From: Escherichia phage ECBP2
Length of the DNA stretch: 64,000 nucleotides
Strand: one strand, 5' to 3'
Sequence record: NC_018859.1
Shown here: positions 1 to 64,000 of the stretch, piece by piece
Layout: each line of letters opens with the position of its first letter
How positions within the stretch are numbered: the first letter of the stretch is position 1
The notes under the pieces: model-generated
Told to the model about the DNA's origin: nothing
Databases searched by the model: none
The model's input: the letters and a program-made list of their open reading frames with translations, nothing else
Position numbers and translations under genes: made by a program

Positions 1-1716
1 CTTCCCTTTGCAGCGATTGGTTCTTATGTCAAGGACTCTAAGGGTCGCACCATTGGTGTAAATCGTACTGGTATCAACTCTGATATCAAACAGCTCACTC
101 AGAAAGTAACCTTTACACAACCTGTAACTGTTCCTGATGCAGTTGGAGATTATGATGCAGTAACTTTGAGACAGCTTCGTAATAGTGGTGGTGGTTCTGG
201 TGGTCCTACCATGAGCGGTATCTCCAACTTTGGTATTGGTGATTTCCATCTTCGTGACAGTCGTGCTTTCATTCCTGCATTTGAAGTTGTGTCTGATGGG
301 CAGCTTTTAAACCGCGCTGACTATCCAGATCTGTGGGCTTATGCACAATTATTGTCACCAATCGAGGACTCTTTGTGGCTTTCTGACAAGTTCAAGCGTG
401 GGAGATATAGTAAAGGGGATGGTTCTACTACCTTCCGTGTTCCTGATAGGAATGGCGTTCAGGCTGGTTCTATTCGTGCTTTATATGCTCGCGGTGATGG
501 TGGTTCTTCTTCTGCTAACGGAGATATTTTTGAATCAGCAGCACCAAACATTACAGCTGATGTGACCTCGTATTCTTCAACCTCATACTCACAGGTATTT
601 GGGATAACTCATGGTGCTATGTATGTAGACAACAGCACTTTCCCAACTGGTGATGGTGATGCTATCCCTTCAACTGGAAACATTGCCATCAAAGGTCGAT
701 TCAATACCTTACACCTAGACGCATCGCGATCAAACTCAATTTATGGTGCATCATCTGATGAAATCATGGGTCGTAACTTTGTTGGTGTTTGGACTATTCG
801 TGCTCATGGTGGTTTTACTGCTGCTAATACTTCTTGGTCTGTTATTAACAGCGACTCGACAGAGCCTCCTAGCGGTACACCGATTACTGGTGGTTTAGTT
901 TCTTCTAAATACTTAGTTGGAGGTGTTGATAAGTATCGGTCTTCTTTCCAATTGCAAGGGTCTAATGAAGTTGATTTATCAACTAGAATTACCACCATAA
1001 ATGATAAATATTCCATCGGAGCTGCAACTTGGGATTTTAAATTAGATGGTAAACTTCTTTTCAACAAGAGTCTAACTCCTAATGGAACAGGAAACGCTCC
1101 TGGAAATACCTACTTAACTCTAGCTAATACTTGGATGAGTTCTTCATACTCTGGATATGTAGGGTTTGTTGGTGGTGGGGCTGGGGTTTCTAATGGGGGT
1201 TGGAGAAACTTTATTTCTTTAGGGGCTCTAATCTTCCCAGACTCTAACCATCCATCCGCTGTTATTTCTCAAGTTTATGACTATGACCTTCCTACAGGAA
1301 ATCAACCTAATGGAGACATTGTCAGAAATACCTATTTCAGTGCTGAGAGCTACGACATTACCTTCGGGAACAACAGTGGGACTACTAATTACATCTTCAG
1401 TAAATCTCCAGTCTCTGACGAACGACTCAAGCATAGCATTAAGGAAGAAGGGACAGCCACAGCTCTTTCTAACTTAAACAAGATGGAGTATAAAACCTTT
1501 ATCTATAATTATGATGAGAAAGCAACTGTAAGGCGTGGGTTTATTGCCCAGCAACTTGAAGCTATTGACCCTCAATATGTTAGGAAGTATAAAACTTTCA
1601 AAGGGACTGATACCCTAGCTTTAGATGAGAATGTGTTGCTTTTAGATGCAATTGCTGCAATCCAAGAACTTACCAAAAAGGTTGAAGTTCTAGAAGCGAA
1701 GTTAGCAGAGAAGTAA
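1..1716 (+). CDS. tail fibre protein, 5'-partial, with C-terminal intramolecular-chaperone (S74-like) domain
   Basis: Reading frame is open from nt 1 (no stop before the track start at 166, which is a TTG); tail-collar-like LNRADYPDLWAYAQ; DAVTLRQLRN fibre motif; C-terminal SDERLKHS...GFIAQQLEAIDPQYV...LDENVLLLDAIAAIQEL resembles the auto-cleaving chaperone domain of tail fibres/endosialidases. Confidence 0.7.
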   Translation, partial: LPFAAIGSYVKDSKGRTIGVNRTGINSDIKQLTQKVTFTQPVTVPDAVGDYDAVTLRQLRNSGGGSGGPTMSGISNFGIGDFHLRDSRAFIPAFEVVSDGQLLNRADYPDLWAYAQLLSPIEDSLWLSDKFKRGRYSKGDGSTTFRVPDRNGVQAGSIRALYARGDGGSSSANGDIFESAAPNITADVTSYSSTSYSQVFGITHGAMYVDNSTFPTGDGDAIPSTGNIAIKGRFNTLHLDASRSNSIYGASSDEIMGRNFVGVWTIRAHGGFTAANTSWSVINSDSTEPPSGTPITGGLVSSKYLVGGVDKYRSSFQLQGSNEVDLSTRITTINDKYSIGAATWDFKLDGKLLFNKSLTPNGTGNAPGNTYLTLANTWMSSSYSGYVGFVGGGAGVSNGGWRNFISLGALIFPDSNHPSAVISQVYDYDLPTGNQPNGDIVRNTYFSAESYDITFGNNSGTTNYIFSKSPVSDERLKHSIKEEGTATALSNLNKMEYKTFIYNYDEKATVRRGFIAQQLEAIDPQYVRKYKTFKGTDTLALDENVLLLDAIAAIQELTKKVEVLEAKLAEK

Positions 1717-1722
1717 TCTAAT

Positions 1723-1743
1723 AGCCCCTTCGGGGGCTTTAGT
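1723..1743 (+). terminator. rho-independent terminator (AGCCCC-TTCG-GGGGCT + T-run)
   Basis: Perfect GC hairpin with TTCG tetraloop followed by TTT directly after the tail fibre stop. Confidence 0.6.
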
Positions 1744-1810
1744 AGTAAGTCTGTTCAAGAAGTAATGAAACTACTATATCACAAAAGGAATACACATAGG
1801 AGATACGAAG

Positions 1811-2029
1811 ATGAAAATGATGAAACAAATCAGTTATGGGTTAGCTTGTGTTGCTACCGGTTTTGCTGTGTCAGTGGCTGTTCCTGTTAACGCAGTGCAT
1901 CCTCTGGTAACACAACCTGCACCAGTTGAGAAATTGAGTGCATCATGTAAGCAGCGTACAATTCAGAATAATCTTGTGGTTATTTGTCCGGACTCTGATT
2001 CTAGTGCTCTGAGAAATATGCTTCAGTAA
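1811..2029 (+). CDS. small membrane/secreted protein immediately upstream of endolysin (holin candidate)
   Basis: 72 aa; N-terminal hydrophobic segment ISYGLACVATGFAVSVAVPV; AGGAG RBS upstream; position in lysis cassette. Confidence 0.4.
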   Translation: MKMMKQISYGLACVATGFAVSVAVPVNAVHPLVTQPAPVEKLSASCKQRTIQNNLVVICPDSDSSALRNMLQ

Positions 2030-2059
2030 TTTAGGGCTGACTGGAAAAGGAGGTGAAAA

Positions 2060-2551
2060 ATGGATAATGTCGCATTGCCACCGATACAACTGAGCTTAAG
2101 CCCAGAAGGGATGGAATTCATCATGAAGCATGAAGGTATGAGAACTCGTGCTTACCAAGATTCCGCAGGTATCTGGACGATATGTGTTGGGGCTACGCGC
2201 GATATGAATGGGTATCCAGTTAGACAGGGATTAACGTATTCTATAGAGGATTGTCTAGCTCTGCTAGATAGAGACACACAAGACTCTGTTCGTGCCACTC
2301 AGAAAAATATTAGGGTTCCTTTGCTAACCCACGAGTTTGATGCTCTCACCTCTTTCAATTTTAATGTAGGAGGAACAGCTCTATCAACTTCTAAGCTAAG
2401 GAAAGTGATCAACGGAGATGCTAAGGGTGATGTTTACTCAGAGTTCTTACGTTGGGATAAGATAACAGTCAGAGGTGTAAAACAACAGAGTCCGGGACTT
2501 CACAACCGAAGAGTTGCAGAAGCAGACCTATACACCATAGGTAAATATTAA
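2060..2551 (+). CDS. endolysin, GH24 lysozyme (muramidase)
   Basis: GMEFIMKHEGMRTRAYQDSAGIWTICVGAT matches the catalytic E...D...T region of T4/P22-type phage lysozymes; GGAGG RBS; no signal peptide. Confidence 0.85.
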   Translation: MDNVALPPIQLSLSPEGMEFIMKHEGMRTRAYQDSAGIWTICVGATRDMNGYPVRQGLTYSIEDCLALLDRDTQDSVRATQKNIRVPLLTHEFDALTSFNFNVGGTALSTSKLRKVINGDAKGDVYSEFLRWDKITVRGVKQQSPGLHNRRVAEADLYTIGKY

Positions 2552-2563
2552 TGGAGGTGCCTT

Positions 2564-3367
2564 TTGGCTATTGAAACTACAGCGGTAGTAACTACCGATT
2601 TAAATCCCCTGTACCCTCGTGACAGGGACTACATCTACGAAGGGGCGGCTCAACTCCGCCTCATTAAACAAGTGTTGATTAATACATTCCCTAATATCAC
2701 TGAACCAGTGAACCTGTCCTCTGAATCCTTTAAGGCTTTGTCAGAGAAGATCACATTTACTGGCGATGCAATGGATGTTGGTAATCTGATGATTAAGAAC
2801 CTAACTCCGGGTACAGGTGATAAAGATGCTGTAACCAAAGGTCAGATGGAAGCTTTCATGTTGAATTGGATGCAGAATAAACTTTATCGTATTGGTGCTT
2901 ACTATATCACTGAAGAAGATATCAACCCCGGTGATTCTAGCTCTCTCGGCTTTGGCTCTTGGGCTAAAGTTACTGGTGTTGTTATGGGTACTGGTGTTGT
3001 CAACCCCGATGGATCTGTTCCTAACGCCCAGCGTGTTGAGTTCCAAGCAGGCGGTACAGGTGGTCGTGTGTTCAATACAGTTCGTGCTGATAACATGCCT
3101 CTGACGACAATCAACGGTTCTAGTTTCCAAGTAAGTTCTTACTCTCACGCACACGGTATTACGATGGGTCGTGGTGATGCTAGTGGTCACAATAGCAACC
3201 CTAACTGGTATAGTCCGGGTGGTGGTTATACTCAGACAACTGATACAAATACTCACTCACACTCAATCTCTGGTTCTGTTAGTTTTGGTTATGATGATAT
3301 CTCTCGTCAGCCTATTAACACTTTACCACCGTTCCGAGCAGCACACATTTGGAGACGTATTAGCTAA
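2564..3367 (+). CDS. tail fibre-like protein (fibre N-terminal adaptor motif)
   Basis: DKDAVTKGQMEAFMLNW resembles the conserved DAVxxGQL motif of podovirus tail fibres (T7 gp17 N-terminal region); Gly/Ser/Thr-rich C-terminus. Confidence 0.5.
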   Translation: MAIETTAVVTTDLNPLYPRDRDYIYEGAAQLRLIKQVLINTFPNITEPVNLSSESFKALSEKITFTGDAMDVGNLMIKNLTPGTGDKDAVTKGQMEAFMLNWMQNKLYRIGAYYITEEDINPGDSSSLGFGSWAKVTGVVMGTGVVNPDGSVPNAQRVEFQAGGTGGRVFNTVRADNMPLTTINGSSFQVSSYSHAHGITMGRGDASGHNSNPNWYSPGGGYTQTTDTNTHSHSISGSVSFGYDDISRQPINTLPPFRAAHIWRRIS

Positions 3368-3376
3368 GGAGGTAGC

Positions 3377-6300
3377 ATGGCTCTCTATCCGATTAAATCA
3401 TTAGGCGCAGTTGGGGTTATCGCTGACCAAGCACCTACTGACTTAGCACCAAATGCTTTCACTAACGCTATTAATGCTCGGTTTGTTGAGCAGAGAGTCT
3501 TTAAGACGGGGGGTAATGCCCCTCTTTCTTATGTAGACGAAGATAAAGATCTGACTCCTCTCTCGTTCCTTTCAATGCCTTTCGATTATTATAGCGCAGG
3601 TACTAGCTTCCTTGTGGTAGGTACAGATAAGAAACTGTATAAACTTACCGATGAAAGTTTAACTGATATCAGCCGTAAGGTTGCTACAGCTACGAAGAAA
3701 GCATCAGCGACAATTAAGATTTATCCAGTGGTCTCTAGTATTTCCCCTAAAGAGACTTCTGTATCCATGAACTTTAACCAGACCAAGATTCTTGAAGTTG
3801 AAGTTAAACCAGTAGATGCACAGAATGCTAACCTAGTTTGGGAAGTGAGTAACTCTTCTTATGGTAGTATCGAGGTTGACCCTACTGATTCTAAGAAAGC
3901 TACACTGACTTCTAAATCAGTTGAAGGTAATCTAGTTGTTACGGTCAGTACAGCTGACGATTCTATCTCAGCTCAGATTGCAGTTAACATCATCGATGGT
4001 GATTCTGGTATTTATCTGAGTCAAGATACACTGACTATGCGTAAAGGTGGTACTTCTACTCTTACAGCTATCACAGGTAAACCTTCTGTAACTTGGACTT
4101 CTTCTAACCCATCTTTGATTTCGGTTTCTCCTAATGCTAACACTAAGACGGTTGTTCTTACAGCTCTTGGAGAAGGACAGGCAACTATCACCGCTGACAA
4201 TGGGACAAAGACTGCATCTTGTGTAGTAACAGCGATTCCTCAGATTGATAGTATCTCATTAAGCCAGACAGATGTTCAAATGAGTCGTGGTACTCAGTAT
4301 ATCTTGACAGCAACTGTTAGCCCAGCTAATGCTCCTAACCAAGCAATCACTTGGACTTCTTCTAATACCAATATTGCTACAGTAAGTGGTACAGGTACAG
4401 AAGCTACCATCACTGGTTTGCTTGCAGGTTATACGGAGATTACAGCAGTGACAGCAGAGGGAAGTCGTTCAGCAGTTTGTACTGTTCGAGTTGACCTATC
4501 CTCTCGTTTGGCAAGTAGGGCTATGTCAGCAATGGCTATCACTACAGAAGCTCCTGTAGAAGAACCGGTTGTTGAGTCAGAAGAAGTTACTTATTTTGAC
4601 ACTGATACAATTGGTATTGATACGTCAGGGATGTCAGAAGGGAATAACTTCTACGACTACTCCAACGTTATGGACTTGGAAGGATTTGGTAGAGCAGCAA
4701 TGCTTGCTAATGATCCTCCTCTCACTGGAGTTACTCTTGATGTTATTGATGCTTCTCTTGATGTAGGTGAAGAAATTGTTATCACAGCTACAGCATCTCC
4801 TACTGGAAGTTACACTTACAAGTGGACGGTTGATAAGAGTGGTTATGTTTCTACTACCTCTACAACTAACCCTACTTTGAAACTTACTGCTATTCGTAAG
4901 GGTGAGATTAAGGTGACTTGTACTGTAAGCCAGATGGTCCAGAAAGACTATGATGCGTTTGAAGATTATCCTTGGTATCATGCGATCATCTCTAACTGTG
5001 CAGTAGCAACTACTCACTACGAAACTCCTCAGGTTAAGGAATTCGATTCTGAATACTTCACTGATCTTCCGGGATGGGGTGAACAGACAGTTGTTGATGC
5101 AGATGGCAACCCTTCTGTTAAGAAGTATAACTGGAAGTGTGAACGAGTAAGGGCTTTTAATAATAGGTTGTTTGCTCTGAATATGAGAGAGTCTAACGCT
5201 TCTGGTGTTACTACTCATTATCCTCTTCGTTTACGTTGGTCTAACTTTGCAGAGGAAAACAAGGCTCCTGAGCTTTGGGATGATTATGCATACGACCGAG
5301 CAGTAACTTCTGACCTAGCAGCTAACATCGTAGGACAGACAGAAGCTCTTGAGAATGGTTACGCAGGGTATATTGACTTGGCTGACTCTAACGGTAGTTT
5401 GTTAGATGTTCTTCCTCTGAAAGATTACCTGTTCGTGTATACTGAGTTTGAAACCTACATTGGTTCTCCTACTAACAACACCTATCAGCCTTTGATGTTT
5501 AAGAAGCTGTTTAACGATTCAGGTATCCTTGCTCCTGAATGTGTGGTGGAAGTTGAGGGTGGTCACTTTGTAGTAACTCAGAACGACGTCATTCTACATA
5601 ATGGTGCTTCTAAGAAATCTATTGCTTCTAACCGAGTGAAGAACATGCTCATTAATGAGATTTGTCTGGTGAACCCAATTGCTACACGAGTTCATCTTCA
5701 TCAGGATAAGAAAGAAGTGTGGGTTCTTTATGTAGGTCCGGGTGAACCTAAAGAAAGTTTTGCTTGTACTAAGGCAGCTGTATGGAACTACGAGTTTGAT
5801 ACTTGGTCTTTCCGTACGATTCCTTACTCTTACTGTATCGGTCTGGTTGATCCTCCTGTTCTGGAACGTGGTCCTATCTGGGCTGATTTCCAAGAGATCA
5901 CTTGGGATGACCCTTCGATTGACAAACTGGTGTGGAGAAAAGATGCAACTAACTTCCGTCAGCGAGTTACAATCATAGGTTCTTTCTTGAAAGGATTTTA
6001 CCAAGTTGATATAGGAGCTTTGGATTATATCTATGACAGAACAAATGATGTGGTTATAGAGAAGCCTCTGGAAATGAGACTAGAGAGAACGGGGATTGAT
6101 TTTGATAACGTCACTAATGAATGGAATCAGAAACACATTAACCGATTTAGACCTCAAGTAACAGGAACAGGGACTTATACTTTTGAAGCAGGTGGTAGTC
6201 AATTCTCTAATGAGTATGGACACAACCACTCTACTAAAGAGTTTAGGGTTGGTGTAGATCGTCACGTAGCAGTCAGACTGAACCATCCATACCTATTCTA

Positions 6301-6382
6301 TAATGTTATAGATAATGATGTTAACAGTAATGCGTCTATGAATGGTTTAACCATAGAGTTTGCTGTTGGCGGTCGAAGATAA
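3377..6382 (+). CDS. large tail/virion protein with bacterial Ig-like (BIG2-type) domains
   Basis: 1001 aa; repeated ~80-aa Ig-like segments (e.g. ITWTSSNTNIATVSGTGTEATITGLLAGYTEITAVTAEG); GGAGG RBS. Confidence 0.6.
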   Translation: MALYPIKSLGAVGVIADQAPTDLAPNAFTNAINARFVEQRVFKTGGNAPLSYVDEDKDLTPLSFLSMPFDYYSAGTSFLVVGTDKKLYKLTDESLTDISRKVATATKKASATIKIYPVVSSISPKETSVSMNFNQTKILEVEVKPVDAQNANLVWEVSNSSYGSIEVDPTDSKKATLTSKSVEGNLVVTVSTADDSISAQIAVNIIDGDSGIYLSQDTLTMRKGGTSTLTAITGKPSVTWTSSNPSLISVSPNANTKTVVLTALGEGQATITADNGTKTASCVVTAIPQIDSISLSQTDVQMSRGTQYILTATVSPANAPNQAITWTSSNTNIATVSGTGTEATITGLLAGYTEITAVTAEGSRSAVCTVRVDLSSRLASRAMSAMAITTEAPVEEPVVESEEVTYFDTDTIGIDTSGMSEGNNFYDYSNVMDLEGFGRAAMLANDPPLTGVTLDVIDASLDVGEEIVITATASPTGSYTYKWTVDKSGYVSTTSTTNPTLKLTAIRKGEIKVTCTVSQMVQKDYDAFEDYPWYHAIISNCAVATTHYETPQVKEFDSEYFTDLPGWGEQTVVDADGNPSVKKYNWKCERVRAFNNRLFALNMRESNASGVTTHYPLRLRWSNFAEENKAPELWDDYAYDRAVTSDLAANIVGQTEALENGYAGYIDLADSNGSLLDVLPLKDYLFVYTEFETYIGSPTNNTYQPLMFKKLFNDSGILAPECVVEVEGGHFVVTQNDVILHNGASKKSIASNRVKNMLINEICLVNPIATRVHLHQDKKEVWVLYVGPGEPKESFACTKAAVWNYEFDTWSFRTIPYSYCIGLVDPPVLERGPIWADFQEITWDDPSIDKLVWRKDATNFRQRVTIIGSFLKGFYQVDIGALDYIYDRTNDVVIEKPLEMRLERTGIDFDNVTNEWNQKHINRFRPQVTGTGTYTFEAGGSQFSNEYGHNHSTKEFRVGVDRHVAVRLNHPYLFYNVIDNDVNSNASMNGLTIEFAVGGRR

Positions 6383-6387
6383 CAACT

Positions 6388-6412
6388 AGGGAGCTTCGGC
6401 TCCCTTTTATTG
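6388..6412 (+). terminator. rho-independent terminator (GGGAGC-TTCG-GCTCCC + TTTTATT)
   Basis: Hairpin with TTCG loop and T-run right after the 1001-aa gene. Confidence 0.6.
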
Positions 6413-6431
6413 TTTATAATTGGAGGTATTT

Positions 6432-7442
6432 ATGGGTGCTGGAGGTTTTCGTAAGAATACTGGAAGAAACAACACCACACTTCCCTACAACGTTGGGTTT
6501 CTAAACAATGTAGAGGATACGGATAAATATAACGTTGCAGTTTATGATGAATTACAGAAAGTCAGTACAGCAACCAATCAAATGTTCCAAGCAATCGACG
6601 AGATTCATGATGAGATAGATGTTCGTATTAAAGCTCTTCATGCAATGAATCTACAGTTCGATGAACTTGAGAACCGAATTACTACAGAGATTGAAACAGC
6701 AATTGCTGATATCCAAACACAGATGGGTAATCTATCCACTGAAGATATTTGGGATAGAAGCACTAATCCTCCTACTAAATTGGATGGTACAGTTGCAGGT
6801 TTCAAAACTTCTATTGAAGGTAATGACTTAAAGATTCAGACAGTACAAGGGATTGTGAACGAACAGGGAGAGGAGATTGCTTTAGTTCAAACAGAACTTA
6901 CTGCTCAGGGTACTCAGATTGCTGAAGTGGATGGTAAGGTTACTACCGTACAGAACTCTCTTTCTCAATACATGAGATTAGACAGCTATGAAGCTACATG
7001 GGGTGTCAACTCTTCTGTTAACGGTCAGTATGCTGGAGTTAAACTTACTAACAACGGTACGAATAGTCAATTCCAAGTAACAGCTAACAAGTTTATTGTC
7101 GGTGATGGTAACTCAGGTAACACACCTTTCGTATTTGAAGGCGGTAGGGCTAGGATGGAGTTCGCTGATATTAAGAACGTCAACATTACCACAGCTCAGA
7201 TTGCTAATGCTCGTATTCAGTTTGCTCAGATTGATAACGTGTGGATTACTGACGGTCAGATTGCTAACCTTACTGCTAACAAGATTACTGCTGGTTCTAT
7301 GAGTGGTTCTAATTGGAGACTTACAGTTGGTGGAGATTTTGTTATGGGTGGTACAGGTGGGGCACAGCTGTGGATGAATGGTAACAGGATTGATTTCTAC
7401 GATGGTGGTGGTGCTTTGAGAATTAGAATAGGGAGTTGGTAA
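6432..7442 (+). CDS. virion structural protein (coiled-coil N-terminus, fibre-like repeats)
   Basis: Track ORF starts at TTG 6420; ATG at 6432 has a GGAGGT RBS; repeats ITTAQIANARIQFAQIDNVWITDGQIANLTANKITAG. Confidence 0.5.
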   Translation: MGAGGFRKNTGRNNTTLPYNVGFLNNVEDTDKYNVAVYDELQKVSTATNQMFQAIDEIHDEIDVRIKALHAMNLQFDELENRITTEIETAIADIQTQMGNLSTEDIWDRSTNPPTKLDGTVAGFKTSIEGNDLKIQTVQGIVNEQGEEIALVQTELTAQGTQIAEVDGKVTTVQNSLSQYMRLDSYEATWGVNSSVNGQYAGVKLTNNGTNSQFQVTANKFIVGDGNSGNTPFVFEGGRARMEFADIKNVNITTAQIANARIQFAQIDNVWITDGQIANLTANKITAGSMSGSNWRLTVGGDFVMGGTGGAQLWMNGNRIDFYDGGGALRIRIGSW

Positions 7443-7443
7443 T

Positions 7444-8463
7444 ATGGCGTATGGAATATGGTGTCAACCAGTGGGGCCGGGTCCAGCTACTCCGGCTGCT
7501 TTGTTTATAGATAGTAATTTAACATTTCCACAATATCTAGGGGCTTTTAGTATATCCCCTTCTTGGAGTGCAAGGAATGCCTCTTTTACTGTCGGTTCCT
7601 TTGACGGACAAGGTGAGTTGCTTATTGTTCCTACTAGTCGGTTGATTCAAGATTATTATGTTGGTACAGACCTGATGCCAAGCTTCAGCACTGTCACTGG
7701 CATAGGAACCTCTGGTCAGACTGTTAATATAAATATAGACCCAGCTGGTGCGAGTGGTAACAACAACCGTAACTTCCCCATGAGCTTTCAAGCCTATAAA
7801 CTCTGGCCTAGAGGTAATAGGAGTTATGGTATCACTTTCTCTAACTCAGCTGACTTCTTCTCTATCTCTGATAGTGGAGTTGTTGGTCAATGCACTTGGG
7901 CATACAGAGGTGGTGTTGGTGACGGCTTCACTGTTCCTAATGCTGGACCTAATGCTCTGGTTTTTGCCAATTGGAGTCAGGGAGGTGTGTGTGTTGGTTA
8001 TAATCCAAGTAATAGTCAAATGATTATTACTCACAATAGATCTAATCAATCTGGTAATAACAGAGGGGCTTCTGTTGGAGACATGCGAATAGCAGTATTT
8101 GCCAGTGGTGTAGGAGTTCCTGAGCACAATGGTGGCCTAAACATCTATTCACCGGGGACTACTTCTTGTGTCTTTTCTACCTACAGAACTCCTTTTGCCA
8201 TAAACAGATTCTTCCCTTCTAGTGGAGGAGGTACTGGATTAGGTATTCCTATGATGTGCCTTAATACTACTAATGGAGCTATAACTGGTCAAGGTGGGGG
8301 TTGGATGTGGGTTCATGAAAGAACACATACAATGGAGAATGGTACTGTTGGTACAGGTTTTGGACCTCTGGTTGCTAACTGGACAGATCAATATCCAATC
8401 AATGTAAATATAAATTTGAACTTCACATACCCAATGCTAGAAGGTTCTTTAATATACGCTTAA
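7444..8463 (+). CDS. virion structural protein
   Basis: 339 aa ORF tightly packed in the structural operon; Gly/Asn/Ser-rich. Confidence 0.45.
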   Translation: MAYGIWCQPVGPGPATPAALFIDSNLTFPQYLGAFSISPSWSARNASFTVGSFDGQGELLIVPTSRLIQDYYVGTDLMPSFSTVTGIGTSGQTVNINIDPAGASGNNNRNFPMSFQAYKLWPRGNRSYGITFSNSADFFSISDSGVVGQCTWAYRGGVGDGFTVPNAGPNALVFANWSQGGVCVGYNPSNSQMIITHNRSNQSGNNRGASVGDMRIAVFASGVGVPEHNGGLNIYSPGTTSCVFSTYRTPFAINRFFPSSGGGTGLGIPMMCLNTTNGAITGQGGGWMWVHERTHTMENGTVGTGFGPLVANWTDQYPINVNINLNFTYPMLEGSLIYA

Positions 8464-8472
8464 GGAGGATTT

Positions 8473-9267
8473 ATGACAATACGCATGGGAGTGTCCGAGC
8501 TAGACCCTATGGTCCAGCAAGCTTCTAAAAAGTACGGCATTCCTGCTGCTCTTATCCATGCAGTTATTCAGAGGGAGTCTAGTGGTAGACCTTCTGTTGC
8601 ATCAGGTACAGGGCCGGTAGGTTTAATGCAAATAAGTAAAGGGCTGGCTAAGGATTATGGCTACAAACTAGAAGATCGTCTAGACCCTGCTAAGAATATT
8701 GATATGGGTGCTAGGTATATCAGAGACAACTTAAAAGCTTTTGATGGTGATGTGAAGAAAGCTATGGTGGGATATTCTGAAGGGACTGGTGGAGCAAAAC
8801 AAATGTTCGCTGGTAAGAAAGGATTCACACCTCAGGCTTTGGATTCTATGAACAATAAGAACTTTCTTCCTTTCTATACAGCTAATGATGCTGCTGGTCA
8901 GGTTGCTAACCCGATGGGTGCTTTACAGTCAGTACAGCCAGTGAATCAGTTCTCTCCTGAATTGGTTACTAGAGAAGGTGCTGCTAATGCTCCTACTCAG
9001 GCTGAGATTGCTGCTGCTAAGACAGGTGCTCTTGGTGGCTCCCCTACTGAGTTCTATTCTGATGATGTAGAGGAAGCTGGAGAAGATCAGAAGCCACAAC
9101 AGAACTTTGGTAATGCTGCACTAGCTGCTGCTGCAATGTTAGCGGGTAAGGCTCCTAAGTCTCAAACAGTTCAGAGAGCACATGCACCAACTCAAGCAGG
9201 TTCTCAATACAGCCCACATACACAAGCCGTTCTTAGACGTTTGGCAAGTGTTGGTGTTATTAAATAA
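8473..9267 (+). CDS. lytic transglycosylase (SLT domain) virion/ejection protein
   Basis: ESSGRPSVASGTGPVGLMQISKGLAKDYGY matches the SLT catalytic E-S...GLMQ...Y motif. Confidence 0.7.
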   Translation: MTIRMGVSELDPMVQQASKKYGIPAALIHAVIQRESSGRPSVASGTGPVGLMQISKGLAKDYGYKLEDRLDPAKNIDMGARYIRDNLKAFDGDVKKAMVGYSEGTGGAKQMFAGKKGFTPQALDSMNNKNFLPFYTANDAAGQVANPMGALQSVQPVNQFSPELVTREGAANAPTQAEIAAAKTGALGGSPTEFYSDDVEEAGEDQKPQQNFGNAALAAAAMLAGKAPKSQTVQRAHAPTQAGSQYSPHTQAVLRRLASVGVIK

Positions 9268-9279
9268 TAAGGAGGACGT

Positions 9280-10329
9280 ATGTCTTTATTCGGGTCTGCT
9301 TCTAAGACTAAAACTACAGTGGCTCCATCTTCTCAGGTTGATGCTCTGTTAAAACAGATTGTAGCTAATGCTCAGAATATGAATAGCAATGATGCAGGTT
9401 TCATCTCTCAGCAATTGGCTGGTCTCAATCCTAATCAACAAGCTGCTCTTTCTAACCTAGCTAACTCCTCTACCCTGAACCAGTTGAGTGGTATGTATAC
9501 TCCTCGTACACAGCAGGGCTTAGATCAGATGAATACTCTGGCTCAGAAGTATTCTGCTCTAGGTAACAACTCTATTGGTGCTGGTGATGTTAATAACTTC
9601 AGTTCTGGACTTAATAACTCAGCTCTTGCTCAGTCAACTGGTAAAGCAGCTTCTAATGTATCTCTCGGTAATGGCTCTGACTCAGGTTCTCTCCGTCGTG
9701 CTTCTGCTCAAGGTGCTGCTTTGAACTCTGCTAATACTAATCTGTCTCGTAGCATCTCTGGCAAGAATTTGGGTGTTAATGCGCTCCAGTCTAATAACTC
9801 TTTCCAACAAGGATTGCTTAATGCTCAGACTGGATTAGCTGGACAGAATTTGAATCTTGGTGCTCAAGGTACACAAGCTGCTCAACAGGCTATTCAGAAC
9901 CAACTTACTGCTGGTAATCTACAGCAACAGCAAGATCAAGCACAAGCTGACCTTAATTGGCAGAACGCTATTGGTAGTCAACAATATGGGTGGAATCAAC
10001 TCAACAACCAACTGAATGTATTAAACTCAGTAAGTCCTATGGCTGGTTACACAATTACTAACAAAGGAGCCGCTCCTAATACAACTCAACAGCTTCTTGG
10101 AGCTGGTGTCACTGGTCTAGGTATTGCAGGTCGGTTAGGTGCATTCACTCCTAGTCAACAAACTACGAATGCTTGGAACTCCTACAATGCTTCTGGTGGT
10201 CAATCTGGTATGGCTGGTCCTATGATTGGTGGGTCTAACCTTTCCAACTCTTCTGGTCAGAGTAACTGGTTGTCTACAGCTGGGAGTAATATTTTAGGTG
10301 GTGTTCTCGGAGCCTTCGGGGCGAACTAA
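9280..10329 (+). CDS. Q/N/S-rich virion protein with glycine-zipper C-terminus
   Basis: 349 aa low-complexity; C-terminal LLGAGVTGLGIAGRLGAF...ILGGVLGAFGAN; paralogous to the next gene. Confidence 0.5.
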   Translation: MSLFGSASKTKTTVAPSSQVDALLKQIVANAQNMNSNDAGFISQQLAGLNPNQQAALSNLANSSTLNQLSGMYTPRTQQGLDQMNTLAQKYSALGNNSIGAGDVNNFSSGLNNSALAQSTGKAASNVSLGNGSDSGSLRRASAQGAALNSANTNLSRSISGKNLGVNALQSNNSFQQGLLNAQTGLAGQNLNLGAQGTQAAQQAIQNQLTAGNLQQQQDQAQADLNWQNAIGSQQYGWNQLNNQLNVLNSVSPMAGYTITNKGAAPNTTQQLLGAGVTGLGIAGRLGAFTPSQQTTNAWNSYNASGGQSGMAGPMIGGSNLSNSSGQSNWLSTAGSNILGGVLGAFGAN

Positions 10330-10338
10330 GGAGGAGTT

Positions 10339-11307
10339 ATGGGTTTATTTGGTGGAGGGGGTAGCACGTCTACTTCCAAAATGACAAGACCTGAATATAT
10401 TCAAAATTATATTGACCAACTAGTCAATCAGGTGAATAACACAAGTTCAGGCGATTATGTTTATAAAGACAATGTAGGTTTTAATCAGAACCAAACTGAG
10501 GCTCTGAATAACCTTTCTCAATCAGGGGCACTAGGTGCTCTCTCTTCTCAGTACATGGGTGCTGCTCAATCTGGTCTAGGTTATCTTGACCAAGCTAATA
10601 CTGGTTACAACAATCTGACTAATTCAGGTCAAATCACTGGAGAACAGATTGGTGCTTTGGCTGGTCAACTCTATGATGATGACGCTGTTCAGGCTGCTAT
10701 TACAGCTAATAACGAACAGACCCAGCAAGACTTGGCTCGTAATGCTCTTCCTCAATTGGCTCAACAGTATGCTGGTCAGCAAGGTTCAGGTGCACGTATG
10801 GCTAAATCTTTTGCTCAGGGTGATGCTCTGAATCAGATGCAGAATACAGCAACCAATATTACTAACAGTGCTTATGACTCTGCTGTCAATCAGGCTCAGA
10901 GTATCCTGTCTGGTAATAGACAATCTCAGGCTTCCGCTCTAAGTGGTCTCTCTGGTATCGGTAACACTATGTCTAACCTTGGTACTCAGGCAGGTCAACT
11001 TTCTCAACAGCAGATGCAGAATCAATGGGCAGCAGGTTTGCAACAGCAACAACAGCAACAGTCTGAATTGGACAATGCTTATACTAATGCTCAGAATGCA
11101 GCCAATTGGGGCTATCAAGACATTAATAACCAACTCGGTGCAGCAGGCGTACTCAATGGTGCTTTAGGGACAACGACTACTAATAAAGTTTCAGGTGGTG
11201 GAAGTGGTTTCTTAGGTGGTGCTATGAGTGGCGCAGCAGCAGGCTCTTCCTTTGGACCTTGGGGTGCGTTAGCAGGTGGGGTCATTGGTGGGTTGGCTAG
11301 TTCTTAA
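10339..11307 (+). CDS. Q/N/S-rich virion protein (paralog of 9280-10329)
   Basis: MGLFGGGGS vs MSLFGSAS N-termini; shared QN-rich composition; C-terminal GPWGALAGGVIGGLASS. Confidence 0.5.
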   Translation: MGLFGGGGSTSTSKMTRPEYIQNYIDQLVNQVNNTSSGDYVYKDNVGFNQNQTEALNNLSQSGALGALSSQYMGAAQSGLGYLDQANTGYNNLTNSGQITGEQIGALAGQLYDDDAVQAAITANNEQTQQDLARNALPQLAQQYAGQQGSGARMAKSFAQGDALNQMQNTATNITNSAYDSAVNQAQSILSGNRQSQASALSGLSGIGNTMSNLGTQAGQLSQQQMQNQWAAGLQQQQQQQSELDNAYTNAQNAANWGYQDINNQLGAAGVLNGALGTTTTNKVSGGGSGFLGGAMSGAAAGSSFGPWGALAGGVIGGLASS

Positions 11308-11321
11308 TTAGGAGATTAATT

Positions 11322-12953
11322 ATGCAACAAACATCTTACGCGTATCTTCGTAGTCAAGACCCGCGCAATCAGATTTATGGTGATCGTCAGAGAGGGGTTA
11401 CGGCCTCTCCTTACATGTCTAGACCTGCTGGTCCAGCTGCTGACCTTTCTATGTATCAGCGTCCTGCTGTACCTGCTGGTTTGGATGAACAAGTACAACA
11501 AGCTCAGGCTGATCAACAGGCAATGGTCAATCCGGGATTCAAGCAACGTTTGTATGAACAGCAAGGCATTTCTGTCCCTACCAGTTTGGCTGGTATTGAC
11601 GCTGGTATTAATCCGGGTGAAGAAGGCTCTATGATACCTCCTGATGTAGCTCCTGCTTCTAGTCCTCTTCCGGTTACTGCTCCTGCTAAACCAATTGAAG
11701 AGTCAGATAAAGAATTTGCCCCTGAACAAGTACAACAGGCACAAGGTGTGATGAATACTATCGCTTCTGGAGTTCCTCAGGGTGAAGGTATGAGCGGTGC
11801 TACTCGTGCTGCTGACCAAGAACGTGTTAACCAAGATATCCTTAAAGTTGCACAATCTAAGAACCCAGCAGAAGCTTGGAAGACTATGCAGAAACAACCT
11901 TTCTATCAGAACTCTAGTTTCTATACTGGTTTGATGGGTGTAGGTCTTTCTATTATGTCTGGTAAGTCTCCGATTGAAGCATTCCAGATTGGTTCTGGTA
12001 TGGCATCTCAGGATGAAGCTAAACAACAGTTGGAGTTGAACCGTGATAACCTGATTGAACAAGGTTACTCTCAAGATTCTGTAGCTGCTGCTATAGCTTC
12101 TGGTGATCCTTCGATGTTGAAGATGCGTCAGATTAGTCCTCAGGAGAAGATGGCTCTTGCTGCTCAGGATGAAGCTCGTGCTAATCAAGAGTGGGATAGA
12201 CGTCAACAGATTCAAGACCAGTCGGTTCGTGAACGTGCTGCTGAAACTCGTCGTGCTGCTGAAGAACGTGCCGATGCACAGTTTGCTAAACAGAAAGAGC
12301 TTATTGGCTATCGTGATCAGGTTAAAGCAGACCGTGCAGAACAAGCTGCTCAGAGCTTCAACTTCAGTACGAAAGAGCTTCGTAACGTTCAGAATACTGC
12401 TGAAGGCTCTGTTGCTAAACAGTGGGCAGAAAAAGCAGCTCTGTTTAAACAGTCTCACAAAGACTTGGATTTGGCAGACAAAGCCATTAAAGATGGTGAT
12501 TATCAATCTGCTCGTACCGCTTACATGCAGGCTATCATGAACTCCGCAAGGGCTGAAATTGGTGCTAACCGCTCTCTGCAAGCAGATGACTTATCCCACT
12601 TTGCAGAAGACCCGTCAATCTTTGTTAAGACTGGTAACACTTGGTCTCTCAAAGCTGGTTATCGTCCTTCTGATGCAGCTCTGTCTTATGCTCGTAAGCA
12701 GGCAACAGTTGGTGCTTCTTCCGCTGATAAGGGTGTTCTGGAATCTAAGAAAGCTACAATTGATGCTTATATTGGTTCTGGCATGGATAAGAAGCGTGCA
12801 ACTGCTGTGGTTAACCGTGGTATCCCTTCTGGTGGTTTCTATGACCCATACAAGACTTTTGATGCAGAAGCTGATGAAGCTGTTGGTGGTGCAGCAACTA
12901 ATCCCAAACTTAATGGTGCTCTGTCTTCTAATGTTGATTGGATGATTCAGTAA
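11322..12953 (+). CDS. virion/ejection protein
   Basis: 543 aa ORF in the structural operon; Ala/Gln-rich helical composition. Confidence 0.45.
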   Translation: MQQTSYAYLRSQDPRNQIYGDRQRGVTASPYMSRPAGPAADLSMYQRPAVPAGLDEQVQQAQADQQAMVNPGFKQRLYEQQGISVPTSLAGIDAGINPGEEGSMIPPDVAPASSPLPVTAPAKPIEESDKEFAPEQVQQAQGVMNTIASGVPQGEGMSGATRAADQERVNQDILKVAQSKNPAEAWKTMQKQPFYQNSSFYTGLMGVGLSIMSGKSPIEAFQIGSGMASQDEAKQQLELNRDNLIEQGYSQDSVAAAIASGDPSMLKMRQISPQEKMALAAQDEARANQEWDRRQQIQDQSVRERAAETRRAAEERADAQFAKQKELIGYRDQVKADRAEQAAQSFNFSTKELRNVQNTAEGSVAKQWAEKAALFKQSHKDLDLADKAIKDGDYQSARTAYMQAIMNSARAEIGANRSLQADDLSHFAEDPSIFVKTGNTWSLKAGYRPSDAALSYARKQATVGASSADKGVLESKKATIDAYIGSGMDKKRATAVVNRGIPSGGFYDPYKTFDAEADEAVGGAATNPKLNGALSSNVDWMIQ

Positions 12954-12973
12954 GACCTAAGTCCTATCTCTTA

Positions 12974-12984
12974 TAATGTATATA
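12974..12984 (+). promoter_or_regulatory. TAATGTATATA promoter-like motif inside a GTCCTA...TAGGAC inverted repeat
   Basis: Exact 11-mer, 35 nt upstream of the ATG at 13019; same motif recurs at four other intergenic sites. Confidence 0.5.
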
Positions 12985-13018
12985 GGAGGTAGGACATTTT
13001 TATTTATAAGGAGAAATT

Positions 13019-16000
13019 ATGGCTAACTTAAAACCGTGGGAAGAAGCTTCTAAAAGCCCTGCGTATTTGAACGCCTCCCCTGAGCAACAGTCTCAGATGC
13101 GAGAACAATATAAAGCAGCAGGTGGAACAATTCCTGAGGCGGCTCCAGCTCCGAAACAAGAAGAACAACCGGGATTAATTGGTGACTTTGCTCAAGGTGT
13201 GTCCAATGCTATTCAATCAGGTGGTGCTAATATTGCAGCTAGTGCTGCTAGAGGTATTGGTGGATTAGTTGAGATTGGAGAGAATCTAACTGGTTCACAG
13301 ACAAGCTATGGTAAGCGTATTCAAGAGAACTCTAAGAATTTATTAGAAGAACGTCTCTCTAAGATTGAAGATGGTATTGGGAAGTCAGCTGGTCAGTATG
13401 CTGGTGTCGCTGCTGATATCGGTTTGACAGTTGCTAACCCTGCTATAGCTGCTGCTGTTATTGCAGCTCGTGAGACAGGCCGTGCTTATGCAGACCAAAC
13501 TCCAGAAGAGGGTGAAGAGAAGTCTGTTCTTGATGCTGGTTTAGTTGGTGGTGCTAACTTTGCAGCTCAGAAGATTCTTCCGGGGATGACAGGCACTGCT
13601 TCTACTACTCTAGGTCGTGTTGGTCAGAGTGTAGCATCTAATGCAGTGGCTGGTGCTAAAGGTGGTGCTCTTGTAGGTGCTGCTGAAGCACAGAACAAAT
13701 ATGGTGATGACACTACTCTTGCTAATATTATTGAAGGTGCTGTAGAAGAAGGTGCGATGGGCGCTGCTTATGGTGGGGCTATTGGTGGGGTTCATGGATT
13801 GATCAGTCGTCCTAGTCCTCAAGTATTTGACCGTACTCCAGAGCATGTTAAAACTGATATTGCCGCTGAAGATGAAGCGATACGTAGTGCTACTAATGCT
13901 GATGAATTACGTGAAGCGTATTCTAAAGCTGACAATGCTAACACTGCTTCTGCCCTTAACCTTCTGGACGAGAATGGTTTCCGTGTTACTGATGCTGTGG
14001 CTATGGATTCTCCTGCTGCTCAGCGTATCCTGAACACTGACCAAAGTCGTGCTGAGAAGGCTGCTACCATTCTGGAAGATCGTTCTAACGTTCCGGGTTT
14101 GAACCCTCTTGCTGCTCCTAACAAGCGTCAAGGTAAAGCGAACGCTGATAACGAACACAACCAGAAACAAGCCGTAGCAATGAAAGATGCGATGGCTGAC
14201 TATACGAAAGACAACACTAAGTCTCTATCTGACGTACTGGACAATCTTGACCGTGAATTAACATCTGCTCGTGCTAGTGGTGACTTTACTGGTAGTGCTA
14301 TGGATATTAAGAATCGTACTCAAGCTGACCGTGACTTCATTGATGCTTACAAAACTTTCTATAACGAAGCTAACCGATTCAAAGCTCGTGATGGTGAAGA
14401 CTTCAACAACTTCATCGAGAAAGCAACTGAACTACAGAAGCTAGCTGATAATGTTTCTCCAGAGATGAAGACTGCTATTGGTGGTTTGAAGAAACTCAAA
14501 GGTATGCCTGAAGGTTTCAACCCAATCCAAGATGCTTTCACTCTGAATAACACAGCTAAGTTAATGAGTAACCAAGACCGTGGTTGGACCTCTCTAACTG
14601 CTGACGGTTTCAAAGAAGCTGCTCCTCCGGTTCTGATTAAGAATCCACTTGGTGCTGCTAAACATGTTCTCAACCGTTTCCGTTCTGACCGTGCTCGCTC
14701 TCAACGTGAAGGCCAACAGGCGGCTAACAGCGAAGCTATTCGTTCTCTTGCTCGTAGTGATATGGAAGTAACTCGTGCTCGTGCTCAGGCTGATGAAGCT
14801 CGTGCTGCGATGGAGAAAGAACCTGAAGTTGATGACATTAAATTTAGAACTCAAAATGACCCGGAAATCGAACCGGTTCGGGAGCCTTCTGCTACTACTG
14901 TGACGGAAGAAATTTCCTCTCCTCAAACCTCTCCTTTAACTGCTCGTGATTTGGTCGCACAAAGACGTGCTTTGAAGGAAGCTCAAGCTAGACGTCAGGA
15001 AGCCGAAGCTAGTAAGATTCAGGAAGAGCCAACTCCCGAGCCAGAGCCACAAGAACCAGTTACTACAGCGAGAGATTTAGTTGCTCAACGTCGTGCTGTT
15101 TCAGAAGCTCGTAAACGTCAAGAAGCAGAAGAGGCCAGCAAGGCTGCTGAGAGCGCCCCCGAGGAACCAACTGTTCAAGCAGAGCCATTGCCTACCCGTG
15201 CTCCTAAAGCTCCTGAGGTTGAGGCTGAGCCTGTTAAACCGGCTACTGGAATCGAACGTCTGGCTGCTATGTCAAGTGCTGCTCGTCAAGCTACTAAAGA
15301 CCGTGCAGATCGCTTTGCTCGTTCTCTGTATACGGCAGGTGCGAAGGCTAAAGCTACAGCTGAAAACTTCCTTTCTTATAAAGGTGACCCGAAAGAGTTG
15401 ATGCGTCGTATTCGTCAGGAAGACCAAGCGAACAACTCCGAACGTCATGCTGAGATGGCTCGTAACCAACTTGCTTCTCAACAGGGTATTGCTGCTGCTA
15501 AGTCACAACGTGTTCGTTCTTCGTTTGCTGATTGGGTTAAGGAACGTGGTCTGCCTTCTGATATTGCTACCAAGGCATTACGTGCTGAGGAGAAAGGTAT
15601 TGGTGGGAACGTGACTAGTTTGGATTCACTGAAGCGTAGGTCTGAACGTCTGTATCAGAAACAACGTGATGATGAATTTAACAAACTATATGAGGAAGCT
15701 CTTGCAGAGAATAAGAAGATTGACAAAGCTGATGCCCCTAAACTGGTTGACCAGAAGAAAGAGTTACACAGTGAAATCAATACACTTCTTGATGCAGAGC
15801 CATTACGTCCAGCTCAGAAAGATGCTATGCGTAAGATGATGGAAGATTTTGTAGATGGGAAGTTTAAAGCTTCAGAGAGGGCTGGAAGGGAAGATGCTTT
15901 GGAAGTGGGACAGATGAAGGATATATGGGATGGCTTTATCAACACCTATAACCGTGAAGTTAACATGTTCAACAAAGCTAATAAGAACTCTCAGTACGAA

Positions 16001-17437
16001 GCAGCAGCTAAACACCTGCAAGCACGTCAGGAACGTCTTGATACGCTCCGTAACAGGGCTAAGGCTCGTAGTGATGCCAAGGCAGCGGTAGAGACAGAAA
16101 GGCAGTCTCTCGAAGCTATAGCGGCTCAGAAATCGGAGATGGAGAAACTGATGAAAGATCTGCCAGAGTCAGTACGTGAAGCTCAGGAAGGTCGTACGCT
16201 GAAACAGTTAGCAGCTCACCATGAGAAGAACTCTCCTGTACCACCAGAGCGTTTCCGTAGTATCATTGAACGTATCCACAACGCAGAGAGTGATTACATC
16301 GACCGTAAACGTCGACTCACTGAAGCGGAAGAAGATGCTCGTGAAGCTAAGTGGAATAAGATGTATGAGCAAGCGGAAGAGATGAACCGTAAGTTCGATA
16401 TTGACTCTCGTGTACAGCGTGATAAGAAGCTCAAAGAAGCTCAGGAAGCAGAGAATGACCGTATGGCAGTACAACGTCAACGTGATGACATTCACAAGCG
16501 CCTGATGCGTTCTATGGAGGATAAGGGTATTCCTAAGGAAGATGCAGAAATCTTTGCAGGTTCTTATATGGATAACCGTTACTCTCTTCTGGAGAAACCT
16601 ATGACTCCTACTGAGCACCAGAATGCTCGCTCTCGTATTGAATCTGATATCTCTAAGTTTGCTAAGGATTTTGAGAAGATGACACCAATCGAGAAAGATA
16701 TTGCTAAGGCAACTGGTGATATGGATGGGAAGGTAGAGGTGGATGCAGACACTTCGAAAGCTATCGAAGATGCGAAGAAGGTAGATTCTGAGTTGAAGAA
16801 ACTTCAGGATGAAGAGTTGGAAATGGAGAAAGTTCGTTCGGCGTTGCCGGAAGATGAAAGATCTCAAGCCTCCTCTGATATACTGGAAAGTATTAAGAAG
16901 CAGGAAGATGACTTTGCTAACAAAGCAGAGAAAGCTTTTATCGAAGGGAAAGACTTGCAGGAGCTGGCTAGTGTAGCGGAGGTTCTAGATAGGGTTCATG
17001 GTGCTGACAAAGCTGGTAATAACCGTCGCTTTGTGCGTGCTTTACAAACGGCTGCGGAGAACAAGAAACAATATGGAGATAATCCAGTGGCTTGGTTTAG
17101 TGCTGATGATTACTCTGCTATTGCGAAACTTGGTGCTGCTTCAGCGGGTGGTAACAAATCTAGAGCACTGGAGAAAATCTTTGGTTCTACTGCTGAACAA
17201 GCTAAAGGGAAACTTTTAGGGCGGGATGATGTAGCGAAGATTAGACATGTGATTGAAGAGAATCCTGATGTTAAGATTCCTTCTTACAAGACAACTACTC
17301 GACAAGAGTATTTACAGTTCTTGGAGAAGTATAATGACGAGGGAGAGTTGAAAGTCAAACGTGGTTCTCTGTCTGACAAGTTGGAGAGAGGTAAGCGTCA
17401 AGCTAAACTCCGTGTTAGAGTTCGAGCTAAGGAGTAA
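13019..17437 (+). CDS. giant virion (internal/ejection) protein, coiled-coil rich
   Basis: 1472 aa, highly charged; internal tandem repeat ARDLVAQRRALKEAQARRQEAEASK / ARDLVAQRRAVSEARKRQEAEEASK; last gene of the + arm. Confidence 0.55.
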   Translation: MANLKPWEEASKSPAYLNASPEQQSQMREQYKAAGGTIPEAAPAPKQEEQPGLIGDFAQGVSNAIQSGGANIAASAARGIGGLVEIGENLTGSQTSYGKRIQENSKNLLEERLSKIEDGIGKSAGQYAGVAADIGLTVANPAIAAAVIAARETGRAYADQTPEEGEEKSVLDAGLVGGANFAAQKILPGMTGTASTTLGRVGQSVASNAVAGAKGGALVGAAEAQNKYGDDTTLANIIEGAVEEGAMGAAYGGAIGGVHGLISRPSPQVFDRTPEHVKTDIAAEDEAIRSATNADELREAYSKADNANTASALNLLDENGFRVTDAVAMDSPAAQRILNTDQSRAEKAATILEDRSNVPGLNPLAAPNKRQGKANADNEHNQKQAVAMKDAMADYTKDNTKSLSDVLDNLDRELTSARASGDFTGSAMDIKNRTQADRDFIDAYKTFYNEANRFKARDGEDFNNFIEKATELQKLADNVSPEMKTAIGGLKKLKGMPEGFNPIQDAFTLNNTAKLMSNQDRGWTSLTADGFKEAAPPVLIKNPLGAAKHVLNRFRSDRARSQREGQQAANSEAIRSLARSDMEVTRARAQADEARAAMEKEPEVDDIKFRTQNDPEIEPVREPSATTVTEEISSPQTSPLTARDLVAQRRALKEAQARRQEAEASKIQEEPTPEPEPQEPVTTARDLVAQRRAVSEARKRQEAEEASKAAESAPEEPTVQAEPLPTRAPKAPEVEAEPVKPATGIERLAAMSSAARQATKDRADRFARSLYTAGAKAKATAENFLSYKGDPKELMRRIRQEDQANNSERHAEMARNQLASQQGIAAAKSQRVRSSFADWVKERGLPSDIATKALRAEEKGIGGNVTSLDSLKRRSERLYQKQRDDEFNKLYEEALAENKKIDKADAPKLVDQKKELHSEINTLLDAEPLRPAQKDAMRKMMEDFVDGKFKASERAGREDALEVGQMKDIWDGFINTYNREVNMFNKANKNSQYEAAAKHLQARQERLDTLRNRAKARSDAKAAVETERQSLEAIAAQKSEMEKLMKDLPESVREAQEGRTLKQLAAHHEKNSPVPPERFRSIIERIHNAESDYIDRKRRLTEAEEDAREAKWNKMYEQAEEMNRKFDIDSRVQRDKKLKEAQEAENDRMAVQRQRDDIHKRLMRSMEDKGIPKEDAEIFAGSYMDNRYSLLEKPMTPTEHQNARSRIESDISKFAKDFEKMTPIEKDIAKATGDMDGKVEVDADTSKAIEDAKKVDSELKKLQDEELEMEKVRSALPEDERSQASSDILESIKKQEDDFANKAEKAFIEGKDLQELASVAEVLDRVHGADKAGNNRRFVRALQTAAENKKQYGDNPVAWFSADDYSAIAKLGAASAGGNKSRALEKIFGSTAEQAKGKLLGRDDVAKIRHVIEENPDVKIPSYKTTTRQEYLQFLEKYNDEGELKVKRGSLSDKLERGKRQAKLRVRVRAKE

Positions 17438-17442
17438 ACAAG

Positions 17443-17487
17443 AAAAGCCCCCAACCTGTAAAAAGGAAGGGGGCTTCTTTATTTCTA
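17443..17487. terminator. bidirectional rho-independent terminator at the convergence point
   Basis: GCCCCC...GGGGGC hairpin flanked by T-runs on both strands, between the last + gene (stop 17437) and the last - gene (stop 17673). Confidence 0.55.
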
Positions 17488-17672
17488 GATATAGATTCGA
17501 CATTTTGATATCAAACCTTTATCACTTCTCTTGCCATATCTACTATACAGTAGGGGTGTGTCCTTGCTCTTAATAGAAACCATTAGAACAAAGAGAAAAC
17601 CCAAGGCTATTAGAATCCATCGAATTCATCATACATCCCAATTTTCTTCTTCGAAGTCAATCATAAGACCTC

Positions 17673-17975
17673 CTAGATTAGATCATAATACTTAATAATA
17701 TCAGAGAGCTTAAACTCTCGAATGTCATTCTTGTCATTGTCCCAAGCGGTCATTATCCAACAAGGTTTGCCCCCATTATGATAACGGGAAGAAGCAACTG
17801 AGGTTCGTATAGGAACAACGGAGCGGTCTGCAATTTCACCTCTCCAATTACGATAGCTAAAGCGAAGAGTTTGTGTCGTAGATACTTGATCATTTGTATT
17901 TTCCTTGTTCATAGATTCAAAGACTTCCTTCTCTTCAGGAGTCTCTAGATTTTTTAAATTCGCGTCTTGCATCAT
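17673..17975 (-). CDS. hypothetical protein
   Basis: Track ORF 17673-18032; internal ATG at 17975 has an AAGGAAG RBS and reduces overlap with the upstream HNH gene. Confidence 0.4.
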   Translation of the reverse strand: MMQDANLKNLETPEEKEVFESMNKENTNDQVSTTQTLRFSYRNWRGEIADRSVVPIRTSVASSRYHNGGKPCWIMTAWDNDKNDIREFKLSDIIKYYDLI

Positions 17976-18339
17976 TCTCTTCCTTAGTTTTAATCTTATG
18001 GCAAGGTTCTTTACACAAGACTTGAAAGCCATCTACCTCAACCAAAGCTCTCTCAATGATTTCATCCCAAGATGCTTCATGGTCCACTGGAACAATAGGA
18101 TTAATGTGGTCAACAGCTACTTCCTTAAGAGGAGAGTCATTACCACACATGGCACACTTGTAGTGCATTGCCAGCTTGCCAGTCTTAGGGTTGATCTTAC
18201 GTTCTGTCTGAGCTTCTTTGAGAGCATCAAACATAGGCTTCCACTTTCTAGTCAGAGAACGAATCCCTGACTTGATGAAGGAATTATAACGTGCTTCAGT
18301 CCACTGGTTTGAACATCTTGTTTTCTCAGCCTTCGCCAT
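17935..18339 (-). CDS. HNH endonuclease
   Basis: HYKCAMCGNDSPLKEVAVDHINPIV...LCKEPCHKIK: Cys/His HNH-type motif. Confidence 0.6.
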   Translation of the reverse strand: MAKAEKTRCSNQWTEARYNSFIKSGIRSLTRKWKPMFDALKEAQTERKINPKTGKLAMHYKCAMCGNDSPLKEVAVDHINPIVPVDHEASWDEIIERALVEVDGFQVLCKEPCHKIKTKEENDARREFKKSRDS

Positions 18340-18517
18340 AACCTACATCCATATCAGCGTCTTCCCAAATACGTTTGTTAATACGATGTGATTCTTTTTC
18401 AGCACGAGGGATACGTCCAGTACGACGATCAAATGCTTGATGTTTAATCTTCTGGTCTTTACGAGACTCACGATTAGAGGAATTTTCATCATACGAACGA
18501 TAGTCAAATTTACCCAT
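18326..18517 (-). CDS. small basic hypothetical protein
   Basis: 63-aa ORF, Arg/Lys-rich, fills the gap between flanking genes. Confidence 0.3.
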   Translation of the reverse strand: MGKFDYRSYDENSSNRESRKDQKIKHQAFDRRTGRIPRAEKESHRINKRIWEDADMDVGYGEG

Positions 18518-18530
18518 TATAATATCCTTA

Positions 18531-19349
18531 TTACCAAGTTTTATCTAACCATGACCATTCAAAGAGGTCACCTTCAGCTTGTCCGACGAAGAGCAATCGA
18601 GCATTTTCTAGCATCTTAGCTTCTGCTTCTTCCTCGAACCTCTTATAGTATTCCATTCGTATAATGTGATAAAGAGTACACTTATCGAATACCTTCTCAA
18701 TAAGTTTGATTGCAGCCTTGCTACCAATACCTTTACGACGCATAACTAGGTTGCCACCCCACATCATTTCAACTTTCTCACCACATCCGGGGATGTTGTC
18801 TGTACTGTCCCCAATCAACATCTGATAGAAGAAGTTCTGCCATGCTACTTCCTCTGATACATAATGAGGAGGTACTTCTTTCTGTCGTTCACCACAAGCC
18901 CAGCGATAATGCCATCCGGGAGTGATTAACAAATCCTTATCACGAGTACAGATGATAGTGTTCTTCTCAATACGTTGTCGTTCAGCGAGTGCATCATCTG
19001 CTTCTCTACCAAACACCTCAACGTACTGATAATGTTCTTTGATGTAATCACTAACGTTCTGCCAATGATGTGGCCTTTCTCCCGGAGGTCGGTTAGCTTT
19101 GTAACCTTGTTGCTGAGCAATATCAAATCGGAAGTTACCACCTTCACTAAAATAGAAGACAGTTCTTTCACAACCAGCTCTTGAGATGATTACATCAATC
19201 TTATGTTGGAGACGTTCAATCAAGAATCCATAATCAACTGGAACACGACCTGTGTCTAGAAAAGGATGCTCTTGTGTAAGAGCACCAACCTCATACCGTA
19301 GAACATCTCCGTCCACAATCGCTACTTCTGGATAAGATATATCACTCAT
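18531..19349 (-). CDS. 5'-3' exonuclease / flap endonuclease (T7 gene 6 / RNase H-like)
   Basis: GYKANRPPGERP (YKAxR motif) and GDSTDNIPGCGEK...IGSKAAIKLI (H3TH-like); likely start MSDISYPEVAIVDGD (GGAGGA RBS) overlapping the upstream stop as ATGAGTGA. Confidence 0.7.
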   Translation of the reverse strand: MSDISYPEVAIVDGDVLRYEVGALTQEHPFLDTGRVPVDYGFLIERLQHKIDVIISRAGCERTVFYFSEGGNFRFDIAQQQGYKANRPPGERPHHWQNVSDYIKEHYQYVEVFGREADDALAERQRIEKNTIICTRDKDLLITPGWHYRWACGERQKEVPPHYVSEEVAWQNFFYQMLIGDSTDNIPGCGEKVEMMWGGNLVMRRKGIGSKAAIKLIEKVFDKCTLYHIIRMEYYKRFEEEAEAKMLENARLLFVGQAEGDLFEWSWLDKTW

Positions 19350-19785
19350 GATTTCCTCCATGGTGTCGGATAAGGTGACAATTAGCACAGAGCATGACAT
19401 ATTTATCTAACTCTGCCTTAAGTTTAGGCCAGTACCGATAGTATGAAGGGTTTTCGTCTTTTGTTTGTTCATCCAGATGATGGAACTGCATAACACAAGG
19501 TGGGTATTCTTTTTTACAATCTAAGCAAACACCTCCCATGTATTCTATTGCTTTTATCTTAAGATCTCTATTTGCCTTATTAGCAACCTCTTGCCGTCTT
19601 TTTCTATTGGCAGCATACCAAGCTCTTTTCTTTTCTGCGGTACAAATCTTACAAGTTCCAGTCACACCCTTAGTGCACACCTTATTGGGGTGATATTCTG
19701 TTAGGGCTTTTTCAACCCCACAAACGTTACACACCTTAGTATCTGCATCCACAATTGCTACTTCAGGATAGATTACATCAGGCAT
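19342..19785 (-). CDS. HNH homing endonuclease (Zn-binding)
   Basis: CNVCG...CKIC...CLDC...QFHHLDE...CANCHLIRH; N-terminus MPDVIYPEVAIVDAD duplicates the N-terminus of the downstream exonuclease. Confidence 0.65.
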   Translation of the reverse strand: MPDVIYPEVAIVDADTKVCNVCGVEKALTEYHPNKVCTKGVTGTCKICTAEKKRAWYAANRKRRQEVANKANRDLKIKAIEYMGGVCLDCKKEYPPCVMQFHHLDEQTKDENPSYYRYWPKLKAELDKYVMLCANCHLIRHHGGNHE

Positions 19786-20377
19786 AGAGATCTCTCCGTG
19801 TCTGTGCAATACTGTACTCTAAATACTCCACTGCCTCTTCTACAGAACCATCATTAAAGAGAAGATAGGTTGAAAGGTTCGTGCCTTCAATATAGGAACG
19901 AGAGTCTCCTTCAAAAGTACATCCATCCCGATAAATCTGAATTACTCGAACATCGAAATGCTTTTCCAGTTCTTCAACTTCTGCTTTGAATCCACCATCA
20001 GAGAAAACGATAACATCGTTCTGTCCTAGCAGTTGTTGTTGTTGAATGCTGCTAACAGCAAGTTTACCCATGCAGGTATCCCCAAACATTGGCTTCAGAT
20101 AGTTCTCACTAGTTGAAATCATCAAATCTCGAACTGACTTACCGCCCCATTCAGGACGGTTATGTTCTTTCCACTCACGGTCGTTGTACAGCTCCATGAA
20201 CTCATGAAGAGGGAGACCTAATGCAGCAGCAGCCACTCGATACATAGGCTCCTTAAAAGCCTTTACATGAGGTCTAAACTCATCGTTACCGAGTGTCTTC
20301 TCTAACCAAGAATTAGCGATTGTATCTTTACCACAACCCGGTGGTCCATTCAGAATTACTACTAATGGTTTACTCAT
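19778..20377 (-). CDS. P-loop nucleotide kinase (dNMP kinase-like)
   Basis: Walker A VVILNGPPGCGKDT resembles the N-terminus of phage dNMP kinases. Confidence 0.5.
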   Translation of the reverse strand: MSKPLVVILNGPPGCGKDTIANSWLEKTLGNDEFRPHVKAFKEPMYRVAAAALGLPLHEFMELYNDREWKEHNRPEWGGKSVRDLMISTSENYLKPMFGDTCMGKLAVSSIQQQQLLGQNDVIVFSDGGFKAEVEELEKHFDVRVIQIYRDGCTFEGDSRSYIEGTNLSTYLLFNDGSVEEAVEYLEYSIAQTRRDLYA

Positions 20378-21027
20378 TATTGAATCATCCCTTGAAGATC
20401 TTCTTTATCAAAGTGCTTCTCTACTACCGCTTCATACAGATCACGATTCTCTGCATAACGGCGATAGAAAGTTCCGTGTGAAATTCCCAGCTCCTGCTGG
20501 ATGTGATCATGAGGTATTCCAAGGAAGAGCATAGAGAACATGCTTGCCATTTTCTTGGTATCCATAATATCACTTAAGTCTTGGAAGAAGAAAAAGATTC
20601 TAGATTCCAAGAATGGGTCTCCAGTAGAGTCATGCTTATCCATCGCAATCTCTAAAGGACTTTCCCACGAGTTCATCTCAGGAGGTCTAAACATATCAGC
20701 CTCTGGAATAGAGTAGATACGTCGGTCTCCAACTGTCTGACGGTTAGAACGAATTGACCAGATGATATTCTTAACACGATAAGTCATGTGCTCAATATCT
20801 TTTTCATCAGTGAGCAGAAGTTCTTCTTGCTTTGCAAACACAAAACGCCAAGCGTTCAGTAACACTTCCTGAGCAACATCCTCTGCTTCGTGATAATCTT
20901 TAATGTCATACATAAAATACTTATGCACAACTTTCCAGTTCTCCCGATAGAATTCATCGAAGGTTGGATAATACTTAATAGGAATGCCATGAATACGATA
21001 GCGTGTAGGTGTTGTCTTTTTCTTCAT
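20377..21027 (-). CDS. phage-encoded sigma factor-like protein
   Basis: [15 protein letters not shown] resembles sigma region 2; C-terminal [17 protein letters not shown] resembles a region-4 helix-turn-helix. Confidence 0.5.
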
Positions 21028-21051
21028 AAGTCGTCCTTAACTTACTTTACA

Positions 21052-21276
21052 TTAAACTACGCAGAATAAATACATAGCCGTTTCAGGGCAAGGGATGGCT
21101 GTCTGAATGCCACTCACTTTAATCCACATATCCTCTTCAGAGTCATAATAGGCCCAATAGGATTGATCTCCATCTACAAAGAACTTAAAGGTTCGTCCCC
21201 AAATCTGGTTGTTATACTCCCATACTGCATGAAATTGAGTAACACCTTCTGGTATTGTAAGTTCCGCTCTGATCAT
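21052..21276 (-). CDS. hypothetical protein
   Basis: 74-aa ORF between the sigma-like gene and the spanins. Confidence 0.4.
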   Translation of the reverse strand: MIRAELTIPEGVTQFHAVWEYNNQIWGRTFKFFVDGDQSYWAYYDSEEDMWIKVSGIQTAIPCPETAMYLFCVV

Positions 21277-21533
21277 TGTATCCCTCTCTTCTTGAGAGCT
21301 TTCAGTAAACCATTATGGTTAGCAGCACAGGTTGTGTAGTTGTCCTGATACCACTCTAATGTTGTTGCAAATGCCACTCCCTGTGCACTCTGAAGCAAAG
21401 GGAGATCAACATCACATTCAGCTTTTAGGTTTGTTGGTAAGGGCACTAGCTGCCTGCTGTTGTCGCTCGTTGAACAAGCTGACAAATTCATCGCTAGCAC
21501 ACACATTGTAAAAAACTGGCTTAGTCTTTTCAT
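21273..21533 (-). CDS. o-spanin (Rz1-like outer-membrane lipoprotein)
   Basis: Signal peptide with lipobox LSAC; Pro-containing short mature part; starts inside the i-spanin gene in another frame. Confidence 0.5.
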   Translation of the reverse strand: MKRLSQFFTMCVLAMNLSACSTSDNSRQLVPLPTNLKAECDVDLPLLQSAQGVAFATTLEWYQDNYTTCAANHNGLLKALKKRGIQ

Positions 21534-21765
21534 AATGCATCTCTTTGTAAATAGTTTCTGTGTTCTTCTTCCAGTTTGATAAACCAGTTAGAACTTTCTG
21601 AGCTACTTCATCAGCAGCCTTAGCTCTCTCTATCTCTATCTCTTGCTGTTTCTTCTCTTGGTCAAGAGCATTACTATCATTTCGATATTGCTCAAACTTC
21701 ATACCACCAAAGAAAACCAGAGCTGTAAAGATTAAGAAGCCGATATTATTTTGAAGCTTTTCCAT
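21418..21765 (-). CDS. i-spanin (Rz-like)
   Basis: N-terminal TMD IGFLIFTALVFFGG followed by a charged coiled-coil; track start 21789 is a GTG inside the upstream terminator hairpin, ATG at 21765 has a GGAG RBS. Confidence 0.5.
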   Translation of the reverse strand: MEKLQNNIGFLIFTALVFFGGMKFEQYRNDSNALDQEKKQQEIEIERAKAADEVAQKVLTGLSNWKKNTETIYKEMHYEKTKPVFYNVCASDEFVSLFNERQQQAASALTNKPKS

Positions 21766-21777
21766 TTTAACTCCAAC

Positions 21778-21802
21778 GAAAAAAGCCACCCGAAGGTGGC
21801 TA
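21778..21802 (-). terminator. rho-independent terminator (AGCCACC-TTCG-GGTGGCT + U6 on - strand)
   Basis: Hairpin plus T-run after the gene ending at 21825. Confidence 0.6.
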
Positions 21803-21824
21803 AGCTATTACAAGGAGAGATTCA

Positions 21825-22565
21825 TTAGAAAGGGCTGTCATCTTCTTCAAAGGTAGATTGCGGCTCTTCATTAATAGTAGGGATACTTGGAGTCGCGTCT
21901 TTCTGTTCAGTGTCAGAAGCGCGAGTAACTTCACGACCGGCCAGAGGAATGTTTTTAGCATCGTTAGCTTGAGTCAGAAGGTTACGTTGGAATGGAAACA
22001 TAGCTTGATAAGCAGCCAAGTTGGCGTCAGTTTCAGCGTACGGTTCGAAGAAGATAAGGTCGCTACGAGGAGCACCTACTGCATCACGATACTTGGTCGG
22101 GATTGGAGTGATGCTCTTGATGGAGTTTTTCTTCTCACCAGCTTTGTTGGTGTAAGAGTTAACTAGAATGTTGACAGGCTGACCAAGCAGCATATCTTTG
22201 AACCAACCCAAATCACCTTTCAGTGCTTGAACACTTGGGTCGATCATTTTAATTAGGTTCAGAATACCAGAGTTCTTAGCTCGTGGGTTTACATCGAAGG
22301 ATTTAAACTGACAAGCAGGACGTGGGTCCAATGCCTTACCATCACTATCTGTACCAGTTGCGTCAACACCAATCAGTTCAAATGCCAAGTCCATACGGAA
22401 AGCTGGGTTCTTAGGAGTAACTGCTTTGGTCTTAGGGTCAATCCAAGGGTCACGATTGTGAACACCTAAACCTACTACACGAACAATTCGTGCTTCGTAC
22501 TCGCCATCAGGGATTACATCGTAGTTGGATTTACGGGATACAGACAGTTCAGGGATCATAGACAT
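21825..22565 (-). CDS. putative ssDNA-binding protein (acidic C-terminal tail ending in Phe)
   Basis: 246 aa ending EEPQSTFEEDDSPF, like the acidic C-tails of SSB / T7 gp2.5; first gene after a TAATGTATATA motif. Confidence 0.4.
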   Translation of the reverse strand: MSMIPELSVSRKSNYDVIPDGEYEARIVRVVGLGVHNRDPWIDPKTKAVTPKNPAFRMDLAFELIGVDATGTDSDGKALDPRPACQFKSFDVNPRAKNSGILNLIKMIDPSVQALKGDLGWFKDMLLGQPVNILVNSYTNKAGEKKNSIKSITPIPTKYRDAVGAPRSDLIFFEPYAETDANLAAYQAMFPFQRNLLTQANDAKNIPLAGREVTRASDTEQKDATPSIPTINEEPQSTFEEDDSPF

Positions 22566-22622
22566 ATTAATATTTCCTTATATAAATTTAAGATTGTTGC
22601 TCTCTTTGAGCGGTTGGTATAC

Positions 22623-22633
22623 TATATACATTA
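22623..22633 (-). promoter_or_regulatory. TAATGTATATA promoter-like motif (- strand)
   Basis: Exact 11-mer about 55 nt upstream of the ATG at 22565. Confidence 0.5.
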
Positions 22634-22695
22634 CACCTATACAGATAAGGTTCTATTATACTATAACCTTTTTGGTAGTAGATAACAGTAAGTAG

Positions 22696-22706
22696 TAATG
22701 TATATA
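22696..22706 (+). promoter_or_regulatory. TAATGTATATA promoter-like motif (+ strand, no downstream ORF)
   Basis: Exact 11-mer pointing rightward into about 200 nt of non-coding sequence and then antisense to the next gene. Confidence 0.35.
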
Positions 22707-22913
22707 TGGTATAGTTAGTAAAACTATTGCACGGGACCGACGACTATAAGGCGCGGACAACCACCTCTCATAAGTTTGTTAGAAATTGAGAGACTACCGG
22801 AAGGGCAGGAGACACCTGCGAGATAAAAATAGAGAATTAAGGAAATCCTTGATTTAGGTTGAGGACTCCTAGGACTTTGATTCTCTATTAAAATCAAAAG
22901 AAAACTAATTAAC

Positions 22914-23492
22914 TTACCATTCAATAAACTGATTTAGATTAGTATACTTAACTTCTCTCTGAAACTGAAGATTAGATTCTCTCTGTTTAGTAAGAAGATT
23001 AAGTTCATCTTCCTTTCTTTTATCAAACTCTTTTCTAATCTCTTGCAGAGACACAGCTCTGTAATCAATTTGTTCCATAGAAGTACAAAAGTATCTCCAA
23101 TCTTTGATAGTAGAGTTATGAGTATGAGCATAGATATTATACTTTCCTCTCATTTCATCAGAGTGAATAGGAATATGAGTTACCCAAAACTCTTTGTACT
23201 TATAATCACCACTGATGTGTCTAAAGACTTTCATCATATCAGGGAGAAGTTCTAATCTGTCATGATTTCCTAAGACAAGATGTTTCTCTCCTTTTACTTC
23301 AGCGATGATATCAAGGGCATACTTTTCAAACACCCAATCACCGGTAAAGAAAGTTTTATCACGTTTAGTAACATGGTCAAACGCTGCTAAGATAGCTTTG
23401 TCGTGTTCTTCAATACTACTAAACCTCTTCCTAAAGCTACAGATGTTACGATGGCCTAGGTGACCATCACCTGCAAAATAAACTTCAGCCAT
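22914..23492 (-). CDS. calcineurin-like metallophosphoesterase
   Basis: YFAGDGHLGH ... FTGDW ... LGNHD match metallophosphatase motifs I-III. Confidence 0.65.
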   Translation of the reverse strand: MAEVYFAGDGHLGHRNICSFRKRFSSIEEHDKAILAAFDHVTKRDKTFFTGDWVFEKYALDIIAEVKGEKHLVLGNHDRLELLPDMMKVFRHISGDYKYKEFWVTHIPIHSDEMRGKYNIYAHTHNSTIKDWRYFCTSMEQIDYRAVSLQEIRKEFDKRKEDELNLLTKQRESNLQFQREVKYTNLNQFIEW

Positions 23493-23652
23493 TCTCGTAT
23501 GTGTCCTCATAATATGAGTAGTTGAAGGATTCAGCTTTCGTTTCAGCCTCCTCCATATCGTCTGTTTCCAGAATCACTCTCCAGCCAGAACCGTTAGGAT
23601 ATTCAGCTCCCTCATCTAGCCAGACTTTGTATCGTTTAGATTGTGCAACCAT
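23485..23652 (-). CDS. small acidic protein (paralog of 24220-24399)
   Basis: RYKVWLDEGAEYPNGSGWRVILETDDMEEAE vs KYSVWFNEEEEGFDEVGGWVNILNTDDIEEAE. Confidence 0.4.
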   Translation of the reverse strand: MVAQSKRYKVWLDEGAEYPNGSGWRVILETDDMEEAETKAESFNYSYYEDTYENG

Positions 23653-23839
23653 CGCAGATGTAATCTCCACTAAGAGACTCTTGTAGGAGTCGAGATTGCT
23701 CATCGGCATACAGAGCATCAATTTCTTCCTTGAGCTTTGCAAGTTCTACGAAGTTTATCAATTGACCATAATCCGTCGCATCAGTGACGAATTGAAACAA
23801 ACCTTTACCTTCAGCTTTAACAATATACTCTTTAGACAT
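23636..23839 (-). CDS. hypothetical protein
   Basis: 67-aa ORF, tightly packed. Confidence 0.4.
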   Translation of the reverse strand: MSKEYIVKAEGKGLFQFVTDATDYGQLINFVELAKLKEEIDALYADEQSRLLQESLSGDYICDGCTI

Positions 23840-24063
23840 TATAAGATCTCCCTTTGTTTGCTGTTAATGACCGTCATCGCTGTGACTGGATTGTTTGTTC
23901 CAAGATATTCCAGAACAGGGACACCCTTAGTCGGTTTATCAGCCTCTGTGTAATTCTTAACCTTGCCACCAAGAACCGCTAGAGAAGCCTGAGCTTCCGC
24001 TTCATCATAGTGAATTCGGTCAACTGTTTTCTTTCCAATCCTATAAGTGTGAACGTAAATCAT
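23839..24063 (-). CDS. hypothetical protein
   Basis: 74-aa ORF, tightly packed. Confidence 0.4.
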   Translation of the reverse strand: MIYVHTYRIGKKTVDRIHYDEAEAQASLAVLGGKVKNYTEADKPTKGVPVLEYLGTNNPVTAMTVINSKQREIL

Positions 24064-24266
24064 TTAACTTCCTCAATATCAACTAATTCAAAACTTCCTA
24101 TTTCTTCAAGCTTAATAATCTCTTTAACCTTCTCAACAGCTTTAATAGGGTTTTCTTCTTCTACAACTTTACACCCTGATACTTCAAGACTGCCTGTTCC
24201 ACGAAGGTATAAATTCAACTTATAAACTACTTTGTAGTATTTCATCGTGCTCCCAATTTCTTTCAT
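24060..24266 (-). CDS. hypothetical protein
   Basis: 68-aa ORF, tightly packed. Confidence 0.4.
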   Translation of the reverse strand: MKEIGSTMKYYKVVYKLNLYLRGTGSLEVSGCKVVEEENPIKAVEKVKEIIKLEEIGSFELVDIEEVK

Positions 24267-24399
24267 AATATCCAGAGTTGTAGTTTAGGGCGCATTTCTC
24301 GGCCTCTTCTATGTCATCTGTGTTTAGGATATTAACCCAACCACCAACTTCATCAAAACCCTCTTCTTCTTCATTAAACCATACGCTGTATTTCTTCAT
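24220..24399 (-). CDS. small acidic protein (paralog of 23485-23652)
   Basis: Start taken at MKKYSVW, overlapping the upstream stop as ATGA. Confidence 0.4.
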   Translation of the reverse strand: MKKYSVWFNEEEEGFDEVGGWVNILNTDDIEEAEKCALNYNSGYYERNWEHDEILQSSL

Positions 24400-24575
24400 C
24401 TTGATAAGACTCTCCCCCAATCCTTGATGTAACAGCGACCGTCAACCCACTTTGTATCTGACTTAAATTCTTGAGACAGTCTCACTTCACAATCTTCTCT
24501 ACTGGCATCCCCTCCGATATCAATCAGATACAGGAATAGGGCTATACCTAAAGCCCAAAGAATTAACTTCTTCAT
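24396..24575 (-). CDS. small secreted/membrane protein (59 aa, below track cut-off)
   Basis: MKKLILWALGIALFLYLIDIGG...; start and stop both overlap neighbours as ATGA. Confidence 0.35.
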   Translation of the reverse strand: MKKLILWALGIALFLYLIDIGGDASREDCEVRLSQEFKSDTKWVDGRCYIKDWGRVLSR

Positions 24576-24964
24576 CGTATCACCAGAGGCTCTTCAGAGT
24601 ATACAGGAGAGGCTATTTCTACCGGAGGTGCTGCTCTAAGGTCATTAAGCCTTACGCCCTTCAGCATACCATCTAGGTGGTCCATTTTAGGGATACCTAC
24701 AGGGAAGTCATCAATCCAAACATCCACAAAGAAACCCAAGCTCTGGGTGACGGAATCCTTCTGAACACCGTTGCAAAAGATAACAGGAATATCTAGACTT
24801 GCTGCATCTGCTAGAAGCTCCTCATTTGAATACCCATTGGGTTGAGCAAAACGATAGGTGACAATACGTACATCATGTCCACGAGATTTCATAAGACCTA
24901 CAATGTGGGTCCACATCTCTTTGTCCACTGTAAAAGTATCATCATAATCTAAACCAATATTCAT
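24572..24964 (-). CDS. HAD-superfamily phosphatase-like protein
   Basis: N-terminal IGLDYDDTFT (DxDxT motif). Confidence 0.45.
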   Translation of the reverse strand: MNIGLDYDDTFTVDKEMWTHIVGLMKSRGHDVRIVTYRFAQPNGYSNEELLADAASLDIPVIFCNGVQKDSVTQSLGFFVDVWIDDFPVGIPKMDHLDGMLKGVRLNDLRAAPPVEIASPVYSEEPLVIR

Positions 24965-24980
24965 ATTAGCCTCTTAGACA

Positions 24981-25004
24981 AGAAAAGCCACCCGAAGGTA
25001 GCTT
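24981..25004 (-). terminator. rho-independent terminator
   Basis: AGCTACC-TTCG-GGTGGCT hairpin + U-run on the - strand after the gene ending at 25003. Confidence 0.5.
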
Positions 25005-25245
25005 ATTTATTTTGTGTTTCCAGCTCGATAATACGAACCTTCAATCCATTGATTTCTGCATCAGCAGCTTCTAACTTAATCAAACTTTCTTCAGCGTTAG
25101 CTTCAATCTGGATAACAGCAGTAGTCAGTTCATACAAAGCTTGACGTAAGGTATCCTTACCCATAGAGTGAATCTGTGCAAGGAGGTGTTGTTTACCTTC
25201 AGATGTTTCCAGAGTTTCTTTTAATTCTTTAGAGGTTAGAGTCAC
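25003..25245 (-). CDS. hypothetical coiled-coil protein
   Basis: 80-aa ORF. Confidence 0.4.
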   Translation of the reverse strand: MTLTSKELKETLETSEGKQHLLAQIHSMGKDTLRQALYELTTAVIQIEANAEESLIKLEAADAEINGLKVRIIELETQNK

Positions 25246-25247
25246 TA

Positions 25248-25442
25248 TTAATTCCTTTCGTAGATTTTGAGAACTGTACCACCATCTTCTTCAATCTGAG
25301 CAACGACTTCATCGCGTTCTTCATCAGAATAAACTAGTTGGTTATGAAATTTACCAGTGGAGTCTTGATAATAGATATTCCACTTTGGAGCAGGTTTACG
25401 AATCAGGTCCATCATTTGGCTTTCTCCTCTCGTTCTACCCAT
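25248..25442 (-). CDS. hypothetical protein
   Basis: 64-aa ORF. Confidence 0.35.
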   Translation of the reverse strand: MGRTRGESQMMDLIRKPAPKWNIYYQDSTGKFHNQLVYSDEERDEVVAQIEEDGGTVLKIYERN

Positions 25443-25627
25443 GTTTGAAATAATTCACCGTAATCTTTGGCGTCTTCAAAACGCCCTTCATCCTGTGCGA
25501 GCTTCTGTTGATTCAAGCACCATTCAGAACTTTTTACTTCTTCCACTTCCTTGTCTCCTTAAAAAGAACTAATCAATAAGACTAGTTCATTTCGTAATAC
25601 CATTCAACTCTTCCACTGAACTAATCA

Positions 25628-25939
25628 CTACTTCTCCACCACAAAGAGGTTAACTTCAATGAAAGTTTCGTATTGTGTTGACTCCTGCTTACGGGTGTAG
25701 TAGAAATGACGACCTTCTAATGCACCTCCGTACTGAGTGGCACATCTTTTAACCATCTCTTTTATCACATCTATAACTGATACGCCTTTCCACGGACGTA
25801 ACCCATGAGTAGGAATTTCTGCTGTGCAGGTTACTTGTGTATAACCTACATCTTGTAGAGGTGTCTCAAGAATCAGCTTTGCCCAAGCATCAAAATTAAG
25901 CTTGGGGTTATATTTAACTTCAGTTTTGATATCAATCAT
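25628..25939 (-). CDS. hypothetical protein
   Basis: 103-aa ORF; its ATG overlaps the stop of polymerase exon 2. Confidence 0.45.
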   Translation of the reverse strand: MIDIKTEVKYNPKLNFDAWAKLILETPLQDVGYTQVTCTAEIPTHGLRPWKGVSVIDVIKEMVKRCATQYGGALEGRHFYYTRKQESTQYETFIEVNLFVVEK

Positions 25940-26094
25940 TAGTGAGTATGATTCCAGTTTAATCCAATCTTACAATCAGATGCAAGAGGACATTCCATCT
26001 TGAGATATTCCCCTGCTTTACGGACACACTCTTCAGTGAGAGTGCGCAGAATATTAACATCATCACGATGTACAGTGAACTGGCCTTCATCCAT
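25939..26094 (-). CDS. DNA polymerase (family A, T7-like), exon 2
   Basis: Translates to DEGQFTVHRDDVNILRTLTEECVRKAGEYLKMECPLASDCKIGLNWNHTH*, matching the C-terminus of T7 DNA polymerase; joining to exon 1 restores motif C as ...VIDMH|DEGQF. Confidence 0.6.
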   Translation of the reverse strand: MDEGQFTVHRDDVNILRTLTEECVRKAGEYLKMECPLASDCKIGLNWNHTH

Positions 26095-26698
26095 TCAGTT
26101 ATTCCCAAATTACTTCGGGTGTCGGACTATATCATAACAGCATAGCTAATTTGCTGTTGTTGGCGCTTCGAGGGTTTCCCTGTTAACCCCCTACTCCCTT
26201 AGGATAGTCTCTACACTTTCCACTTCCGAATCCATCTACAACCGATTCCGAAGCTCACACCAAACTTCTCTGCAAGATGTACACCAGAGCATTCTGTTTC
26301 TAGCCAATAGAGCCTTGCAGCCTCTTGCCTATCTCCATTTCTTCCAGTGTTTGATTCTATTGCATGTTCTGAACCTTCAAGCATTTCTAAGTGCTCAAGA
26401 TTGGAACAAGCTCTATTCTTGCATTTGTGATTTATTTCATAACCGTCAGGAATAGAACCAAAAGATTCTTCCCAAACATGCCTGTGATACATGACCCATT
26501 TGCCATCTATTACTTTTCTGAAATAACCATTTTTATTAAGTTTGTGTGAGATAGGGATGATACACCCTGTTTCGGTTGTTTCCAAAACAAGAGTTTTCTT
26601 AGCCATATCATCTCCTAATAGCTTAGCTCGGTATTGCCCTCAACTTAATGGTAGGGTTTCACCGAGTTCACCAACTTTTACATGCACAATGAAAGTTT
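26095..26698 (-). mobile_element. putative group I intron (604 nt) carrying an HNH endonuclease ORF
   Basis: Interrupts the polymerase at motif C; 5' exon ends in U (CAU) and intervening sequence ends in G; contains a free-standing ORF with its own start; stops in the polymerase frame. Confidence 0.5.
26211..26606 (-). CDS. HNH homing endonuclease (intron-encoded)
   Basis: YEINHKCKNRACSNLEHLE: HNH motif; lies entirely within the polymerase intervening sequence. Confidence 0.65.
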   Translation of the reverse strand: MAKKTLVLETTETGCIIPISHKLNKNGYFRKVIDGKWVMYHRHVWEESFGSIPDGYEINHKCKNRACSNLEHLEMLEGSEHAIESNTGRNGDRQEAARLYWLETECSGVHLAEKFGVSFGIGCRWIRKWKV

Positions 26699-28393
26699 AT
26701 GCATGTCGATAACCTTCGCACAACGAACACCATCACGCTCAATCCATTTATTGAGGAATAGCATTGCATACTTCATAACAATCGCCCCAGCGCTCTGTAA
26801 GAGCGTATTTAAGGCTTTATGGACCATAACCTTTCCAGTTGCATCTCTTCTCATTGTAATACGACGTCCATCCACACCGTAGATGTATCCACTTTGTGCT
26901 TTCTCGGTCATACGTTCAATAAGGATTGCAATACAAGGATTCTCTGCTAAGAATCTTGCTCTCATAATAGCCCCTTCGTCAGAGCCACCACCTACGATAC
27001 TTCCTAGTTTAGCGTCACCTGCCCCATAGTTAAAGGCATATATAAACGTCTTAGCGTTATCGCGAGTAGGAAGACCAGCAAGTTTTTGGTTATGTGAGTG
27101 AATATCTCCTTCTAAAAGAATATCTCTGTACATAACAGCAGAAGCTAGACCACGTTCAGCTTCTCGTTTCTTAGCTGGGTTGTTTTCTCGCTCTGCTTCA
27201 GCGAGCATCTCACGACATTCTTTAATAAGGTAGTGAGCTAGCATCCTCAGCTCAAGACCAGAGCCATCGTAACCTAAGAAGATTTCACGACCAGCAGGTA
27301 CATAGAACTTATAGGCACCTACAGGTTTGTCTTTCTTGCCCGGTTTTCCCACTTCGTAGATAATGTTAGTACCTTTTCGTACGTAACACCCATCAGGGAT
27401 ATGGTTGGTAATGATGAAAGGATAGTTATGACTATCGTCTGAGGAATAGTCAGATTGAAAAAGACTGCGGCACTCGTGACCAAACAAACCGCGAGAAGGA
27501 ATATTAACAACAATACGGTGTTTAAAACGAAATGTCGGAGTAGCGCAGCTATTAGCTTCGGCGGACAACTTACCATCTTCTCGTTCCTTGTCTATAAGAC
27601 CATTAATCAAGCCAAGCCTGTGAGCCGCTACAACACGTCTCTTAAGCAAACCTCCCACACCCCCTAGCTCACCCCCAAGACCTTCTTCAAGCGTCTCCTC
27701 GAGGTTTGTAGGAGCTGTAGGCCACTTGTTTGACATGGCTAAAGCTTTCTTAATTTCATCAAAGGTTACAGGCTTCTTCCTGTTCGGATTCAAGCCTAAA
27801 CCACTGACGTAGGCTTTCATGTAGTTGACAGTGTGATAACGGAAGTGTTTATCCAAGAACCGACGAATGTCAGCATCAATCATCTCAGCTGTCTGTTTTT
27901 CTTTAGCGTTTCCTCGCATCCAAGCAGAATACCAAGCAGCATATGTGCCATACTTCTTCATCGCTTTACGGATTTCGTAAGTATTCCAAGGTTTCTTGGA
28001 TGTGTTCCACTCTGGAGGAATGAAGCCTTCATCCATCAAGGCTTCTTTGATACGTGCATCTTTCGATGGGTCGAAGTCTACATACTCAACGCAAGTAAAC
28101 GCCCCACCGATATCTTCTCTTTTAAGACCAACTCTGTCACAATAAAGCTGAGGCCACTTCTGTAAAGCACCTGACTTCTTAAAAGGTTTCGAATAAGTTG
28201 AACCATCCACCCGCATTTTGGGGAGGAGAGGAATCAGTTCTTTATCAATATTGACAATAATCTCTTTGAGAAGGTGAACAAACCACCGAGCGTTTCTTCT
28301 GTGGAAGTTGACGCCATGCTTCGCCTGCTTTGAGATTATATCAGCGACTGTCATCTCCGTTATGAAAGGTAACTTATCAGGGTTATCCATCAC
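26699..28393 (-). CDS. DNA polymerase (family A, T7-like) polymerase domain, exon 1
   Basis: DGSGLELRMLAHY (motif A), RDNAKTFIYAFNYGAG (motif B), LNTLLQSAGAIVMKYAM; no exonuclease domain; the track ORF runs into a 6-codon tail and stop inside the intron. Confidence 0.85.
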
Positions 28394-28406
28394 CCACTCC
28401 TTATAG

Positions 28407-28760
28407 TTATTGATATATTAAATCAGTGAACGCTTGGTTATCCTCAACGATATCTAACTGTTCGTAGGATTCCGTTAGTTCATCCACATAAAAGACTGCT
28501 GGAATATCTTCTGCTCGCTGTCTACGAGCTTCTCTTCGTTCGTTACTGTTCCTCTGAACCTGTGCAAGTTTCATACCCCACACCTGCTCATACAACTCAG
28601 GATACTTATCACTAACCACTACAAAGTTTCGAGCTGGTTGGTTTCGGTTAATCTTCGCTGTTAATTCAATAAACTGACGAAACTCTTGAATGGAGAGGTT
28701 GTCATGAATATTGTCCCATTTGAGAACGCAGTGACGTTCTAGGCGTTGAGGTACTGGCAT
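28407..28760 (-). CDS. hypothetical protein
   Basis: 117-aa ORF immediately downstream of the polymerase. Confidence 0.45.
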   Translation of the reverse strand: MPVPQRLERHCVLKWDNIHDNLSIQEFRQFIELTAKINRNQPARNFVVVSDKYPELYEQVWGMKLAQVQRNSNERREARRQRAEDIPAVFYVDELTESYEQLDIVEDNQAFTDLIYQ

Positions 28761-28763
28761 AAC

Positions 28764-29033
28764 TTACTCCACTGTCGGGAAAGGTTTCAGATTGTTCATA
28801 GCTGTACGAACATCATCACAGATTTCAGGGTCACGATAAGAGAGGAATTTACCATCCTTACCACGAATCATTACATTCGTCCGTGCTGTTTTATTAGGCA
28901 ATAAAGAAATCCCTCCAATAAGATGGTTGGTAGGGTGTTGTCCTTGATTAACCTTGTAGTCATGAGTCTGAGCGTCACCATTAAAGAGATGATCACGAAT
29001 TTGGATTAAGCTAATCTTCATATTATGCACCAA
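28764..29033 (-). CDS. small protein, tandem paralog A
   Basis: KTARTNVMIRGKDGKFLSYRD...NLKPFP shared with the adjacent gene. Confidence 0.45.
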   Translation of the reverse strand: MVHNMKISLIQIRDHLFNGDAQTHDYKVNQGQHPTNHLIGGISLLPNKTARTNVMIRGKDGKFLSYRDPEICDDVRTAMNNLKPFPTVE

Positions 29034-29274
29034 AGTTAGGGAAAGGTTTCAGATTTTCAATAGACTCAGCAATACGCTTAGGAACAGCCTTATCACGGAA
29101 GGAGATGAACTTGCCATCAGGACCACGAAGGGCTACATTAGTACGAGCTGTTGTTTTGTTAAACTGAATCATCTCAACAGAGCTTGTAACATTTTCTACA
29201 GGAAAAGTATAGCTCTCAGTTGTGTTCAGAGAAGGGAGGAAATCAGTTACAGTGATGTAAGTTACTTTAGACAT
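29023..29274 (-). CDS. small protein, tandem paralog B
   Basis: KTTARTNVALRGPDGKFISFRD...NLKPFP. Confidence 0.45.
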   Translation of the reverse strand: MSKVTYITVTDFLPSLNTTESYTFPVENVTSSVEMIQFNKTTARTNVALRGPDGKFISFRDKAVPKRIAESIENLKPFPNFGA

Positions 29275-29295
29275 ATTTATTACCTTAGGTTACAT

Positions 29296-29326
29296 AAAAG
29301 AAAAGGCCACCCGAAATGGGTAGCCT
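29296..29326 (-). terminator. rho-independent terminator
   Basis: GGCTACCC-ATTTCG-GGTGGCC hairpin + U-run on the - strand. Confidence 0.5.
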
Positions 29327-29330
29327 TATA

Positions 29331-29657
29331 TTAACTTGAGCTTAAAGCTCCTTTTCTAGACTTGACTCCGCCTGCTGATTTTCCAGCACGATCTCCACTT
29401 TTGCCGCCGTTCGAGCGATTTCCAGAGATTGATTCAACACGTAAGTTACTTGACGCATTAGAACCTCCCGACTTGATTGATCGTTTATGTCCAACGTCTT
29501 TACCTCGGACAGCAGCTTTTCCATCGCGCTTTTCAACGATGCGACGTGCACGGTGGCGCTGAGCATCTCCGCTCTTGCTACCAACACCTGTCTCCCCACG
29601 TTTGATTGCAGTTCTTCGTTCTTGTGCATAATCACGTTTCGCCTTATCGGTCATCAT
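29331..29657 (-). CDS. highly basic Lys/Arg/Gly/Ser-rich protein
   Basis: 108-aa ORF behind AAGGAG RBS and a TAATGTATAC motif; an alternative 97-aa ORF in another frame covers the same DNA (29342-29635). Confidence 0.4.
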   Translation of the reverse strand: MMTDKAKRDYAQERRTAIKRGETGVGSKSGDAQRHRARRIVEKRDGKAAVRGKDVGHKRSIKSGGSNASSNLRVESISGNRSNGGKSGDRAGKSAGGVKSRKGALSSS

Positions 29658-29688
29658 AACTCCTTAATATATCAGTGTACACTAAGGA

Positions 29689-29698
29689 GTATACATTA
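29689..29698 (-). promoter_or_regulatory. TAATGTATAC promoter-like motif (- strand)
   Basis: About 32 nt upstream of the ATG at 29657, just after the PhoH stop. Confidence 0.45.
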
Positions 29699-29701
29699 TG
29701 T

Positions 29702-30439
29702 TTATGATTTTTCAGATTCCATTGCTTTAACAATAGCTTTACAGAAACCTGAACGAACAATATCATCCGATTCGCCATCTACTAGAGCGGCAAATTCAAA
29801 TAACTGGTGACGGTAGATGAAATCAGTAGCCCAATCAAGACCACTCTCACCACGCATGTCGTGCTGGTTAGTGTCCCCCATGCAGAACATCTGAGAGGTT
29901 TCACCAAGACGTGTCATGATTGAATATGCTTCATCAGGAGTAGTGTTCTGGAACTCATCAACAATCACGATAGCATCGTTGAACGAGCGACCACGTAGAT
30001 ATTCCAGAGGTACGAACTCAATATTACCATTACCTACTTGACATTCGTAGAAACCTTTACCGTAGCGCTGAGTAATAACATCAACGATTGGCATTAGGTA
30101 TGGTTCAAACTTCTCACGAAGCCCACCGGGAAGTAATCCAAGACTATTACCCATACCAACAGCAGGTCGGCTTAGGATAATCTTCTCAATCTTCCCACTC
30201 TTCAGAGCATCAATCACTGTAGAAGTGATTACGAAGGTCTTACCACAACCAGCAGGAGCATCTGTGAATACAACCTGTTTGGTTTTAATTGCATCAAGCA
30301 GCTCACTCTGGAATTGGTTCTGAGGTACTACCGGCTTAGCAAGAACTACTTCTTCAAATTCCCGCTTTCCTTTCTTGGTGACGAGAGCTTCACGACGTAA
30401 TTCTCTCCGTGACGCTTTCCGAGATTCTCTACGACTCAT
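29702..30439 (-). CDS. phoH: PhoH-like ATPase
   Basis: Walker A PAGCGKTFVITSTVIDAL and PhoH-typical overall layout. Confidence 0.8.
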   Translation of the reverse strand: MSRRESRKASRRELRREALVTKKGKREFEEVVLAKPVVPQNQFQSELLDAIKTKQVVFTDAPAGCGKTFVITSTVIDALKSGKIEKIILSRPAVGMGNSLGLLPGGLREKFEPYLMPIVDVITQRYGKGFYECQVGNGNIEFVPLEYLRGRSFNDAIVIVDEFQNTTPDEAYSIMTRLGETSQMFCMGDTNQHDMRGESGLDWATDFIYRHQLFEFAALVDGESDDIVRSGFCKAIVKAMESEKS

Positions 30440-30617
30440 TTCCTACCTCCGTGTTCTTCATATAAGAAGCTACAGGATTTACACTCTGAGCAATGGATAC
30501 CTATAACCTTAATTTCGACAAACTTCTTATTCTTCCCTTTAGTCGGGGAGCCTTTGGCAAGCTCCCGTATTACTTTCGAGTTCAAATGGAGAAGAGTTGA
30601 TTCACATTTAAAACATT

Positions 30618-30938
30618 TCAGATTGATTTGTCCTTATGTAAACGGTATACTTCAGTAGCCATACAAGCAATACGCTCGTCATGTGGGAGATGCATACCAG
30701 TAGAGCCGTTCCATCCTTCGAACTCTGAATCAAAGAATCCAACAGGCTCGGGATACATCTCTTGCAAAGTGGTTAAGTCATCAGCCACTTGTTGCCATTT
30801 GTCATCAGACCAGATTGGGTCATCCAACCAATAATACAGATAGGAATGGATAAGCATCTGCGTTCTGTGTCGTTTAATCACTTCAGCAGGACTAATCTCG
30901 TTTCCGTTAACAGTCCTAAATGTATTATCATTAATCAT
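30618..30938 (-). CDS. hypothetical protein
   Basis: 106-aa ORF. Confidence 0.45.
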   Translation of the reverse strand: MINDNTFRTVNGNEISPAEVIKRHRTQMLIHSYLYYWLDDPIWSDDKWQQVADDLTTLQEMYPEPVGFFDSEFEGWNGSTGMHLPHDERIACMATEVYRLHKDKSI

Positions 30939-31414
30939 TCCAAAACCCTTTCTTCTAAATCGTAAAAGATTTGATTTGTCCCATTATTCTCAACAAGCAC
31001 TGTTCCATTATCTAACAGGGTAGCAACTTGGGAATAAGGAATGTTCTTTAACATCAGAGCATTAATGGTCGGCTTATTTTTGAAGTAAGCGACAGGCTCA
31101 ACATAGAAGGAAATCCCACGACTTCCTTTAATTGGAGTGCTAGAAGATAGAACCCAAATTGTTTCTGGCTTGTCTATTTCCTTTTCAACACCAACCTCAA
31201 CAAGTGAGTCAGCAGCGAAACCTACAGGACGACTAGAAGAGCCAAGTGCCCGAATAAATCCTGGCAATTTTGACATGTTAGACCAACTACCAGTGTTTTC
31301 ATTAAACACAGGTCTTACGTCTCCATATGCCCAAACCAGATTATCATAGTCACGGGCTATGTATTTAACCCAATCAGGAACATCATACTCCCTTCCTTCA
31401 AAAATAACTTTCAT
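30935..31414 (-). CDS. hypothetical protein
   Basis: 159-aa ORF, ATGA overlap with neighbour. Confidence 0.45.
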   Translation of the reverse strand: MKVIFEGREYDVPDWVKYIARDYDNLVWAYGDVRPVFNENTGSWSNMSKLPGFIRALGSSSRPVGFAADSLVEVGVEKEIDKPETIWVLSSSTPIKGSRGISFYVEPVAYFKNKPTINALMLKNIPYSQVATLLDNGTVLVENNGTNQIFYDLEERVLE

Positions 31415-31645
31415 TTAGATAACCTTGTGCTTATAGATGTTAGGGTTGAAGTAGTGCAACCAGTTTATATATTGTTTCTGTTCGAGGTAGTGCCTGCAAT
31501 CATGACAAAAAGCATGACCCAAACCTGTTTCCTCATTCAGTTTGAAATTGATAAGAAGCTTCTGCTTTCGACAGAAGCTACATGCTTTAGTGGGCTTCAC
31601 GTAATGCATCCCAAGAGATTGGATATATTTTACGAAGCTCTTCAT
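31415..31645 (-). CDS. Cys/His-rich (zinc-finger-like) small protein
   Basis: CSFCRK...CHDCRH; start chosen at an internal Met to limit overlap with ThyX. Confidence 0.35.
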   Translation of the reverse strand: MKSFVKYIQSLGMHYVKPTKACSFCRKQKLLINFKLNEETGLGHAFCHDCRHYLEQKQYINWLHYFNPNIYKHKVI

Positions 31646-32237
31646 CAATTGTTGATGCGAACACTCGTACTTCGTACTGAGCATGGTCTGACAGTCGCTG
31701 ACGACACAACTCTGACCAACCGTATAGAGAACCAGTCCATACCCACTCAGTGATCATACCCTGAGGTAATACGAATCGAGCTTGTTCTGGAGCAATGAAC
31801 TTAATCAATTCATCGTACGACTCAAGAGCTGTTTCATATGCTCGGTTAATCAGAACTAGTGCAGAGTTTTGTGCTCCTGTGGTGAGGAGATTCCCTGCAC
31901 CTGCATGGAGGTCCGAAGGTCTTTCAAAAATCTCTTTAGGGATGAAGAGTTCAACTGCTCCATCTTTATACCGCCGGGACATTTCGTTCCACGAGAATCC
32001 AACTTGGTGTTTATTGAGTTGTCTAGCAATTGCAATGGGAGCCTTACACCGAAAGGTGATTTGAGGGTGTCGAAAAGGAGTCACATGACGTTCCCGAGCT
32101 AAGAATTTAATCAACCGCTCGTCACGTTCGTTCAGATCACCATCTCGTGTCACACCAAAGGAAACCCTTGCTGCATTGACCACAGATTTGTCGGAACCCA
32201 TGTGCTCTACCAGTGTTGCTTTTAAAAAATCAGACAT
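31587..32237 (-). CDS. thyX: flavin-dependent thymidylate synthase
   Basis: RHVTPFRHPQITFRCKAPIAIARQLNKHQVGFSWNEMSRRY matches the ThyX RHR...S...SxRY signature. Confidence 0.8.
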   Translation of the reverse strand: MSDFLKATLVEHMGSDKSVVNAARVSFGVTRDGDLNERDERLIKFLARERHVTPFRHPQITFRCKAPIAIARQLNKHQVGFSWNEMSRRYKDGAVELFIPKEIFERPSDLHAGAGNLLTTGAQNSALVLINRAYETALESYDELIKFIAPEQARFVLPQGMITEWVWTGSLYGWSELCRQRLSDHAQYEVRVFASTIDEELRKIYPISWDALREAH

Positions 32238-32697
32238 ACTTCAACTTCTCCTTGTTGTAAATTTCTTCTGCCTCTTCGCAAGAAGCAAAAGTTCCTAAAT
32301 GTATATTCTTACCTTTGACGCCGATAATGGCTCGATATTTATCACCAGAAGCTGTCTTACGAAGATACACACCTCTAGGAAGATTTCCTATCTTGTTATC
32401 AACATCGTACTGCCTTCTGTTATGACAGTTAGTAGATGGATTCACATCTCTTAGGTTATCAATTGAGTCATTAAGTTTGTTCTGGTCAATGTGGTCAATT
32501 TCAAACTCAGGGAATTTTCCATGAACAAAGAACCAAGCAAGACGGCAAGCTCTGTAGCTTTTCCCTTCATGCTCAATGTAACGATAACCTAGAGAAGATA
32601 CATACCCAGCTTGATTTCCTTTAACCCTTCGACCTTTTGTGTTCTTCCAGAAGAAGTCTCCAGTCTTAGGGTTGTATTCCAAGTCGTCTTGTATCAT
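32230..32697 (-). CDS. HNH homing endonuclease with AP2-type DNA-binding domain
   Basis: EIDHIDQNKLNDSIDNLRDVNPSTNCHNRR (HNH) plus RGVYLRKTASGDKYRAIIGVKGKNIHLGTFASCEEAEEIY (AP2-like). Confidence 0.7.
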   Translation of the reverse strand: MIQDDLEYNPKTGDFFWKNTKGRRVKGNQAGYVSSLGYRYIEHEGKSYRACRLAWFFVHGKFPEFEIDHIDQNKLNDSIDNLRDVNPSTNCHNRRQYDVDNKIGNLPRGVYLRKTASGDKYRAIIGVKGKNIHLGTFASCEEAEEIYNKEKLKYV

Positions 32698-32704
32698 TTC
32701 TTAC

Positions 32705-32920
32705 TTAATAGTGAATCTTTTTATAAATCAGGTTGCTTCCACTTTCTGTTTCAATCCCTTTCTGGATTGTAACTTTAGAAGCACCGGTATTAGCAATTTT
32801 TAAAGCTCGCTTAAACCGGCGAGCCTCTTTCCGTGTGGAGTATGTTGAGAAGCTAGGGATTGTGCTATCAAAATTAAACCACTTAACTACCCAAAAAGTA
32901 ATCCAAGGTTTCTTTTCCAT
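32705..32920 (-). CDS. small basic protein, family with 34785-35000 and 35000-35212
   Basis: Shared W..V..W......TRxEARxxKK core (STRKEARRFKR). Confidence 0.4.
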   Translation of the reverse strand: MEKKPWITFWVVKWFNFDSTIPSFSTYSTRKEARRFKRALKIANTGASKVTIQKGIETESGSNLIYKKIHY

Positions 32921-32921
32921 A

Positions 32922-33197
32922 TTAAATACCTTTCAGAGCCGTGTCTAAAAATGCACGGAGATTAGATTCAGTTTGCATACCTGATAAACTATAATGAGCA
33001 CCACTATTCTTATCAGGGACGACAAAGGCTGGGATACTGCGAACACCGTATTCAATGGCTCGCTCTCGACCATTACCTTCAGAGATATTTACTTCTTCAA
33101 CTTCTACACTGTAGTCAGCCACAACCTTCTTAAACACAGGAGCCATAGCTGCACATGGAGCACATGAATTACTATAAAACTTAATTACTTTACTCAT
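32922..33197 (-). CDS. thioredoxin/glutaredoxin-like protein
   Basis: MSKVIKFYSNSCAPCAAM with CxxC motif and thioredoxin-like length; start at internal Met 33197. Confidence 0.65.
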   Translation of the reverse strand: MSKVIKFYSNSCAPCAAMAPVFKKVVADYSVEVEEVNISEGNGRERAIEYGVRSIPAFVVPDKNSGAHYSLSGMQTESNLRAFLDTALKGI

Positions 33198-33387
33198 TCT
33201 ATTCCTTGTTAATAAACAGGTTGATATGACGCTGGGTAGCAGGAACAACAATAAAAGATTTATACTGACCTTTTGCTAAGTCATGAGCAATCTTCTTTGT
33301 CTGACCAAGACCCATCACACAGCCACTAACGATAATGGCATGTGCTTGTAATTCTTCAGGTAGGTTTAGTTTCACTCTTTAGATTCC

Positions 33388-33573
33388 TTATAGCATACAA
33401 AGAATAATAACAAGAGGTAGTGTTATAGCAAAATGTACCAGAACAACACTACCTAGCTTGATAGCTTTAACATCCTCTTCTGCTGGGTTTTCTTTAATTG
33501 CTAAATTTCGAGCTTTATATATAACAGTACCAACTATTAACGACCACACGGCCCACACAATCAGTGAAATCAT
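33388..33573 (-). CDS. small two-TM membrane protein (paralog pair)
   Basis: Two hydrophobic segments around an ENP motif (AIKENPAEEDVKAIKLGSVVLV). Confidence 0.45.
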   Translation of the reverse strand: MISLIVWAVWSLIVGTVIYKARNLAIKENPAEEDVKAIKLGSVVLVHFAITLPLVIILCML

Positions 33574-33582
33574 ATCAAACCC

Positions 33583-33804
33583 TTATGCAGTCAACAGGTG
33601 GAGAAGGAAAGGAATGACAACAGAGAAAATTACCAGAGCAATGCTGCCATGTTTAATGGGTTTAGCATCATTCGGATTTTCTTTAAGCATCTGTTTCTGA
33701 GCCAGATAAACGATACCACCAACAAGAATTGCCCACACAGACCATACGATTGCTGAAAACATATTCACATCCTTATAAAGAAGTTCGCCCCACCTCTTAA
33801 ACAA
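33583..33804 (-). CDS. small two-TM membrane protein (paralog pair)
   Basis: MLKENPNDAKPIKHGSIALVIF aligns with the adjacent gene. Confidence 0.45.
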   Translation of the reverse strand: MFKRWGELLYKDVNMFSAIVWSVWAILVGGIVYLAQKQMLKENPNDAKPIKHGSIALVIFSVVIPFLLHLLTA

Positions 33805-33825
33805 AGAGACAGGGCGGAGGTTTGA

Positions 33826-34392
33826 TTAGTAAGACACGTCACCACTAGAGTGGGACATGTTGCTCTTGACGAAGTAACAGAACTTGCCAAGACCTTCATT
33901 AATTTCTTGAAGCATACTCTGGTCTACTGGATAGGTGCACAAGTCTGAATCAAACTCGTCCATCTTTTCAATGATACACATCAGAGTCATGCACATGTCG
34001 GAAAGCATACCGTCCATGTCGAGATCAGCACTACCTTCTCTGAACCAAGCACAACTAAGATAGCTACTAGCTGTTGCATCCACTTTGATACAGTGATAAC
34101 GCATTCGCTCAGCTACTCGGTCTCCTGTTTCACGAGCATAGTCTTCTAATTCATCGAACATACCATGAACACCTTGGAAACCAGCTCCAGAGACGTTCCA
34201 GTGGTAATTCTTTGCTTTGATGTGTAGAAGCTCAAGGTTAGCCTGCACACCGCATAGGATGTGCTCTAGACTGTTACCGCTGATCAGTTTATTCATTCCC
34301 TCAAGACGAGAGATAGAGGAGTCAGTTGTAGAGAATGGGTTACTAGAACCCACTCGTGTTAGTTCAGGTAAGTCGAAGACATTATTATGCAT
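33826..34392 (-). CDS. Dps/ferritin-like protein
   Basis: KNYHWNVSGAGFQGVHGMFDELEDYARETGDRVAERM matches the Dps ferroxidase-site signature. Confidence 0.7.
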   Translation of the reverse strand: MHNNVFDLPELTRVGSSNPFSTTDSSISRLEGMNKLISGNSLEHILCGVQANLELLHIKAKNYHWNVSGAGFQGVHGMFDELEDYARETGDRVAERMRYHCIKVDATASSYLSCAWFREGSADLDMDGMLSDMCMTLMCIIEKMDEFDSDLCTYPVDQSMLQEINEGLGKFCYFVKSNMSHSSGDVSY

Positions 34393-34714
34393 TAGGAGTC
34401 TCTCCTTCTAAGTTGGTTGAATTGGCTACGTTACGAGCAATGTTGTCCATGACCTGCTGGGTAATAACAATGCAATTCTGTGGGTCTACAGACTTAGAAC
34501 GCCCCATTTCAGGGTCATAAACCTTAACACGTTTGGCTGTTGAGCCAGTAACTTGCAACACTTTGAGAAGATAACCTTGATTTCCAATAGACCATGCAAC
34601 AACATCACGATTCTTGATATAACGACCAAGCATATCACGATGATAGAACTGCTGCATAACTTTAGCTTTGCTAATCTCTTCAGATGGCGGGGCCACTTTA
34701 CTCAAATCTAACAT
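34385..34714 (-). CDS. hypothetical protein
   Basis: Track ORF 34385-34732; second ATG (34714) has an AGGAGAGAG RBS; an AATGTATATA motif lies just upstream. Confidence 0.45.
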   Translation of the reverse strand: MLDLSKVAPPSEEISKAKVMQQFYHRDMLGRYIKNRDVVAWSIGNQGYLLKVLQVTGSTAKRVKVYDPEMGRSKSVDPQNCIVITQQVMDNIARNVANSTNLEGETPNA

Positions 34715-34748
34715 AACTCTCTCCTGTTTCATACAATATTCTTATACT

Positions 34749-34759
34749 GTATATACATT
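34749..34759 (-). promoter_or_regulatory. AAATGTATATA promoter-like motif (- strand)
   Basis: Ten of eleven positions match the TAATGTATATA motif; sits in the 50-nt gap between genes. Confidence 0.4.
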
Positions 34760-34784
34760 TGAGAGTTATCATATCTACTACCAA

Positions 34785-35000
34785 CTAGTAATAAACCTTG
34801 CTGGATATGAATCCAGCACTGTTCTGGATATTTTCAATCCAACGATGAATCTCCACCTTTTCAGCGATTCCTAAAGCTTTTGTAGCTTTTATAGTTTTCT
34901 TAGCAAGACGAGCCTCTTGTCTTGTGTTGAATAATTGAATACAATCACCACCAAGAGCTTTGTTAGCCCATTTAGTACGAACTGCCCATAATTTATCCAT
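34785..35000 (-). CDS. small basic protein, family member
   Basis: NTRQEARLAKK; 71 aa. Confidence 0.4.
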   Translation of the reverse strand: MDKLWAVRTKWANKALGGDCIQLFNTRQEARLAKKTIKATKALGIAEKVEIHRWIENIQNSAGFISSKVYY

Positions 35001-35212
35001 TAGTAATGTACCTTTCCGCTGATATAGAAACGACCTGATTTAAAGTCTTGAGCTTTGTGGATAGTGATCTTATTAATTGTGCTTTCACAACTTAACAAGA
35101 ACTTCTTATGAGCGCGAGCTTCTTGACGGGTATTCCTAATACCCATTGACTCTGTACCACTGCTCCAGTGAATACGAACTACCCAACGTCTTTTCATTGT
35201 TCCAAACTCCAT
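35000..35212 (-). CDS. small basic protein, family member
   Basis: NTRQEARAHKK; 70 aa, adjacent to its paralog. Confidence 0.4.
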   Translation of the reverse strand: MEFGTMKRRWVVRIHWSSGTESMGIRNTRQEARAHKKFLLSCESTINKITIHKAQDFKSGRFYISGKVHY

Positions 35213-35403
35213 TATCTGTCAACCGATTTAGGGACAAACTGCATTACACAGACCTGATTACGAGGGAGATTTATTTCACAAGCGGCTCTTCTCGTCTCAA
35301 TCTTAACGCTAGAATCTGGACCAACGTTAGATATAAATACTCCCATAGCAAATGCCCCAACTACAAAACCAATAGCTAAGTAAGTAGCTTTTTCTTCTTT
35401 CAT
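35212..35403 (-). CDS. small membrane protein
   Basis: One TMD YLAIGFVVGAFAMGVFI. Confidence 0.4.
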   Translation of the reverse strand: MKEEKATYLAIGFVVGAFAMGVFISNVGPDSSVKIETRRAACEINLPRNQVCVMQFVPKSVDR

Positions 35404-35408
35404 CTTGG

Positions 35409-35942
35409 TTATACACCTTTAGATGCAACTACACCTTCAGAGTTATTATAACGACCCTTCACTGCATAGGAGTGTTCCCCTGCATGAGAGTGCTCAAACA
35501 TCACCATCTGACCAACACGCATACCAGCACGAACTCGTAAGCTGTGGTTGTGAGTAACGTTATGGAATTCAAAGGTTAGCTTACTGCTATTAAACCCTGC
35601 ATCAGCCCAACCAGCATGAAGGTGGTTCAAACCACAACGAGCCATTGAGGAGCGGAGTACAAACAGGCTTGAGATATTATCTGGAAGGTTAAACTCTTCC
35701 ATCGAGTGAGCTAAGAAGAACTGTCCCGGAGTGATAACGATACCATCTTCAGGGATTTTTACTTCTTTCCACTTGAGGTTTTCTTTAGCATCAATGTCAA
35801 CAATGCCGTCAGCCTGTTCTTCAACAAGGATAGTATCACCAATACGGATATCCACGCTAGCAGCGTTAACATATTTATGCTCCGCATCTAAAAAGCCATT
35901 ATCAATAACGCTGTGTAATTCTTGAGAACCTAAAAGACTCAT
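35409..35942 (-). CDS. dcd: dCTP deaminase
   Basis: ASVDIRIGDT...ITPGQFFLAHSMEEFNLP...GWADAGFNSSKLTFEF resembles the dCTP deaminase/dUTPase fold. Confidence 0.75.
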   Translation of the reverse strand: MSLLGSQELHSVIDNGFLDAEHKYVNAASVDIRIGDTILVEEQADGIVDIDAKENLKWKEVKIPEDGIVITPGQFFLAHSMEEFNLPDNISSLFVLRSSMARCGLNHLHAGWADAGFNSSKLTFEFHNVTHNHSLRVRAGMRVGQMVMFEHSHAGEHSYAVKGRYNNSEGVVASKGV

Positions 35943-37387
35943 GAGTTTCTATTTCCTTGTACAGATGATGCCAAATTGTTAATCATGTTGCGAGCTGTTT
36001 CACGAGATAGTGTAACACCTGCTAAGTTGTTATGAAGCTCACCAGATAGTTCACGAGCAGCAGCTCGAAGTTCTGCACCAAGTGCAGTGTCAGAGTGAGC
36101 CAGACCGTTACGACGACCGACAGGTCGAGGAGTATTGTTAGCATCATTAGCTAAAGATGGAAAATCAATACGAGCAGCTTCACGAGCCGCTATCGCTGCT
36201 ACTCGATCTTCCGTAGGGGTTGGCAAATCACCAACTTCTACACGTTCTATATCACCAGCACATAGACCCTGAACAACTGAGCTTACTGTTTCCCATGAAC
36301 GATGAGAACGCTGTAAATCACCCATTGACGGAGAAGGAATAGGACGAGCAGTTCCCCCTTGAACATGCCATGTACGGTTGTGGGTGTCCGTCCCAGAAGA
36401 ACGTGCACTACCAAAACTACCATTAAAAGTATTACGAGGGTCCATTGTAGAAGGGGCTGCGAATCTTGGGACTTCCTGTTGCCAAGAGTCACGTCTGTTG
36501 GTTCCCGGAGTCCAAGGTTGTGTGATTGCTTCAGCACCGATAGTGGTTAATCCACTAGACCATTCTGTCTGTAGGTTAACTTCCTCGTCCAGATAACTAC
36601 GACCCCTTTCCTGAGGAATGTTTAATATAGTTTCCATCATCTTCAGGGTATAATGACGACGCTGATTCTGATATAAATTTACACCAGCCATAGGTCCAAC
36701 TAAATCACTAATCAGGTGAACTTCTGGCTCACCGAAAGCTCCCATTGCAAGGTGCATATATTCGGTAGAACTGCTATAAACTGCAACAGTTGCTTCAGGC
36801 CACTTCTTGTGAACGTACTTCATTTCACGACTAGATACCACAGGAATGTCACGAGTGTATGACATTGCAAACAAACCTTCGTTTGACACATACAGATTAC
36901 CAAGAGTCATAAACCCTTGACAGATCATAGGGAAGCGACGGCTTAAAGTATCCATATCCAAAGGTAGATTAATCATCATCTGGATTTTAACTTGATCAAT
37001 CTCAATTTCCAGAATCTCTTGGAAAGTGAAAAGCGCTTCAGCATAGGTTGTCCCGTTAACAGGCTGAATTAGTCGAGATGTAACTTGAAGCCCCTTACTC
37101 TCTGTCCAAGACAAGAAGTTGTCAAGGAACAGTGCAGCATTACTTACGTTAGCAGGGCTGTTTTCCTGACGAGTGTTCCAACGGAATCCCCCTTGAACTA
37201 GGAAGATATCAACATCATTCGGAGTTCGATTTTGGAAGAACGTATCACGGATAGCACCACCTGCAATGACAGGATAGATACCATCAGGGACTACGTTATC
37301 TCTGATCAAATTACGAATTAGGTCAAGCCCTACACTGAGGGCTTCTCCTTCTTGAAGGTTCAATTCAGACAATGGAATCTTAATCAT
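35939..37387 (-). CDS. Pol-beta-superfamily nucleotidyltransferase (CCA-adding/poly(A)-polymerase-like head) with long C-terminal extension
   Basis: YPVIAGGAIRDTFFQNRTPNDVDIFLVQ matches the GG[AV]xRD...DxD head motif of class II tRNA nucleotidyltransferases; 482 aa. Confidence 0.5.
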   Translation of the reverse strand: MIKIPLSELNLQEGEALSVGLDLIRNLIRDNVVPDGIYPVIAGGAIRDTFFQNRTPNDVDIFLVQGGFRWNTRQENSPANVSNAALFLDNFLSWTESKGLQVTSRLIQPVNGTTYAEALFTFQEILEIEIDQVKIQMMINLPLDMDTLSRRFPMICQGFMTLGNLYVSNEGLFAMSYTRDIPVVSSREMKYVHKKWPEATVAVYSSSTEYMHLAMGAFGEPEVHLISDLVGPMAGVNLYQNQRRHYTLKMMETILNIPQERGRSYLDEEVNLQTEWSSGLTTIGAEAITQPWTPGTNRRDSWQQEVPRFAAPSTMDPRNTFNGSFGSARSSGTDTHNRTWHVQGGTARPIPSPSMGDLQRSHRSWETVSSVVQGLCAGDIERVEVGDLPTPTEDRVAAIAAREAARIDFPSLANDANNTPRPVGRRNGLAHSDTALGAELRAAARELSGELHNNLAGVTLSRETARNMINNLASSVQGNRNS

Positions 37388-37389
37388 TT

Positions 37390-37938
37390 CTACATTTTCC
37401 AGTTGAGAGATGGGGGATTCTTATAATCAAATCCTGCCATTTGGCAAAGACACATATAAACCTTAACTGTTAAGTTAACGTCTTGCTCACAATATGTGAA
37501 CATGTCTTCAGTGAATGCATCCCATGCTTCTTCCTGCTCACCATAATCACCCTTCAGCTCACCCAGAAATTCGCCCCATTGCTTGAGGCCGTGACCACGA
37601 GGGCCATGTCTTGGGTCGCCTTTGGGATATTCTGGATTGTCTCCAATACGGTCAGGCTTGAGATAACGACTCAGGCAAAGTGTATCGAAAACATTGAAGT
37701 GGAAAGGTATTACATGAGAGTAGAATTTAAAGAGAGCTGGAAGGTCGAAGTCGATAATGTTATGACCTACAACTACATCAGCTTCTTTCAGTTTGTGAAG
37801 AGCTTCTTCAATTTGGTGAGGGCGATACCCCCACCGTTCACCTGTAAGAGCATCAAATATCCAGATACACCAGACATTTTGGATGCCCTCATAGAGATTA
37901 TCACCCTCGATATCGAAGGCGAATATTTTCTTTACCAA
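37390..37938 (-). CDS. DNA polymerase 3'-5' proofreading exonuclease domain (separate gene)
   Basis: AFDIEGDNL (Exo I), [13 protein letters not shown] (Exo II), YCEQDVNLT (Exo III); aligns with the N-terminal ~190 aa of T7 DNA polymerase. Confidence 0.8.
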
Positions 37939-39722
37939 GGTCGTGCCTCCCCGTCTTGTGTGAGCAGAGAAGCTGCATCCTCACCATTGGTCAAGACAAA
38001 CGGATTAGCTTCATCAACTTCATGATCTTCTCGTTCTACAAGTCGACCTGTTTCATTGATGTACTTGGTGTAGCAAACACCTGTCTGACCATAGTTACGC
38101 TCTTTGAGGAGTCGTATGATTGACAAGTTCTTGCCTAACCCATCAGCTTGCTTATCTCGTTCAAAACCAATGATGCACTGACACCAACGCATTAGTGAAC
38201 GTGAACCAGTGAACTGAACCTCTTTCACCTGTCCACCTTCTTCGTGAGGAGCACCACCTGCCGGAGCATTCAAGTGAGATAATACAAAAGCAGTGAAGTC
38301 TAATTCCTTACACATACCAGCAAGCTCTGAGGCAATCTTACTGATTTCTGTATTCACTTCAGATGGGGTTAGGTGAGAGACTAGCGCAGTGATGTTATCA
38401 AGAATGATAAACTTACACTGATTCTCGACTACCCAGAAGCGAATACACTGCTTAATATCATCCCACTCATTCTGACCGAAGTTATCATACAAGAAGAATT
38501 TATCAGCATAACGAAGTGCTTCATCACGTAGCTGAGATTCCTCATATTCAACATCAGGTCGGTGGAAAGGTACAGATGCTGACTTACCTGCAATGTTTTT
38601 AACAGACATGCCTACCTTCTCTTCCAAGAAGAAGCCACCACCATTAAACCCATGTTCAAGGCAAAGCCATGCTACCAGTTCGTGTGCGATCAGGGTTTTA
38701 CCTGAACCAACACCACCACCGATTGCAACCATCTCTCCCCAACGAATACCGAAGGTCATTTCATTCAGAGTTTTCCACGGATAAGGAATACCCCACTCCG
38801 CTTTCTTCAGAGCATCTTCTAAACAATCAAAGACAGTAACAGCACCAGCAGGTGATTCCCGCTTCGCTGAATATTTCAGATTGTTGAATAACTCTTGACC
38901 TCGACCAGCGAGTAACATGTCATTTGCATCTTTGATTTCCTTCTCTTGACCATTGTAAGTGAAGGTTCCTTTCGGAATACGAGCAAATTTAACATGGGGG
39001 TATAATGCACGACCTTTAGTTAATGCAATCTCACCTGCATCATCATTGTCCATGCAGAGCACAATCTCCTCAAAACCATTCAAGAAGTCACGGTTACGTG
39101 AGAGAACGGAAGAGATTGAACCTGCACCAAACGGTAGAGATACACACGCAGGTTTGATGTTTGTAGCGTTCGTAAACGCAGTGAGCACATGGAAGCCAGA
39201 CATACAAGAGAGTGGGTCTTCAAAGATGAAGAGCTTCTTGTTGTACACGTCACCACGTTGTGCTTGAGCCATACCGAATAGGTCAGCTTCTTTAACACTG
39301 CCGATGTAATAGAATTTCTTGCTGTCCAGAAGCTTAACTTCATAACCAACAATGTTTCCATCACGTTCACGAGGGAAGAAATAACTATCAGGAGTTTGCC
39401 CATCCGTCTGACTTAAACCGATACGACATTCATATCGTTCAGAGACAGCTTTAGGAATCAAACGACGAGTAAGCTCGCCCTGAGGTAGCTCTAAGCAATC
39501 GTCTAAGATCTCTCGGAGTTCTTCAGGGGATAGTTCTTTCTTCTCATTCGGTGTAGGAGTTGTTCCCTTTTCGAAAACTTCATAACTGCCACAACGATTA
39601 CAACTGCCCCACTCTTCACCGGACTCTTCGTTTCGGAAGAGAATCATGTGATTGTGGGTCTTATCACGACCATGAGAGATACATTCCTTACAACCTGTAT
39701 CTCCTAGGATGATCTTTGACAT
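37932..39722 (-). CDS. primase-helicase (T7 gp4-like)
   Basis: N-terminal Cys4 zinc ribbon (CKEC...CNRC), primase region, Walker [10 protein letters not shown] of a DnaB-type helicase. Confidence 0.85.
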
Positions 39723-39758
39723 GCTCTATCCTCCTTGGAATTCCTTGAGCAGACTTCT

Positions 39759-39965
39759 TCAATAAAACGAACGTATTTCTTCCCACACATCATCTTGAAG
39801 ACTTTTAAAACCCTGTAAAGCTGATTGGGTTCTCATGATAAAATCTTCAGAATGTTTATTGCGGTCAAGCATACTGACAAACTTATCATAACGGTTAATC
39901 TTCCACCGTAACTTTAAGTAATCAGACTCAAGCTTTCTCAGCTTCTGTCGCTCAATTACTGTCAT
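39759..39965 (-). CDS. hypothetical protein
   Basis: Track ORF 39759-40064; internal Met chosen to limit overlap with the upstream gene. Confidence 0.35.
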   Translation of the reverse strand: MTVIERQKLRKLESDYLKLRWKINRYDKFVSMLDRNKHSEDFIMRTQSALQGFKSLQDDVWEEIRSFY

Positions 39966-40383
39966 CCTGTTCACCTGCCAGATACGCTGTCCAATCACCA
40001 GATTCAACCAGAACATCTTGTTCTTCGTCGATATGATAAATCCACGCTTCCACAGTTTCACCACTATCCAGCACTACTGGAATTAGTGTACGATTATAGA
40101 AGGTATATGGGTTGTCTTTACCACGATAACCTTCCAGACCGTCATATGGACCTTCCAGACCAGCTTGAGTTGTTTCAAACACTTCCACACGAACAGGCTT
40201 ACCATTACTGTCATGTTCCAGAGATACACTTGGGAAGTATGCTGTGCAATACTGATACAGGTTACAGTTGTTTACTGTCCACCCTTCACCAATAGACACA
40301 CCACCTGCACGAGCGTTGATAGCGTGGTTGTGTTGACCTTTACGAAGAGAACCATACGTTGCAACTAATACTTTATCAGACAT
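39952..40383 (-). CDS. gamma-glutamyl cyclotransferase-like (AIG2/GGCT fold) protein
   Basis: VATYGSLRKGQHNH (YGSL motif) and LEGPYDGLEGYRGKDNPY resemble the GGCT core. Confidence 0.55.
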   Translation of the reverse strand: MSDKVLVATYGSLRKGQHNHAINARAGGVSIGEGWTVNNCNLYQYCTAYFPSVSLEHDSNGKPVRVEVFETTQAGLEGPYDGLEGYRGKDNPYTFYNRTLIPVVLDSGETVEAWIYHIDEEQDVLVESGDWTAYLAGEQDDSN

Positions 40384-40387
40384 TACA

Positions 40388-40585
40388 TTACCTTTTGTTT
40401 AGAATTTCTTTTGTACAAGAAGTCCCGTTACACACGAGAATTGTTTGAGTTACAGAATCGACAACCGTTACATGGCTGCCACATTGAGTTATAATTTGAC
40501 CTCTCCCTGAATCTTTAGAGATGCATTCATCAGCGGCGATTGCTGATACGCTGAATAAGGAGAGGAGGAGTAAAATCTTTTTCAT
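40388..40585 (-). CDS. secreted Cys-rich small protein
   Basis: Signal peptide MKKILLLLSLFSVSAIA; four Cys in a 48-aa mature part. Confidence 0.45.
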   Translation of the reverse strand: MKKILLLLSLFSVSAIAADECISKDSGRGQIITQCGSHVTVVDSVTQTILVCNGTSCTKEILNKR

Positions 40586-40591
40586 GACTGT

Positions 40592-41008
40592 TTACCAATC
40601 GTATAGGAAACCAGAATATCCGGAGAAAATGATTGATCGAACATCTTTTTCAGAGATTAGTTCAAAACTCTTCTTAACAGCTTCCACAAGATCACTGTTC
40701 GACAATTCTTTTTCCTTGAACCAATACTCTTCAAAAATATCAGAGAAGGTGTAGGTTCGATATCTCTCCAAGTCATAATAATGGTCTACTGCATAGTTAA
40801 TAACTCTGCTGATAGAGCTAGAAGCCACAGGGAAAAGGGAGCTGTGCTCCATAAACAGGCACCAGCGATTAAAGAGTGGTATGTCTTCATCTTTCAGAAG
40901 ACTCTCTAGCTCTTCCTTTGCCTCTTTCTTATGCTTCTCAAAGAGGTTTTTGGAATACTCTACGTCTAAGATACGACTTTTAAACATATCCAGTTTATTA
41001 TCAACCAT
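40592..41008 (-). CDS. hypothetical protein
   Basis: 138-aa ORF with GGAGG RBS. Confidence 0.45.
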   Translation of the reverse strand: MVDNKLDMFKSRILDVEYSKNLFEKHKKEAKEELESLLKDEDIPLFNRWCLFMEHSSLFPVASSSISRVINYAVDHYYDLERYRTYTFSDIFEEYWFKEKELSNSDLVEAVKKSFELISEKDVRSIIFSGYSGFLYDW

Positions 41009-41064
41009 TTACAACCTCCAGTTAAATTCGAACTAGCCTCCTCTTTCGAAGAGGCTAAAGCAAA

Positions 41065-41250
41065 TTATTCTACTTCGAAGTGTTTGATCACACCAGTCAA
41101 CACATCAGATTGGAATGTACCTACCAACTCCACTCCTCGGAAGAAGTTAACACTTGTTCCAAGCGATTCAAAACGCTCTGCTTGAATATCTAGAGATTGA
41201 ATATTACCTTCTGAGTTTACTGTACGAAACATGATTGTGTATTTATTCAC
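41065..41250 (-). CDS. hypothetical protein
   Basis: 61-aa ORF. Confidence 0.35.
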   Translation of the reverse strand: MNKYTIMFRTVNSEGNIQSLDIQAERFESLGTSVNFFRGVELVGTFQSDVLTGVIKHFEVE

Positions 41251-41489
41251 AGAGTTGTTACTCCCTTATCTTCTTGTGCAATTGCGATGATACGCTCAAC
41301 ACATTCCATTGAATATTTATCACCTCGTTTAAGGAAGGTGACAATTGCAGAGAACTGATTACCAATCATTCTCTTGTTTGTGATTCCAAACTCTTCACAG
41401 AGTTGGTTAATAGCTTTACGAGAACCAACAATCAGAGGTTCTTTTTGTTCGGTCATTCCACGACTGATCAAATCTTCGATAGACAACAT
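41247..41489 (-). CDS. hypothetical protein
   Basis: 80-aa ORF, ATGA overlap. Confidence 0.4.
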   Translation of the reverse strand: MLSIEDLISRGMTEQKEPLIVGSRKAINQLCEEFGITNKRMIGNQFSAIVTFLKRGDKYSMECVERIIAIAQEDKGVTTL

Positions 41490-41514
41490 TACAAATTCCT
41501 TTTGTTTTTTTTAA

Positions 41515-42762
41515 TTACAGAGTTACTGCTACTTCACTACCTTCAACAGTTACAGACTCTAACTTACGAGGGTTATTAATCTGTGCTGGATGGACTGGAA
41601 CGTTCCAACCACTGCGGTAGAAGTTACGACCATCGCAGAACAGAATGACATTGGCAGACATTGCATTAGGTTGCAGGTTGTTGTAAACATGACGAATATT
41701 TGCAATCCAGTAACCACGAGACAAAGTATAACCAGTAGGTGCATTACGAATAGTTTGAGTATTCATCTGACCTTCCAGTTGCATTTCTTCAGGAACCACA
41801 TCAACTGAATCAACCGGTTGTGCTACTTGGCCTTCCAGTGCAAAGTTTTCATCGTCAGCACTTTCACTGTCAGCAACCAACTCACCGTCTCCGTCTTCGA
41901 TTGGAGCTTCAACAGGAGTCTGGTAAACTACTTTATACTGAGGAGTATAGAGAGGGTTTTGAGCTTTAACAAACTCAAGGATGTTGTGACGGTAGATATC
42001 CAGAGTTGTGCCAGTTAGGCCCGGTGCTGTATTAACTTCCAGTACCCATGCTTCTTGACCTTTGGTGATGATATCAACTGCACCGAAATCTAGACCCATT
42101 GATTCAACAGCTTTCACTGCGTTGATCAGAGAGGCATCGTTCGGAACGTCTGTGAAGGAACTTGAGTAAACCCAACCAGTGTGATGGTTACGAACATCTT
42201 CACGATAGTTAGGGTCTTCACGATAACCGTTACGACGAATCTTTTTCTGAACATAGGTGATAGCACCTTTGAACACATGGACACGCCATTCACGACGTGG
42301 GCCTTGAATGCCTTTAGTGTACAGTTCAGCTCGACCAAGACCATCACCCGGTTCTACAACAACAATGCCCGAACCAGAGTGACCAGTCAGCTCATGGCGC
42401 TCATACACAATATTACCAGTGTTTGACCACTCTTGAGCAGTCTCTTGAACATCTGTGTATTCCACAGTTTTAACACCTGCTTGGCCCATCACGCTGAAAG
42501 CACGACGTTTGTTCGCTGCCATATGTAAGGCTGCGGTACGGTTAAGGACGGTTGCAGAACCAAAGAATGATTCAGGATAGCGACGGTTCCCGTAGTTAAC
42601 AACCACATCACCTTCACGAGAACGCCAGCGGCTATTCTCTGAAAGAAGACCCATCACGTTAGCATTGATGCGTTCATCACGGATAGTATCACTGATAGCA
42701 GATACCAGAGCGTTAACAGAATCAGACGGGCCATACGGAAGAACACGGATACGAGTAGTCAT
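41515..42762 (-). CDS. ATP-grasp ligase (RimK/GshB-like) with C-terminal extension
   Basis: VYERHELTGHSGSGIVVVE, REWRVHVFKG, GLDFGAVDIITKGQEAWVLEVNTAPGL match ATP-grasp motifs. Confidence 0.7.
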   Translation of the reverse strand: MTTRIRVLPYGPSDSVNALVSAISDTIRDERINANVMGLLSENSRWRSREGDVVVNYGNRRYPESFFGSATVLNRTAALHMAANKRRAFSVMGQAGVKTVEYTDVQETAQEWSNTGNIVYERHELTGHSGSGIVVVEPGDGLGRAELYTKGIQGPRREWRVHVFKGAITYVQKKIRRNGYREDPNYREDVRNHHTGWVYSSSFTDVPNDASLINAVKAVESMGLDFGAVDIITKGQEAWVLEVNTAPGLTGTTLDIYRHNILEFVKAQNPLYTPQYKVVYQTPVEAPIEDGDGELVADSESADDENFALEGQVAQPVDSVDVVPEEMQLEGQMNTQTIRNAPTGYTLSRGYWIANIRHVYNNLQPNAMSANVILFCDGRNFYRSGWNVPVHPAQINNPRKLESVTVEGSEVAVTL

Positions 42763-42763
42763 T

Positions 42764-42994
42764 TTAGATACCTTTTAGTTTAAGAATTTCGTTACGACAG
42801 GATTGAATTTTAACTTCGATTGCCCAATACTCGGCGAACATTTCGTCTTCTTGGTCATCGTTTGGTGAATCAATTAGGTTGAAAGCAAACGGATACAGCT
42901 TTCGCTGCTCCGTCACCATTTGTTGAAGTCGGAGCTGTTGATACTCCAGCATTGTCAGGTGAGGCTTAGCTCCCTTGCTTGACATGAGGCTCAA
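42764..42994 (-). CDS. hypothetical protein
   Basis: 76-aa ORF inside the ligase cluster. Confidence 0.4.
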   Translation of the reverse strand: MSLMSSKGAKPHLTMLEYQQLRLQQMVTEQRKLYPFAFNLIDSPNDDQEDEMFAEYWAIEVKIQSCRNEILKLKGI

Positions 42995-43199
42995 CTTTAA
43001 TCCCCTTCATTTTCACGTAGTCAGCCAACACGTTGTTAATAACGGTTGGAAAAGGGATTTCAACTGGAGAGTCAACCAGCTTCCCAATACCTTCTTGCAT
43101 CCACTTCTGAATGGCTCGAAGGTTATCACATCCTGTGCTTGTCATTGGGATACGTCGAGTAGTTACAACGTTATCCAACATCAATTTACGAACTTCCAT
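42966..43199 (-). CDS. hypothetical protein
   Basis: 77-aa ORF inside the ligase cluster. Confidence 0.4.
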   Translation of the reverse strand: MEVRKLMLDNVVTTRRIPMTSTGCDNLRAIQKWMQEGIGKLVDSPVEIPFPTVINNVLADYVKMKGIKVEPHVKQGS

Positions 43200-43210
43200 A
43201 ACTTCACCTC

Positions 43211-45244
43211 TTAATGTTTACCTTTACAGTAATCTGAATTACAGATCACCCTGTTTTCTTTGTTTAGTGAGCAAATTTCTGCATCACGCCACGGAATTTG
43301 TTTATAACAGACTGCACAAAACCCAATTGAAGTCCAGAGGGCTTTTGTGAACTCAGCTGTTCGTTGTCCGTCGTAACTGACAACTGTTTTTCGGAGAGTT
43401 GTTTGCTTTTCTGGAAATGTCTCCGCTTTCTCAGCGGGCACCTCCTTTGGGGCATTCTTTGGACCATAAACAGAGATGGCATAGGTATCGCCACCACGTT
43501 TTTCCAAATAAGAGTTTGGAACATCAGACAATTCAATGTCACCAGAACGTTTAGCTGAGCTGACCATTACAATCATCCGGCTAAGCATACGCTGATCAAC
43601 ACGAACTGCTACTTCAGGGCGGCGTGGGTTAGTTGTGTCAACTGCTTTAGTCCAAATGTAACCTTCAGACAATGTAGTGTTAGTCACTTTGTCTTTGATT
43701 TCTTTGGCACAGACATAACAAATGTCTTCACCACGCAGTTTACTCATTTCATTATCAAACTCGAAATCAGTTTTAACATTACCACACACAGCACAGACAC
43801 CCAAAGGAATGTCTTCATCTTCTTCAGATGGTTTGGAGAGTGCTTCGAAACAGGCCGGATGCCAATATGCTTGGTAAGCGAACACAGCTTTCTTAGCATC
43901 TTTCCAATCAATGTGCTTATCACAACCACCACAATCACCGTGAGAATGTGATTCCCAGAACTTACGAGTGACTTCTACACCATTCTTAGTGATGAAGGAG
44001 TCTTCTAAGTCAAAAGGGATATCATCATCAAAATCAGCGGTGGTGCTTTGAGGCTCCTTATCGGTAGCGTCAACAAACAGCCCTGAAGTTAGTACGAGGC
44101 GAATCATACTGTCCACTTCGGAGATACAAGCAACTGTCCCGCGATACACTACCTTTGGGTTTTCGAGAGCCTTCAAGTACTCACTCTTGGCTACATTATG
44201 AACATCACCCTCAACATATTCTTGAGCAGCATCATCATAAATATAACCAACCATCTTACCACGGTCAGTGTTGTTGTAAGCATGGAACTCGTGAGGGATG
44301 ATATCCACACGACCATCACGACGATATGGAAGACCACGATCGGCAGCCAGTTTATTCTGATCTTCAATCGCTTTACGACGGCGAATGTCTCCGCTTGTCA
44401 CGCCGGGCTTGTCGTCTTTGTTTCCGTAAATGTCGCTTGTGCTGCTGCTTGATTTGTTTGTCTGTTGGCTCTGATATAGTGAGGAGTTCGAGTAATAGCC
44501 GCCCCAGCGACTCGTTACCGTAAAAACCGGAAGCTTGTGCTCCACCTCTTGAGTCAGAGTCATACGGTTGCCAGACAAATCAAAGATGTATTCAGTTCCC
44601 ACTTTACACTCAAAGTGATCATTGATACGGTTCTTGTGTGACTTGGAACGATTAAGAATCCACATCAACATATCTTCTTCAGAAGCACCAAACCAATCCA
44701 GACCACAACGGGCCAGATGGAAAGGACGTTCATCGTTACGAATGATATGCAGAGTATTGTCTTTGGCGTCATGCCAGATTAAAGTGAACGCACCATCCAA
44801 CTTCTGGATAGTCTCTGCTGCACCAATGGTGTTGATTGAATGACAGATGTTTTCGCTATCAACTTCGAAGTTCTTATGGTCAGGTAACAGCTCTTGGTCC
44901 ATCAATGTACCATTGTGAACCAGAGTAATGTCACCATGAGAGAACGGGTGAGCATTTCGAGCATTGACAGCGCCACGAGTGGCATGTCGGCTATGACCAA
45001 CAATCCACGCTGGAGGAACTACATAGTTCGTAAGCCCCTTAGTAATATTCGTGTACTCTGTCTGAAGCATGAAAGCATAAGAAGGAAGTGCTTCTTTATA
45101 AGAAAACACTCTTGCATCACTTTTACGCTGACCGAACACACCAGTTGAGTGCTGACCACGGAAGACTCCGGCATACAGAAGCTGGTTGAATACGTCTAAG
45201 TCTGTGGAGGTCATGTTGCCCCCAGCTAATACGATACCACAAAT
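43211..45244 (-). CDS. class-II glutamine amidotransferase (Ntn hydrolase) with Cys-rich C-terminal region; probable AUU start
   Basis: In-frame upstream extension reads stop-K-I-CGIVLAGGNMTS...; CGIVLAGG...VFRGQHSTG...GHSRHATRGAVNARNAHPF...LVHNGTL is the GATase-II signature with the nucleophile Cys directly after an ATT codon; AGGTGGA RBS 7 nt upstream. Confidence 0.7.
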   Translation of the reverse strand: MCGIVLAGGNMTSTDLDVFNQLLYAGVFRGQHSTGVFGQRKSDARVFSYKEALPSYAFMLQTEYTNITKGLTNYVVPPAWIVGHSRHATRGAVNARNAHPFSHGDITLVHNGTLMDQELLPDHKNFEVDSENICHSINTIGAAETIQKLDGAFTLIWHDAKDNTLHIIRNDERPFHLARCGLDWFGASEEDMLMWILNRSKSHKNRINDHFECKVGTEYIFDLSGNRMTLTQEVEHKLPVFTVTSRWGGYYSNSSLYQSQQTNKSSSSTSDIYGNKDDKPGVTSGDIRRRKAIEDQNKLAADRGLPYRRDGRVDIIPHEFHAYNNTDRGKMVGYIYDDAAQEYVEGDVHNVAKSEYLKALENPKVVYRGTVACISEVDSMIRLVLTSGLFVDATDKEPQSTTADFDDDIPFDLEDSFITKNGVEVTRKFWESHSHGDCGGCDKHIDWKDAKKAVFAYQAYWHPACFEALSKPSEEDEDIPLGVCAVCGNVKTDFEFDNEMSKLRGEDICYVCAKEIKDKVTNTTLSEGYIWTKAVDTTNPRRPEVAVRVDQRMLSRMIVMVSSAKRSGDIELSDVPNSYLEKRGGDTYAISVYGPKNAPKEVPAEKAETFPEKQTTLRKTVVSYDGQRTAEFTKALWTSIGFCAVCYKQIPWRDAEICSLNKENRVICNSDYCKGKH

Positions 45245-45321
45245 TTTCTAATCCACCTGAAGGGTAAACCCTTTCATCTAATTAACCTTTAAATGCGCCC
45301 TTTATCAGAGCGCCCATTGTA

Positions 45322-46422
45322 TTACAGCAGTCGTTCTAATTGCATTTCCAGATGGTCTGGAATATAACCAGTGACGTTATCATCACTGCTACCCGATTCA
45401 CGCATCAATGCAAACATGTGACGAATTTCACGAACCGTTGCGATTCGAGTGCTTTCAATCTGAGGGGTGTAATAGGTCATGATCTCTTCATAGACAGCGT
45501 TGGCATTACCACGAACATATCCCAAGAAACCATAGAAGTCACCCATATCACGCAAGTTGATAAGGACTTCACCATCAGGGCCAGTCTGTTGTACACGAAC
45601 ACGACCAACCAGAGTAACAGAATGTTCACGACAGAACAGAATATCACGAGCCAAACGATAACCACCAGTCAGGTCATCATCATTAGGTGTGTAGTCCAGA
45701 GGCAGATACTGAATCATAGGAGCGAAGCGTAGCTCATTCAGTTTCTCAACATATGCTTCATTGTCCAAATCTGCATACTCAACAGCCAGTTTCTTAAGAA
45801 CCAAGAAGCGGTTGACCAGATTAAGGAGTTGGCTTTTCTTCCACTTTGGCTCTGAGATACGAAATTCAACAGAACCAAACTGAGCCAGAGGTAATAGGTT
45901 AAGGGAGGTGTACTTGTCCCAGCTATTAACAAGAGTATTGAAGAAGGCTTCACCATCTCGGTTGAACGCTGAGGAAGCATTCATTACCTGTGCTTGAACA
46001 ACAGCAAAGGCAGGACAGAAGTTGCTACGATAACGATGATATCCAGAACATTTGAACATCATCTTTTCATAGAACGTCCATCCAAGAATTACTTTCTTCA
46101 GGATATTACTATCAGCGTCACGCATATCCATATGAACGTGAGTAGAGCAGCGCCAAGTCCCTTCAGCTTCAGAGTCTTGTACTGCTTCACTCAGATTGTT
46201 AATAGCACTAAGCAATTCTACACCGTTGTAAGGCCGTGCACAAACCATCTCACAGCCATCACGAAGTGAACCATCTTCAGTACAGACCCAAAGATCTGCA
46301 TCAATTTCAGAGGTTCCTTCAACTTCCAGCTCGATGCCAATACCACACTGAAAAGCGATGCTTGGGTGCGGCTCAGCCAGACGAGCATTACGGTATCCAA
46401 AAACTTGTGCTACGGTTGTCAT
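45322..46422 (-). CDS. amidoligase (glutamine-synthetase-fold carboxylate-amine ligase)
   Basis: QCGIGIELEVEG and WRCSTHVHMDMRD resemble the GIELE / HVHxG motifs of GCS2-type amidoligases. Confidence 0.55.
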   Translation of the reverse strand: MTTVAQVFGYRNARLAEPHPSIAFQCGIGIELEVEGTSEIDADLWVCTEDGSLRDGCEMVCARPYNGVELLSAINNLSEAVQDSEAEGTWRCSTHVHMDMRDADSNILKKVILGWTFYEKMMFKCSGYHRYRSNFCPAFAVVQAQVMNASSAFNRDGEAFFNTLVNSWDKYTSLNLLPLAQFGSVEFRISEPKWKKSQLLNLVNRFLVLKKLAVEYADLDNEAYVEKLNELRFAPMIQYLPLDYTPNDDDLTGGYRLARDILFCREHSVTLVGRVRVQQTGPDGEVLINLRDMGDFYGFLGYVRGNANAVYEEIMTYYTPQIESTRIATVREIRHMFALMRESGSSDDNVTGYIPDHLEMQLERLL

Positions 46423-47045
46423 AACGTTTCCACCAACTCTACATTATATGATGACAGATCTGAAGAAATATGCTTGAACTTCTCCAGAAGGTTTAAAGAT
46501 TGACGACCATTGTCGCCGTTACCAGCAGAAAGATCAACTTGACCTACAAAAGCCCCTTTGTAGTAAACTTTACCATCAACAGGGTTAATATAGATGAAGC
46601 GAGTAACCAGACCTTCAAAGTCAGGGTTGAACAGGTTATACACCAGCTCTCCTGGAATCGAACGTCCCATTGAAGGAGGTGCACCACGCAGCTTGTTCCC
46701 CATCAGACCCTTAGCTCGCTGACGAACAGGGTTGATATGAGTCCAGCTTACCATGTTGTTACCATGTTGCAGATAGCCCACATCTGGAGATTCCAGAATC
46801 AGGCTCTGATCAAACACAGGAATACCCTGAACAACCTGTCGCTCAAACTGCCCTTCGGAGTTCTTAGACCAGCGTTCAACTTCAAAGGTTAAGGCCATTT
46901 CGGCTTCGTGAGAGAAGTCGTCTTCCCCAAAGCGGTTTGGTTGGGTTACGTTAAGCACATACAGAGGGAGATTAATCCCTCGTTCTGCGCGTTGGGCAAT
47001 CCATGTTCCGCAATAATAATGCTGAAAATCTCTTAACAGGCTCAC
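46419..47045 (-). CDS. hypothetical protein (ligase cluster)
   Basis: 208-aa ORF, ATGA overlap with the amidoligase. Confidence 0.45.
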   Translation of the reverse strand: MSLLRDFQHYYCGTWIAQRAERGINLPLYVLNVTQPNRFGEDDFSHEAEMALTFEVERWSKNSEGQFERQVVQGIPVFDQSLILESPDVGYLQHGNNMVSWTHINPVRQRAKGLMGNKLRGAPPSMGRSIPGELVYNLFNPDFEGLVTRFIYINPVDGKVYYKGAFVGQVDLSAGNGDNGRQSLNLLEKFKHISSDLSSYNVELVETL

Positions 47046-47054
47046 GATAACACC

Positions 47055-47861
47055 TTAGATAATCTGAAGTTGAGAGGAGAACTTATCCGCTTCTTTAACA
47101 TCATTGCTGTTAATGATGTTGTGAAGCTTTTCGATAGGCAAACGGGAGTGCAGAGACATGAGGATTTCCATGTCACAGCCCTGAATAACCTTATCAACTT
47201 GATCGTAAACAAACTTACGAGTGGACTGTTCACCAATCCAGAAGTTCGACAGAGAACGATATTCAATACCGTAATCTTTATAACGAATCGCCGATGCCTT
47301 ACCGTAAAGTTCTTTACGACGAGTGTCCTTGTCCATCACAACCGCTGGAAGTGACAGGAAGTAATCGCACAGCACACCCAGCATCATCTGAGTCTGACGA
47401 CTAATTTCCAGTGTACCAGTAACACCGAGGTGAACGTGACCTCCAGCGGTACGCAGACCTTTGTCTGTCGCTACCGGAGATGGGTTTTTCTGACCAGTGA
47501 AGGCGTTGAAATCAGGAGTACAGCCAAATACGAAGGCTGACGGGTGGAATGATTCCAGCTCTTCAGCAGTATACACATGAGAGCTAATCCCAAGCGCAGC
47601 TTCCATACCACGTTCATGGAGAACTTTGTTGGTCAGATCAATACCACGCTGGATGTTATCATCAAACGCTTCAAACCCTTTCTGTGGGTTAATATCAAAT
47701 TCAGCCAGAACGTTGTCTTCTTGAAGACGAACATCAGGGGCCAGATCGATTTTGTTATCTTTAGAACAGCCCAGCTTACCAGCCACAGAGGTGATAACAC
47801 CAGAAGCAGTACGAACAAACATTTCAGGGTCAGAACCAATAAGGAAAGCACGCTTAGTCAT
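47055..47861 (-). CDS. second amidoligase-like protein
   Basis: FLIGSDPEMFV and AGGHVHLGV loosely mirror the amidoligase motifs; start at internal Met MTKRAF. Confidence 0.4.
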   Translation of the reverse strand: MTKRAFLIGSDPEMFVRTASGVITSVAGKLGCSKDNKIDLAPDVRLQEDNVLAEFDINPQKGFEAFDDNIQRGIDLTNKVLHERGMEAALGISSHVYTAEELESFHPSAFVFGCTPDFNAFTGQKNPSPVATDKGLRTAGGHVHLGVTGTLEISRQTQMMLGVLCDYFLSLPAVVMDKDTRRKELYGKASAIRYKDYGIEYRSLSNFWIGEQSTRKFVYDQVDKVIQGCDMEILMSLHSRLPIEKLHNIINSNDVKEADKFSSQLQII

Positions 47862-48804
47862 TGTAATACTCCACAAGTTCATCAAAAAGGGAAACAACAC
47901 GGGCACCAGCTTCTTCTGGTGTCATTGAGGAAGGTACTGCTTGCATCAAGCGTTCAATAAAACTGCGAACAGTAATTCTGTCCATACGCTGATCTAATAC
48001 TTCACGTTTATGGCCTGCACACATTGACCAGAGACGTAACCACTCACTCATACTTTCATAATAGTCAGGGTCTTGGTCACGACGACGGGCCATACTACGA
48101 AGAACTCCGTCATTATGGTTTCGTACATAACCATCTCTGTTAGCGTCAATACCAAATATATTCTGAACCCATACGTTTTCAGAAAATTCATCAGTTGAAC
48201 AGACCAGTGGCAAAAATGCGATTGCACTCATTTCACCGGTAAAATAGGTCGCTGCTGATTCATCATCAGTATCCACATCATGTGAATAATCCCAACGACC
48301 AAAGAAGTTACGACTTAAACCAGCTAAGCGTAAAGCTAAGCCGATTCGTTGTCGCTTGAGTAACTCTTCCTTGTCTTGAACGCCTTCCTGAAGGAACTCC
48401 ATTCCCATAAAATCCCCATCCAGATAACTCCGGAGGGTCATTAATCCAGTAAACACCTTGTCTGCTGGATGGTCTCGAAGGTTCACGGCAACTGAGTTCA
48501 CCGAAGTGACAGAGAACATGTTTTTATAACAAGACATTGAGTTAAAAATGTCTGTTGCTTCAACTAAAGCTCTTTCGATATCTTTAGCTGGTGTGCTATA
48601 AAAGTTGTGAGGCCAGAAGTTAATAACTCCAATTTCTGAAGTTCTATCACGAAGGCTTGAGAGATTGATACTGTCGCCATTAATGTCTGTAACAGAATAC
48701 ATATGCTGACAGTTGAAAGTACCAAAACAAGCTCGCCCTCTGAACACTGACTCACCAAAGTCCTCTGATGGTGTTACCGGAGCAGTCGATGCGGAGATTG
48801 ACAT
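47854..48804 (-). CDS. hypothetical protein (ligase cluster)
   Basis: 316-aa ORF. Confidence 0.45.
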   Translation of the reverse strand: MSISASTAPVTPSEDFGESVFRGRACFGTFNCQHMYSVTDINGDSINLSSLRDRTSEIGVINFWPHNFYSTPAKDIERALVEATDIFNSMSCYKNMFSVTSVNSVAVNLRDHPADKVFTGLMTLRSYLDGDFMGMEFLQEGVQDKEELLKRQRIGLALRLAGLSRNFFGRWDYSHDVDTDDESAATYFTGEMSAIAFLPLVCSTDEFSENVWVQNIFGIDANRDGYVRNHNDGVLRSMARRRDQDPDYYESMSEWLRLWSMCAGHKREVLDQRMDRITVRSFIERLMQAVPSSMTPEEAGARVVSLFDELVEYYND

Positions 48805-48812
48805 ATTCGCCT

Positions 48813-50033
48813 CTATTTATTGAAGAATAATTTTTCCAAAATGTTTTCCCACTCTTCTGAGGGACGTACTGTATAATTACTACCTGTCAGTCCATTGGAC
48901 ATACTACTGATAATGTTATACATGTTGTAGCTTCGAGCTGAAGCTGTTTCATTGTTCCAGTTATAACCGAACACAATTTTAGCAAAAGATGTTTCAGATT
49001 CAGCCACCTCTCGGATAAATTCAACCAAGAGTGACTTTTCTGTGATGATTGGGCGGGTATCTTCCGACAGATGGCAATATTGAGGCAAAAGGATTGGCAA
49101 GAACATCGAGTTGTTCACTCGACAATCACGAACACCTTCACTGCGATAGATCAGACTGGAGAAGTCTTCATCACGCAGGTGGCCTTCACCTTCAGTGTAT
49201 TCACACTGTCGCCATTTGGTCTGGCGAGGCTCAATCATCGTACTACCAACACCCACTGTATACAGAGATGCTTGGAAGATACAGGAATCGTAATCATTCC
49301 CTGTTAAAGCAACACGTTCGTTACCGAATACATTCACTGAAGAGTTGATCAGTCGGCTGAATGCAAGAGAGGCTAAAGGAGACCAGCCCTTCTTATACAT
49401 CTTGTTCAACATTTCATACACAGCAGATTTTTCATCATCTGTATAGAATGTGCGATTCAACATCAGATAGAACAGAGCACGATCAGCGGGACAGCCATCA
49501 GTGCAAACACCCATGAACCCCACTTCATGCCACACCAGACATGAGTCAGAGTCTTTGTCCATAAATGCTGCAAAGGTTTCCATAACAACACGATCAGTGA
49601 TGTCAGGACGGTTGTTTTCTTCTGCCCATGTTTCCACATGAGAAGGAGGACGAGGGTCTTCATTTTCTAACCCTTCACGGAAATACTGAGTAGCGATATA
49701 TTCAGTATCACCATAACGTCTTACACCGTGAGCTGGAAGATGTGTTCCGGAGTTCCAGATATACTTGATTTCAGACATAGGCAACATATTCTCAAGAACG
49801 TTCTCTTCAGCAGTGCCTTGACGAACCATCATATTTTTACTCCACACCTTGATGCGGATATTCCAGCCGTAGTTGCTGTCATACGTGTTGTAGTAGTCAG
49901 GATCATCGTCTTCATCATCTTCATCATAATCACCACCCTGATAGTAACCTGCTTTAAGGAAACCATAACAAGGAGGCCAGACGGTTACAACATCTTCTGA
50001 TTCTTTCCAGCTTTGAAGTGTTACAGGGAACAT
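48813..50033 (-). CDS. hypothetical protein (ligase cluster) with acidic N-terminal tract
   Basis: 406-aa ORF; DYDEDDEDDDPDYY. Confidence 0.45.
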   Translation of the reverse strand: MFPVTLQSWKESEDVVTVWPPCYGFLKAGYYQGGDYDEDDEDDDPDYYNTYDSNYGWNIRIKVWSKNMMVRQGTAEENVLENMLPMSEIKYIWNSGTHLPAHGVRRYGDTEYIATQYFREGLENEDPRPPSHVETWAEENNRPDITDRVVMETFAAFMDKDSDSCLVWHEVGFMGVCTDGCPADRALFYLMLNRTFYTDDEKSAVYEMLNKMYKKGWSPLASLAFSRLINSSVNVFGNERVALTGNDYDSCIFQASLYTVGVGSTMIEPRQTKWRQCEYTEGEGHLRDEDFSSLIYRSEGVRDCRVNNSMFLPILLPQYCHLSEDTRPIITEKSLLVEFIREVAESETSFAKIVFGYNWNNETASARSYNMYNIISSMSNGLTGSNYTVRPSEEWENILEKLFFNK

Positions 50034-50044
50034 CTTTTACCTCT

Positions 50045-50407
50045 TTACTCTGCTACCAGAAGGCCCAGAGATTTGCGAATGTAGGCAATGCTACGGAAGT
50101 TTCGGTAGTTTTCTTGGAAGCGCATTTTTTCGAATTCTGCTTCCTGAAGTTCTACCTCTGCTGCATTGTATCCTGCCACAGCCAAACTCACCACATCCTG
50201 AGGTAAGGTATTACGACGACGAATAAGATATTTATTCGCCTTTAACTTGCTTTGTGCACGAGCCATTTTGGCCTTTGCCGCCTTGATGCCATGAGCAATC
50301 CAGAGCAATTGCTGCTCCAAATCATTCTCGTCCATGCCACCCAAATCATTTGCTACTTTATGCAGCGTAGACAGGTTCACATGGCCTTTGATGGGGCGTA
50401 GGTTCAT
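50045..50407 (-). CDS. hypothetical protein
   Basis: 120-aa ORF. Confidence 0.4.
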   Translation of the reverse strand: MNLRPIKGHVNLSTLHKVANDLGGMDENDLEQQLLWIAHGIKAAKAKMARAQSKLKANKYLIRRRNTLPQDVVSLAVAGYNAAEVELQEAEFEKMRFQENYRNFRSIAYIRKSLGLLVAE

Positions 50408-50571
50408 AACTTCTCCTGTTTATCACATTGATTGGTAAGCCAGTTATAAGACCCTCTGTTGTTCTTGCTTAATTCACAAGATACAAAGGAAGTCACACGG
50501 GCAAACCCCACGGTGGCTAAGCAAATAAAGATTGCTGCCAATAAGAACTTAACTTTCAACTTATTATCCAT
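50404..50571 (-). CDS. small secreted/membrane protein (55 aa, below track cut-off)
   Basis: MDNKLKVKFLLAAIFICLATVGFA...; stop overlaps the next ATG. Confidence 0.3.
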   Translation of the reverse strand: MDNKLKVKFLLAAIFICLATVGFARVTSFVSCELSKNNRGSYNWLTNQCDKQEKL

Positions 50572-50590
50572 ACAACCTCTTCTTTGAACT

Positions 50591-50616
50591 TAAAAAAGGA
50601 CTCTCCTAAGAGAGCC
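50591..50616 (-). terminator. rho-independent terminator
   Basis: GGCTCTC-TTAG-GAGAGTCC hairpin + U6 on the - strand. Confidence 0.5.
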
Positions 50617-50684
50617 AAGCTTTAAGGCCAATTAAATAGATATCACCCAATATCTGTGGATAACCTGCTCTTAAAATATTCTAT

Positions 50685-50815
50685 CCGACGGATGTTCGAG
50701 GACTGTTCCTCTCCCTAGCATCGGCCCCATACGGGTAAGATTAAATTAAGTTTAGGTTAGTTGAGCCAGAATAGCTCACATAGCCCTCTGATACTCACAA
50801 GGGCTATAGATGTTA
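50685..50815 (-). other. conserved 3' non-coding element, copy 1
   Basis: About 130 nt starting at the stop of gene 50813-51064; core CTCACATAGCCCTCTGATAnnCACAAGGGCTATA...GATGTTAC is shared with 56348-56465. Confidence 0.5.
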
Positions 50816-51064
50816 CTCTGTGGCTCCGTCGAAGCGTAGGATTGCTGTTGGAACAGGAATCACAACCATGTCAATCTCTAAACGGAAGAGATGGCCTGTG
50901 CTTAGCTGAACTGCTGTTACCGGTTTAGCGATACCACCAACAGATGCTGAGGGGATTCGAATAAAGAAATCCCCCGGATATTCCGTTGCACGAAATACAT
51001 CTCCCGGTGACATATCCTTTACTTGGGTAATTGATTCAGGAGGGGTTTTATTAGCAATTTGCAT
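50813..51064 (-). CDS. small GDVF-motif family protein
   Basis: VKDMSPGDVFRA... Confidence 0.5.
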   Translation of the reverse strand: MQIANKTPPESITQVKDMSPGDVFRATEYPGDFFIRIPSASVGGIAKPVTAVQLSTGHLFRLEIDMVVIPVPTAILRFDGATE

Positions 51065-51297
51065 TACAGACCTTTCTTAGCACGATCTTTGGCAGTTTTG
51101 CCAGTGCGGATACGGTGGGAAACATTAACCAGCTCGCCGCCTTCGACGATGGTCACGCTTTTGTTTTTCGCAATATCAAACACAGACTTCTCTGTACCAC
51201 CCAGACGAATCTGACGCGGTTCACTTTGGGTCTGAGTTGACTTGGATTCAAACTGGAACGGCTGACGGATGGCATCAATTGCGCTAACTTTAGACAT
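51064..51297 (-). CDS. hypothetical protein
   Basis: 77-aa ORF. Confidence 0.4.
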   Translation of the reverse strand: MSKVSAIDAIRQPFQFESKSTQTQSEPRQIRLGGTEKSVFDIAKNKSVTIVEGGELVNVSHRIRTGKTAKDRAKKGL

Positions 51298-51325
51298 GTT
51301 TTTATTACCTTAAATTAAAGAGAGA

Positions 51326-51739
51326 TTAAACAACGAATTGGAACGCTTCGTATCCAAACTTGTACGAGAAACCGTGCTTGAACTTCACTACACGACCACG
51401 ATCACGGAAAGCTTTCAGACGACTGCTGAACCCAGCCATCGGCTCAGGGTCAATAGGGCTGCGAATCTTCATAGCTACAGAGTGCAGCTTGAAGCGCTTA
51501 CCAGTGCTACAGGCCATCATCACGTACTCCATACGAGTAGTCCAGATGTTAAGCACCATGCTTGTTTTCTCCGCTGACCAACCAGTCTTGCGGGCGATTT
51601 CCTTATGGATGTTAAGTTCCAAAGGAAGTGGGAATTGCTTGTTGAATGAAGCCGGATAAAGCTTGACCAGAAGATCAATGTTTTCTTTATACGTTAAGTA
51701 AGCCAATTTCTTGCTTACGTTGGGGAATTTCCCAGCCAT
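51326..51739 (-). CDS. ProQ/FinO-domain-like RNA-binding protein
   Basis: LYPASFNKQFPLPLELNIHKEIARKTGWSAEKTSMVLNIWTTRMEYVMMACSTGKRFKLHS follows the FP..F...PL.I...S...L..Y....Y...G..R.L pattern of ProQ/FinO N-domains. Confidence 0.5.
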   Translation of the reverse strand: MAGKFPNVSKKLAYLTYKENIDLLVKLYPASFNKQFPLPLELNIHKEIARKTGWSAEKTSMVLNIWTTRMEYVMMACSTGKRFKLHSVAMKIRSPIDPEPMAGFSSRLKAFRDRGRVVKFKHGFSYKFGYEAFQFVV

Positions 51740-51937
51740 TTTTGAAGCTCCAAAACAGCGCCGAAAAGAGAGGCGTCATAGTAGCTAAAGGGAGGAGAGA
51801 AGAGGGCTTATTTACTTGCCTTTTTCTGTCCGTTAATGTACCAGATAACTGAACCATCAGGCTGTCGTTGACCGAAGCCTTTCAAGTTAACCATTTCTTC
51901 TTCAGAGTAGGCACGTTTTCTCACTGATTTTCTCCTG

Positions 51938-52195
51938 TCAGTAGAAGGTGTGTGTAGAGTCGTCGTTCATAGATAACCAAACGAAGAAGACAATCACACA
52001 GAAAGCAATAATACCGAGAGTTGCAAGGATTATAGTGTTAGCTAATGTGATATCTAACACTCTTTGCAGGTACATAAAGAATTGTATGATACCACATAAC
52101 CCTAGCACGACCCCAATAACAATAAGGAGCCAGTACGTGCAGAGAAGGACTGCATCCAATAGTGATACATACTTTGGATCATCTTTATGTTTCAC
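51938..52195 (-). CDS. small multi-TM membrane protein
   Basis: Three hydrophobic segments. Confidence 0.4.
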   Translation of the reverse strand: MKHKDDPKYVSLLDAVLLCTYWLLIVIGVVLGLCGIIQFFMYLQRVLDITLANTIILATLGIIAFCVIVFFVWLSMNDDSTHTFY

Positions 52196-52448
52196 TAATC
52201 TTCTCCACTAAATCCAGAGTTGCCGATTCAAATACAACACCAACTGGCATATTGGATGCCATATTACGAACATATCCACTCTGCATCGACACAGCTCGGT
52301 GGTATTCACAACCATTAGAGCTTTTGTTTACTTTCATGTAAATGGTTTGTTCTTTATCTTCTTTCAAAGTAAAGAAAGAGCCGATAGAAACACCTGCCAC
52401 CATTAGAGGAATATCCGCAATACGAGTTTTGTTAATGGTCAGAGCCAT
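52185..52448 (-). CDS. small protein, divergent GDVF-family member
   Basis: IADIPLMVAGVSIGSFFTL. Confidence 0.4.
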   Translation of the reverse strand: MALTINKTRIADIPLMVAGVSIGSFFTLKEDKEQTIYMKVNKSSNGCEYHRAVSMQSGYVRNMASNMPVGVVFESATLDLVEKISET

Positions 52449-52451
52449 TGC

Positions 52452-52706
52452 TTACTCCTTAATAGTTGCTTCAGCTTTGATAGGAATAACAGCAACATCT
52501 TTACGAGGCGCTGTCGCTCGGCCTGTGTTAAGACAGGCTACGAGTCTGTGCTCATCCGCACCTTTAATGCAGAGTCGAGTTGAGAACTCGGTAGACAGCA
52601 AGATGTATAAATCACCATCTTCACTGTTAGGATACATAAAGCAATCCCCAAGTCGCAAAGCACTGAGGGGTATTGAATTTTTACCTGCTGGCATGTTAAC
52701 TTTCAT
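52452..52706 (-). CDS. small GDVF-motif family protein
   Basis: LSALRLGDCFMY. Confidence 0.45.
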   Translation of the reverse strand: MKVNMPAGKNSIPLSALRLGDCFMYPNSEDGDLYILLSTEFSTRLCIKGADEHRLVACLNTGRATAPRKDVAVIPIKAEATIKE

Positions 52707-52716
52707 TTCATCACCT

Positions 52717-53013
52717 TTATTTGTGAGAGTTTACGAACTCTTCAAGAACATTAACTGCATCTCGATATGCATTGGTAACTTTATACCAGTGATCAGTACC
52801 GAATGCACTCGGTTTGACGATTCTAACCAGACGACGGTGATAACGCACTGAGTAGACTAGATTCTCATAAGTCACCCTCAGTTCGTTTTTGCGTTCCATC
52901 TGAATAGATTTAAGGTGTCGCTTTGTTTTCCAGACTGTTACCGGCATAACCCTCTTACCTTGTTGTAAAGTATGGACCAATTTATGAAAGAACTCTCGGA
53001 AGAATGCTTTCAT
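52717..53013 (-). CDS. hypothetical basic protein
   Basis: 98-aa ORF. Confidence 0.4.
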   Translation of the reverse strand: MKAFFREFFHKLVHTLQQGKRVMPVTVWKTKRHLKSIQMERKNELRVTYENLVYSVRYHRRLVRIVKPSAFGTDHWYKVTNAYRDAVNVLEEFVNSHK

Positions 53014-53231
53014 AAATAGGGGGAGGGGACGAATCCTCCCATATCCTATTAATTAATGTTGCATGTAAGACCTAACAATCCGATGCTGTAGTGGATAGCG
53101 TAAAACGCTTACCGGCATTAAACCCAGCCCATGAGGGGCTTATGTGATTAAAATGCTCAACATTGAGCGGTTAGTTGATAGGAGATCTGAAGTCCTATCT
53201 CAAAGGACTCTCGTAAGAATCCTTCACGATA

Positions 53232-53486
53232 TTACTTAGTAATAAAGACTGTCACCTTATCCATTACCCAGCCTATCAACATAAGGAAAGGTAAGAAGAG
53301 GATAAAGATCAGCATAAAAGGCCAGAAGAATATTACCGTCCAAATAGAATATTCATCAGGCTTACCACTCCATGAGGAATGGAAGAAGTTGTAGAGTGTA
53401 TTGGTTTTGAAGCACCATTTAACTACAATGGCTGCTAACCACCAACCAATAACATAAATCAGGAGGACATACGCTGCTGTAATCAT
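53232..53486 (-). CDS. small multi-TM membrane protein
   Basis: Three hydrophobic segments, Trp-rich. Confidence 0.4.
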   Translation of the reverse strand: MITAAYVLLIYVIGWWLAAIVVKWCFKTNTLYNFFHSSWSGKPDEYSIWTVIFFWPFMLIFILFLPFLMLIGWVMDKVTVFITK

Positions 53487-53713
53487 TCACCGTTCCATTG
53501 ATAGTTGCGAGTTACCACGTTTCCGTGGATAAGGAAGTGCTGGCGGCGAAGGATATCTTTAACGTTGTAGTAGGCAGCGTTACCGAGATGGCCTTCTTTA
53601 ATAAGCCAACGAAGATTACGGATATCAACCAACAGCATTTTTACTTGCTGTTGGCATGAAGTTTGAGCTGCTGTTTCAAGTAGAGCTTTCGTATCAGAAT
53701 AATGACCGGACAT
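53483..53713 (-). CDS. hypothetical protein
   Basis: 76-aa ORF. Confidence 0.4.
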   Translation of the reverse strand: MSGHYSDTKALLETAAQTSCQQQVKMLLVDIRNLRWLIKEGHLGNAAYYNVKDILRRQHFLIHGNVVTRNYQWNGE

Positions 53714-53714
53714 A

Positions 53715-54041
53715 TCACCACTCCTTACCTGTTGTTGTCACAGAGCCACCACACAGCTCACCACGGGAGATGAAGTCATAACGTGACCAATCACCTTGGG
53801 TAGCCATATCACGCTTTGCATAAGCCTTCTCGTCAACAGCACCGCCATTGGAACAAGAAGCACCAGCATAACGCATATCAATTTCACCACTAGGAATCTT
53901 CTCCCCGCTGTGCCAACGGGAAACACAGACACCTTCTACCGATAATGCACACCATCCATCAGGACGATGCTGTACGCAGCCTGTAAGAGCTACACAGGCG
54001 ATAAAGATACAGGTTAAGGTAATTACACCACCCCAGCTCAT
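53715..54041 (-). CDS. Cys-rich lipoprotein
   Basis: Signal peptide ending in lipobox LTGC; eight further Cys. Confidence 0.45.
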   Translation of the reverse strand: MSWGGVITLTCIFIACVALTGCVQHRPDGWCALSVEGVCVSRWHSGEKIPSGEIDMRYAGASCSNGGAVDEKAYAKRDMATQGDWSRYDFISRGELCGGSVTTTGKEW

Positions 54042-54178
54042 GATCCCTCCTGAAGCGCCTTACGGCGGCTATCTCGCCAAGCCATCCAAGTGTAGATTTT
54101 GAGTTCTTCTCTTTCTTCTTCACTGAACAAACGAGGAGTGAAGATATCATCAAACCATTTATTAAACTCAGGGGTCAT
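54038..54178 (-). CDS. small protein (46 aa, below track cut-off)
   Basis: AGGAGG RBS; stop overlaps the lipoprotein ATG. Confidence 0.3.
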   Translation of the reverse strand: MTPEFNKWFDDIFTPRLFSEEEREELKIYTWMAWRDSRRKALQEGS

Positions 54179-54294
54179 ATACCCTCCTACGTTGATTGGT
54201 AGCCCCAAGATGCCGTATCTTATCCAACGACCCCATACAGACCTATAGGCTATTGTATGGCGCCGAAGGAGTACGCAAGCATCTTAGGGACATA

Positions 54295-54370
54295 TGGTGC
54301 ACCCTACAGGATTCGAACCTGTAACCAACGACTTAGAAGGTCGCTGCTCTATCCATTGAGCTAAGGGTGC
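54295..54370 (-). tRNA. tRNA-Arg (anticodon UCU), CCA encoded
   Basis: GCACCCTTAGCTCAATGGATAGAGCAGCGACCTTCTAAGTCGTTGGTTACAGGTTCGAATCCTGTAGGGTGCACCA folds as a cloverleaf: 7-bp acceptor, GCTC/GAGC D-stem, anticodon loop CUUCUAA, T-arm ACAGG-TTCGAAT-CCTGT. Confidence 0.85.
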
Positions 54371-54379
54371 TTGAATTGT

Positions 54380-54688
54380 TTATAAGGAGAAAGACTTCTT
54401 ACAATCCTTATCTTCAAAAGTGTAGTAGCCTGTTGTATCAGGGAAGTAGGCATACTTTGTTTCTTTGCCATCAGTAGCCATGACACGATTACCAGAAGTT
54501 GTTTCTACAAACAGAAGCCCATCTCTTACCATACCATTAGATTCTTTGATACCAGTTAAGCTATGCTCTTTAAGAGTGCATTGCTGAACACTCTGATACT
54601 TAACTCCAATCTCTGCACTATTAACAGAGATGATACCAATGGTTGTCATTAGTAGTAAGGTTGAGATGATAAAATGCTTTTGTTTCAC
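54380..54688 (-). CDS. secreted protein
   Basis: Signal peptide MKQKHFIISTLLLMTTIGIISVNSA. Confidence 0.45.
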   Translation of the reverse strand: MKQKHFIISTLLLMTTIGIISVNSAEIGVKYQSVQQCTLKEHSLTGIKESNGMVRDGLLFVETTSGNRVMATDGKETKYAYFPDTTGYYTFEDKDCKKSFSL

Positions 54689-54706
54689 ATTAACCTCTGG
54701 ATTTAT

Positions 54707-54916
54707 TTAACTGAAGATACGCAAGGCCACATCGTGATAGATATGACCGGGGACTTTGTGCTGTTCTATTTTCAAACAGCGTTTACAGACACGAGATACA
54801 CGAGACTCTTTCGCTTCAACTGGAGTGTCTTTAGCGTGAGTGATATGTAAGTTTTCAGTGATCACCCACTCGTGTTTACATCCAGAATCTTCGGGCTTTT
54901 TCTTACGAAAGAACAT
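54707..54916 (-). CDS. small zinc-ribbon-like protein (family with the next two)
   Basis: CKHEW...CKRC. Confidence 0.4.
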   Translation of the reverse strand: MFFRKKKPEDSGCKHEWVITENLHITHAKDTPVEAKESRVSRVCKRCLKIEQHKVPGHIYHDVALRIFS

Positions 54917-54924
54917 AACACCTC

Positions 54925-55089
54925 TTAGATCAAATCTGTTTTCTTGTGCTTACCACACACTTTACAGCGGGAGTAGATACGCAACCCTTGCTGCTCTCCT
55001 CCAGCAATACGATGTGTAACCTTTAGTTCATAAGTAGAAAGATCTTCCCACTCATGGAAATGAAAGAAACGTTTGAACCATTTAATCAT
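54925..55089 (-). CDS. small zinc-ribbon-like protein (54 aa, below track cut-off)
   Basis: MIKWFKRFFHFHEWEDL...CKVCGKHKK. Confidence 0.35.
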   Translation of the reverse strand: MIKWFKRFFHFHEWEDLSTYELKVTHRIAGGEQQGLRIYSRCKVCGKHKKTDLI

Positions 55090-55098
55090 AACGATTCC

Positions 55099-55245
55099 TT
55101 AGATTATGTCACGATGACTAACTTCACCACACACTTTACACTGGATATCGTAACGTACGCCCCTTGAATCTCCACAGATCAGCGGACGGGTGGCAATAAT
55201 CTTCCAATCATGACAATGAAAGACACGCTTTATCCACGTAATCAT
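55099..55245 (-). CDS. small zinc-ribbon-like protein (48 aa, below track cut-off)
   Basis: MITWIKRVFHCHDWKII...CKVCGEVSHRD; paralog of the previous. Confidence 0.35.
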   Translation of the reverse strand: MITWIKRVFHCHDWKIIATRPLICGDSRGVRYDIQCKVCGEVSHRDII

Positions 55246-55246
55246 A

Positions 55247-55504
55247 TTAAACACACGCCGGTAGTTCAATTAACTGAGGAGCACGACAAGGACCATCTTC
55301 ATACACACCAACCAACGTTGGCATGTAAGGCCCAGCGCACTGGTATTCGTCGAACAGTTCGTTATAGTTAGGCTTCCACTTCCAAGCCCACACATAACCC
55401 ATTCGATCAATGGCAATGTAACGAGTGTTCAGAGGAACCTGCATCATCACATCACCAACTGCTATTACTTTCGTAATAACTGCTGCTCGGAAATTTGTCT
55501 TCAT
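55247..55504 (-). CDS. hypothetical protein
   Basis: 85-aa ORF. Confidence 0.4.
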   Translation of the reverse strand: MKTNFRAAVITKVIAVGDVMMQVPLNTRYIAIDRMGYVWAWKWKPNYNELFDEYQCAGPYMPTLVGVYEDGPCRAPQLIELPACV

Positions 55505-55752
55505 GGCGCTTTAATCTCAATCTGAACATTGACAACAAATACAGTATGGTTTGCACTGTACACCGAAGTGCCTATGATTGGCTTGTCATCACTGAGGATT
55601 TCAACAGCGTGTTCAAGGTTGATCTTCAGATGAAGACGCCCTGATTCCATGAAGAAATCACCAGCACGTATCTCACCGAACTTGGCTGGCACACCGATAG
55701 AGGGTATCAGTATGTCAGTGCGACCTTTACGGTCAAATAAACGATTAAACAT
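55501..55752 (-). CDS. small GDVF-motif family protein
   Basis: FGEIRAGDFFME. Confidence 0.45.
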   Translation of the reverse strand: MFNRLFDRKGRTDILIPSIGVPAKFGEIRAGDFFMESGRLHLKINLEHAVEILSDDKPIIGTSVYSANHTVFVVNVQIEIKAP

Positions 55753-55796
55753 ATCAACCTCTCTTGTTAGTTTAAGTAAGAGTTATCCCTTAATTA

Positions 55797-55827
55797 AAAC
55801 AACAAAGGCCACCCCGAAGGGCAGCCT
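55797..55827 (-). terminator. rho-independent terminator
   Basis: GGCTGCCC-TTCG-GGGTGGCC hairpin + U-run on the - strand. Confidence 0.5.
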
Positions 55828-55831
55828 CTTA

Positions 55832-56029
55832 TTAAGCACTACGCAGTTTGTTATTCAAGAAGCGATCTTCTGCATTATATAGGAATGCATAGAATAATTC
55901 TTTTGCTACATCCCGATCGCAATTGAGACATTTAGAAACCTGTAACAACAGGCCATCGCGACTGTTAGGATGGTCAATTATCGCAAGACGAATAATCTCA
56001 CGGATACCAACATCATGCTCAGCCGCCAT
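55832..56029 (-). CDS. hypothetical protein
   Basis: Track start 56041 is GTG; ATG (MAAEHDVG) at 56029. Confidence 0.35.
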   Translation of the reverse strand: MAAEHDVGIREIIRLAIIDHPNSRDGLLLQVSKCLNCDRDVAKELFYAFLYNAEDRFLNNKLRSA

Positions 56030-56159
56030 AGAACCAATCACCTTGACGCTTACGGATGTTAGTGGTCAGACGAAGCATGGCAGACTCAATCTTCAGAGCA
56101 CCATTTGCTACTGCATCCATACGTTCAGGACGGTTCATACGTTTGGTTGTCTTTTTCAT
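56019..56159 (-). CDS. small basic protein (46 aa, below track cut-off)
   Basis: MKKTTKRMNRPERMDAVANG... Confidence 0.3.
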   Translation of the reverse strand: MKKTTKRMNRPERMDAVANGALKIESAMLRLTTNIRKRQGDWFYGG

Positions 56160-56190
56160 AACGTTCTCTCTTTGTTAATGGAGGCAGGAT

Positions 56191-56223
56191 TGCCAGTTAA
56201 TATAAAGGGAAGCCCTACACGTT
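56191..56223 (-). terminator. putative terminator hairpin
   Basis: GGAAGCC...GGCTTCC 7-bp stem with 11-nt loop followed by a U-rich run on the - strand. Confidence 0.35.
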
Positions 56224-56347
56224 AAGGCTTCCGCTTGTACAAACTGTCGAGAACTCTCTACCCCTAGATTGTTCTCTATCCCAAACCGATACATACCCCT
56301 ACATATCGGAATGCCATTCGAAAATTAAACAGGTTTTAGTCTATCAC

Positions 56348-56465
56348 CGGATGTTTGAGACAAGTCTCGCCCTAGCGGTGAGCCATATGGCATTGAGATT
56401 ATAGTTAATTGAGGAACATCCTCACATAGCCCTCTGATAAACACAAGGGCTATAAGTCGATGTTA
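56348..56465 (-). other. conserved 3' non-coding element, copy 2
   Basis: Core shared with 50685-50815; begins at the stop of gene 56463-56687. Confidence 0.5.
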
Positions 56466-56687
56466 CTTATTAGTTAGTCGAACGTTAGGCACAAGTTTAA
56501 CTGCTGCTGTTTTCATCTCTCCAATGACCTTACCGGTAGAGAGATTAACAAAATAAGCAGTGACTTCACCACCACAAGCTGTACGCATATAATAACTGCT
56601 TCCAGTTCTGTCAAACTGAAAAACGTCTCCCGGCTTTACATCACCAAGAGTTGTGACGCTTTGCTTTTTATCAATATCAATCTTCAT
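56463..56687 (-). CDS. small GDVF-motif family protein
   Basis: LGDVKPGDVFQF. Confidence 0.5.
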   Translation of the reverse strand: MKIDIDKKQSVTTLGDVKPGDVFQFDRTGSSYYMRTACGGEVTAYFVNLSTGKVIGEMKTAAVKLVPNVRLTNK

Positions 56688-56918
56688 TTAACCACCAATA
56701 TTCGTTACTTGTACATTAGGTACAGAGATAACTTCATGATCTTCAGGTATCTGGAACAAAGTCCCCTGACCAAGACCAACGACACGGCGCATACCCTGCA
56801 CATAGGTGTCTGTCTTTAGGTAGAGGTGTTCAGTGTTATTTTGTAATCGGAATACGTCACCCGGACGTAGATCGCTGAGCTTTTTAGTAACAACTAAAGA
56901 TGGGAGATTAATTTTCAT
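56688..56918 (-). CDS. small GDVF-motif family protein
   Basis: LSDLRPGDVFRL. Confidence 0.5.
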   Translation of the reverse strand: MKINLPSLVVTKKLSDLRPGDVFRLQNNTEHLYLKTDTYVQGMRRVVGLGQGTLFQIPEDHEVISVPNVQVTNIGG

Positions 56919-57157
56919 TACTTACTCTCGATAGCAATTTTGTATTCATACTTAGAGACTTCAGCGTCCGCAGAAACCTTAAGTATATCAGAGGTGTTGT
57001 TTAATTGCATTGCCGATGAATATTGAGATGATACCTTCATCCAGAAAAAGGTGTCACCATCGGGGTTTTGAAACTTGAAGATGTCCCCATTAGAGAGGTC
57101 ACCGAAAGTTAACTTATTTTGTTTAGGCTTGGGGATGATTTCGAAATTCATTTTCAT
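56918..57157 (-). CDS. small GDVF-motif family protein
   Basis: FGDLSNGDIFKF. Confidence 0.5.
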   Translation of the reverse strand: MKMNFEIIPKPKQNKLTFGDLSNGDIFKFQNPDGDTFFWMKVSSQYSSAMQLNNTSDILKVSADAEVSKYEYKIAIESK

Positions 57158-57345
57158 TTGATTAACACCAAATCAGTACGACGTTCGAAGGAAGGGGAAG
57201 ACTCACCATTCCACTGAACAAGATAACAGAGAACACCATCAATTATTGTTCTCTGACGAATAACACCTGTAATAGTTCCACCAACAAGGCGAACGGTGTC
57301 GCCAATGGTAATTTTAACCTTTGAGCGCATCTCCTGTTTCCTCAT
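57154..57345 (-). CDS. small protein related to the GDVF family
   Basis: KITIGDTVRLVGGTITGVI...LCYLVQWNG; start taken at an internal Met of track ORF 57154-57483. Confidence 0.35.
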   Translation of the reverse strand: MRKQEMRSKVKITIGDTVRLVGGTITGVIRQRTIIDGVLCYLVQWNGESSPSFERRTDLVLIK

Positions 57346-57619
57346 TCTGGCGTTTAATTTCTTCAGTGAGTTGCTTATTGAGATCTTGAATACGCTTAAT
57401 CTCCCAACCCAAAGAAGCCAAACGATCATTACGTGCTTCGATTTGCTCCTGCATCTTTGCCAGCTTAAGTCGAGTAGCATCATTAAAGTCTTCCTCTAGC
57501 TTAAGAAGGAACTCGTAACAACGCTTCCAGCTTGCTGATTTATTTCTTAAAATAATAAATCCTAGAGTAGAAATCGTTACAGTGAGTACGAAAAGAAATT
57601 TATAAACCTCTAAAGTCAT
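57314..57619 (-). CDS. membrane-anchored coiled-coil protein
   Basis: N-terminal TMD FLFVLTVTISTLGFIIL then coiled-coil. Confidence 0.4.
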   Translation of the reverse strand: MTLEVYKFLFVLTVTISTLGFIILRNKSASWKRCYEFLLKLEEDFNDATRLKLAKMQEQIEARNDRLASLGWEIKRIQDLNKQLTEEIKRQNEETGDALKG

Positions 57620-57820
57620 ATCTTTATCCTCTTAAAGTAAGATATTATAAGAAATATTATTTAGAATTTATTATTTCTAAACTTAATTTCTATCAATAAT
57701 TTTCAGAGGTCTATATACAGTCATTACCTCTGGTTCCGAATCACTACCACTTTTTGCAGAGAAAATCATAAGTAGGTGATTTATAAAGGAATTTAGTTTG
57801 CCAATCTTGGCACCTATGAA

Positions 57821-58207
57821 TCAGTCACGGGCACTATTATTGAACACTAAATCACCACAATACATAGGATTGGTATACCACTTTGGCACCCCTTCACTCT
57901 TACTTTGAAAGTGTGTACCGCTGTACAAAGGCACATAATCTTTCTTCAGTGCACGTCTTGCAAGCCGCTCGCTCTCTCTGATTGACTTCTTAGTCAGAGG
58001 GTTATCATCACGAATCAGCTTTACATAACGCTTAAAAGGTTTCTCCTTCTTTAATAAGACGGGTATCCACTCGAACTGGTTTCGTTGGTTTATAACCTGC
58101 TCGGCAGTCAGTTTTCGTTGTGACATTCTGTTTATTACGGTATCCGCTACTAATGCTTTGCAAGCGGTTGGCTGATTCCCTGCCTCATAATAAATAGTCA
58201 ATGTCAA
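57821..58207 (-). CDS. cell-wall hydrolase-like protein (SleB/CwlJ-type)
   Basis: YYEAGNQPTACKALVADTVINRM resembles the N-terminal motif of SleB-family hydrolases. Confidence 0.4.
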   Translation of the reverse strand: MTLTIYYEAGNQPTACKALVADTVINRMSQRKLTAEQVINQRNQFEWIPVLLKKEKPFKRYVKLIRDDNPLTKKSIRESERLARRALKKDYVPLYSGTHFQSKSEGVPKWYTNPMYCGDLVFNNSARD

Positions 58208-58260
58208 AAGTAGCTGGGCTGTCGTTATCAGAACTTACTACCCCCTTGTTTTACGGGCAT

Positions 58261-58285
58261 AAAAAAGCCCCATCCGAAGACGGGG
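58261..58285 (-). terminator. rho-independent terminator
   Basis: GCCCCGTC-TTCG-GATGGGGC hairpin + U5 on the - strand. Confidence 0.45.
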
Positions 58286-58445
58286 CGACCTGAAAGAGTG
58301 AACATGACCTCACTCATTTAAGAATCCTCGCAAAGACTCTTAAAAAAGCGGCCTCGTTAAAGGCCCGGTCAAATGACCATCCAATAGGGATTGAACCATG
58401 CCAATGATTCACAAAGGGAGTTCCCTTTAGGCATCACTAGCTACG

Positions 58446-58466
58446 CAAAAAGCCGCACAAAGGCGG
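58446..58466 (-). terminator. rho-independent terminator
   Basis: GCCGCC-TTTGT-GCGGC hairpin + U5 on the - strand. Confidence 0.45.
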
Positions 58467-58527
58467 CAGACACAAAGACGCTCAAGAAGAGCGTCATAGT
58501 AGTTGACTACTGGTACAGAGAAGAGGC

Positions 58528-58971
58528 TTACTTCACTCTCGCTTCCTTGATGGGGTCAATGTATTTTTCAACTCCCCATTTATGCTGACTATCAGCGTAG
58601 AAAACATCCGGTGCACACTGGCTTGTCTTAGGGAAAGCCTGCGGGTCTTTCGTGCTACCCTTAAACTTCTGTTTACCACGGGTGCGACCATTACAGAAGA
58701 TTTCTAACTTCTTCTCTTCTTCGGTTTTAGCTCCCCCGCTCTGTAACAAAGAACGTTTATGATCAGCTAACAACAACGCATCAGCACGATGGACACGATG
58801 GCCTACACGTTTTGCCACACTGGAAGGAACATGGGATTCAGCCTCAGCCTTTGCAGCACGACGTTTTAAACTGCGCTTACTGACGTGATTGGTTGCCTTC
58901 GACTTCTCTTTCTCCAGTTCAGAGATAGAAAAACAACGCCCGCCCTTCATGCTGATTTTAGATTTAGCCAC
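58528..58971 (-). CDS. hypothetical basic protein
   Basis: 147-aa Lys/Arg-rich ORF. Confidence 0.4.
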   Translation of the reverse strand: MAKSKISMKGGRCFSISELEKEKSKATNHVSKRSLKRRAAKAEAESHVPSSVAKRVGHRVHRADALLLADHKRSLLQSGGAKTEEEKKLEIFCNGRTRGKQKFKGSTKDPQAFPKTSQCAPDVFYADSQHKWGVEKYIDPIKEARVK

Positions 58972-59040
58972 AATCTTATTCCTTTTAGTGATAAGTTATA
59001 TCGGGCAAGCCCATCAAGGCGATAGGCTTGAACAAATAAC

Positions 59041-59250
59041 TTAATCAAGTAAACCGAATGACTTCCAACTGCGTAGCAGGATTGTACCGTCATCCATAGT
59101 TACACATAATTTTAGTAGTTTCTTATTGGCACTACTCACCGTTGTAATTCTTCCGGTTGTGCATTTACCTTTATTGCTGTAAAGATATACAACACGACGG
59201 CCTAACAGTCGGGAAGGAGCTTTCTTAAATTCTGAGATGTTAGTGATCAT
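59041..59250 (-). CDS. hypothetical protein
   Basis: 69-aa ORF. Confidence 0.4.
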   Translation of the reverse strand: MITNISEFKKAPSRLLGRRVVYLYSNKGKCTTGRITTVSSANKKLLKLCVTMDDGTILLRSWKSFGLLD

Positions 59251-59471
59251 AATGCTTGATACCTTTGAATGTGTTCAATACGGGTAGATTGAGCAAAGGA
59301 CGCTTTAACAGCCATTTTCCTAACTTCTTCTTTACGCTGATTGGTGTGTACAGTATCCCAATGGTTGTTATCACGTTGGCGCTGTAATATCTTACTGCAT
59401 TTGCGATGGTTTCCCGTGCTGCGATGTTTCTCACAAATAGGACACTTGCCAAAATTGCTACTGAATATCAT
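59247..59471 (-). CDS. small zinc-finger-like protein
   Basis: CPICEKHRSTGNHRKC. Confidence 0.4.
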   Translation of the reverse strand: MIFSSNFGKCPICEKHRSTGNHRKCSKILQRQRDNNHWDTVHTNQRKEEVRKMAVKASFAQSTRIEHIQRYQAL

Positions 59472-59695
59472 TTTCTCAATCCCAACTTTCTTAAGATACG
59501 GCCTAACGTTGTTTCTTGCGTGATAATATAGCTGATCGCTTCACGTTCCAACGTTTCGATCTTCATTGGCGACGGATACCATTCACCGGTAATCACACAT
59601 TTACACTCAACGCCATACTTTTTAGATAGGCGGTAATGTTGACCGTTGACAAGGTTTCTATAAATCGTGGTATGCGTAATTAACATGATCATCAC
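59468..59695 (-). CDS. hypothetical protein
   Basis: 75-aa ORF, ATGA overlap. Confidence 0.4.
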   Translation of the reverse strand: MMIMLITHTTIYRNLVNGQHYRLSKKYGVECKCVITGEWYPSPMKIETLEREAISYIITQETTLGRILRKLGLRK

Positions 59696-59797
59696 CTTTG
59701 ATTAAATTCTTTGATTAATGCACTGAATCAATGCACTGATAAAAGAAAAGGCGCTACCCGTTAAGATAGCGCCTTATGTTTATTCAAATTGTCTTAC

Positions 59798-60706
59798 TTA
59801 TGCTGCCTGACGTGCTGCCATAATCTCAGCCGCTTTACGCAATACTTCTTCCTCTTCTTCTTTCGCAGCTTGTTCGGTACGGGTAGCAACCGTTGAAGAG
59901 ATACGACCGCGCAGGCTTTCTAACTTCTCCTGCATTTTGGCAATGGTGGATTCCATTTCATCGGCATACGAATCCAGTGATTCCAGTTCCTTGCTTGATG
60001 CGTTCATCAGATAATCATCAGAGATCGCTACCGTTGAAGCCGTGACTTTCTTGATGAGTGAGTCAAAAGACTTCTTAACCTTGCCTACTTCTTCACTCAG
60101 GGCAATAGTATTATCACTGGTAGCGCCGTTACGTTCATCAGCCAATAATTTTGCTTCAATACGGATTGCATTTAAGCGTTCAACCAAAGCGTAAATATCT
60201 TGGTTAAAATCTTCCTTGTTTTTCGCCGGGATTTGCAGGTGTGCCGCCACGTTGTCATTGCAACCCTTGTAAAAGTTAGGGTTATCTACTTCAATTTCAC
60301 GACCTAACGCAAAGTTTTCGAAAGCGTTCGACCAGCGAGCGCGATTCTGTTCCATTTTGGCCTTAATTTGCGCTTCTTTCGCATCTTCTTTCGCTTTCGC
60401 TTCACCTTCCAGATTAATCCACTTTTTACGACCGTTTGCCGCATCGGTGTTAAACTTGACAGGAGTCAGGAAAGTGATTGCAGTGGCGATCACATCCATA
60501 TCACGAAAACGCTCGGTTAACAGAAAATCGACCGCCGCCTGCAATACGTCTAACTTTTTACCGTTGCTGCGGAAGTGCTGCAAATGACCTAACAGAAAAT
60601 TAGAAACATCTTGCTTAATCGCCGCGTTATTGCTACGAATGTTGTTAGCCAGTGCGTTAAAACCAGACTCTTTTACCAGATTAAAAATTTTAGCCATGAT
60701 ATTCAC
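59798..60706 (-). CDS. coiled-coil hypothetical protein (first gene of the - arm)
   Basis: 302-aa ORF; Ala/Glu/Lys-rich; visibly more GC-rich than downstream genes. Confidence 0.5.
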   Translation of the reverse strand: MNIMAKIFNLVKESGFNALANNIRSNNAAIKQDVSNFLLGHLQHFRSNGKKLDVLQAAVDFLLTERFRDMDVIATAITFLTPVKFNTDAANGRKKWINLEGEAKAKEDAKEAQIKAKMEQNRARWSNAFENFALGREIEVDNPNFYKGCNDNVAAHLQIPAKNKEDFNQDIYALVERLNAIRIEAKLLADERNGATSDNTIALSEEVGKVKKSFDSLIKKVTASTVAISDDYLMNASSKELESLDSYADEMESTIAKMQEKLESLRGRISSTVATRTEQAAKEEEEEVLRKAAEIMAARQAA

Positions 60707-61499
60707 CTTTCAATTGTAAGGGCACTATGCCCCGCTCTCTATGAGCTTTTTAAGTCGCCATTGACTTATCAATATCCACTCATTGTTAAGTAATTATTGA
60801 TAAGTGGGGCGGTCTTATCAGAAGTTAACCTTGCCGCCCCTTTATCTGTGATGTTTCATCTGGTATCTTTAATTAGTCGCTATAAACGAAGCCGACCTGA
60901 TAGCGATGATCAATCATCACAATAAGGCAGTGCGTCCGACTCTAATTAGTTACTTTATTGTAACCGTCGGCAATATCGTCTACTTTGCTTTCGCTCTCGC
61001 CTATCCTTTTATACTAACTCTCAATCGCTAACCATCGCCCACTACGGGAGGTTATTGCGAAAGAGTCATTAGCCGTCTAATATTCCGACGTTTTATATCT
61101 TTCGGCAAGTTTACTACATAACCCGACTATGTACTTTCATCTTATGATGAATCTCAAGCCGTTCACATCGTAAACGTTCACACTAAACCTTATTGTTAAA
61201 TAGCAATTTGCCACTTTTTAACCACTCCCCGCCGCTCTCAATTGAGCGTTAATTCGTCGGACTTGCCTACCCTGATTAACTTCTTTCACTGTAGCACCAT
61301 GTTAGCGATGGCCGCCGCTACCCTTAACCGTGGGCGATTAGCTTAAGCCTTTGCGTGTACTCAATGAATCCGTTTATCAGTGGTGACTTTTCCAGTAAGG
61401 GAATGTAAAACTGTTTACCCTGATATTTTAGGGAGTTTTACGCCGTTTTATCTGGTATGCTGTCCGATGGTTATTATCTTCCAGCATATTTAACCGATA

Positions 61500-62470
61500 T
61501 AGGAGAATGTTTAAATTGTTAAAGAGCGGTAAATCTATCAACGTGCTTTCTCACGTTATGCAACTGTTAGCCGTTGTTACGCTTTTCACTGAAGCGGTGA
61601 TTTGCTCAAGTGATGCTCATTATGGACCATGTTGTTTTTGCCGTCAATCACTTTTTTAATCTTTTTCGTCGTTCCCGCTATTGGGAGGATATATCAACCC
61701 GCTTTATTGGGTTGAAGATTAAGCGATGAGGCTTAACCCATGATTCATATTGTTAAAGAGCGTTTAGCCTTTTATAGTGTCTGCTAATCACTACATCATT
61801 AAAGGCTTACTTGTTCATTAACGGGGCGCCTAAGCCCGAACTACCCGCTGCACTATGTGCCACCTTTCCCGCGATACGTTGATTTGGGAACTAGTTAACG
61901 TTGTTTTGTTAACTTGTGGTTAGTATGGACTACCTTAACCACGTTTGCAACCTCTTTTTTATCATCTTCTTTTATTCTTTTCCCTTATCTCGCGTGAATC
62001 TATGCGAAAGGGCAAGATGATAAGTCTGATTTGTCTTTTAGGAATCTAGTGCGCTTTCAAGCATTGACCATTTGAAAGTATCGAACAAATGAGGCTTATT
62101 TTGTTGCTCATCGTCCGCATGTTCACGTATGAATCAGGAATCAATTCTAGTGGTCAACTAAGCGCCTTATAGTAATGACGTTCCCGCCACCTGTAAGACA
62201 AATCATATTTTTAAAGAGCGGGATTTTTCAAGTCATCGCTGACTATGCTCACTATATATCAGGCTTTTTCCGGTGTCAATACTCTTTTTCAAGTATTTTC
62301 ACTTTCTAGCCTGATTTTTAAAGAGCGGGGCAATTTCTTGCCTTGTATGTTTTACATCGTACCCGATGAAATGAAGTATACATTAATCAGATGAGGTTGC
62401 AATAGGGTAAAGCAAATTATTTTAAACTTTTTCACTATAGGGAGGTAAAAGAGCGGGCGCACGTGATACA
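61500..62470. repeat. dispersed copies of an AAAGAGCG(G) motif in a non-coding region
   Basis: TTAAAGAGCGG-like sites at about 61515, 61753, 62214, 62325 and 62449, plus 63701; no ORF of 60 aa or more between 60793 and 62352. Confidence 0.45.
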
Positions 62471-62558
62471 TCATAGGAAACGGCTTGTAAAGCGATAAAA
62501 AGCGGCCTGAAACGCACTGTAGCGAGCTAAAAGGGAGTAAGGTATACAATCACCTTAG

Positions 62559-62586
62559 AAAAGAAAAAAGCCTCATAGCGAGGCTT
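62559..62586 (-). terminator. rho-independent terminator
   Basis: AAGCCTC-GCTAT-GAGGCTT hairpin + U-run on the - strand. Confidence 0.5.
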
Positions 62587-62664
62587 ATAAGAAGGGTTTA
62601 AAACATCAGATAGATTATGACCATAGGCATGACCACGGCACAATAAAGAAGGAAGATCAGTCCT

Positions 62665-62772
62665 ATGGATTTAAGCATTACCCATAGCCGATAGTAAAAC
62701 ACCCAGCAGGAGAACGACCAGAAAAAACCCTACAACCGTTTTAATGATGAATTTAATAAACCACATAGCCAT
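62665..62772 (-). CDS. small hydrophobic peptide (35 aa, below track cut-off)
   Basis: MAMWFIKFIIKTVVGFFLVVLLLGVLLSAMGNA behind an AAGAGG RBS. Confidence 0.3.
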
Positions 62773-62860
62773 AAACCTCTTTAATTAAAGGATGTAAGAA
62801 TAAAGCATATCAGCGACGAATAACGCCACTGTAACGACGAATAAGCACCGCCAAAAATAA

Positions 62861-63127
62861 TCATTCCCCATTTATATCACCCTCAATCAGCCCATGATTT
62901 AGCAGGTTAGCAAGTGATAATCCACCGTCAAAATATATAGAACGAAAATCATCGCGGGTAATTTCAAAATCAGCAAAGGCTAGCCAATCTTTAAGAGGCT
63001 GATATTCCATCCTGCAAAAAGTGATAACAGGTAACGTTATCTGACCATCAAGTGTGTTAAACATGATAGATTGCTCGCCAACAAAACAAGAAAAGCCGTT
63101 TGATAATTTAACTTCTTTAATAGCCAT
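62861..63127 (-). CDS. hypothetical protein
   Basis: 88-aa ORF downstream of 63154-63645. Confidence 0.4.
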   Translation of the reverse strand: MAIKEVKLSNGFSCFVGEQSIMFNTLDGQITLPVITFCRMEYQPLKDWLAFADFEITRDDFRSIYFDGGLSLANLLNHGLIEGDINGE

Positions 63128-63153
63128 TATTTATACTCCAAAAAATAGATTAT

Positions 63154-63645
63154 TTACTTACTAGCCTTAATGCAGTTGGCTAAATTAACGTGAACGGTAT
63201 AAACAGCGTTATCAGCGTTATTATAAACGGTAGTCGCAAGCATTGATTCGTTCATCGGGCCATAACTGACCAGATTCGTGACAGCTTTCGCATGGCTGTA
63301 ACGTTGTACAGTGCCAAATGTAACTAGTTCAGGATCGTTATCAGTACGCTTGAGAACTAGATCACTGTTAGGCTGATTGTCTAGTGTTTTGGTACTAACG
63401 ACCAGACCATCACGGGAAACGTTACTGAATTTAACTTTTAACACGATTTGATTGGTGTCACTATCCGCACCGTTACAAATCAGCCAACCTTTATTGATGG
63501 AACTAGCGAAAACGTCAGCGGCATTAGTTGCAGGAGCAGGACTAGCGATAGCCTTATCAGAAAGAGAAGTTACCAGTGTACTAACACCGATCGCGGCGAC
63601 TAGCGCATAACTTGCCAGATTAATAGCCTGCATTACTTTCGCCAT
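63154..63645 (-). CDS. secreted protein
   Basis: Signal peptide MAKVMQAINLASYALVAAIGVSTLVTSLSDKAIA; AAGGAG RBS; TTGTCG-N16-TATAGT sigma70-like promoter upstream. Confidence 0.5.
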   Translation of the reverse strand: MAKVMQAINLASYALVAAIGVSTLVTSLSDKAIASPAPATNAADVFASSINKGWLICNGADSDTNQIVLKVKFSNVSRDGLVVSTKTLDNQPNSDLVLKRTDNDPELVTFGTVQRYSHAKAVTNLVSYGPMNESMLATTVYNNADNAVYTVHVNLANCIKASK

Positions 63646-64000
63646 TTTTGTTACTCCTTAGGTAGAATCAATTAACTATTGCCAACTATATAATAAAAGG
63701 AAAGAGCGACAACTATTTATTTTTAGCTTTCTTATAACTCACTGAATCTTAAAGAAATTTAATTTACTAACTTCTCTCATTCAGGGCATAGCTTACTACT
63801 TCTATTGTTACTTTATAACATAACGCCAGACCGACGGGGAGAACGTGCCGCATAAACAGACCTACGGGGCAACGGTACAACGTAACCAGCACGGGGGAAG
63901 GATAAACGGGTAACCTATAATGTATGTTGTTACATGATGCTATTGTTAGCGGCTTGCGGGGATAATATACCAATCAAATAATTAACCCATCAAACTATCA

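What the first reader, a model, noticed from the sequence alone, without database searches (positions are those of the whole stretch)
35939..37387. CCA-adding/poly(A)-polymerase-type nucleotidyltransferase with a 300-aa C-terminal extension
The head motif IAGGAIRD...NDVDIF is characteristic of class II tRNA nucleotidyltransferases, but the remaining ~350 aa do not resemble the usual neck/body domains and are rich in Arg/Ser/Thr. It could repair tRNA 3' ends damaged by host defences, tail phage or host RNAs, or have a different substrate.
Basis: partly seen in the sequence, partly recalled or inferred. Interest (0 to 1): 0.55.

Follow-up and report, generated by a model that had tools for sequence, protein, structure and literature searches.

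The report
Divergent phage nucleotidyltransferase with lysine-free tail
This is a real, conserved gene of phiEco32-like E. coli phages whose product keeps the catalytic head of CCA-adding/poly(A)-polymerase enzymes but has lost their nucleotide-selection and tRNA-binding parts, and carries a long floppy tail that contains no lysine; it is already annotated as a nucleotidyltransferase, and its substrate is still unknown.

Summary
The ORF (35939-37387, minus strand, 482 aa) is real. The window is a phiEco32-like podophage (Gordonclarkvirinae, Suseptimavirus-like). Databases already call the product "nucleotidyltransferase" (PHROG 12715; NJ01/SU10 records: "class II CCA-adding enzyme NTase domain").

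Only motif A aligns by sequence. Motif B (RRD), motif D (EDxxR), the PAP signature and the body/tail domains are absent, and Pfam PF01743 is never reached. It is therefore a truncated class II-like enzyme, not a bona fide CCA-adding enzyme or poly(A) polymerase.

The family is tiny: 31 representatives among 1.84 billion proteins. It always sits between the DNA-polymerase exonuclease subunit and dCTP deaminase.

The extension is about 210 aa, not 300. It looks disordered, evolves fast (dN/dS 0.36) and contains no lysine in any relative.

The most likely activity is untemplated nucleotide addition to a nucleic-acid 3' end, probably RNA. This is unproven. Interest is moderate.

The parts
35939..37387 (-). 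Whole gene: 482-aa nucleotidyltransferase (orthologue of phiEco32 phi32_73 / NJ01_088 / Bas88_0064)
   Evidence: ORF list; PHROG 12715 'nucleotidyltransferase' E 1.6e-177 over aa 1-475; 87-93% identical proteins in Suseptimavirus-type phages and ~32% over aa 1-283 in Kuravirus; annotations.
36959..37279 (-). Pol-beta-type catalytic head (aa 37-143): strand-GG-helix, DxD strand, long helix 78-97, flexible loop 98-121 with invariant Y115, beta hairpin 122-143
37202..37267 (-). Motif A: I41-AGGAIRD...N57-DVDIF-62, with metal-binding D58 and D60
   Evidence: G43 G44 R47 D48 D58 D60 F62 invariant in 25/25 members that are 21-30% identical to the window protein. This is the only stretch that aligns to E. 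coli CCA/PcnB by hhalign.
36998..37024 (-). Strand aa 122-130 carrying the probable third catalytic carboxylate E124 (followed by invariant I125)
   Evidence: Position 124 is D (16) or E (9) in 25/25 members; E127 is not conserved; predicted beta strand 122-130. Its assignment as the third carboxylate is inferred from pol-beta topology, not from a superposition.
36578..36958 (-). Folded family-specific C-terminal subdomain (aa 144-270). It includes F152-P153-x-x-C156 where class II enzymes have RRD-FTIN, and helix 186-195 with R187-[DE]188-x-x-Y191-x-x-K194-K195-x-P197
   Evidence: pLDDT mostly 85-95; P153, Y191, K195 invariant, [DE]188 in 25/25, R187 in 20/25; no DxxRRD or EDxxR in any member.
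36098..36577 (-). Variable low-complexity tail (aa 271-430) that looks disordered: Arg/Ser/Thr/Ala/Gly-rich, lysine-free, indel-prone; begins with the semi-conserved W276-S-x-G-L280 motif
   Evidence: pLDDT 22-30 in the full-length model, which was poor throughout. Composition. Indels at aa 300-308, 336-343, 389-391 and 417-423 among close relatives, and dN/dS 0.36. Not alignable between genera. 0 Lys in 12,567 tail residues of 80 sequences.
35942..36097 (-). Conserved C-terminal end (aa 431-482), predicted helical: ...ELRAAARELSGELHNNLAGVTLSRETARNMINNLASSVQGNRNS
   Evidence: 92-97% column identity among close relatives, against 69-87% in the middle of the tail; dN/dS 0.20; helices 435-455 and 462-477 in the low-confidence model. 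Other genera end in different short motifs, often G-h-[ST]-[FL] or aromatic termini.
37390..37938 (-). Upstream neighbour: 3'-5' exonuclease subunit of the split family-A DNA polymerase (context, conserved synteny)
   Evidence: PF01612 E 9e-7, phrog_38876/403. The same order is found in relatives whose NTases are 22-23% identical to the window protein.
35409..35942 (-). Downstream neighbour: dCTP deaminase; its start overlaps the NTase stop (context, conserved synteny)
   Evidence: PF22769 E 1.5e-34; ATGA overlap; synteny.
37932..39722 (-). Primase/helicase heading the block (context)
   Evidence: DnaB_C and Toprim hits, phrog_239 E 7e-174.

Best explanation
The gene encodes a catalytically competent but highly divergent and truncated class II-type (CCA-adding/poly(A)-polymerase-like) pol-beta nucleotidyltransferase. 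It belongs to a small family restricted to phiEco32-like phages. Shown: the head carries the class II motif A (GGxVRD...DxD) and an invariant acidic residue at 124, and its predicted fold matches class II enzymes best. Inferred: D58, D60 and E124 bind two Mg2+ ions and transfer an NMP from a nucleoside triphosphate to a 3'-OH without a template. The acceptor is most probably the 3' end of an RNA (a tRNA-like or other RNA end), because every characterised class II enzyme works that way. Nucleotide choice must differ from canonical enzymes. The ribose-sensing RRD motif and the base-templating EDxxR motif are replaced by the family-specific FPxxC and R-[DE]-x-x-Y-x-x-K-K elements. The tRNA-measuring body and tail domains are replaced by a small folded subdomain. 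In this lineage there is also a ~210-aa tail that looks disordered, is lysine-free and Arg/Trp-containing, and has a conserved end. That tail most likely tethers the enzyme to a partner or to nucleic acid. The stated confidence applies to the whole statement, RNA acceptor included. That it is an active class II-like NTase head with a disordered tail I rate at about 0.85.
Against: No activity or substrate has been measured for any member (literature searches). Loss of RRD, which recognises ribose (PMC2910056), removes the feature that ties class II enzymes to ribonucleotides. There is no recognisable tRNA-binding domain. The phage's only tRNA encodes its own CCA. The gene sits invariably between the DNA-polymerase exonuclease subunit and dCTP deaminase, which points at least as much to DNA or dNTP metabolism as to RNA. 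The tail has net charge ~0, so it is not a simple polycationic RNA binder.
Confidence: 0.4

Rival explanations
1. A DNA- or replication-linked transferase. The enzyme would use dNTPs or NTPs on DNA 3' ends, on primers or on nucleotide precursors as part of the replication/nucleotide-metabolism module. It might contribute to a covalent DNA modification that explains the restriction resistance of Gordonclarkvirinae.
For: The order primase/helicase - pol exonuclease - NTase - dCTP deaminase is strictly conserved, even in relatives whose NTases are 22-23% identical to the window protein. Short head-only NTases of Autographiviridae also sit right after the helicase (LKD16 ORF16; Pectobacterium phages, PMC7693777). 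The ribose-sensing RRD motif is lost. The BASEL authors proposed that dCTP deaminase plus this NTase may underlie a DNA modification, since these phages resist RM systems without a known modification pathway (PMC11990801). 30 EcoRV and 8 EcoRI sites remain in the window, so site avoidance alone does not explain resistance to those enzymes.
Confidence: 0.22
2. A bona fide, merely fast-evolving CCA-adding or tRNA 3'-end repair enzyme that restores CCA ends damaged by host nucleases or defence systems.
For: [quoted passage not shown] Class II head fold. The phage carries a tRNA gene.
Against: Motifs B and D are absent in 25/25 members. There is no neck/body/tail equivalent by sequence. PF01743 stays below threshold. 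Distant members are only ~275 aa. The phage tRNA-Arg already encodes CCA. The phage shows no recognisable tRNA-repair partners such as PNK or RNA ligase in the annotated relative.
Confidence: 0.08
3. A nucleotidyltransferase with a non-nucleic-acid acceptor. It would nucleotidylylate a host or phage protein (MNT- or GlnE-type) or a small molecule, or make or consume a signalling nucleotide to subvert host defence.
Against: Those families score below class II enzymes. There is no PADLOC match. The GGxVRD form of motif A is, to my knowledge, typical of class II enzymes (not tested here). In this lineage the gene is core and syntenic, not an accessory island gene.
Confidence: 0.12
4. A catalytically dead scaffold. 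The NTase fold would be retained only as a structural or regulatory subunit (for example of the replisome), with the tail as the functional part.
For: The long tail with a conserved end suggests protein-protein tethering. The gene lies next to the split polymerase's exonuclease subunit.
Against: All three carboxylates, the GG turn and R47/D48 are invariant across members only 21-30% identical to the window protein, and core dN/dS is 0.09. Distant members lack the tail altogether, so the conserved function resides in the NTase core.
Confidence: 0.05

Closest known systems
Class II tRNA nucleotidyltransferases and bacterial poly(A) polymerase I (Pfam PF01743 head; PDB 3aql, 1miv, 4wby, 3h37, 1ou5)
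   Different: No DxxRRD (motif B), no EDxxR (motif D), no PAP signature. There are no body or tail domains. The folded part ends near aa 270, against 350-450 aa in the canonical enzymes. Only 25-59 columns align by profile comparison. PF01743 is below its gathering score. The family has its own motifs (Y115, Q136, FPxxC, R[DE]xxYxxKKxP) and a disordered lysine-free tail.
Short 'poly(A) polymerase head domain' nucleotidyltransferases of podophages (phrog_1614; e.g. Pseudomonas phage LKD16 ORF16, Pectobacterium/Dickeya/Providencia Autographiviridae 'tRNA nucleotidyltransferase', Caulobacter phage Cd1)
   Same: Head-only class II-like NTases encoded in the replication block just after the helicase. 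Structural matches in BFVD have E 6e-9 to 1e-4. Sequence link: phrog_1614 E 4.5e-6 (window protein) to 4e-10 (relatives). These proteins are also uncharacterised.
   Different: They are 165-255 aa and lack the extra subdomain and tail. LKD16 ORF16 still has a DYTLNQ remnant of motif B, where this family has FPMICQ. Only the motif A region aligns by hhalign. In Autographiviridae they are patchy accessory genes (PMC7693777); here the gene is a syntenic core gene.
Stand-alone CCA-enzyme head domain protein NP_344798.1 of Streptococcus pneumoniae (PDB 2la3)
   Different: It is bacterial and 191 aa, has no tail, and matches less well than the full-length class II enzymes.
Minimal NTases of toxin-antitoxin and defence systems (MenT/AbiEii, MNT, CD-NTases)
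   Same: Pol-beta core with a DxD-type triad. Some act on tRNA 3' ends (MenT; PMC11541572, listed).

Membership tests
Class II CCA-adding enzyme / poly(A) polymerase I (PF01743 family) | Motif A: GGxVRD followed by DxD (two catalytic carboxylates) | tested here: met
   G43 G44 x I46 R47 D48 ... D58 V D60. GG.[VIP]RD and D.D.F are present in 25/25 members. The stretch aligns to E. coli CCA and PcnB motif A.
Class II CCA-adding enzyme / poly(A) polymerase I (PF01743 family) | Third catalytic carboxylate on the strand after motif A | tested here: inconclusive
   [DE]124 is invariant (25/25) and lies on predicted strand 122-130. Equivalence to the class II carboxylate is inferred from topology. 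No residue-level superposition was available.
Class II CCA-adding enzyme / poly(A) polymerase I (PF01743 family) | Head-domain fold closest to class II enzymes | tested here: met
Class II CCA-adding enzyme / poly(A) polymerase I (PF01743 family) | Motif B DxxRRD (ribose recognition; PMC2910056) | tested here: not met
   0/25 members have DxxRRD. The window's R150-R151 are not conserved (D/E/G and R/T/S in others). The equivalent region reads F/M-P-x-x-C/S/A.
Class II CCA-adding enzyme / poly(A) polymerase I (PF01743 family) | Motif D EDxxR amino-acid template for CTP/ATP selection (PMC2910056) | tested here: not met
   No EDxxR at a homologous position in any of 25 members. A family-specific R-[DE]-x-x-Y-x-x-K-K helix lies at similar spacing. 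Whether it is the structural equivalent could not be tested.
Class II CCA-adding enzyme / poly(A) polymerase I (PF01743 family) | Four-domain head-neck-body-tail architecture that binds tRNA (PMC2910056) | tested here: not met
   The folded part ends near aa 270 and the rest has low predicted confidence and low complexity. Distant members total 274-320 aa. Profile alignment to CCA/PcnB stops after motif A.
Class II CCA-adding enzyme / poly(A) polymerase I (PF01743 family) | Pfam PF01743 at or above the gathering score (23 bits) | tested here: not met
   The window protein has no hit at E<=1. Relatives score 13.5-21.5 bits and cover profile positions 3-85 of 126 only. 14/25 members are sub-threshold, best E 2.5e-4.
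Bacterial poly(A) polymerase I | PAP signature [LIV][LIV]G[RK][RK]Fx[LIV]h[HQL][LIV] between motif A and the flexible loop (PMC2910056) | tested here: not met
   The regex finds it in E. coli PcnB (control) and in 0/25 family members.
Class II CCA-adding enzyme / poly(A) polymerase I (PF01743 family) | Template-independent CCA or poly(A) addition to RNA 3' ends | not testable with these tools
   This needs enzyme assays. The literature searches found no published assay for this family.
PHROG 12715 (phiEco32-like phage nucleotidyltransferase) | Full-length match to the family profile | tested here: met
   E 1.6e-177, aa 1-475 against profile positions 1-456 of 457.
PHROG 12715 (phiEco32-like phage nucleotidyltransferase) | Position between the DNA-polymerase exonuclease subunit and dCTP deaminase | tested here: met
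   Window, Bas88, KBNP1711, and two metagenomic contigs (62.7 and 85.7 kb) whose NTases are 22-23% identical to the window protein. A third, 2.8-kb contig shows the upstream half only.
Short phage head-only NTases (phrog_1614) | Significant profile match over the head domain | tested here: inconclusive
   The window protein matches only aa 32-74, E 4.5e-6. Relatives match aa 30-142, E 4e-10 to 4e-5. hhalign to LKD16 ORF16 covers motif A only. The two groups are related, but this is a separate family.

The most novel reading that the evidence does not exclude
The enzyme is not an RNA-tailing enzyme. It would be a replisome-tethered transferase, recruited through its lysine-free Arg/Trp tail, that acts on phage DNA, its ends or its precursors. 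It would then contribute to the unexplained broad resistance of Gordonclarkvirinae to restriction-modification systems. That would be a first DNA-directed function for a class II-type nucleotidyltransferase head.
Probability: 0.12. Interest if true: 0.8.

Novelty: new variant of a known kind. Interest (0 to 1): 0.4.

Why it matters
Gordonclarkvirinae are abundant E. coli phages with a broad host range and therapeutic relevance. Their molecular biology is barely studied, and they resist restriction systems without any known DNA modification (PMC11990801). This nucleotidyltransferase is one of the few conserved enzymes in their replication block with no assigned substrate. Showing what it transfers, and onto what, would either reveal a phage RNA 3'-end tailing or repair activity built on a minimal class II scaffold, or link the enzyme to DNA protection. 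It would also show how far a class II catalytic head can be stripped of its nucleotide-templating and tRNA-measuring parts. The complete exclusion of lysine from a fast-evolving disordered tail is a clean, unexplained selective signature that can be tested by mutagenesis.

Tried and rejected
1. The first AlphaFold run, on the full-length protein with a shallow 17-sequence alignment, gave pLDDT 38.6. I used it only for the tail's low confidence. The model became usable only after distant relatives from the exhaustive HMMER search were added.

2. Direct sequence searches gave nothing significant: Pfam, NCBIfam, PDB by sequence and by profile (CCA enzymes only at E~0.5) and PADLOC.

3. hhalign of the family profile against E. 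coli CCA, PcnB, their alignment and LKD16 ORF16 aligned motif A only.

4. The IMG/VR scan found no relatives. The AFDB50 fold library was unavailable.

5. Rfam found only the tRNA. No promoter or terminator separates the gene from its neighbours.

6. Literature searches found annotation-level mentions and one speculation, but no experiment. The Betat/Morl review was not held.

7. Ideas considered and rejected:
- Poly(A) polymerase I orthologue: the PAP signature is absent.
- CD-NTase or MenT-type enzyme: lower structural scores and a different motif A.
- An artefactual or non-coding tail: rejected because the frame is conserved, indels are in multiples of three, and dN/dS is 0.36 and 0.20.
- A basic RNA-binding tail like that of PcnB: weakened because the net charge is ~0.
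Full report
**1. The observation**

An ORF lies at exactly 35939-37387 on the minus strand and encodes 482 aa. Its ATG sits 2 nt after the stop of the upstream gene, and its stop overlaps the ATG of the downstream gene in an ATGA overlap. N57-DVDIF-62.

The gene is real.
- tblastn finds full-length homologues (87-93% identity) in 21 phage records and N-terminal homologues (~32% over aa 1-283) in 75 more, all Escherichia or Shigella phages.
- Among eight close relatives the frame is kept, indels are in whole codons, and dN/dS is 0.09 for aa 1-270, 0.36 for aa 271-430 and 0.20 for aa 431-482.
- No promoter- or terminator-like site sets the gene apart from its neighbours.

**2. Where it comes from**

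The window is a phiEco32-like podophage of the Gordonclarkvirinae. It is 90-94% identical over 5 kb to phages TH43, TH34, StefiGeyer_Bas88, IME267 and EK010, which are Suseptimavirus-type.

The gene order is primase/helicase (37932-39722), the 3'-5' exonuclease subunit of a split family-A DNA polymerase (37390-37938), this gene, then dCTP deaminase (35409-35942). The polymerase domain lies about 9 kb further on, at 26678-28393.

The product is already annotated. Bas88 and RefSeq records call it "nucleotidyltransferase". [quoted passage not shown] PHROG 12715, "nucleotidyltransferase", matches it end to end with E 1.6e-177.

The BASEL paper notes the conserved dCTP deaminase-nucleotidyltransferase-replication locus. 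It speculates that the locus could underlie a DNA modification, because these phages resist restriction systems (PMC11990801). My literature searches found no experimental work on the protein.

**3. What the sequence supports**

Direct searches give nothing significant for the window protein.
- Pfam gives no hit at E<=1.
- NCBIfam gives nothing meaningful.
- PADLOC gives nothing.
- PDB by sequence gives nothing.
- A family profile against PDB gives only E~0.5 hits on motif A of human CCA enzyme.

Kuravirus and other relatives hit the Pfam PolyA_pol head domain (PF01743) only below threshold. They score 13.5-21.5 bits against a cut-off of 23, and cover profile positions 3-85 of 126. 14 of 25 family members give such hits, the best at E 2.5e-4.

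An exhaustive HMMER search with a family profile found only 31 cluster representatives among 1.84 billion, and no canonical CCA enzyme. The family is therefore small and isolated. Its more distant members are 274-320 aa long, and 22 of the 24 aligned members are 21-27% identical to the window protein. They align over aa 1 to about 215.

Three of them were traced to contigs. Two (62.7 and 85.7 kb) lie between a DnaB-type helicase plus exonuclease subunit and a dCTP deaminase, exactly as here. The third contig, 2.8 kb, shows the exonuclease-like gene upstream.

Across 25 divergent members the invariant residues are G43, G44, R47, D48, D58, D60, F62, Y115, I125, Q136, P153, Y191 and K195. Position 124 is always D or E, and position 188 is always D or E. 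The enzyme therefore very probably retains a D58/D60/[DE]124 metal-binding triad.

**4. Structure**

With the 29-sequence family alignment, AlphaFold2 gave a confident model of aa 1-285, with pLDDT 87.5 and pTM 0.86.
- Other pol-beta enzymes follow: CdnE 7.9, pol lambda 7.8, TENTs 7.7 and MenT1 7.4.
- Foldseek agrees: 46 of its 47 best PDB hits are class II enzymes, with E 4e-5 to 2e-3 and TM (query) 0.33-0.44.

The margin over other pol-beta families is moderate. Only about 140-160 of the 285 residues superpose, which is the head.

In BFVD the nearest proteins outside the family are short (165-255 aa) phage "poly(A) polymerase head domain" proteins. They come from Autographiviridae and other phages, including LKD16, LIMEzero, Pectobacterium, Dickeya and Providencia phages, and Caulobacter phage Cd1. 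Family members also link to these by sequence through phrog_1614, with E down to 4e-10.

LKD16 ORF16 lies directly after the helicase. In Pectobacterium phages the NTase lies between the helicase and the DNA polymerase, and it is far commoner in phages of that host than in other Autographiviridae (PMC7693777).

**5. Membership in the CCA-adding/poly(A) polymerase family**

The defining features are taken from PMC2910056.
- Motif A: present.
- Class II-like head fold: present.
- Motif B (DxxRRD, ribose recognition): absent in 25/25 members. The window's R150-R151 are not conserved, and the region reads F/M-P-x-x-C/S/A.
- Motif D (EDxxR, the base template): absent.
- PAP signature: absent in 25/25, while the control in PcnB is found.
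- Body and tail domains: absent.

Profile-profile alignment with E. coli CCA, with PcnB and with their alignment covers only motif A and a variable stretch after it (25-80 aligned columns).

A family-specific helix, R187-[DE]188-x-x-Y191-x-x-K194-K195-x-P197, lies at about the spacing where class II enzymes have EDxxR. Whether it plays that role is my inference and could not be tested.

The protein therefore works from a class II-type catalytic head, but it is not a member of the CCA-adding/PAP family in the strict sense.

**6. The extension**

Residues 144-270 are folded (pLDDT mostly 85-95) and conserved in the family.

Residues 271-482 are the true extension.
- They had pLDDT 22-30 in the full-length model, which was poor throughout.
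- They are rich in A, R, S, T, G, N and P.
- They are indel-prone and cannot be aligned between genera.
- They are largely missing in distant members.
- The last ~50 residues are conserved within the genus (92-97% column identity, dN/dS 0.20) and predicted helical.
- A W/Y-S/T-x-G-L/R motif marks the start of the tail in most members.

The tail also contains no lysine at all.
- There are 0 Lys in 1,406 tail residues of 25 members, which are representatives of clusters at 50% identity, and 0 in 12,567 residues of 80 sequences.
- The window's proteome has 5.75% Lys.
- 53 of the 212 tail codons are one substitution away from Lys.
- GC3 of the tail is low (0.24), so the bias is at the amino-acid level.

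Arg is the only cation in the tail (10.7%), Trp is enriched (2.6%), and the net charge is about zero. I have no tested explanation for this.

**7. How it most likely works**

Shown:
- An active-site-competent class II-like head.
- Strong purifying selection on it.
- A constant place in the replication/nucleotide block.

Inferred:
- Two-metal-ion transfer of an NMP to a 3'-OH without a template.
- The acceptor is most probably an RNA 3' end, because that is what all characterised class II enzymes do.
- Nucleotide selection is altered.
- The tail acts as a tether.

I give the full statement 0.4. That it is an active class II-like NTase I put at about 0.85.

The rivals, with my confidence in each:
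- A DNA- or replication-linked role, possibly DNA modification: 0.22.
- A non-nucleic-acid acceptor: 0.12.
- A true CCA-repair enzyme: 0.08. This is weakened by the missing motifs and domains, and by the phage tRNA-Arg(UCU) already encoding its CCA.
- A dead scaffold: 0.05.

On the DNA-modification idea, the window strongly avoids some restriction sites: CCWGG (3 found against ~80 expected), GATC (114 against 290), PstI, SacI and KpnI. It keeps 30 EcoRV and 8 EcoRI sites. This neither proves nor excludes a modification.

**8. Verdict**

At the annotation level the gene is already known. What is added here is:
- It is a stripped-down, lineage-restricted variant of the class II head.
- It is fixed in the replication block.
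- It has its own conserved motifs.
- It carries a lysine-free tail that looks disordered.

Interest is moderate (0.4). It would be high only if the DNA-linked reading proved true.

Noticed in passing
window 7444-8463 (+), 9280-10329 (+), 10339-11307 (+); also 41515-48804 (-): Several other proteins are strongly lysine-poor against a proteome mean of 5.75%. A 339-aa 'membrane protein' (phrog_1265) has a single Lys. Two 'DNA ejection proteins' (phrog_4287) have 2.0% and 1.2% Lys. Proteins of the amidoligase/ATP-grasp cluster have 1.9-3.0%. Lysine avoidance may therefore be a wider trait of particular protein classes in this phage.
   Followed up: partly
window 37390-37938 (-) and 26678-28393 (-): The family-A DNA polymerase is split. 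A 182-aa 3'-5' exonuclease subunit lies next to the primase/helicase. The polymerase domain is a separate gene about 9 kb downstream, with many small ORFs in between.
   Followed up: partly
whole window: Marked restriction-site avoidance: CCWGG 3 found against ~80 expected, GATC 114 against 290, CTGCAG 0 against 17, GAGCTC 0 against 14.5, GGTACC 0 against 5.6. Thirteen 6-bp palindromes are absent. EcoRV (30) and EcoRI (8) sites are near expectation.
   Followed up: partly
window 54295-54370 (-): A single tRNA-Arg (anticodon UCU) with a genome-encoded 3' CCA. It is the only Rfam hit in the window.
   Followed up: yes
window 34785-35000 (-) / 35000-35212 (-), and 33388-33573 (-) / 33583-33804 (-): Two tandem pairs of small paralogous ORFs lie downstream of dCTP deaminase. 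One pair (71 and 70 aa) shares '...NTRQEAR..KK...'. The other pair are small hydrophobic proteins that share 'IVW.VW..LVG..IY...'.
   Followed up: no
window 35939-35942 and 37387-37392: Tight coupling of genes. The NTase stop overlaps the dCTP deaminase start (ATGA), and the exonuclease-subunit stop lies 2 nt before the NTase ATG. The primase/helicase and exonuclease genes overlap by 7 nt.
   Followed up: no
SU10 (relative), not in window: In the SU10 virion preparation, which was PEG-precipitated and not CsCl-purified, mass spectrometry detected one peptide of the NTase homologue among 'early gene products' (PMC4281155). This is probably contamination. Given the lysine-poor composition it shares with the ejection proteins, packaging of the enzyme was not excluded.
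   Followed up: no

What the first reader, a model, noticed from the sequence alone, without database searches (positions are those of the whole stretch)
39952..50407. Phage-borne peptide/amide ligation gene cluster: ATP-grasp, class-II glutamine amidotransferase, two GS-fold amidoligases, GGCT-like enzyme and unknown partners
Ten kilobases of co-oriented, tightly packed genes encode enzymes that together make, amidate and cleave gamma-glutamyl or peptide-type amide bonds, plus four large proteins (208, 316, 406, 120 aa) with no recognisable motif. No substrate-recognition or carrier protein is identifiable, so the product is unknown; it could be a small peptide-like metabolite or a modification of a phage or host macromolecule. 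This is the strongest candidate for an undescribed system in the window.
Basis: partly seen in the sequence, partly recalled or inferred. Interest (0 to 1): 0.8.

Follow-up and report, generated by a model that had tools for sequence, protein, structure and literature searches.

The report
Conserved phage amide-ligase module, function unknown
This is a real ten-gene phage cluster of enzymes that make, amidate and cut glutamate-type amide bonds; it was predicted by computer in 2009 and is shared by hundreds of podoviruses, but nobody yet knows what molecule it acts on.

Summary
Window 39952-50407 (all minus strand) encodes a GGACT gamma-glutamyl cyclotransferase, a RimK-like ATP-grasp ligase, a class-II glutamine amidotransferase, two glutamine-synthetase-fold ligases (Amidoligase_2 and the 'phiEco32-like COOH-NH2 ligase type 2'), and proteins with no Pfam match.

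The window is a phiEco32-like podovirus (Gordonclarkvirinae; 96% identical to phages TH43 and Bas88). So this is not an undescribed system. It is the phiEco32-type amidoligase module that gave Pfam PF14395 its name. I found no experimental function for it.

What I add:
- The same gene order, ending at the primase/helicase gene, occurs in LUZ24-, K4/CVT22- and phiM6-type phages; 7-11 shares it as far as its locus was read.
- Catalytic residues of four of the five enzymes are invariant across seven lineages; the fifth (GGACT) across three.
- The amidotransferase starts at a conserved ATT codon that supplies its nucleophile cysteine.
- The 208-aa protein is a phage-only beta-barrel protein.
- The 406-aa protein gives a confident model with no close structural match in the PDB, and in relatives it belongs to a paralogous pair.

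Most likely it is one pathway of successive ATP-dependent amide ligations, with a removable gamma-glutamyl group, on an unidentified acceptor tied to host takeover. DNA hypermodification is disfavoured.

The parts
50599..50616 (-). Terminator-like hairpin followed by a T-run, upstream of the cluster. It is the probable 5' boundary of the transcription unit.
   Evidence: Consensus scan. A terminator is annotated at the equivalent place in phage 4E8. This is a prediction only.
50045..50407 (-). 120-aa basic protein (pI 9.7), specific to Gordonclarkvirinae. Whether it belongs to the module is uncertain.
   Evidence: No Pfam match. PHROG 11370, function unknown. pI. No BLAST counterpart in the LUZ24, 7-11 or CVT22 loci.
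48813..50033 (-). 406-aa protein of a phage-only fold, first member of the pair upstream of the ligase. Within its family the invariant residues include an MFPV N-terminus, PPCYGF, IWNSG, DR..FYLM.NR, D249-x-C251, W274-x-Q276 and H285-x-R287.
47854..48804 (-). 316-aa protein, second member of the pair and a probable distant paralog of the 406-aa protein. Shared motifs are PAD[KR]..F..LM..R and W.Q....G..G[YH].R[ND].
   Evidence: Alignment A3. hhalign aligns the same motifs, but the scores are not significant (E 0.42; E 0.02 against the 7-11-type family). The paralogy is therefore inferred, not shown.
47055..47861 (-). GS/GCS-fold carboxylate-amine ligase of the 'phiEco32-like COOH-NH2 ligase type 2' family. 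The ORF extends up to 47906, but the probable start is Met16.
   Evidence: Pfam PF14395, 33.5 bits. PHROG 3815, E 1e-111. 34 invariant residues across seven lineages, including DPE, the H157-x-H159 pair and E215-x-R217. 309 phage records hold a homolog.
46419..47045 (-). 208-aa conserved core partner (PHROG 4877). It is built of small SH3/Tudor/KOW-like beta-barrels plus a disordered conserved basic loop (residues 106-128). K163 is invariant across six lineages; the model places it between two strands.
45322..46422 (-). Amidoligase_2, the second GS-fold ligase.
   Evidence: Pfam PF12224, 28.4 bits. PHROG 7469, E 2.5e-144. Invariant E31/E33/E35, H95/H97 and E186/R188.
43211..45244 (-). Class-II (Ntn) glutamine amidotransferase, 677 aa, translated from an ATT start codon. 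It carries a C-terminal region of about 450 aa of unknown type with three Cys-rich clusters.
   Evidence: GATase_6, E 1e-14. The in-frame ATT-TGT-GGT sits behind a GGTGGA Shine-Dalgarno sequence. ATT and its upstream 25 nt are identical in all Gordonclarkvirinae loci, including those with no downstream ATG. Invariant residues are C2, G3, H84/R86/T89, H110-N111-G112, D129-S130 and C668/C673. The C-terminal region has no PDB sequence match.
42966..43199 (-). 77-aa DUF7195 protein, found directly downstream of the amidotransferase gene (in the direction of transcription) in three lineages.
   Evidence: Pfam PF23825, E 3e-19. The same family is found in 7-11 gp101 and LUZ24 gp20.
42764..42994 (-). 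76-aa small ORF between DUF7195 and the ATP-grasp gene.
   Evidence: ORF list. Annotated in Bas88. No family match.
41515..42762 (-). RimK-like ATP-grasp ligase with a C-terminal extension of about 150 aa.
   Evidence: PHROG 2599, E 2e-175, and PHROG 20552 for the tail. NCBIfam MptN 1.3e-8 and rimK_fam 3.4e-6, far under their cut-offs. Invariant S129-G130-x-G132, D230 and E242-x-N244.
41065..41489 (-). Two small ORFs of 61 and 80 aa, conserved within the subfamily.
   Evidence: No family match.
40388..41008 (-). Variable insert, not part of the core: a DUF7020 protein (138 aa) and a 65-aa protein with a signal peptide and four cysteines.
   Evidence: Pfam DUF7020, E 8e-26. This stretch accounts for the 6% of the query not covered in TH43, TH34 and Bas88, but it is present in MLP3 and IME267.
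39952..40383 (-). GGACT/AIG2-type gamma-glutamyl(amine) cyclotransferase, the last enzyme before the primase/helicase gene.
   Evidence: Pfam GGACT, E 7.6e-16. PHROG 2520, E 6e-43. Invariant YG.L and E84-G-Y (three sequences). The related phages CVT22, K4 and phiM6 carry a Peptidase_C26 gamma-glutamyl hydrolase instead or in addition.

Best explanation
This is the phiEco32-type phage amidoligase module. It is a single multi-enzyme pathway whose genes lie close together, placed just before the replication genes; SU10 authors class its products as early.

Proposed sequence of steps:
1. One GS-fold ligase activates a carboxylate as an acyl-phosphate and joins glutamate through its gamma-carboxyl to an amine on the acceptor.
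2. The RimK-like ATP-grasp enzyme adds a further amino acid, most likely glutamate, to a free carboxylate.
3. The class-II amidotransferase hydrolyses glutamine and hands the ammonia to the second GS-fold ligase. That ligase converts a carboxylate into a carboxamide.
4. The GGACT cyclotransferase removes the gamma-glutamyl group as 5-oxoproline. This works as an eraser or as a deprotection step. In some relatives a C26 gamma-glutamyl hydrolase takes this role.

The phage-only partners probably choose and present the acceptor. These are the 406/316-aa pair, the 208-aa beta-barrel protein and DUF7195.

I think the acceptor is most likely a protein, host or phage, or a protein-bound group. The purpose would then be host takeover or counter-defence.

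Shown here: the enzyme families, their intact active sites and the co-inheritance of the components.
Inferred only: the order of steps, the amino acid used, the acceptor and the biological role.
For: Enzyme families and conserved catalytic residues.

The amidotransferase keeps the residues typical of class-II glutaminase domains (C2, R86, N111-G112, D129).

The same gene order, ending at the primase/helicase gene, is seen in several phage groups:
- Gordonclarkvirinae
- LUZ24, PaP3, tf, UFV-P2 and Rembedalsseter
- CVT22 and K4
- phiM6
In 7-11 and GAP52 the module has the same order, but the loci read do not reach a primase gene.

Genes abut or overlap by a few bases.

A gamma-glutamyl-bond-cleaving enzyme is present in each lineage where I looked for one, though its family differs: GGACT, Peptidase_C26 or both. 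This points to a gamma-glutamyl intermediate.

All the recognisable enzymes in the cluster make or cut amide bonds. No oxidoreductase, PLP enzyme, methyltransferase or transporter was found. The accessory proteins look like adaptors: beta-barrels, Cys-rich clusters and a new fold.

The partners are phage-only.

The proteins are made during infection. ATP-grasp, amidotransferase and YtfP-like peptides were found in SU10 preparations (PMC4281155).

Directed evolution of the Bruynoghevirus phage FJK on eight host strains gave independent missense changes in both the amidoligase and the amidotransferase genes in both evolved lines (PMC11450229). This suggests an interaction with a host-specific factor.
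Against: No acceptor, tag peptide or carrier protein has been identified.

GGACT and C26 enzymes that have been characterized act on free gamma-glutamyl compounds (general biochemical knowledge). That fits a small-molecule product equally well.

The closest NCBIfam relatives of the ATP-grasp enzyme include cofactor-tail ligases (MptN, CofF) as well as RimK.

The homology of the 316-aa protein, and of the LUZ24-type pair, to the 406-aa fold is not statistically established.

No experiment on any member of the module was found in the searchable literature.
Confidence: 0.4

Rival explanations
1. The module makes or remodels a small molecule. Candidates are a gamma-glutamyl amine such as a polyamine conjugate, a glutamyl tail on a pterin, folate or deazaflavin-type cofactor, or a short non-ribosomal peptide or antimetabolite. 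The gamma-glutamyl group would serve as a transient handle.
For: Known enzymes of these families mostly act on small molecules (general knowledge):
- PuuA/PuuD: a GS-like ligase plus a C26 hydrolase.
- EgtA/EgtC: a GCS-type ligase plus a class-II amidotransferase-fold hydrolase.
- BtrJ/BtrG in butirosin biosynthesis: an ATP-grasp enzyme plus a GGCT-like enzyme.

From the tools here:
- The best NCBIfam hit of the ATP-grasp enzyme is the tetrahydromethanopterin:glutamate ligase MptN, and EgtC appears among the amidotransferase hits.
- C26 hydrolases replace or join GGACT in relatives.
- The tf record annotates its GGCT as BtrG-like.
Against: No tailoring enzymes, carrier protein or exporter are present. 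Three to four conserved non-enzymatic, phage-only partners are hard to place in a metabolite pathway. All NCBIfam hits are far below their family cut-offs.
Confidence: 0.27
2. The module builds a covalent modification of phage DNA or of a nucleotide precursor. This would explain the unusual resistance of Gordonclarkvirinae to restriction-modification systems.
For: - The BASEL study reports strong restriction-modification resistance in these phages with no known modification pathway (PMC11990801).
- The window holds 30 EcoRV sites, so avoiding sites cannot explain resistance to that enzyme.
- The module always sits next to replication genes.
- Amidoligase and amidotransferase domains co-occur with thymidine-hypermodification genes in metagenomic contigs (PMC8989533).
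- The 208-aa protein has SH3/Tudor/KOW-like barrels and a basic loop.
Against: - Phage Rembedalsseter carries the complete module. A Nanopore comparison of its native and amplified DNA found only nicks and no base modification (PMC11780129).
- The window's thymidylate synthase is ThyX, not a ThyA-type hydroxymethylase.
- No 5-HMUDK or aGPT-Pplase Pfam hit appears in the module.
- The 406-aa fold shows no match to any PDB structure, including the DNA glycosylases predicted to resemble aGPT-Pplase.
- Thirteen 6-bp palindromes are completely absent where 2.5-17 are expected. That is the signature of DNA that remains exposed to restriction.
- The 208-aa protein is acidic overall, pI 5.5.
Confidence: 0.1
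3. The module modifies a cell-envelope precursor, for example by amidating or extending a peptidoglycan stem peptide or a surface glycan. The effect would be to block superinfection or to time lysis.
For: ATP-grasp ligases and amidotransferase-coupled ligases act on peptidoglycan precursors (Ddl, MurT/GatD; general knowledge). All hosts found are Gram-negative Proteobacteria.
Against: Apart from the 65-aa signal-peptide ORF in the variable insert, nothing in the module was identified as a membrane, lipid-carrier or glycan-handling protein. There is no similarity to Mur ligases. The module is not linked to the lysis genes.
Confidence: 0.07
4. The genes are independent auxiliary metabolic genes. 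Each would boost host glutamine or nitrogen metabolism separately, with no shared product.
For: Several genome papers and annotation pipelines label them this way, as 'auxiliary metabolic gene; moron'.
Against: - The order of seven to nine genes is kept across very distant phages.
- Phage-only partners are interleaved with the enzymes.
- No enzyme reaches the cut-off of any housekeeping family.
- The module is retained even in the smallest genomes of the subfamily.
Confidence: 0.04

Closest known systems
phiEco32-type phage amidoligase system (Pfam PF14395 'Phage phiEco32-like COOH.NH2 ligase-type 2'; Iyer, Abhiman, Burroughs and Aravind, Mol Biosyst 2009; computational prediction only)
   Same: The same families are present: the type-2 COOH-NH2 ligase, Amidoligase_2, a class-II amidotransferase, an ATP-grasp enzyme and an AIG2/GGACT enzyme. 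The phage group and gene order are also the same. The window is 75-96% identical in DNA to annotated members.
   Different: Nothing essential differs; this is a member. Details added here: the conserved partners (208-aa barrel protein, 406/316 pair, DUF7195), the ATT start codon and the breadth of the shared gene order. The 2009 paper was not available to read, so what it says about the system is from my memory.
Puu-type gamma-glutamylation of amines (PuuA GS-like ligase plus PuuD Peptidase_C26 hydrolase)
   Same: A GS-fold ligase is paired with a gamma-glutamyl-bond-cleaving enzyme. The relatives CVT22, K4 and phiM6 carry a C26 hydrolase in the module.
   Different: There is no oxidase or dehydrogenase between the ligation and hydrolysis steps. 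Two ligases, an ATP-grasp enzyme and an amidotransferase are present in addition. The partners are phage-only, and there is no family-level match to PuuA.
RimK (poly-alpha-glutamylation of ribosomal protein S6) and the related MptN and CofF cofactor glutamate ligases
   Same: The ATP-grasp enzyme is nearest to this group and keeps the nucleotide-binding and E-x-N motifs.
   Different: Scores are far below the family cut-offs (22 bits against 331 for the S6 ligase). There is a 150-aa C-terminal extension, and the enzyme is embedded in a multi-ligase module.
Butirosin side-chain pathway (BtrJ ATP-grasp plus BtrG gamma-glutamyl cyclotransferase, using gamma-glutamyl as a protecting group on a carrier protein)
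   Same: An ATP-grasp ligase is combined with an AIG2/BtrG-like cyclotransferase. This suggests a gamma-glutamyl group that is added and later removed. The tf record annotates its GGCT as BtrG-like.
   Different: No acyl carrier protein, decarboxylase or monooxygenase is present. The setting is a phage, not an antibiotic gene cluster.
Pupylation (PafA/Dop GS-fold ligase and deamidase with the Pup tag), and the bacterial ATP-grasp / GS-like ligase / Ntn-hydrolase / Alpha-E systems predicted as peptide-tagging systems
   Same: A GS-fold ligase works together with an amide hydrolase or Ntn-fold protein, and a role in tagging proteins is possible.
   Different: There is no Pup-like tag and no hit to the Pup-ligase family. 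The Ntn protein here keeps the residues typical of class-II glutaminase domains rather than looking like a peptidase.
Phage thymidine hypermodification clusters (5-HMUDK, aGPT-Pplase pairs, PLP enzymes; Lee et al. 2018 and 2021)
   Same: Both are phage clusters next to nucleotide and replication genes. Both include a paralogous pair of proteins of unclear type. Amidoligase and amidotransferase domains sometimes co-occur in such clusters.
   Different: There is no hydroxymethylase, DNA kinase or aGPT-Pplase. A phage carrying the module showed no base modification by Nanopore sequencing.

Membership tests
phiEco32-type phage amidoligase module | Type-2 COOH-NH2 ligase (PF14395) | tested here: met
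   33.5 bits against a cut-off of 25. PHROG 3815, E 1e-111.
phiEco32-type phage amidoligase module | Second GS-fold ligase, Amidoligase_2 (PF12224) | tested here: met
   28.4 bits against a cut-off of 22. The metal- and ATP-site-like residues are invariant.
phiEco32-type phage amidoligase module | Class-II (Ntn) glutamine amidotransferase with an N-terminal cysteine | tested here: met
   GATase_6, E 1e-14. Cys2 is supplied by the conserved ATT start.
phiEco32-type phage amidoligase module | ATP-grasp ligase | tested here: met
   Pfam RimK falls just below its cut-off (19.8 against 21 bits). PHROG 2599 gives E 2e-175, NCBIfam gives MptN and rimK_fam, and the E-x-N motif is invariant.
phiEco32-type phage amidoligase module | AIG2/GGACT cyclotransferase, or a C26 hydrolase, in the same cluster | tested here: met
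   GGACT, E 7.6e-16. C26 hydrolases occur in relatives.
phiEco32-type phage amidoligase module | Same gene order as in phiEco32-like and LUZ24-like phages | tested here: met
   The 7-11 record notes cite phiEco32 genes 82-86 as counterparts.
Thymidine hypermodification pathway (5-HMUDK / aGPT-Pplase) | ThyA-type dUMP hydroxymethylase or TET/JBP oxygenase that supplies 5-hmdU | tested here: not met
   The window's thymidylate synthase is ThyX (PF02511, E 3e-44).
Thymidine hypermodification pathway (5-HMUDK / aGPT-Pplase) | 5-hmU DNA kinase and aGPT-Pplase proteins | tested here: not met
Thymidine hypermodification pathway (5-HMUDK / aGPT-Pplase) | Non-canonical base in virion DNA | not testable with these tools
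   Indirect evidence only. Rembedalsseter, which carries the module, showed nicks but no base modification by Nanopore sequencing. The window's strong palindrome avoidance points the same way.
Pupylation-like protein tagging | PafA/Dop-family ligase and a small tag ending in GGQ or GGE | tested here: not met
   No Pup-ligase Pfam hit. None of the small ORFs of the cluster ends in GGQ or GGE (translations).
RimK S6-glutamate ligase | Score at or above the equivalog cut-off | tested here: not met
   NF007764 scores 22.1 bits against 331. rimK_fam scores 26.6 against 143.
Puu-type gamma-glutamyl amine catabolism | Gamma-glutamyl-amine oxidase and aldehyde dehydrogenase between the ligase and the hydrolase | tested here: not met
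   No oxidoreductase domain in any ORF of the cluster.
Butirosin-type gamma-glutamyl protecting-group pathway | Acyl carrier protein that bears the growing chain | tested here: not met
   No PP-binding or ACP hit. A GGACT/BtrG-like enzyme is present.

The most novel reading that the evidence does not exclude
The module is a phage-encoded, reversible system for glutamylating or gamma-glutamyl-tagging proteins.

In this reading the GS-fold ligases and the RimK-like enzyme write and extend an amide-linked tag. The amidotransferase caps it as an amide. GGACT or the C26 hydrolase erases it. A new-fold paralogous pair (406 and 316 aa) provides target specificity.

The 208-aa barrel protein would act as scaffold or carrier. 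Its Lys163, invariant across six lineages and placed by the model between two strands, would be the attachment site, in the manner of lipoyl, biotinyl or LysW-type carrier proteins.

The system would serve as a host-takeover or counter-defence device in hundreds of podoviruses, including phages used for therapy.
Probability: 0.2. Interest if true: 0.85.

Novelty: new member of a known kind. Interest (0 to 1): 0.55.

Why it matters
The module is one of the most widely conserved non-structural, non-replication gene sets in a large group of podoviruses. It is present in phiEco32/Kuravirus, LUZ24/Bruynoghevirus, 7-11, Zobellviridae and phiM6. Several of these groups are used in phage therapy, yet I found no experiment that says what the module does.

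Working it out would do three things:
- Assign function to about 10 kb (around 13%) of these genomes.
- Probably reveal a new kind of phage-host chemistry, either an amide-linked modification of a host target or a phage-made metabolite.
- Characterize at least one protein fold that has no close structural match in the PDB.

There are hints that the module matters for infecting different hosts. Amidoligase and amidotransferase mutations arose in both lines of a host-range evolution experiment. Gordonclarkvirinae also resist many defence systems, although nothing here ties that resistance to the module.

Tried and rejected
Tried, with no result:
- Sequence profiles of the 208-, 316- and 406-aa families against all PDB chains gave nothing significant. 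The same was true for the amidotransferase C-terminal region.
- The AlphaFold-database fold library was not available.
- PADLOC defence models gave no hits.
- Rfam found no RNA family in 39000-52000.
- The phage sigma-factor promoter motif TAATGTATA has no exact copy inside the cluster. The sigma-70 scan found fewer sites than shuffled sequence.
- hhalign could not establish that the 316-aa protein, or the LUZ24-type gp14/gp15 pair, is homologous to the 406-aa family.
- Seven literature searches found no functional study. A Klebsiella fimbria paper that mentions amidoligases concerns an unrelated TupA-like enzyme. The Pa223 cryo-EM preprint contains none of six search terms for protein modification.
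- The Iyer 2009 and Savalia 2008 papers are not held in the library.

Considered and rejected:
- A transglutaminase or papain-like reading of the 406-aa protein, based on its conserved Cys, His and Asp. No structural support.
- aGPT-Pplase identity for the 406/316 pair. No Pfam match and no structural match of any kind in the PDB.
- The amidotransferase being catalytically dead for lack of Cys2. This was resolved by the ATT start.

Full report
**What is in the sequence.** Window 39952-50407 carries a run of minus-strand ORFs that abut or overlap by a few bases. In order of transcription they are:

| Position | Product |
|---|---|
| 50045-50407 | 120-aa protein |
| 48813-50033 | 406-aa protein |
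| 47854-48804 | 316-aa protein |
| 47055-47906 | COOH-NH2 ligase |
| 46419-47045 | 208-aa protein |
| 45322-46422 | Amidoligase_2 |
| 43211-45214 | class-II amidotransferase |
| 42966-43199 and 42764-42994 | two small ORFs |
| 41515-42762 | ATP-grasp ligase |
| 41065-41489 | two small ORFs |
| 40388-41008 | a variable insert |
| 39952-40383 | GGACT |

The primase/helicase gene follows at 37932-39722.
- GGACT, E 7.6e-16.
- GATase_6, E 1.1e-14.
- Amidoligase_2, 28.4 bits against a cut-off of 22.
- COOH-NH2_lig PF14395, 33.5 bits against a cut-off of 25.
- The ATP-grasp enzyme falls just under the Pfam RimK cut-off (19.8 against 21 bits). It is unambiguous in PHROGs (E 2e-175), and NCBIfam places it nearest the alpha-L-glutamate ligases MptN, RimK and CofF.

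The 208-, 316-, 406- and 120-aa proteins have no significant Pfam or NCBIfam match.

**Where the window comes from, and what was already known.** The region is 96% identical to Escherichia phages TH43, TH34, TH42 and Bas88. It is 89% identical to a further group and about 75% identical to EP335 and KBNP1711. All are phiEco32-like prolate podoviruses of the Gordonclarkvirinae. Bas88 annotates the same genes.

The Pfam family that the ligase hits is called 'Phage phiEco32-like COOH.NH2 ligase-type 2'. From memory, this family and the phage gene neighbourhood were defined in the amidoligase survey of Iyer et al. 2009. That paper is cited but could not be read. The cluster is therefore not an undescribed system.

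I found no experimental function in seven full-text searches. Genome papers merely list the genes. A proteomic study of phage SU10 detected peptides of the ATP-grasp enzyme, the amidotransferase and the YtfP-like protein, so the proteins are made.

**The enzymes look active.** I aligned each enzyme with its counterparts from six other lineages: an uncultured 90-kb phage, 7-11, LUZ24, CVT22, K4 and phiM6. For GGACT only two counterparts were found. The residues expected at the active sites are invariant:
- Type-2 ligase: DPE, H157-x-H159, E215-x-R217.
- Amidoligase_2: E31/E33/E35, H95/H97, E186/R188.
- ATP-grasp enzyme: the glycine-rich loop, D230 and E242-x-N244.
- Amidotransferase: C2-G3, R86/T89, N111-G112, D129-S130.
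- GGACT: YG.L and E84-G-Y.

The amidotransferase ORF as listed mechanically lacks the nucleophile cysteine. The in-frame sequence just upstream reads ATT-TGT-GGT-ATC-GTA (I-C-G-I-V) behind a GGTGGA Shine-Dalgarno motif. The ATT codon and the 25 nt before it are identical in all eight Gordonclarkvirinae sequences examined. This includes those with no ATG ten codons downstream. K4 has ATC and CVT22 has TTG at the same position. The gene therefore starts at 45244 and encodes a normal N-terminal-nucleophile enzyme. Bas88 annotates it this way; phage 4E8 does not.

**The genes are inherited together.** tblastn with the type-2 ligase finds 309 phage records from Escherichia, Pseudomonas, Vibrio, Aeromonas, Proteus, Salmonella, Cronobacter and other hosts. 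The annotated neighbourhoods show essentially the same order in most of them:
- one or two large unknown proteins;
- the type-2 ligase;
- a protein of about 190-210 aa;
- Amidoligase_2;
- the class-II amidotransferase;
- a small protein;
- the ATP-grasp enzyme;
- a gamma-glutamyl-cleaving enzyme;
- the primase/helicase gene.

In CVT22, K4 and phiM6 the amidotransferase (and the C26 hydrolase) sit upstream of the type-2 ligase instead. The order was seen in LUZ24, PaP3, tf, UFV-P2 and Rembedalsseter, in CVT22 and K4 and in phiM6. 7-11 and GAP52 show the same module order, but the loci read do not reach a primase gene.

The cleaving enzyme varies between lineages. It is GGACT in most of them, Peptidase_C26 (the gamma-glutamyl hydrolase / PuuD family) in CVT22 and K4, and both in phiM6. 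Replacing one gamma-glutamyl-bond cleaver by an unrelated one is good evidence that a gamma-glutamyl amide is an intermediate. This degree of shared gene order refutes the idea of unrelated, independently acting metabolic genes.

**The partner proteins.** The 208-aa protein belongs to PHROG 4877, together with LUZ24 gp17 and 7-11 gp104.
- Within its close family it has invariant motifs ESPDVGY, PVRQRxKG, LFNP and YYKG.
- Across six lineages only G113, K163 and G168 remain invariant, plus a basic R..[KR][KQ]G motif.
- Its model (pLDDT 84) consists of small SH3/Tudor/KOW-like barrels. The conserved basic loop at residues 106-128 is disordered, and K163 falls between two strands.
- It is acidic overall.
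- Among one genome each of 185,579 bacterial and archaeal species only two contigs matched: a Peptococcaceae MAG contig and a 656-bp Conexibacter scaffold. I take these to be phage-derived, without having checked.

The 406-aa protein has many invariant residues and gives a very confident model (pLDDT 89, pTM 0.90).
- Against predicted viral structures it matches only uncharacterized phage proteins.
- In GAP52 both hits (314 and 290 aa) have the lengths of the two genes immediately upstream of the ligase.
- In the 7-11/GAP52 group these two genes are paralogs (hhalign probability 85%, E 6e-6). The 406-aa family is related to both, E about 6e-4.
- The 316-aa protein shares two motifs with the 406-aa protein, but the scores are not significant. 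The LUZ24-type pair could not be linked by sequence.
- The 406-aa family is tiny: 24 representatives among 1.84 billion proteins.

The 77-aa DUF7195 protein follows the amidotransferase gene in three lineages. The 120-aa protein is lineage-specific. The insert at 40388-41008 is variable.

**How it most likely works.** All recognisable enzymes in the cluster make or cut amide bonds. The scheme I consider most probable is this:
1. A GS-fold ligase joins glutamate by its gamma-carboxyl to an amine of the acceptor.
2. The RimK-like enzyme adds a further residue to a carboxylate.
3. The amidotransferase supplies ammonia to the second GS-fold ligase, which amidates a carboxylate.
4. GGACT or the C26 hydrolase removes the gamma-glutamyl group.

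This order is inference from what these families do elsewhere (RimK, PuuA/PuuD, EgtA/EgtC, BtrJ/BtrG, PafA; general knowledge).

The acceptor is unknown. I lean towards a protein or protein-bound group for four reasons:
- The module has several conserved adaptor-like partners and no tailoring enzymes or transporter.
- Between phage groups the paired new-fold proteins are too diverged for BLAST to link them, whereas the enzymes are still found at 25-50% identity.
- Directed evolution of a LUZ24-like phage on eight host strains hit the amidoligase and amidotransferase genes independently in both evolved lines.
- Gordonclarkvirinae are unusually insensitive to host defences, although nothing here ties that to the module.

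A small-molecule product fits the chemistry almost equally well and is the main rival.

**Testing the DNA-modification idea.** The BASEL authors suspect a DNA modification in these phages because of their resistance to restriction. Amidoligase and amidotransferase domains also occur in some thymidine-hypermodification clusters. The evidence against the module playing this role is as follows:
- Rembedalsseter has the complete module, and its native DNA showed only nicks in a Nanopore comparison with amplified DNA.
- The window encodes ThyX, not a hydroxymethylase.
- No DNA kinase or aGPT-Pplase was detected in the module.
- The window avoids 6-bp palindromes strongly. The overall observed/expected ratio is 0.67, and thirteen sites are absent where 2.5-17 are expected. 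This argues that the DNA is exposed to restriction enzymes.

One observation stays unexplained by site avoidance. EcoRV sites are twice as frequent as expected, 30 against 15. Some other anti-restriction mechanism must therefore exist in these phages.

**Comparison and verdict.** The cluster meets every defining feature of the phiEco32-type module. It fails the defining features of the following (see the membership table):
- pupylation;
- the Puu pathway;
- RimK proper;
- the butirosin pathway;
- thymidine hypermodification.

It is a further member of a kind that is known only as a computational prediction. The claim of novelty is not.

The finding is still moderately interesting. I found no experimental function for the module. 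It occupies about 10 kb in hundreds of phages, including therapeutic ones. Its partner proteins include a fold with no close structural match in the PDB.

Noticed in passing
window 45242-45244 (minus strand): The amidotransferase gene starts at an ATT codon behind a GGTGGA Shine-Dalgarno sequence. ATT and its upstream 25 nt are identical in all Gordonclarkvirinae loci examined. K4 uses ATC and CVT22 uses TTG at the same position. Some GenBank records (for example 4E8) start the gene at a downstream ATG and so lose the catalytic cysteine. In E. coli an AUU start is known from infC and is sensitive to IF3 (general knowledge), so translation of this enzyme may be regulated.
   Followed up: yes
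window 40388-41008 (minus strand): A variable slot lies between GGACT and the small ORFs. It holds a DUF7020 protein and a 65-aa protein with a signal peptide and four cysteines. The slot is filled in MLP3 and IME267-type phages and empty in TH43 and Bas88, the closest relatives.
   Followed up: partly
whole window: 6-bp palindromes are strongly avoided. Thirteen are absent, including PstI, SacI, SphI, BamHI, KpnI and StuI sites. GATC is at 0.46 of expectation and there are only 3 CCWGG sites. By contrast GATATC (EcoRV) and AACGTT are twice as frequent as expected. This is odd, given that these phages are reported to resist EcoRV.
   Followed up: partly
window 51326-51739 (minus strand): A 137-aa protein just upstream of the cluster matches the ProQ/FinO RNA-chaperone family (E 3.7e-6, 27.3 bits against a cut-off of 27).
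   Followed up: no
window 35939-37387 (minus strand): The 482-aa 'nucleotidyltransferase' next to the exonuclease and dCTP deaminase genes has no Pfam hit at all. The SU10 authors call its counterpart the nucleotidyltransferase domain of a class II CCA-adding enzyme. Its role is unknown, and the BASEL authors link it to a possible DNA modification.
   Followed up: no
window 33826-34392 (minus strand): A 188-aa protein, whose apparent Bas88 counterpart is annotated as a DNA-binding protein, has a partial ferritin-like domain match (E 2e-7).
   Followed up: no
window 32230-32697 and 31587-32237 (minus strand): An HNH_3 endonuclease gene directly abuts the ThyX thymidylate synthase gene; the two ORFs overlap by 8 nt. 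It looks like a homing-endonuclease insertion.
   Followed up: no
window 62377, 29690, 22625 (minus strand); 12974, 22696 (plus strand): These are exact copies of TAATGTATA, the phiEco32 sigma-factor (gp36) promoter consensus. None lies within the amidoligase cluster. This fits transcription of the cluster by read-through from upstream or from host-type promoters.
   Followed up: partly
L020 (phage tf) and other LUZ24-like loci: Several of the mapped single-strand nick sites of phage tf (TACT/GTGAC) lie inside the module genes: the 208-aa homolog, the amidoligase and the ATP-grasp gene. This is probably coincidental, because the nick sites are spread over the whole early region.
   Followed up: no
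record OP650935.1 (Poriferisphaera phage ZRK32, 21.9 kb; no locus fetched): A phage reported from a deep-sea planctomycete carries a homolog of the 208-aa protein that is 44% identical to LUZ24 gp17. That is the level of identity seen among Pseudomonas podoviruses, so the host assignment deserves a check.
   Followed up: no

What the first reader, a model, noticed from the sequence alone, without database searches (positions are those of the whole stretch)
45212..45250. Glutamine amidotransferase appears to initiate at an AUU codon
The conserved GATase-II N-terminus CGIVLAGG, whose Cys is the catalytic N-terminal nucleophile, lies upstream of the first ATG. The only in-frame codon between that Cys and the upstream stop (TAG AAA ATT TGT) that could initiate is ATT, and an AGGTGGA Shine-Dalgarno sits 7 nt before it. 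Starting at the annotated ATG would delete the nucleophile. AUU initiation is rare and usually regulatory.
Basis: seen in the sequence. Interest (0 to 1): 0.6.

Follow-up and report, generated by a model that had tools for sequence, protein, structure and literature searches.

The report
AUU start codon of phage amidotransferase
A phiEco32-like coliphage enzyme that needs cysteine as its first residue almost certainly starts translation at the rare codon AUU; reference genomes already annotate it this way, but most relatives are annotated too short and the family uses AUU/AUC starts unusually often.

Summary
On the minus strand the sequence reads AGGTGGA-T-TAG-AAA-ATT-TGT(Cys)-GGT..., and the first ATG lies 10 codons after the Cys. 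The window is a phiEco32-like podophage (Gordonclarkvirinae).

Evidence for the ATT start:
- All 95 related phage records carry the identical 41-mer running from 33 nt upstream of the ATT through TGT-GG.
- A 66-nt block around the start has 1 variable column across three genera. In the following codons, 81% of third positions vary.
- Two of those genera lack the downstream ATG.
- Cys1-Gly2 is invariant in the 17-sequence alignment, Cys-Gly heads all 107 surveyed homologues but two, and the Cys aligns with Cys1 of GlmS and PurF.
- One relative reads TAG-TAA-ATT-TGC, which leaves ATT as the only possible start.

So AUU initiation is well supported by comparison, but it has not been shown experimentally.

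It is not new for this gene. The phiEco32, SU10 and BASEL records already start the CDS at this ATT. Most other records start it 10 to 114 codons too late.

Two things I did not find described in the papers searched. First, the codon before Cys1 is ATT or ATC in 18 of the 107 homologues, in at least 10 lineages. Second, distant lineages share the same start context, GGATTAGAAAATTTGTGG. The likely effect is weak, IF3-sensitive translation; this is inferred.

The parts
43211..45244 (-). Full coding sequence of the class-II (Ntn) glutamine amidotransferase, counted from the ATT start: 677 codons plus stop. It is the orthologue of phiEco32 phi32_83.
   Evidence: ORF and translation. Pfam GATase_6 scores 55 bits against a cut-off of 27. 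phi32_83, SU10_085 and Bas88_0074 are annotated from the same ATT.
45242..45244 (-). ATT (AUU), the proposed initiation codon, directly before the Cys1 codon.
   Evidence: It is the only plausible start between the in-frame TAG and the Cys. It is identical in 95 records. In relative L111 it is the only codon between a stop and the Cys.
45239..45241 (-). TGT, the catalytic N-terminal nucleophile Cys1.
   Evidence: C1 and G2 are invariant in the 17-sequence alignment. Profile position 1 aligns with residue 1 of GlmS 1xff and PurF 1ecb.
45248..45250 (-). In-frame TAG stop, two codons before the ATT. It rules out an N-terminal extension or propeptide.
   Evidence: It is conserved in the Gordonclarkvirinae, BUCT695, L024, L111 and the Melvirus phage T4S1.
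45252..45258 (-). Shine-Dalgarno-like AGGTGGA, 7 nt upstream of the ATT.
   Evidence: Predicted duplex with the 16S 3' end is -7.2 kcal/mol.
45260..45273 (-). Small hairpin AAGGG-TTTA-CCCTT just upstream of the SD.
   Evidence: It is present in BUCT695 as AAGGGTTAACCCTT and in L111 as AAGGGATTTATCCCTT. The inner pair changes from T-A to A-T. Its function is unknown.
45248..45277 (-). In-frame 9-codon mini-ORF, ATG AAA GGG TTT ACC CTT CAG GTG GAT TAG, ending 3 nt before the ATT.
   Evidence: It is identical in 95 records. The ATG is absent in L111, L024 and T4S1, and both differences in BUCT695 change the amino acid. The peptide itself is therefore probably not what is conserved.
45225..45290 (-). 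66-nt invariant translation-initiation block, from -46 to +19 relative to the A of ATT.
   Evidence: 1 of 66 columns varies among five genomes of three genera. The flanking CDS shows 28%, 17% and 81% variable columns at codon positions 1, 2 and 3. A 69-nt query is at least 98.6% identical in 95 records.
45295..45313 (-). Intergenic hairpin GCGCTCT-GATAA-AGGGCGC, after the amidoligase stop codon.
   Evidence: Fold. Kuravirus and KBNP1711 have GTGCCTC...GGGGCAC, with changes on both strands that keep the pairing. It does not match the terminator scan.
45212..45214 (-). First canonical in-frame ATG (codon 11). Many records use it as the start, and it would give a protein without Cys1.
   Evidence: This ATG is absent in KBNP1711 (GGSLSS) and in Paul/phiEco32 (GGNLSS).

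Best explanation
The amidotransferase gene is translated from AUU at 45244..45242 on the minus strand.

Proposed steps:
1. A 30S subunit is positioned by the AGGUGGA Shine-Dalgarno sequence 7 nt upstream.
2. Initiator fMet-tRNA reads the near-cognate AUU.
3. Deformylase and methionine aminopeptidase remove the Met. Cys is a permissive second residue.
4. Cys1 is then exposed as the N-terminal nucleophile that every class-II (Ntn) glutamine amidotransferase needs.

The in-frame UAG two codons upstream guarantees that no longer, Cys-blocked product can be made.

What is shown at the sequence level:
- the layout of the start site;
- the absence of any canonical alternative start;
- the invariance of the start region in 95 genomes;
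- the coding signature in the ATT frame;
- the recurrence of ATT/ATC at this exact position in many related genes.

What is inferred from established knowledge of AUU starts (infC, pcnB; IF3 discriminates against AUU, AUC and AUA):
- initiation at AUU itself;
- Met removal;
- the consequence that the gene is translated weakly and in an IF3-sensitive way. This would hold the amidotransferase below its operon neighbours (amidoligase, COOH-NH2 ligase).

Because the start codon is weak, the rest of the initiation region (hairpin, SD, A-rich spacer, first codons) would be under strong purifying selection. That would explain the invariant 66-nt block.
For: Start-site layout:
- TAG-AAA-ATT-TGT with AGGTGGA 7 nt upstream.

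The product is an Ntn amidotransferase that needs Cys1:
- Pfam GATase_6 scores 55 bits.
- C1, G2, R28, G29, GHxRxATxG, AHPF, HNG and DS are invariant in 17 diverse homologues.
- The profile aligns Cys to residue 1 of GlmS 1xff and PurF 1ecb.

Conservation of the start region:
- The 41-mer is identical in 95 records. The 69-mer is at least 98.6% identical, while 74 of the same records are only 60-80% identical over the surrounding 1 kb.
- The leader has 1 of 66 variable columns.

The downstream ATG is not the start:
- It is absent in two genera.
- Codons 8-115 show 28%, 17% and 81% variable columns at positions 1, 2 and 3 in the ATT frame.

Other lineages with the same start context:
- Aeromonas phage BUCT695, 52% tblastn protein identity, same leader.
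- L111, 57% identity, reads TAG TAA ATT TGC.
- L024, 32-36% identity, has GGAGGATTAGAAAATT-TGTGG.
- Melvirus phage T4S1 has AGGAGGATTAGAAAATT-TGTGG.

Family survey of 107 homologues:
- ATG 79, ATT 14, ATC 4, TTG 6, GTG 3.
- The one remaining case reads ATG-TGC-TGT, so no codon outside these types appears to serve as the start.
- Every ATT/ATC case in the set has an SD-like match upstream.

Existing support:
- phiEco32, SU10 and the BASEL records annotate this ATT as the start.
- The SU10 orthologue was detected by mass spectrometry with 9 peptides (PMC4281155).
- IF3 autoregulation of infC acts through its AUU/AUC start, and AUU/AUC gave about 5% of AUG expression in one test system (PMC5499595).
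Against: - There is no experimental N-terminus, ribosome profiling or toeprint for this protein or any orthologue. The SU10 supplements hold no N-terminal peptide.
- The SD is only moderate at -7.2 kcal/mol. Across the family, SDs before ATT/ATC are not significantly stronger than before ATG (p = 0.06).
- A conserved in-frame mini-ORF ends 3 nt upstream. Ribosomes may therefore reach the AUU by re-initiation rather than de novo.
- In this phage and in SU7 an ATG with a G-rich stretch lies 10 codons downstream. It could give a minor Cys-less product.
- The purpose of a weak start (low expression, IF3 sensing) is untested. infC shows that an AUU gene can still be well expressed.
Confidence: 0.85

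Rival explanations
1. AUU is still the start, but ribosomes reach it mainly by termination-reinitiation. They translate the 9-codon mini-ORF (or, in relatives, an upstream gene), stop at the UAG 3 nt before the AUU, and restart there without leaving the mRNA. Expression of the amidotransferase would then be coupled to upstream translation.
For: - The mini-ORF ATG..TAG is in frame, ends 3 nt before the ATT, and is identical in 95 records and present in BUCT695.
- In L111 a longer upstream ORF with a helix-turn-helix-like sequence runs through the leader and stops at TAG TAA directly before the ATT.
- In L024 the upstream gene stops 20 nt before the ATT.
- AAAGG lies 8 nt before the mini-ORF ATG.
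Against: - The mini-ORF ATG is missing in L111, L024 and T4S1, which keep the ATT.
- BUCT695 has no SD before its mini-ORF ATG (AAATGTAATATTAG-ATG).
- The ATT has its own SD at a normal spacing, so de novo initiation needs no coupling.
Confidence: 0.25
2. Translation starts at the downstream ATG (45214..45212), as many public records annotate. The CGIVLAGG codons are untranslated leader, and the protein is not a working glutaminase.
For: ATG is a canonical start with a G-rich stretch (GGGGG) 5 nt upstream. The SU7 record annotates it with a ribosome-binding site.
Against: - The ATG is absent in KBNP1711, Paul and phiEco32. There the next ATG is 45 to 114 codons further on, inside conserved domain sequence.
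- Cys1-Gly2 is invariant in the 17-sequence alignment.
- All tblastn matches to distant homologues start at query residue 1.
- The nucleophile would be lost.
Confidence: 0.03
3. The protein is made as a precursor from the mini-ORF ATG by read-through of the UAG, giving MKGFTLQVD-X-KI-Cys.... The 12-residue propeptide is then cut off autocatalytically, as in B. subtilis PurF.
For: The mini-ORF is in frame with the enzyme and conserved. Propeptides exist in some Ntn amidotransferases (established knowledge; the chloroplast PurF 6lbp aligns from residue 13).
Against: - The only tRNA in the window is Arg-TCT, so there is no suppressor.
- Other genes in the window read normally with the standard code.
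- L111 has two consecutive stops, TAG TAA.
- L024, L111 and T4S1 lack the upstream ATG.
- The two differences in BUCT695 are both amino-acid changing.
Confidence: 0.03
4. The ATT is a sequencing error, or a disabling mutation of an ATG in a decaying gene.
For: ATT is one base away from ATG.
Against: - 95 independently sequenced genomes have ATT.
- The gene shows strong purifying selection: 17% and 81% variable columns at codon positions 2 and 3.
- The SU10 orthologue was detected as protein.
Confidence: 0.01

Closest known systems
phiEco32 gene phi32_83 (EU330206 / NC_010324), with SU10_085 and BASEL Bas87-93 orthologues
   Same: It is the same gene, with the same leader and the same ATT, and the CDS is already annotated as starting at that ATT.
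   Different: Nothing of substance; the window is a 95-96% relative of TH34, TH42 and Bas88. I found no paper in the searchable library that discusses or tests the start. The 2008 phiEco32 paper was not available to read.
E. coli infC (IF3) and pcnB, the classical AUU-initiated genes
   Same: Both have an AUU start preceded by an SD and conserved across relatives. IF3 is expected to discriminate against it, giving low or IF3-dependent translation (PMC5499595; established knowledge).
   Different: - infC regulates itself because its product is IF3. No feedback is evident here.
- The product here is a phage metabolic enzyme whose first residue must be Cys.
- IF3 dependence was not tested.
Class-II (Ntn) glutamine amidotransferases GlmS and PurF (E. 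coli), and propeptide-bearing PurF (B. subtilis)
   Same: The N-terminal domain has the same Cys1 nucleophile and the same RxATxG, HNG and DS motifs. The profile match starts at residue 1.
   Different: - GlmS and PurF of E. coli start ATG-TGY.
- B. subtilis PurF uses a propeptide. Here a stop codon two codons upstream excludes one.
- The C-terminal 440 residues, which contain several CxxC pairs, have no Pfam match.

Membership tests
Class-II (Ntn) glutamine amidotransferase | Cys as the first residue of the mature protein (N-terminal nucleophile) | tested here: met
   TGT follows the proposed start directly. C1 and G2 are invariant in the 17-sequence alignment, and the Cys aligns with residue 1 of GlmS 1xff and PurF 1ecb. 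Cys-Gly heads all 107 surveyed homologues except L104 and L114, which have Cys-Arg. Actual Met removal was not shown.
Class-II (Ntn) glutamine amidotransferase | Significant match to the family's sequence models | tested here: met
   Pfam GATase_6 scores 55 bits (cut-off 27) and GATase_7 scores 25.8 bits (cut-off 25). The PDB profile search finds GlmS at E = 1.6e-13. The single-sequence PDB search found nothing.
Class-II (Ntn) glutamine amidotransferase | Conserved glutamine-binding and oxyanion motifs (R..., RxATxG, HNG, D-S/T) | tested here: met
   R28, G29, G82-H83-x-R85-x-A87-T88-x-G90, A97-H98-P99-F100, H109-N110-G111 and D128-S129 are invariant.
Class-II (Ntn) glutamine amidotransferase | Glutaminase activity | not testable with these tools
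   This needs an enzyme assay.
AUU-initiated bacterial or phage genes (infC / pcnB type) | AUU at the 5' end of the conserved reading frame, with no canonical start available | tested here: met
   Only AAA and ATT lie between the in-frame TAG and Cys1. In L111 only ATT does.
AUU-initiated bacterial or phage genes (infC / pcnB type) | Shine-Dalgarno sequence at working distance | tested here: met
   AGGTGGA lies 7 nt upstream, at -7.2 kcal/mol.
AUU-initiated bacterial or phage genes (infC / pcnB type) | The non-AUG start is conserved in relatives | tested here: met
   ATT is kept in 95 of 95 Gordonclarkvirinae records. ATT or ATC is found in at least 10 further lineages.
AUU-initiated bacterial or phage genes (infC / pcnB type) | Experimentally mapped N-terminus or initiation site | not testable with these tools
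   No data were found. The SU10 proteomics supplements contain no N-terminal peptide.
AUU-initiated bacterial or phage genes (infC / pcnB type) | Expression responds to IF3 level | not testable with these tools
   This needs reporter fusions in infC mutant or IF3-overproducing hosts.
Propeptide-bearing Ntn amidotransferases (B. subtilis PurF type) | Open reading frame with a canonical start upstream of the Cys | tested here: not met
   An in-frame TAG lies two codons before the Cys. L111 has TAG TAA.
Stop-codon reassignment or programmed read-through | Suppressor tRNA, or in-frame TAG codons in other genes | tested here: not met
   The only tRNA is Arg-TCT. Long ORFs across the window are intact with the standard code.

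The most novel reading that the evidence does not exclude
The AUU start is not an oddity of one gene. It would be a selected translational control device of a whole family of phage amidotransferases.
- ATT or ATC sits directly before Cys1 in about 17% of 107 surveyed homologues, in at least 10 lineages that are no more than 50% identical to each other.
- ATT and ATC (and ATT and TTG) swap within clades.
- Several very distant lineages share one start module: hairpin, GGAGGA or GGTGGA, TTAGAAA, ATT, TGTGG.

If selection for a weak, IF3-sensitive or operator-controlled start explains this, the family would, as far as I know, be one of the largest natural sets of AUU/AUC-initiated genes outside infC. 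The invariant 66-nt block might also be a translational operator bound by a phage protein, possibly the enzyme's own CxxC-rich C-terminal region.
Probability: 0.35. Interest if true: 0.6.

Novelty: already known. Interest (0 to 1): 0.4.

Why it matters
**Annotation.** Of the annotated records listed, about 7 in 56 start this gene at the ATT. The rest begin 10 to 114 codons late. They therefore deposit proteins that lack the catalytic cysteine (for example SU7, KBNP1711, Paul, BUCT695 and T4S1). Standard gene callers do not consider ATT (my knowledge), so the error will spread to new records.

**Biology.**
- The gene offers a clean natural case for studying AUU/AUC initiation outside infC. The first residue after Met is functionally fixed, and the start region is invariant across 95 genomes.
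- The same start context recurs in unrelated phage groups.
- If the weak start sets the ratio between the amidotransferase and the amidoligases of this little-understood phage operon, it becomes a handle on what that operon does.

Tried and rejected
- **Rfam** scan of 45000..45500 at a permissive E-value gave only two sub-threshold chance hits.
- **Sigma-70 promoter and intrinsic-terminator scan** around the leader found no promoter and no terminator at the intergenic hairpin.
- **The phiEco32 gp36 promoter motif TAATGTATA** (PMC8948821, PMC4331800) is not near the gene. The leader's TTTAAAGGTTAAT matches it poorly.
- **A conserved RNA fold of the leader.** The minimum-energy fold of the window pairs the SD, but its z-score is -0.9. 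Neither that pairing nor a long-range pairing of -41..-35 with +13..+19 recurs in BUCT695, L111, T4S1 or L024. Only the small AAGGG/CCCTT hairpin is shared.
- **Repeats of the leader elsewhere in the window.** There are none within 3 mismatches.
- **Stronger SD as compensation for ATT/ATC.** The trend is -8.8 against -7.7 kcal/mol and is not significant (p = 0.06).
- **Other frames and recoding, read by eye.** The TTG and GTG that overlap ATT-TGT are out of frame and run into stops, or are not conserved. A -1 slip at A-AAU-UUG leads to the wrong frame. There is no landing codon for a gene-60-type bypass.
- **Literature.** I found no paper in the searchable library that mentions this start. The 2008 phiEco32 paper is not held. 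The SU10 supplements hold no N-terminal peptide.
- **Single-sequence PDB search** found nothing. The profile search worked.
Full report
**What is in the sequence**

The feature lies on the minus strand. Read 5' to 3' it is:

...GCGCTCTGATAAAGGGCGC ATTTAAAGGTTAATTAG ATG AAA GGG TTT ACC CTT CAG GTG GAT TAG AAA ATT TGT GGT ATC GTA TTA GCT GGG GGC AAC ATG ACC...

| Element | Window coordinates (minus strand) |
|---|---|
| In-frame TAG | 45250..45248 |
| ATT | 45244..45242 |
| TGT (Cys) | 45241..45239 |
| First canonical in-frame start, ATG | 45214..45212 |
| AGGTGGA | 45258..45252 |

AGGTGGA lies 7 nt before the ATT.

From the ATT the ORF is 677 codons (43211..45244). Its N-terminal 190 residues or so match the Pfam class-II amidotransferase models: GATase_6 scores 55 bits against a cut-off of 27.

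**Where the window comes from**

- The region is 95-96% identical to coliphages TH34, TH42, TH43 and Bas88, 89% to SU7-like phages, and 77-78% to KBNP1711, phiEco32 and Paul-like phages. All are phiEco32-like podophages of the Gordonclarkvirinae.
- The gene is the orthologue of phiEco32 phi32_83.
- It follows an amidoligase (PF12224), a small protein of unknown function, and a phiEco32-type COOH-NH2 ligase (PF14395), all on the same strand.

**Is the Cys needed?**

- In an alignment of 17 homologues down to 29% identity, C1, G2, R28, G29, GHxRxATxG, AHPF, HNG and DS are invariant.
- A profile of that alignment matches GlmS and PurF structures. Profile position 1 aligns to residue 1 of the mature enzymes, 1xff and 1ecb.
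- tblastn matches to phage homologues from many genera nearly all begin at query residue 1, the Cys.
- A product that started at the downstream ATG would lack the nucleophile.

**Is ATT the start? Comparative evidence**

1. All 95 Gordonclarkvirinae records contain the identical 41-mer ATGAAAGGGTTTACCCTTCAGGTGGATTAGAAAATTTGTGG. This rules out a sequencing error and a recent mutation.
2. In KBNP1711 (…AGGSLSSYD…) and in Paul and phiEco32 (…AGGNLSSTD…) the downstream ATG does not exist. The next ATG is 45 to 114 codons further on, inside conserved domain sequence.
3. Across five genomes from three genera, codons 8-115 in the ATT frame have 28%, 17% and 81% variable columns at codon positions 1, 2 and 3. 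This is a clear coding signature in that frame.
4. The block from -46 to +19 around the ATT has only 1 variable column in 66. The surrounding kilobase is only 60-80% identical in 74 of the 95 records.
5. No other route to the Cys is open.
   - Only AAA and ATT lie between the stop and the Cys.
   - The overlapping TTG and GTG are out of frame.
   - The only tRNA in the window is Arg-TCT, so there is no suppressor.
   - Other genes read normally with the standard code.

**Relatives outside the subfamily**

Most homologues have ATG directly before the Cys. Examples are Proteus P59, Salmonella PKM.Hi.22.6, Vibrio SJSY21, Pseudoalteromonas HP1, Pseudomonas Bjorn and LUZ24, and Aeromonas LAh_8. CVT22 has TTG and APT65 has GTG.

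Several distant lineages share the ATT and its context:

| Lineage | Protein identity to the window | Start context |
|---|---|---|
| Aeromonas phage BUCT695 (Grimontviridae) | 52% (tblastn) | Same leader with three changes; hairpin kept |
| L111, a contig in a Herbiconiux assembly | 57% | ...AAGGGATTTATCCCTTGGAGAGGAT TAG TAA ATT TGC |
| L024, an IMG/VR contig | 32-36% | GAAGGAGGATTAGAAAATT-TGTGGC; no hairpin or mini-ORF |
| T4S1, an oyster-virome Melvirus | not computed | GGGGTTGTGACCCC-TAGGAGGATTAGAAAATT-TGTGGA |

In L111, ATT is the single codon between a stop and the Cys.

**Family survey**

I read the codon before Cys1 in 107 homologues. They came from IMG/VR, GTDB genomes and phage records.

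| Codon before Cys1 | Count |
|---|---|
| ATG | 79 |
| ATT | 14 |
| ATC | 4 |
| TTG | 6 |
| GTG | 3 |
| ATG-TGC-TGT (one odd case) | 1 |

- No other codon type occurs. If ATT and ATC were ordinary sense codons inside longer proteins, a mix of codons would be expected.
- In most ATT/ATC cases an in-frame stop lies 1 to 15 codons upstream with no canonical start in between.
- Every ATT/ATC case in the set has an SD-like match in the 22 nt upstream.
- The ATT/ATC genes fall in at least 10 lineages that are no more than 50% identical to one another.
- Within clades ATT and ATC interchange (L086 with L052 and L057; L024 with L102). L114 (ATT) is 88% identical to L104 (TTG).
- From general knowledge, ATT and ATC starts are far below 1% of annotated bacterial and phage genes. 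Seventeen percent is therefore a strong enrichment. I did not run a matched control, and the tree used was a rough neighbour-joining tree.

**What else is in the leader**

- **Intergenic hairpin.** A hairpin directly after the amidoligase stop (45313..45295) keeps its pairing through changes on both strands in Kuravirus and KBNP1711.
- **Small hairpin.** A hairpin AAGGG-TTTA-CCCTT (45273..45260) sits just before the SD. It is kept in BUCT695, and in L111 the inner pair is swapped.
- **Mini-ORF.** An in-frame 9-codon mini-ORF ends at the TAG. Its ATG is missing in L111, L024 and T4S1. Both differences in BUCT695 change the amino acid. The peptide is therefore unlikely to matter.
- **Possible re-initiation.** In L111 a longer upstream ORF runs through the leader and stops at the same TAG. 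Re-initiation after termination is a possible contributor and is listed as a rival.
- **No other signal found.** I found no conserved larger RNA fold, no Rfam family, no sigma-70 promoter or terminator match, and no phiEco32 gp36 promoter motif nearby.

**Mechanism**

Shown by sequence: the layout of the start site, the lack of alternatives, the conservation and the coding frame.

Inferred from established knowledge:
- Initiator tRNA reads AUU.
- The Met is removed, because Cys is a permissive second residue. Cys1 then becomes the nucleophile.
- IF3 discriminates against AUU, AUC and AUA, so output is low and depends on IF3. This is how infC is autoregulated. AUU and AUC gave about 5% of the AUG level in one phage-gene test system (PMC5499595).
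- A weak start codon makes initiation depend more on the rest of the site. That fits the invariant 66-nt block.

Why a weak start would be favoured is not known. Possibilities are keeping a glutaminase low relative to its partner ligases, or allowing complete Met removal.

**Is it new?**

Not for this gene.
- phiEco32 (EU330206 and NC_010324: phi32_83, 54493..56523, minus strand) starts at this ATT. So do SU10_085 and the BASEL phages Bas87 to Bas93.
- The SU10 orthologue was detected by mass spectrometry with 9 peptides (PMC4281155).
- I found no paper that discusses or tests the start. The 2008 phiEco32 paper could not be read.
- Most other records start the gene too late. Among the annotated records listed, about 7 of 56 cover the ATT.
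- I did not find the family-wide recurrence of ATT/ATC, or the shared start module in distant lineages, described in the papers searched.

**Verdict**

My confidence that AUU is the start is about 0.85. It is not experimentally proven.
- The 'regulatory' reading is plausible but untested.
- Novelty is low for the gene itself, and interest is moderate because of the family pattern and the widespread mis-annotation.

Noticed in passing
window 45295..45313 (-): A hairpin GCGCTCT-GATAA-AGGGCGC sits directly after the amidoligase stop codon. Kuravirus and KBNP1711 have GTGCCTC...GGGGCAC at the same place, so the pairing is kept by changes on both strands. Distant relatives also have a hairpin followed by TTTAAA(T/A)G before this gene (PKM.Hi.22.6, LAh_8, APT65). 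It may be a weak terminator, a processing site or an mRNA stabiliser.
   Followed up: partly
public records of relatives (e.g. MZ342906 SU7, NC_023593 KBNP1711, MN045231 Paul, OL799327 BUCT695, PQ867847 T4S1): Most deposited annotations start this gene at a downstream ATG, 10 to 114 codons late. In BUCT695 and T4S1 the annotated start is 10 and 3 codons after the Cys. The database proteins therefore lack the catalytic Cys1.
   Followed up: yes
L111 1..230 and L012 (BUCT695) 270..350: In two distant relatives, a short ORF with a helix-turn-helix-like sequence (…CSQxH(I/V)SKLExGKY…) lies upstream of the amidotransferase. In L111 it runs through the leader hairpin and ends at the TAG just before the ATT. 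The invariant leader of the coliphages may be a remnant of that gene's 3' end.
   Followed up: partly
window 12974(+), 22625(-), 22696(+), 29690(-), 62377(-): There are five exact copies of TAATGTATA, the published consensus of promoters read by the phiEco32 gp36 sigma factor. The count with one mismatch allowed (22) is no more than chance (19 expected). None is near the amidotransferase gene.
   Followed up: no
window 54295..54370 (-): A single tRNA gene, Arg with anticodon TCT.
   Followed up: no
window 43211..44500 (-), C-terminal about 440 residues of the amidotransferase: After a Ser-rich linker, the protein has several CxxC pairs (e.g. CGGC…, CAVCGN…CYVC, CAVCYKQ…) that look like zinc ribbons. 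This part has no Pfam match. Shorter homologues (L010, L024) also end in CxxC motifs. Its role is unknown; it could bind a partner or nucleic acid.
   Followed up: no
window 45212..45214 (-): The in-frame ATG at codon 11 is preceded by GGGGG. It is present only in the SU7 and Bas88-like group and could give a minor product without Cys1 in these phages.
   Followed up: no
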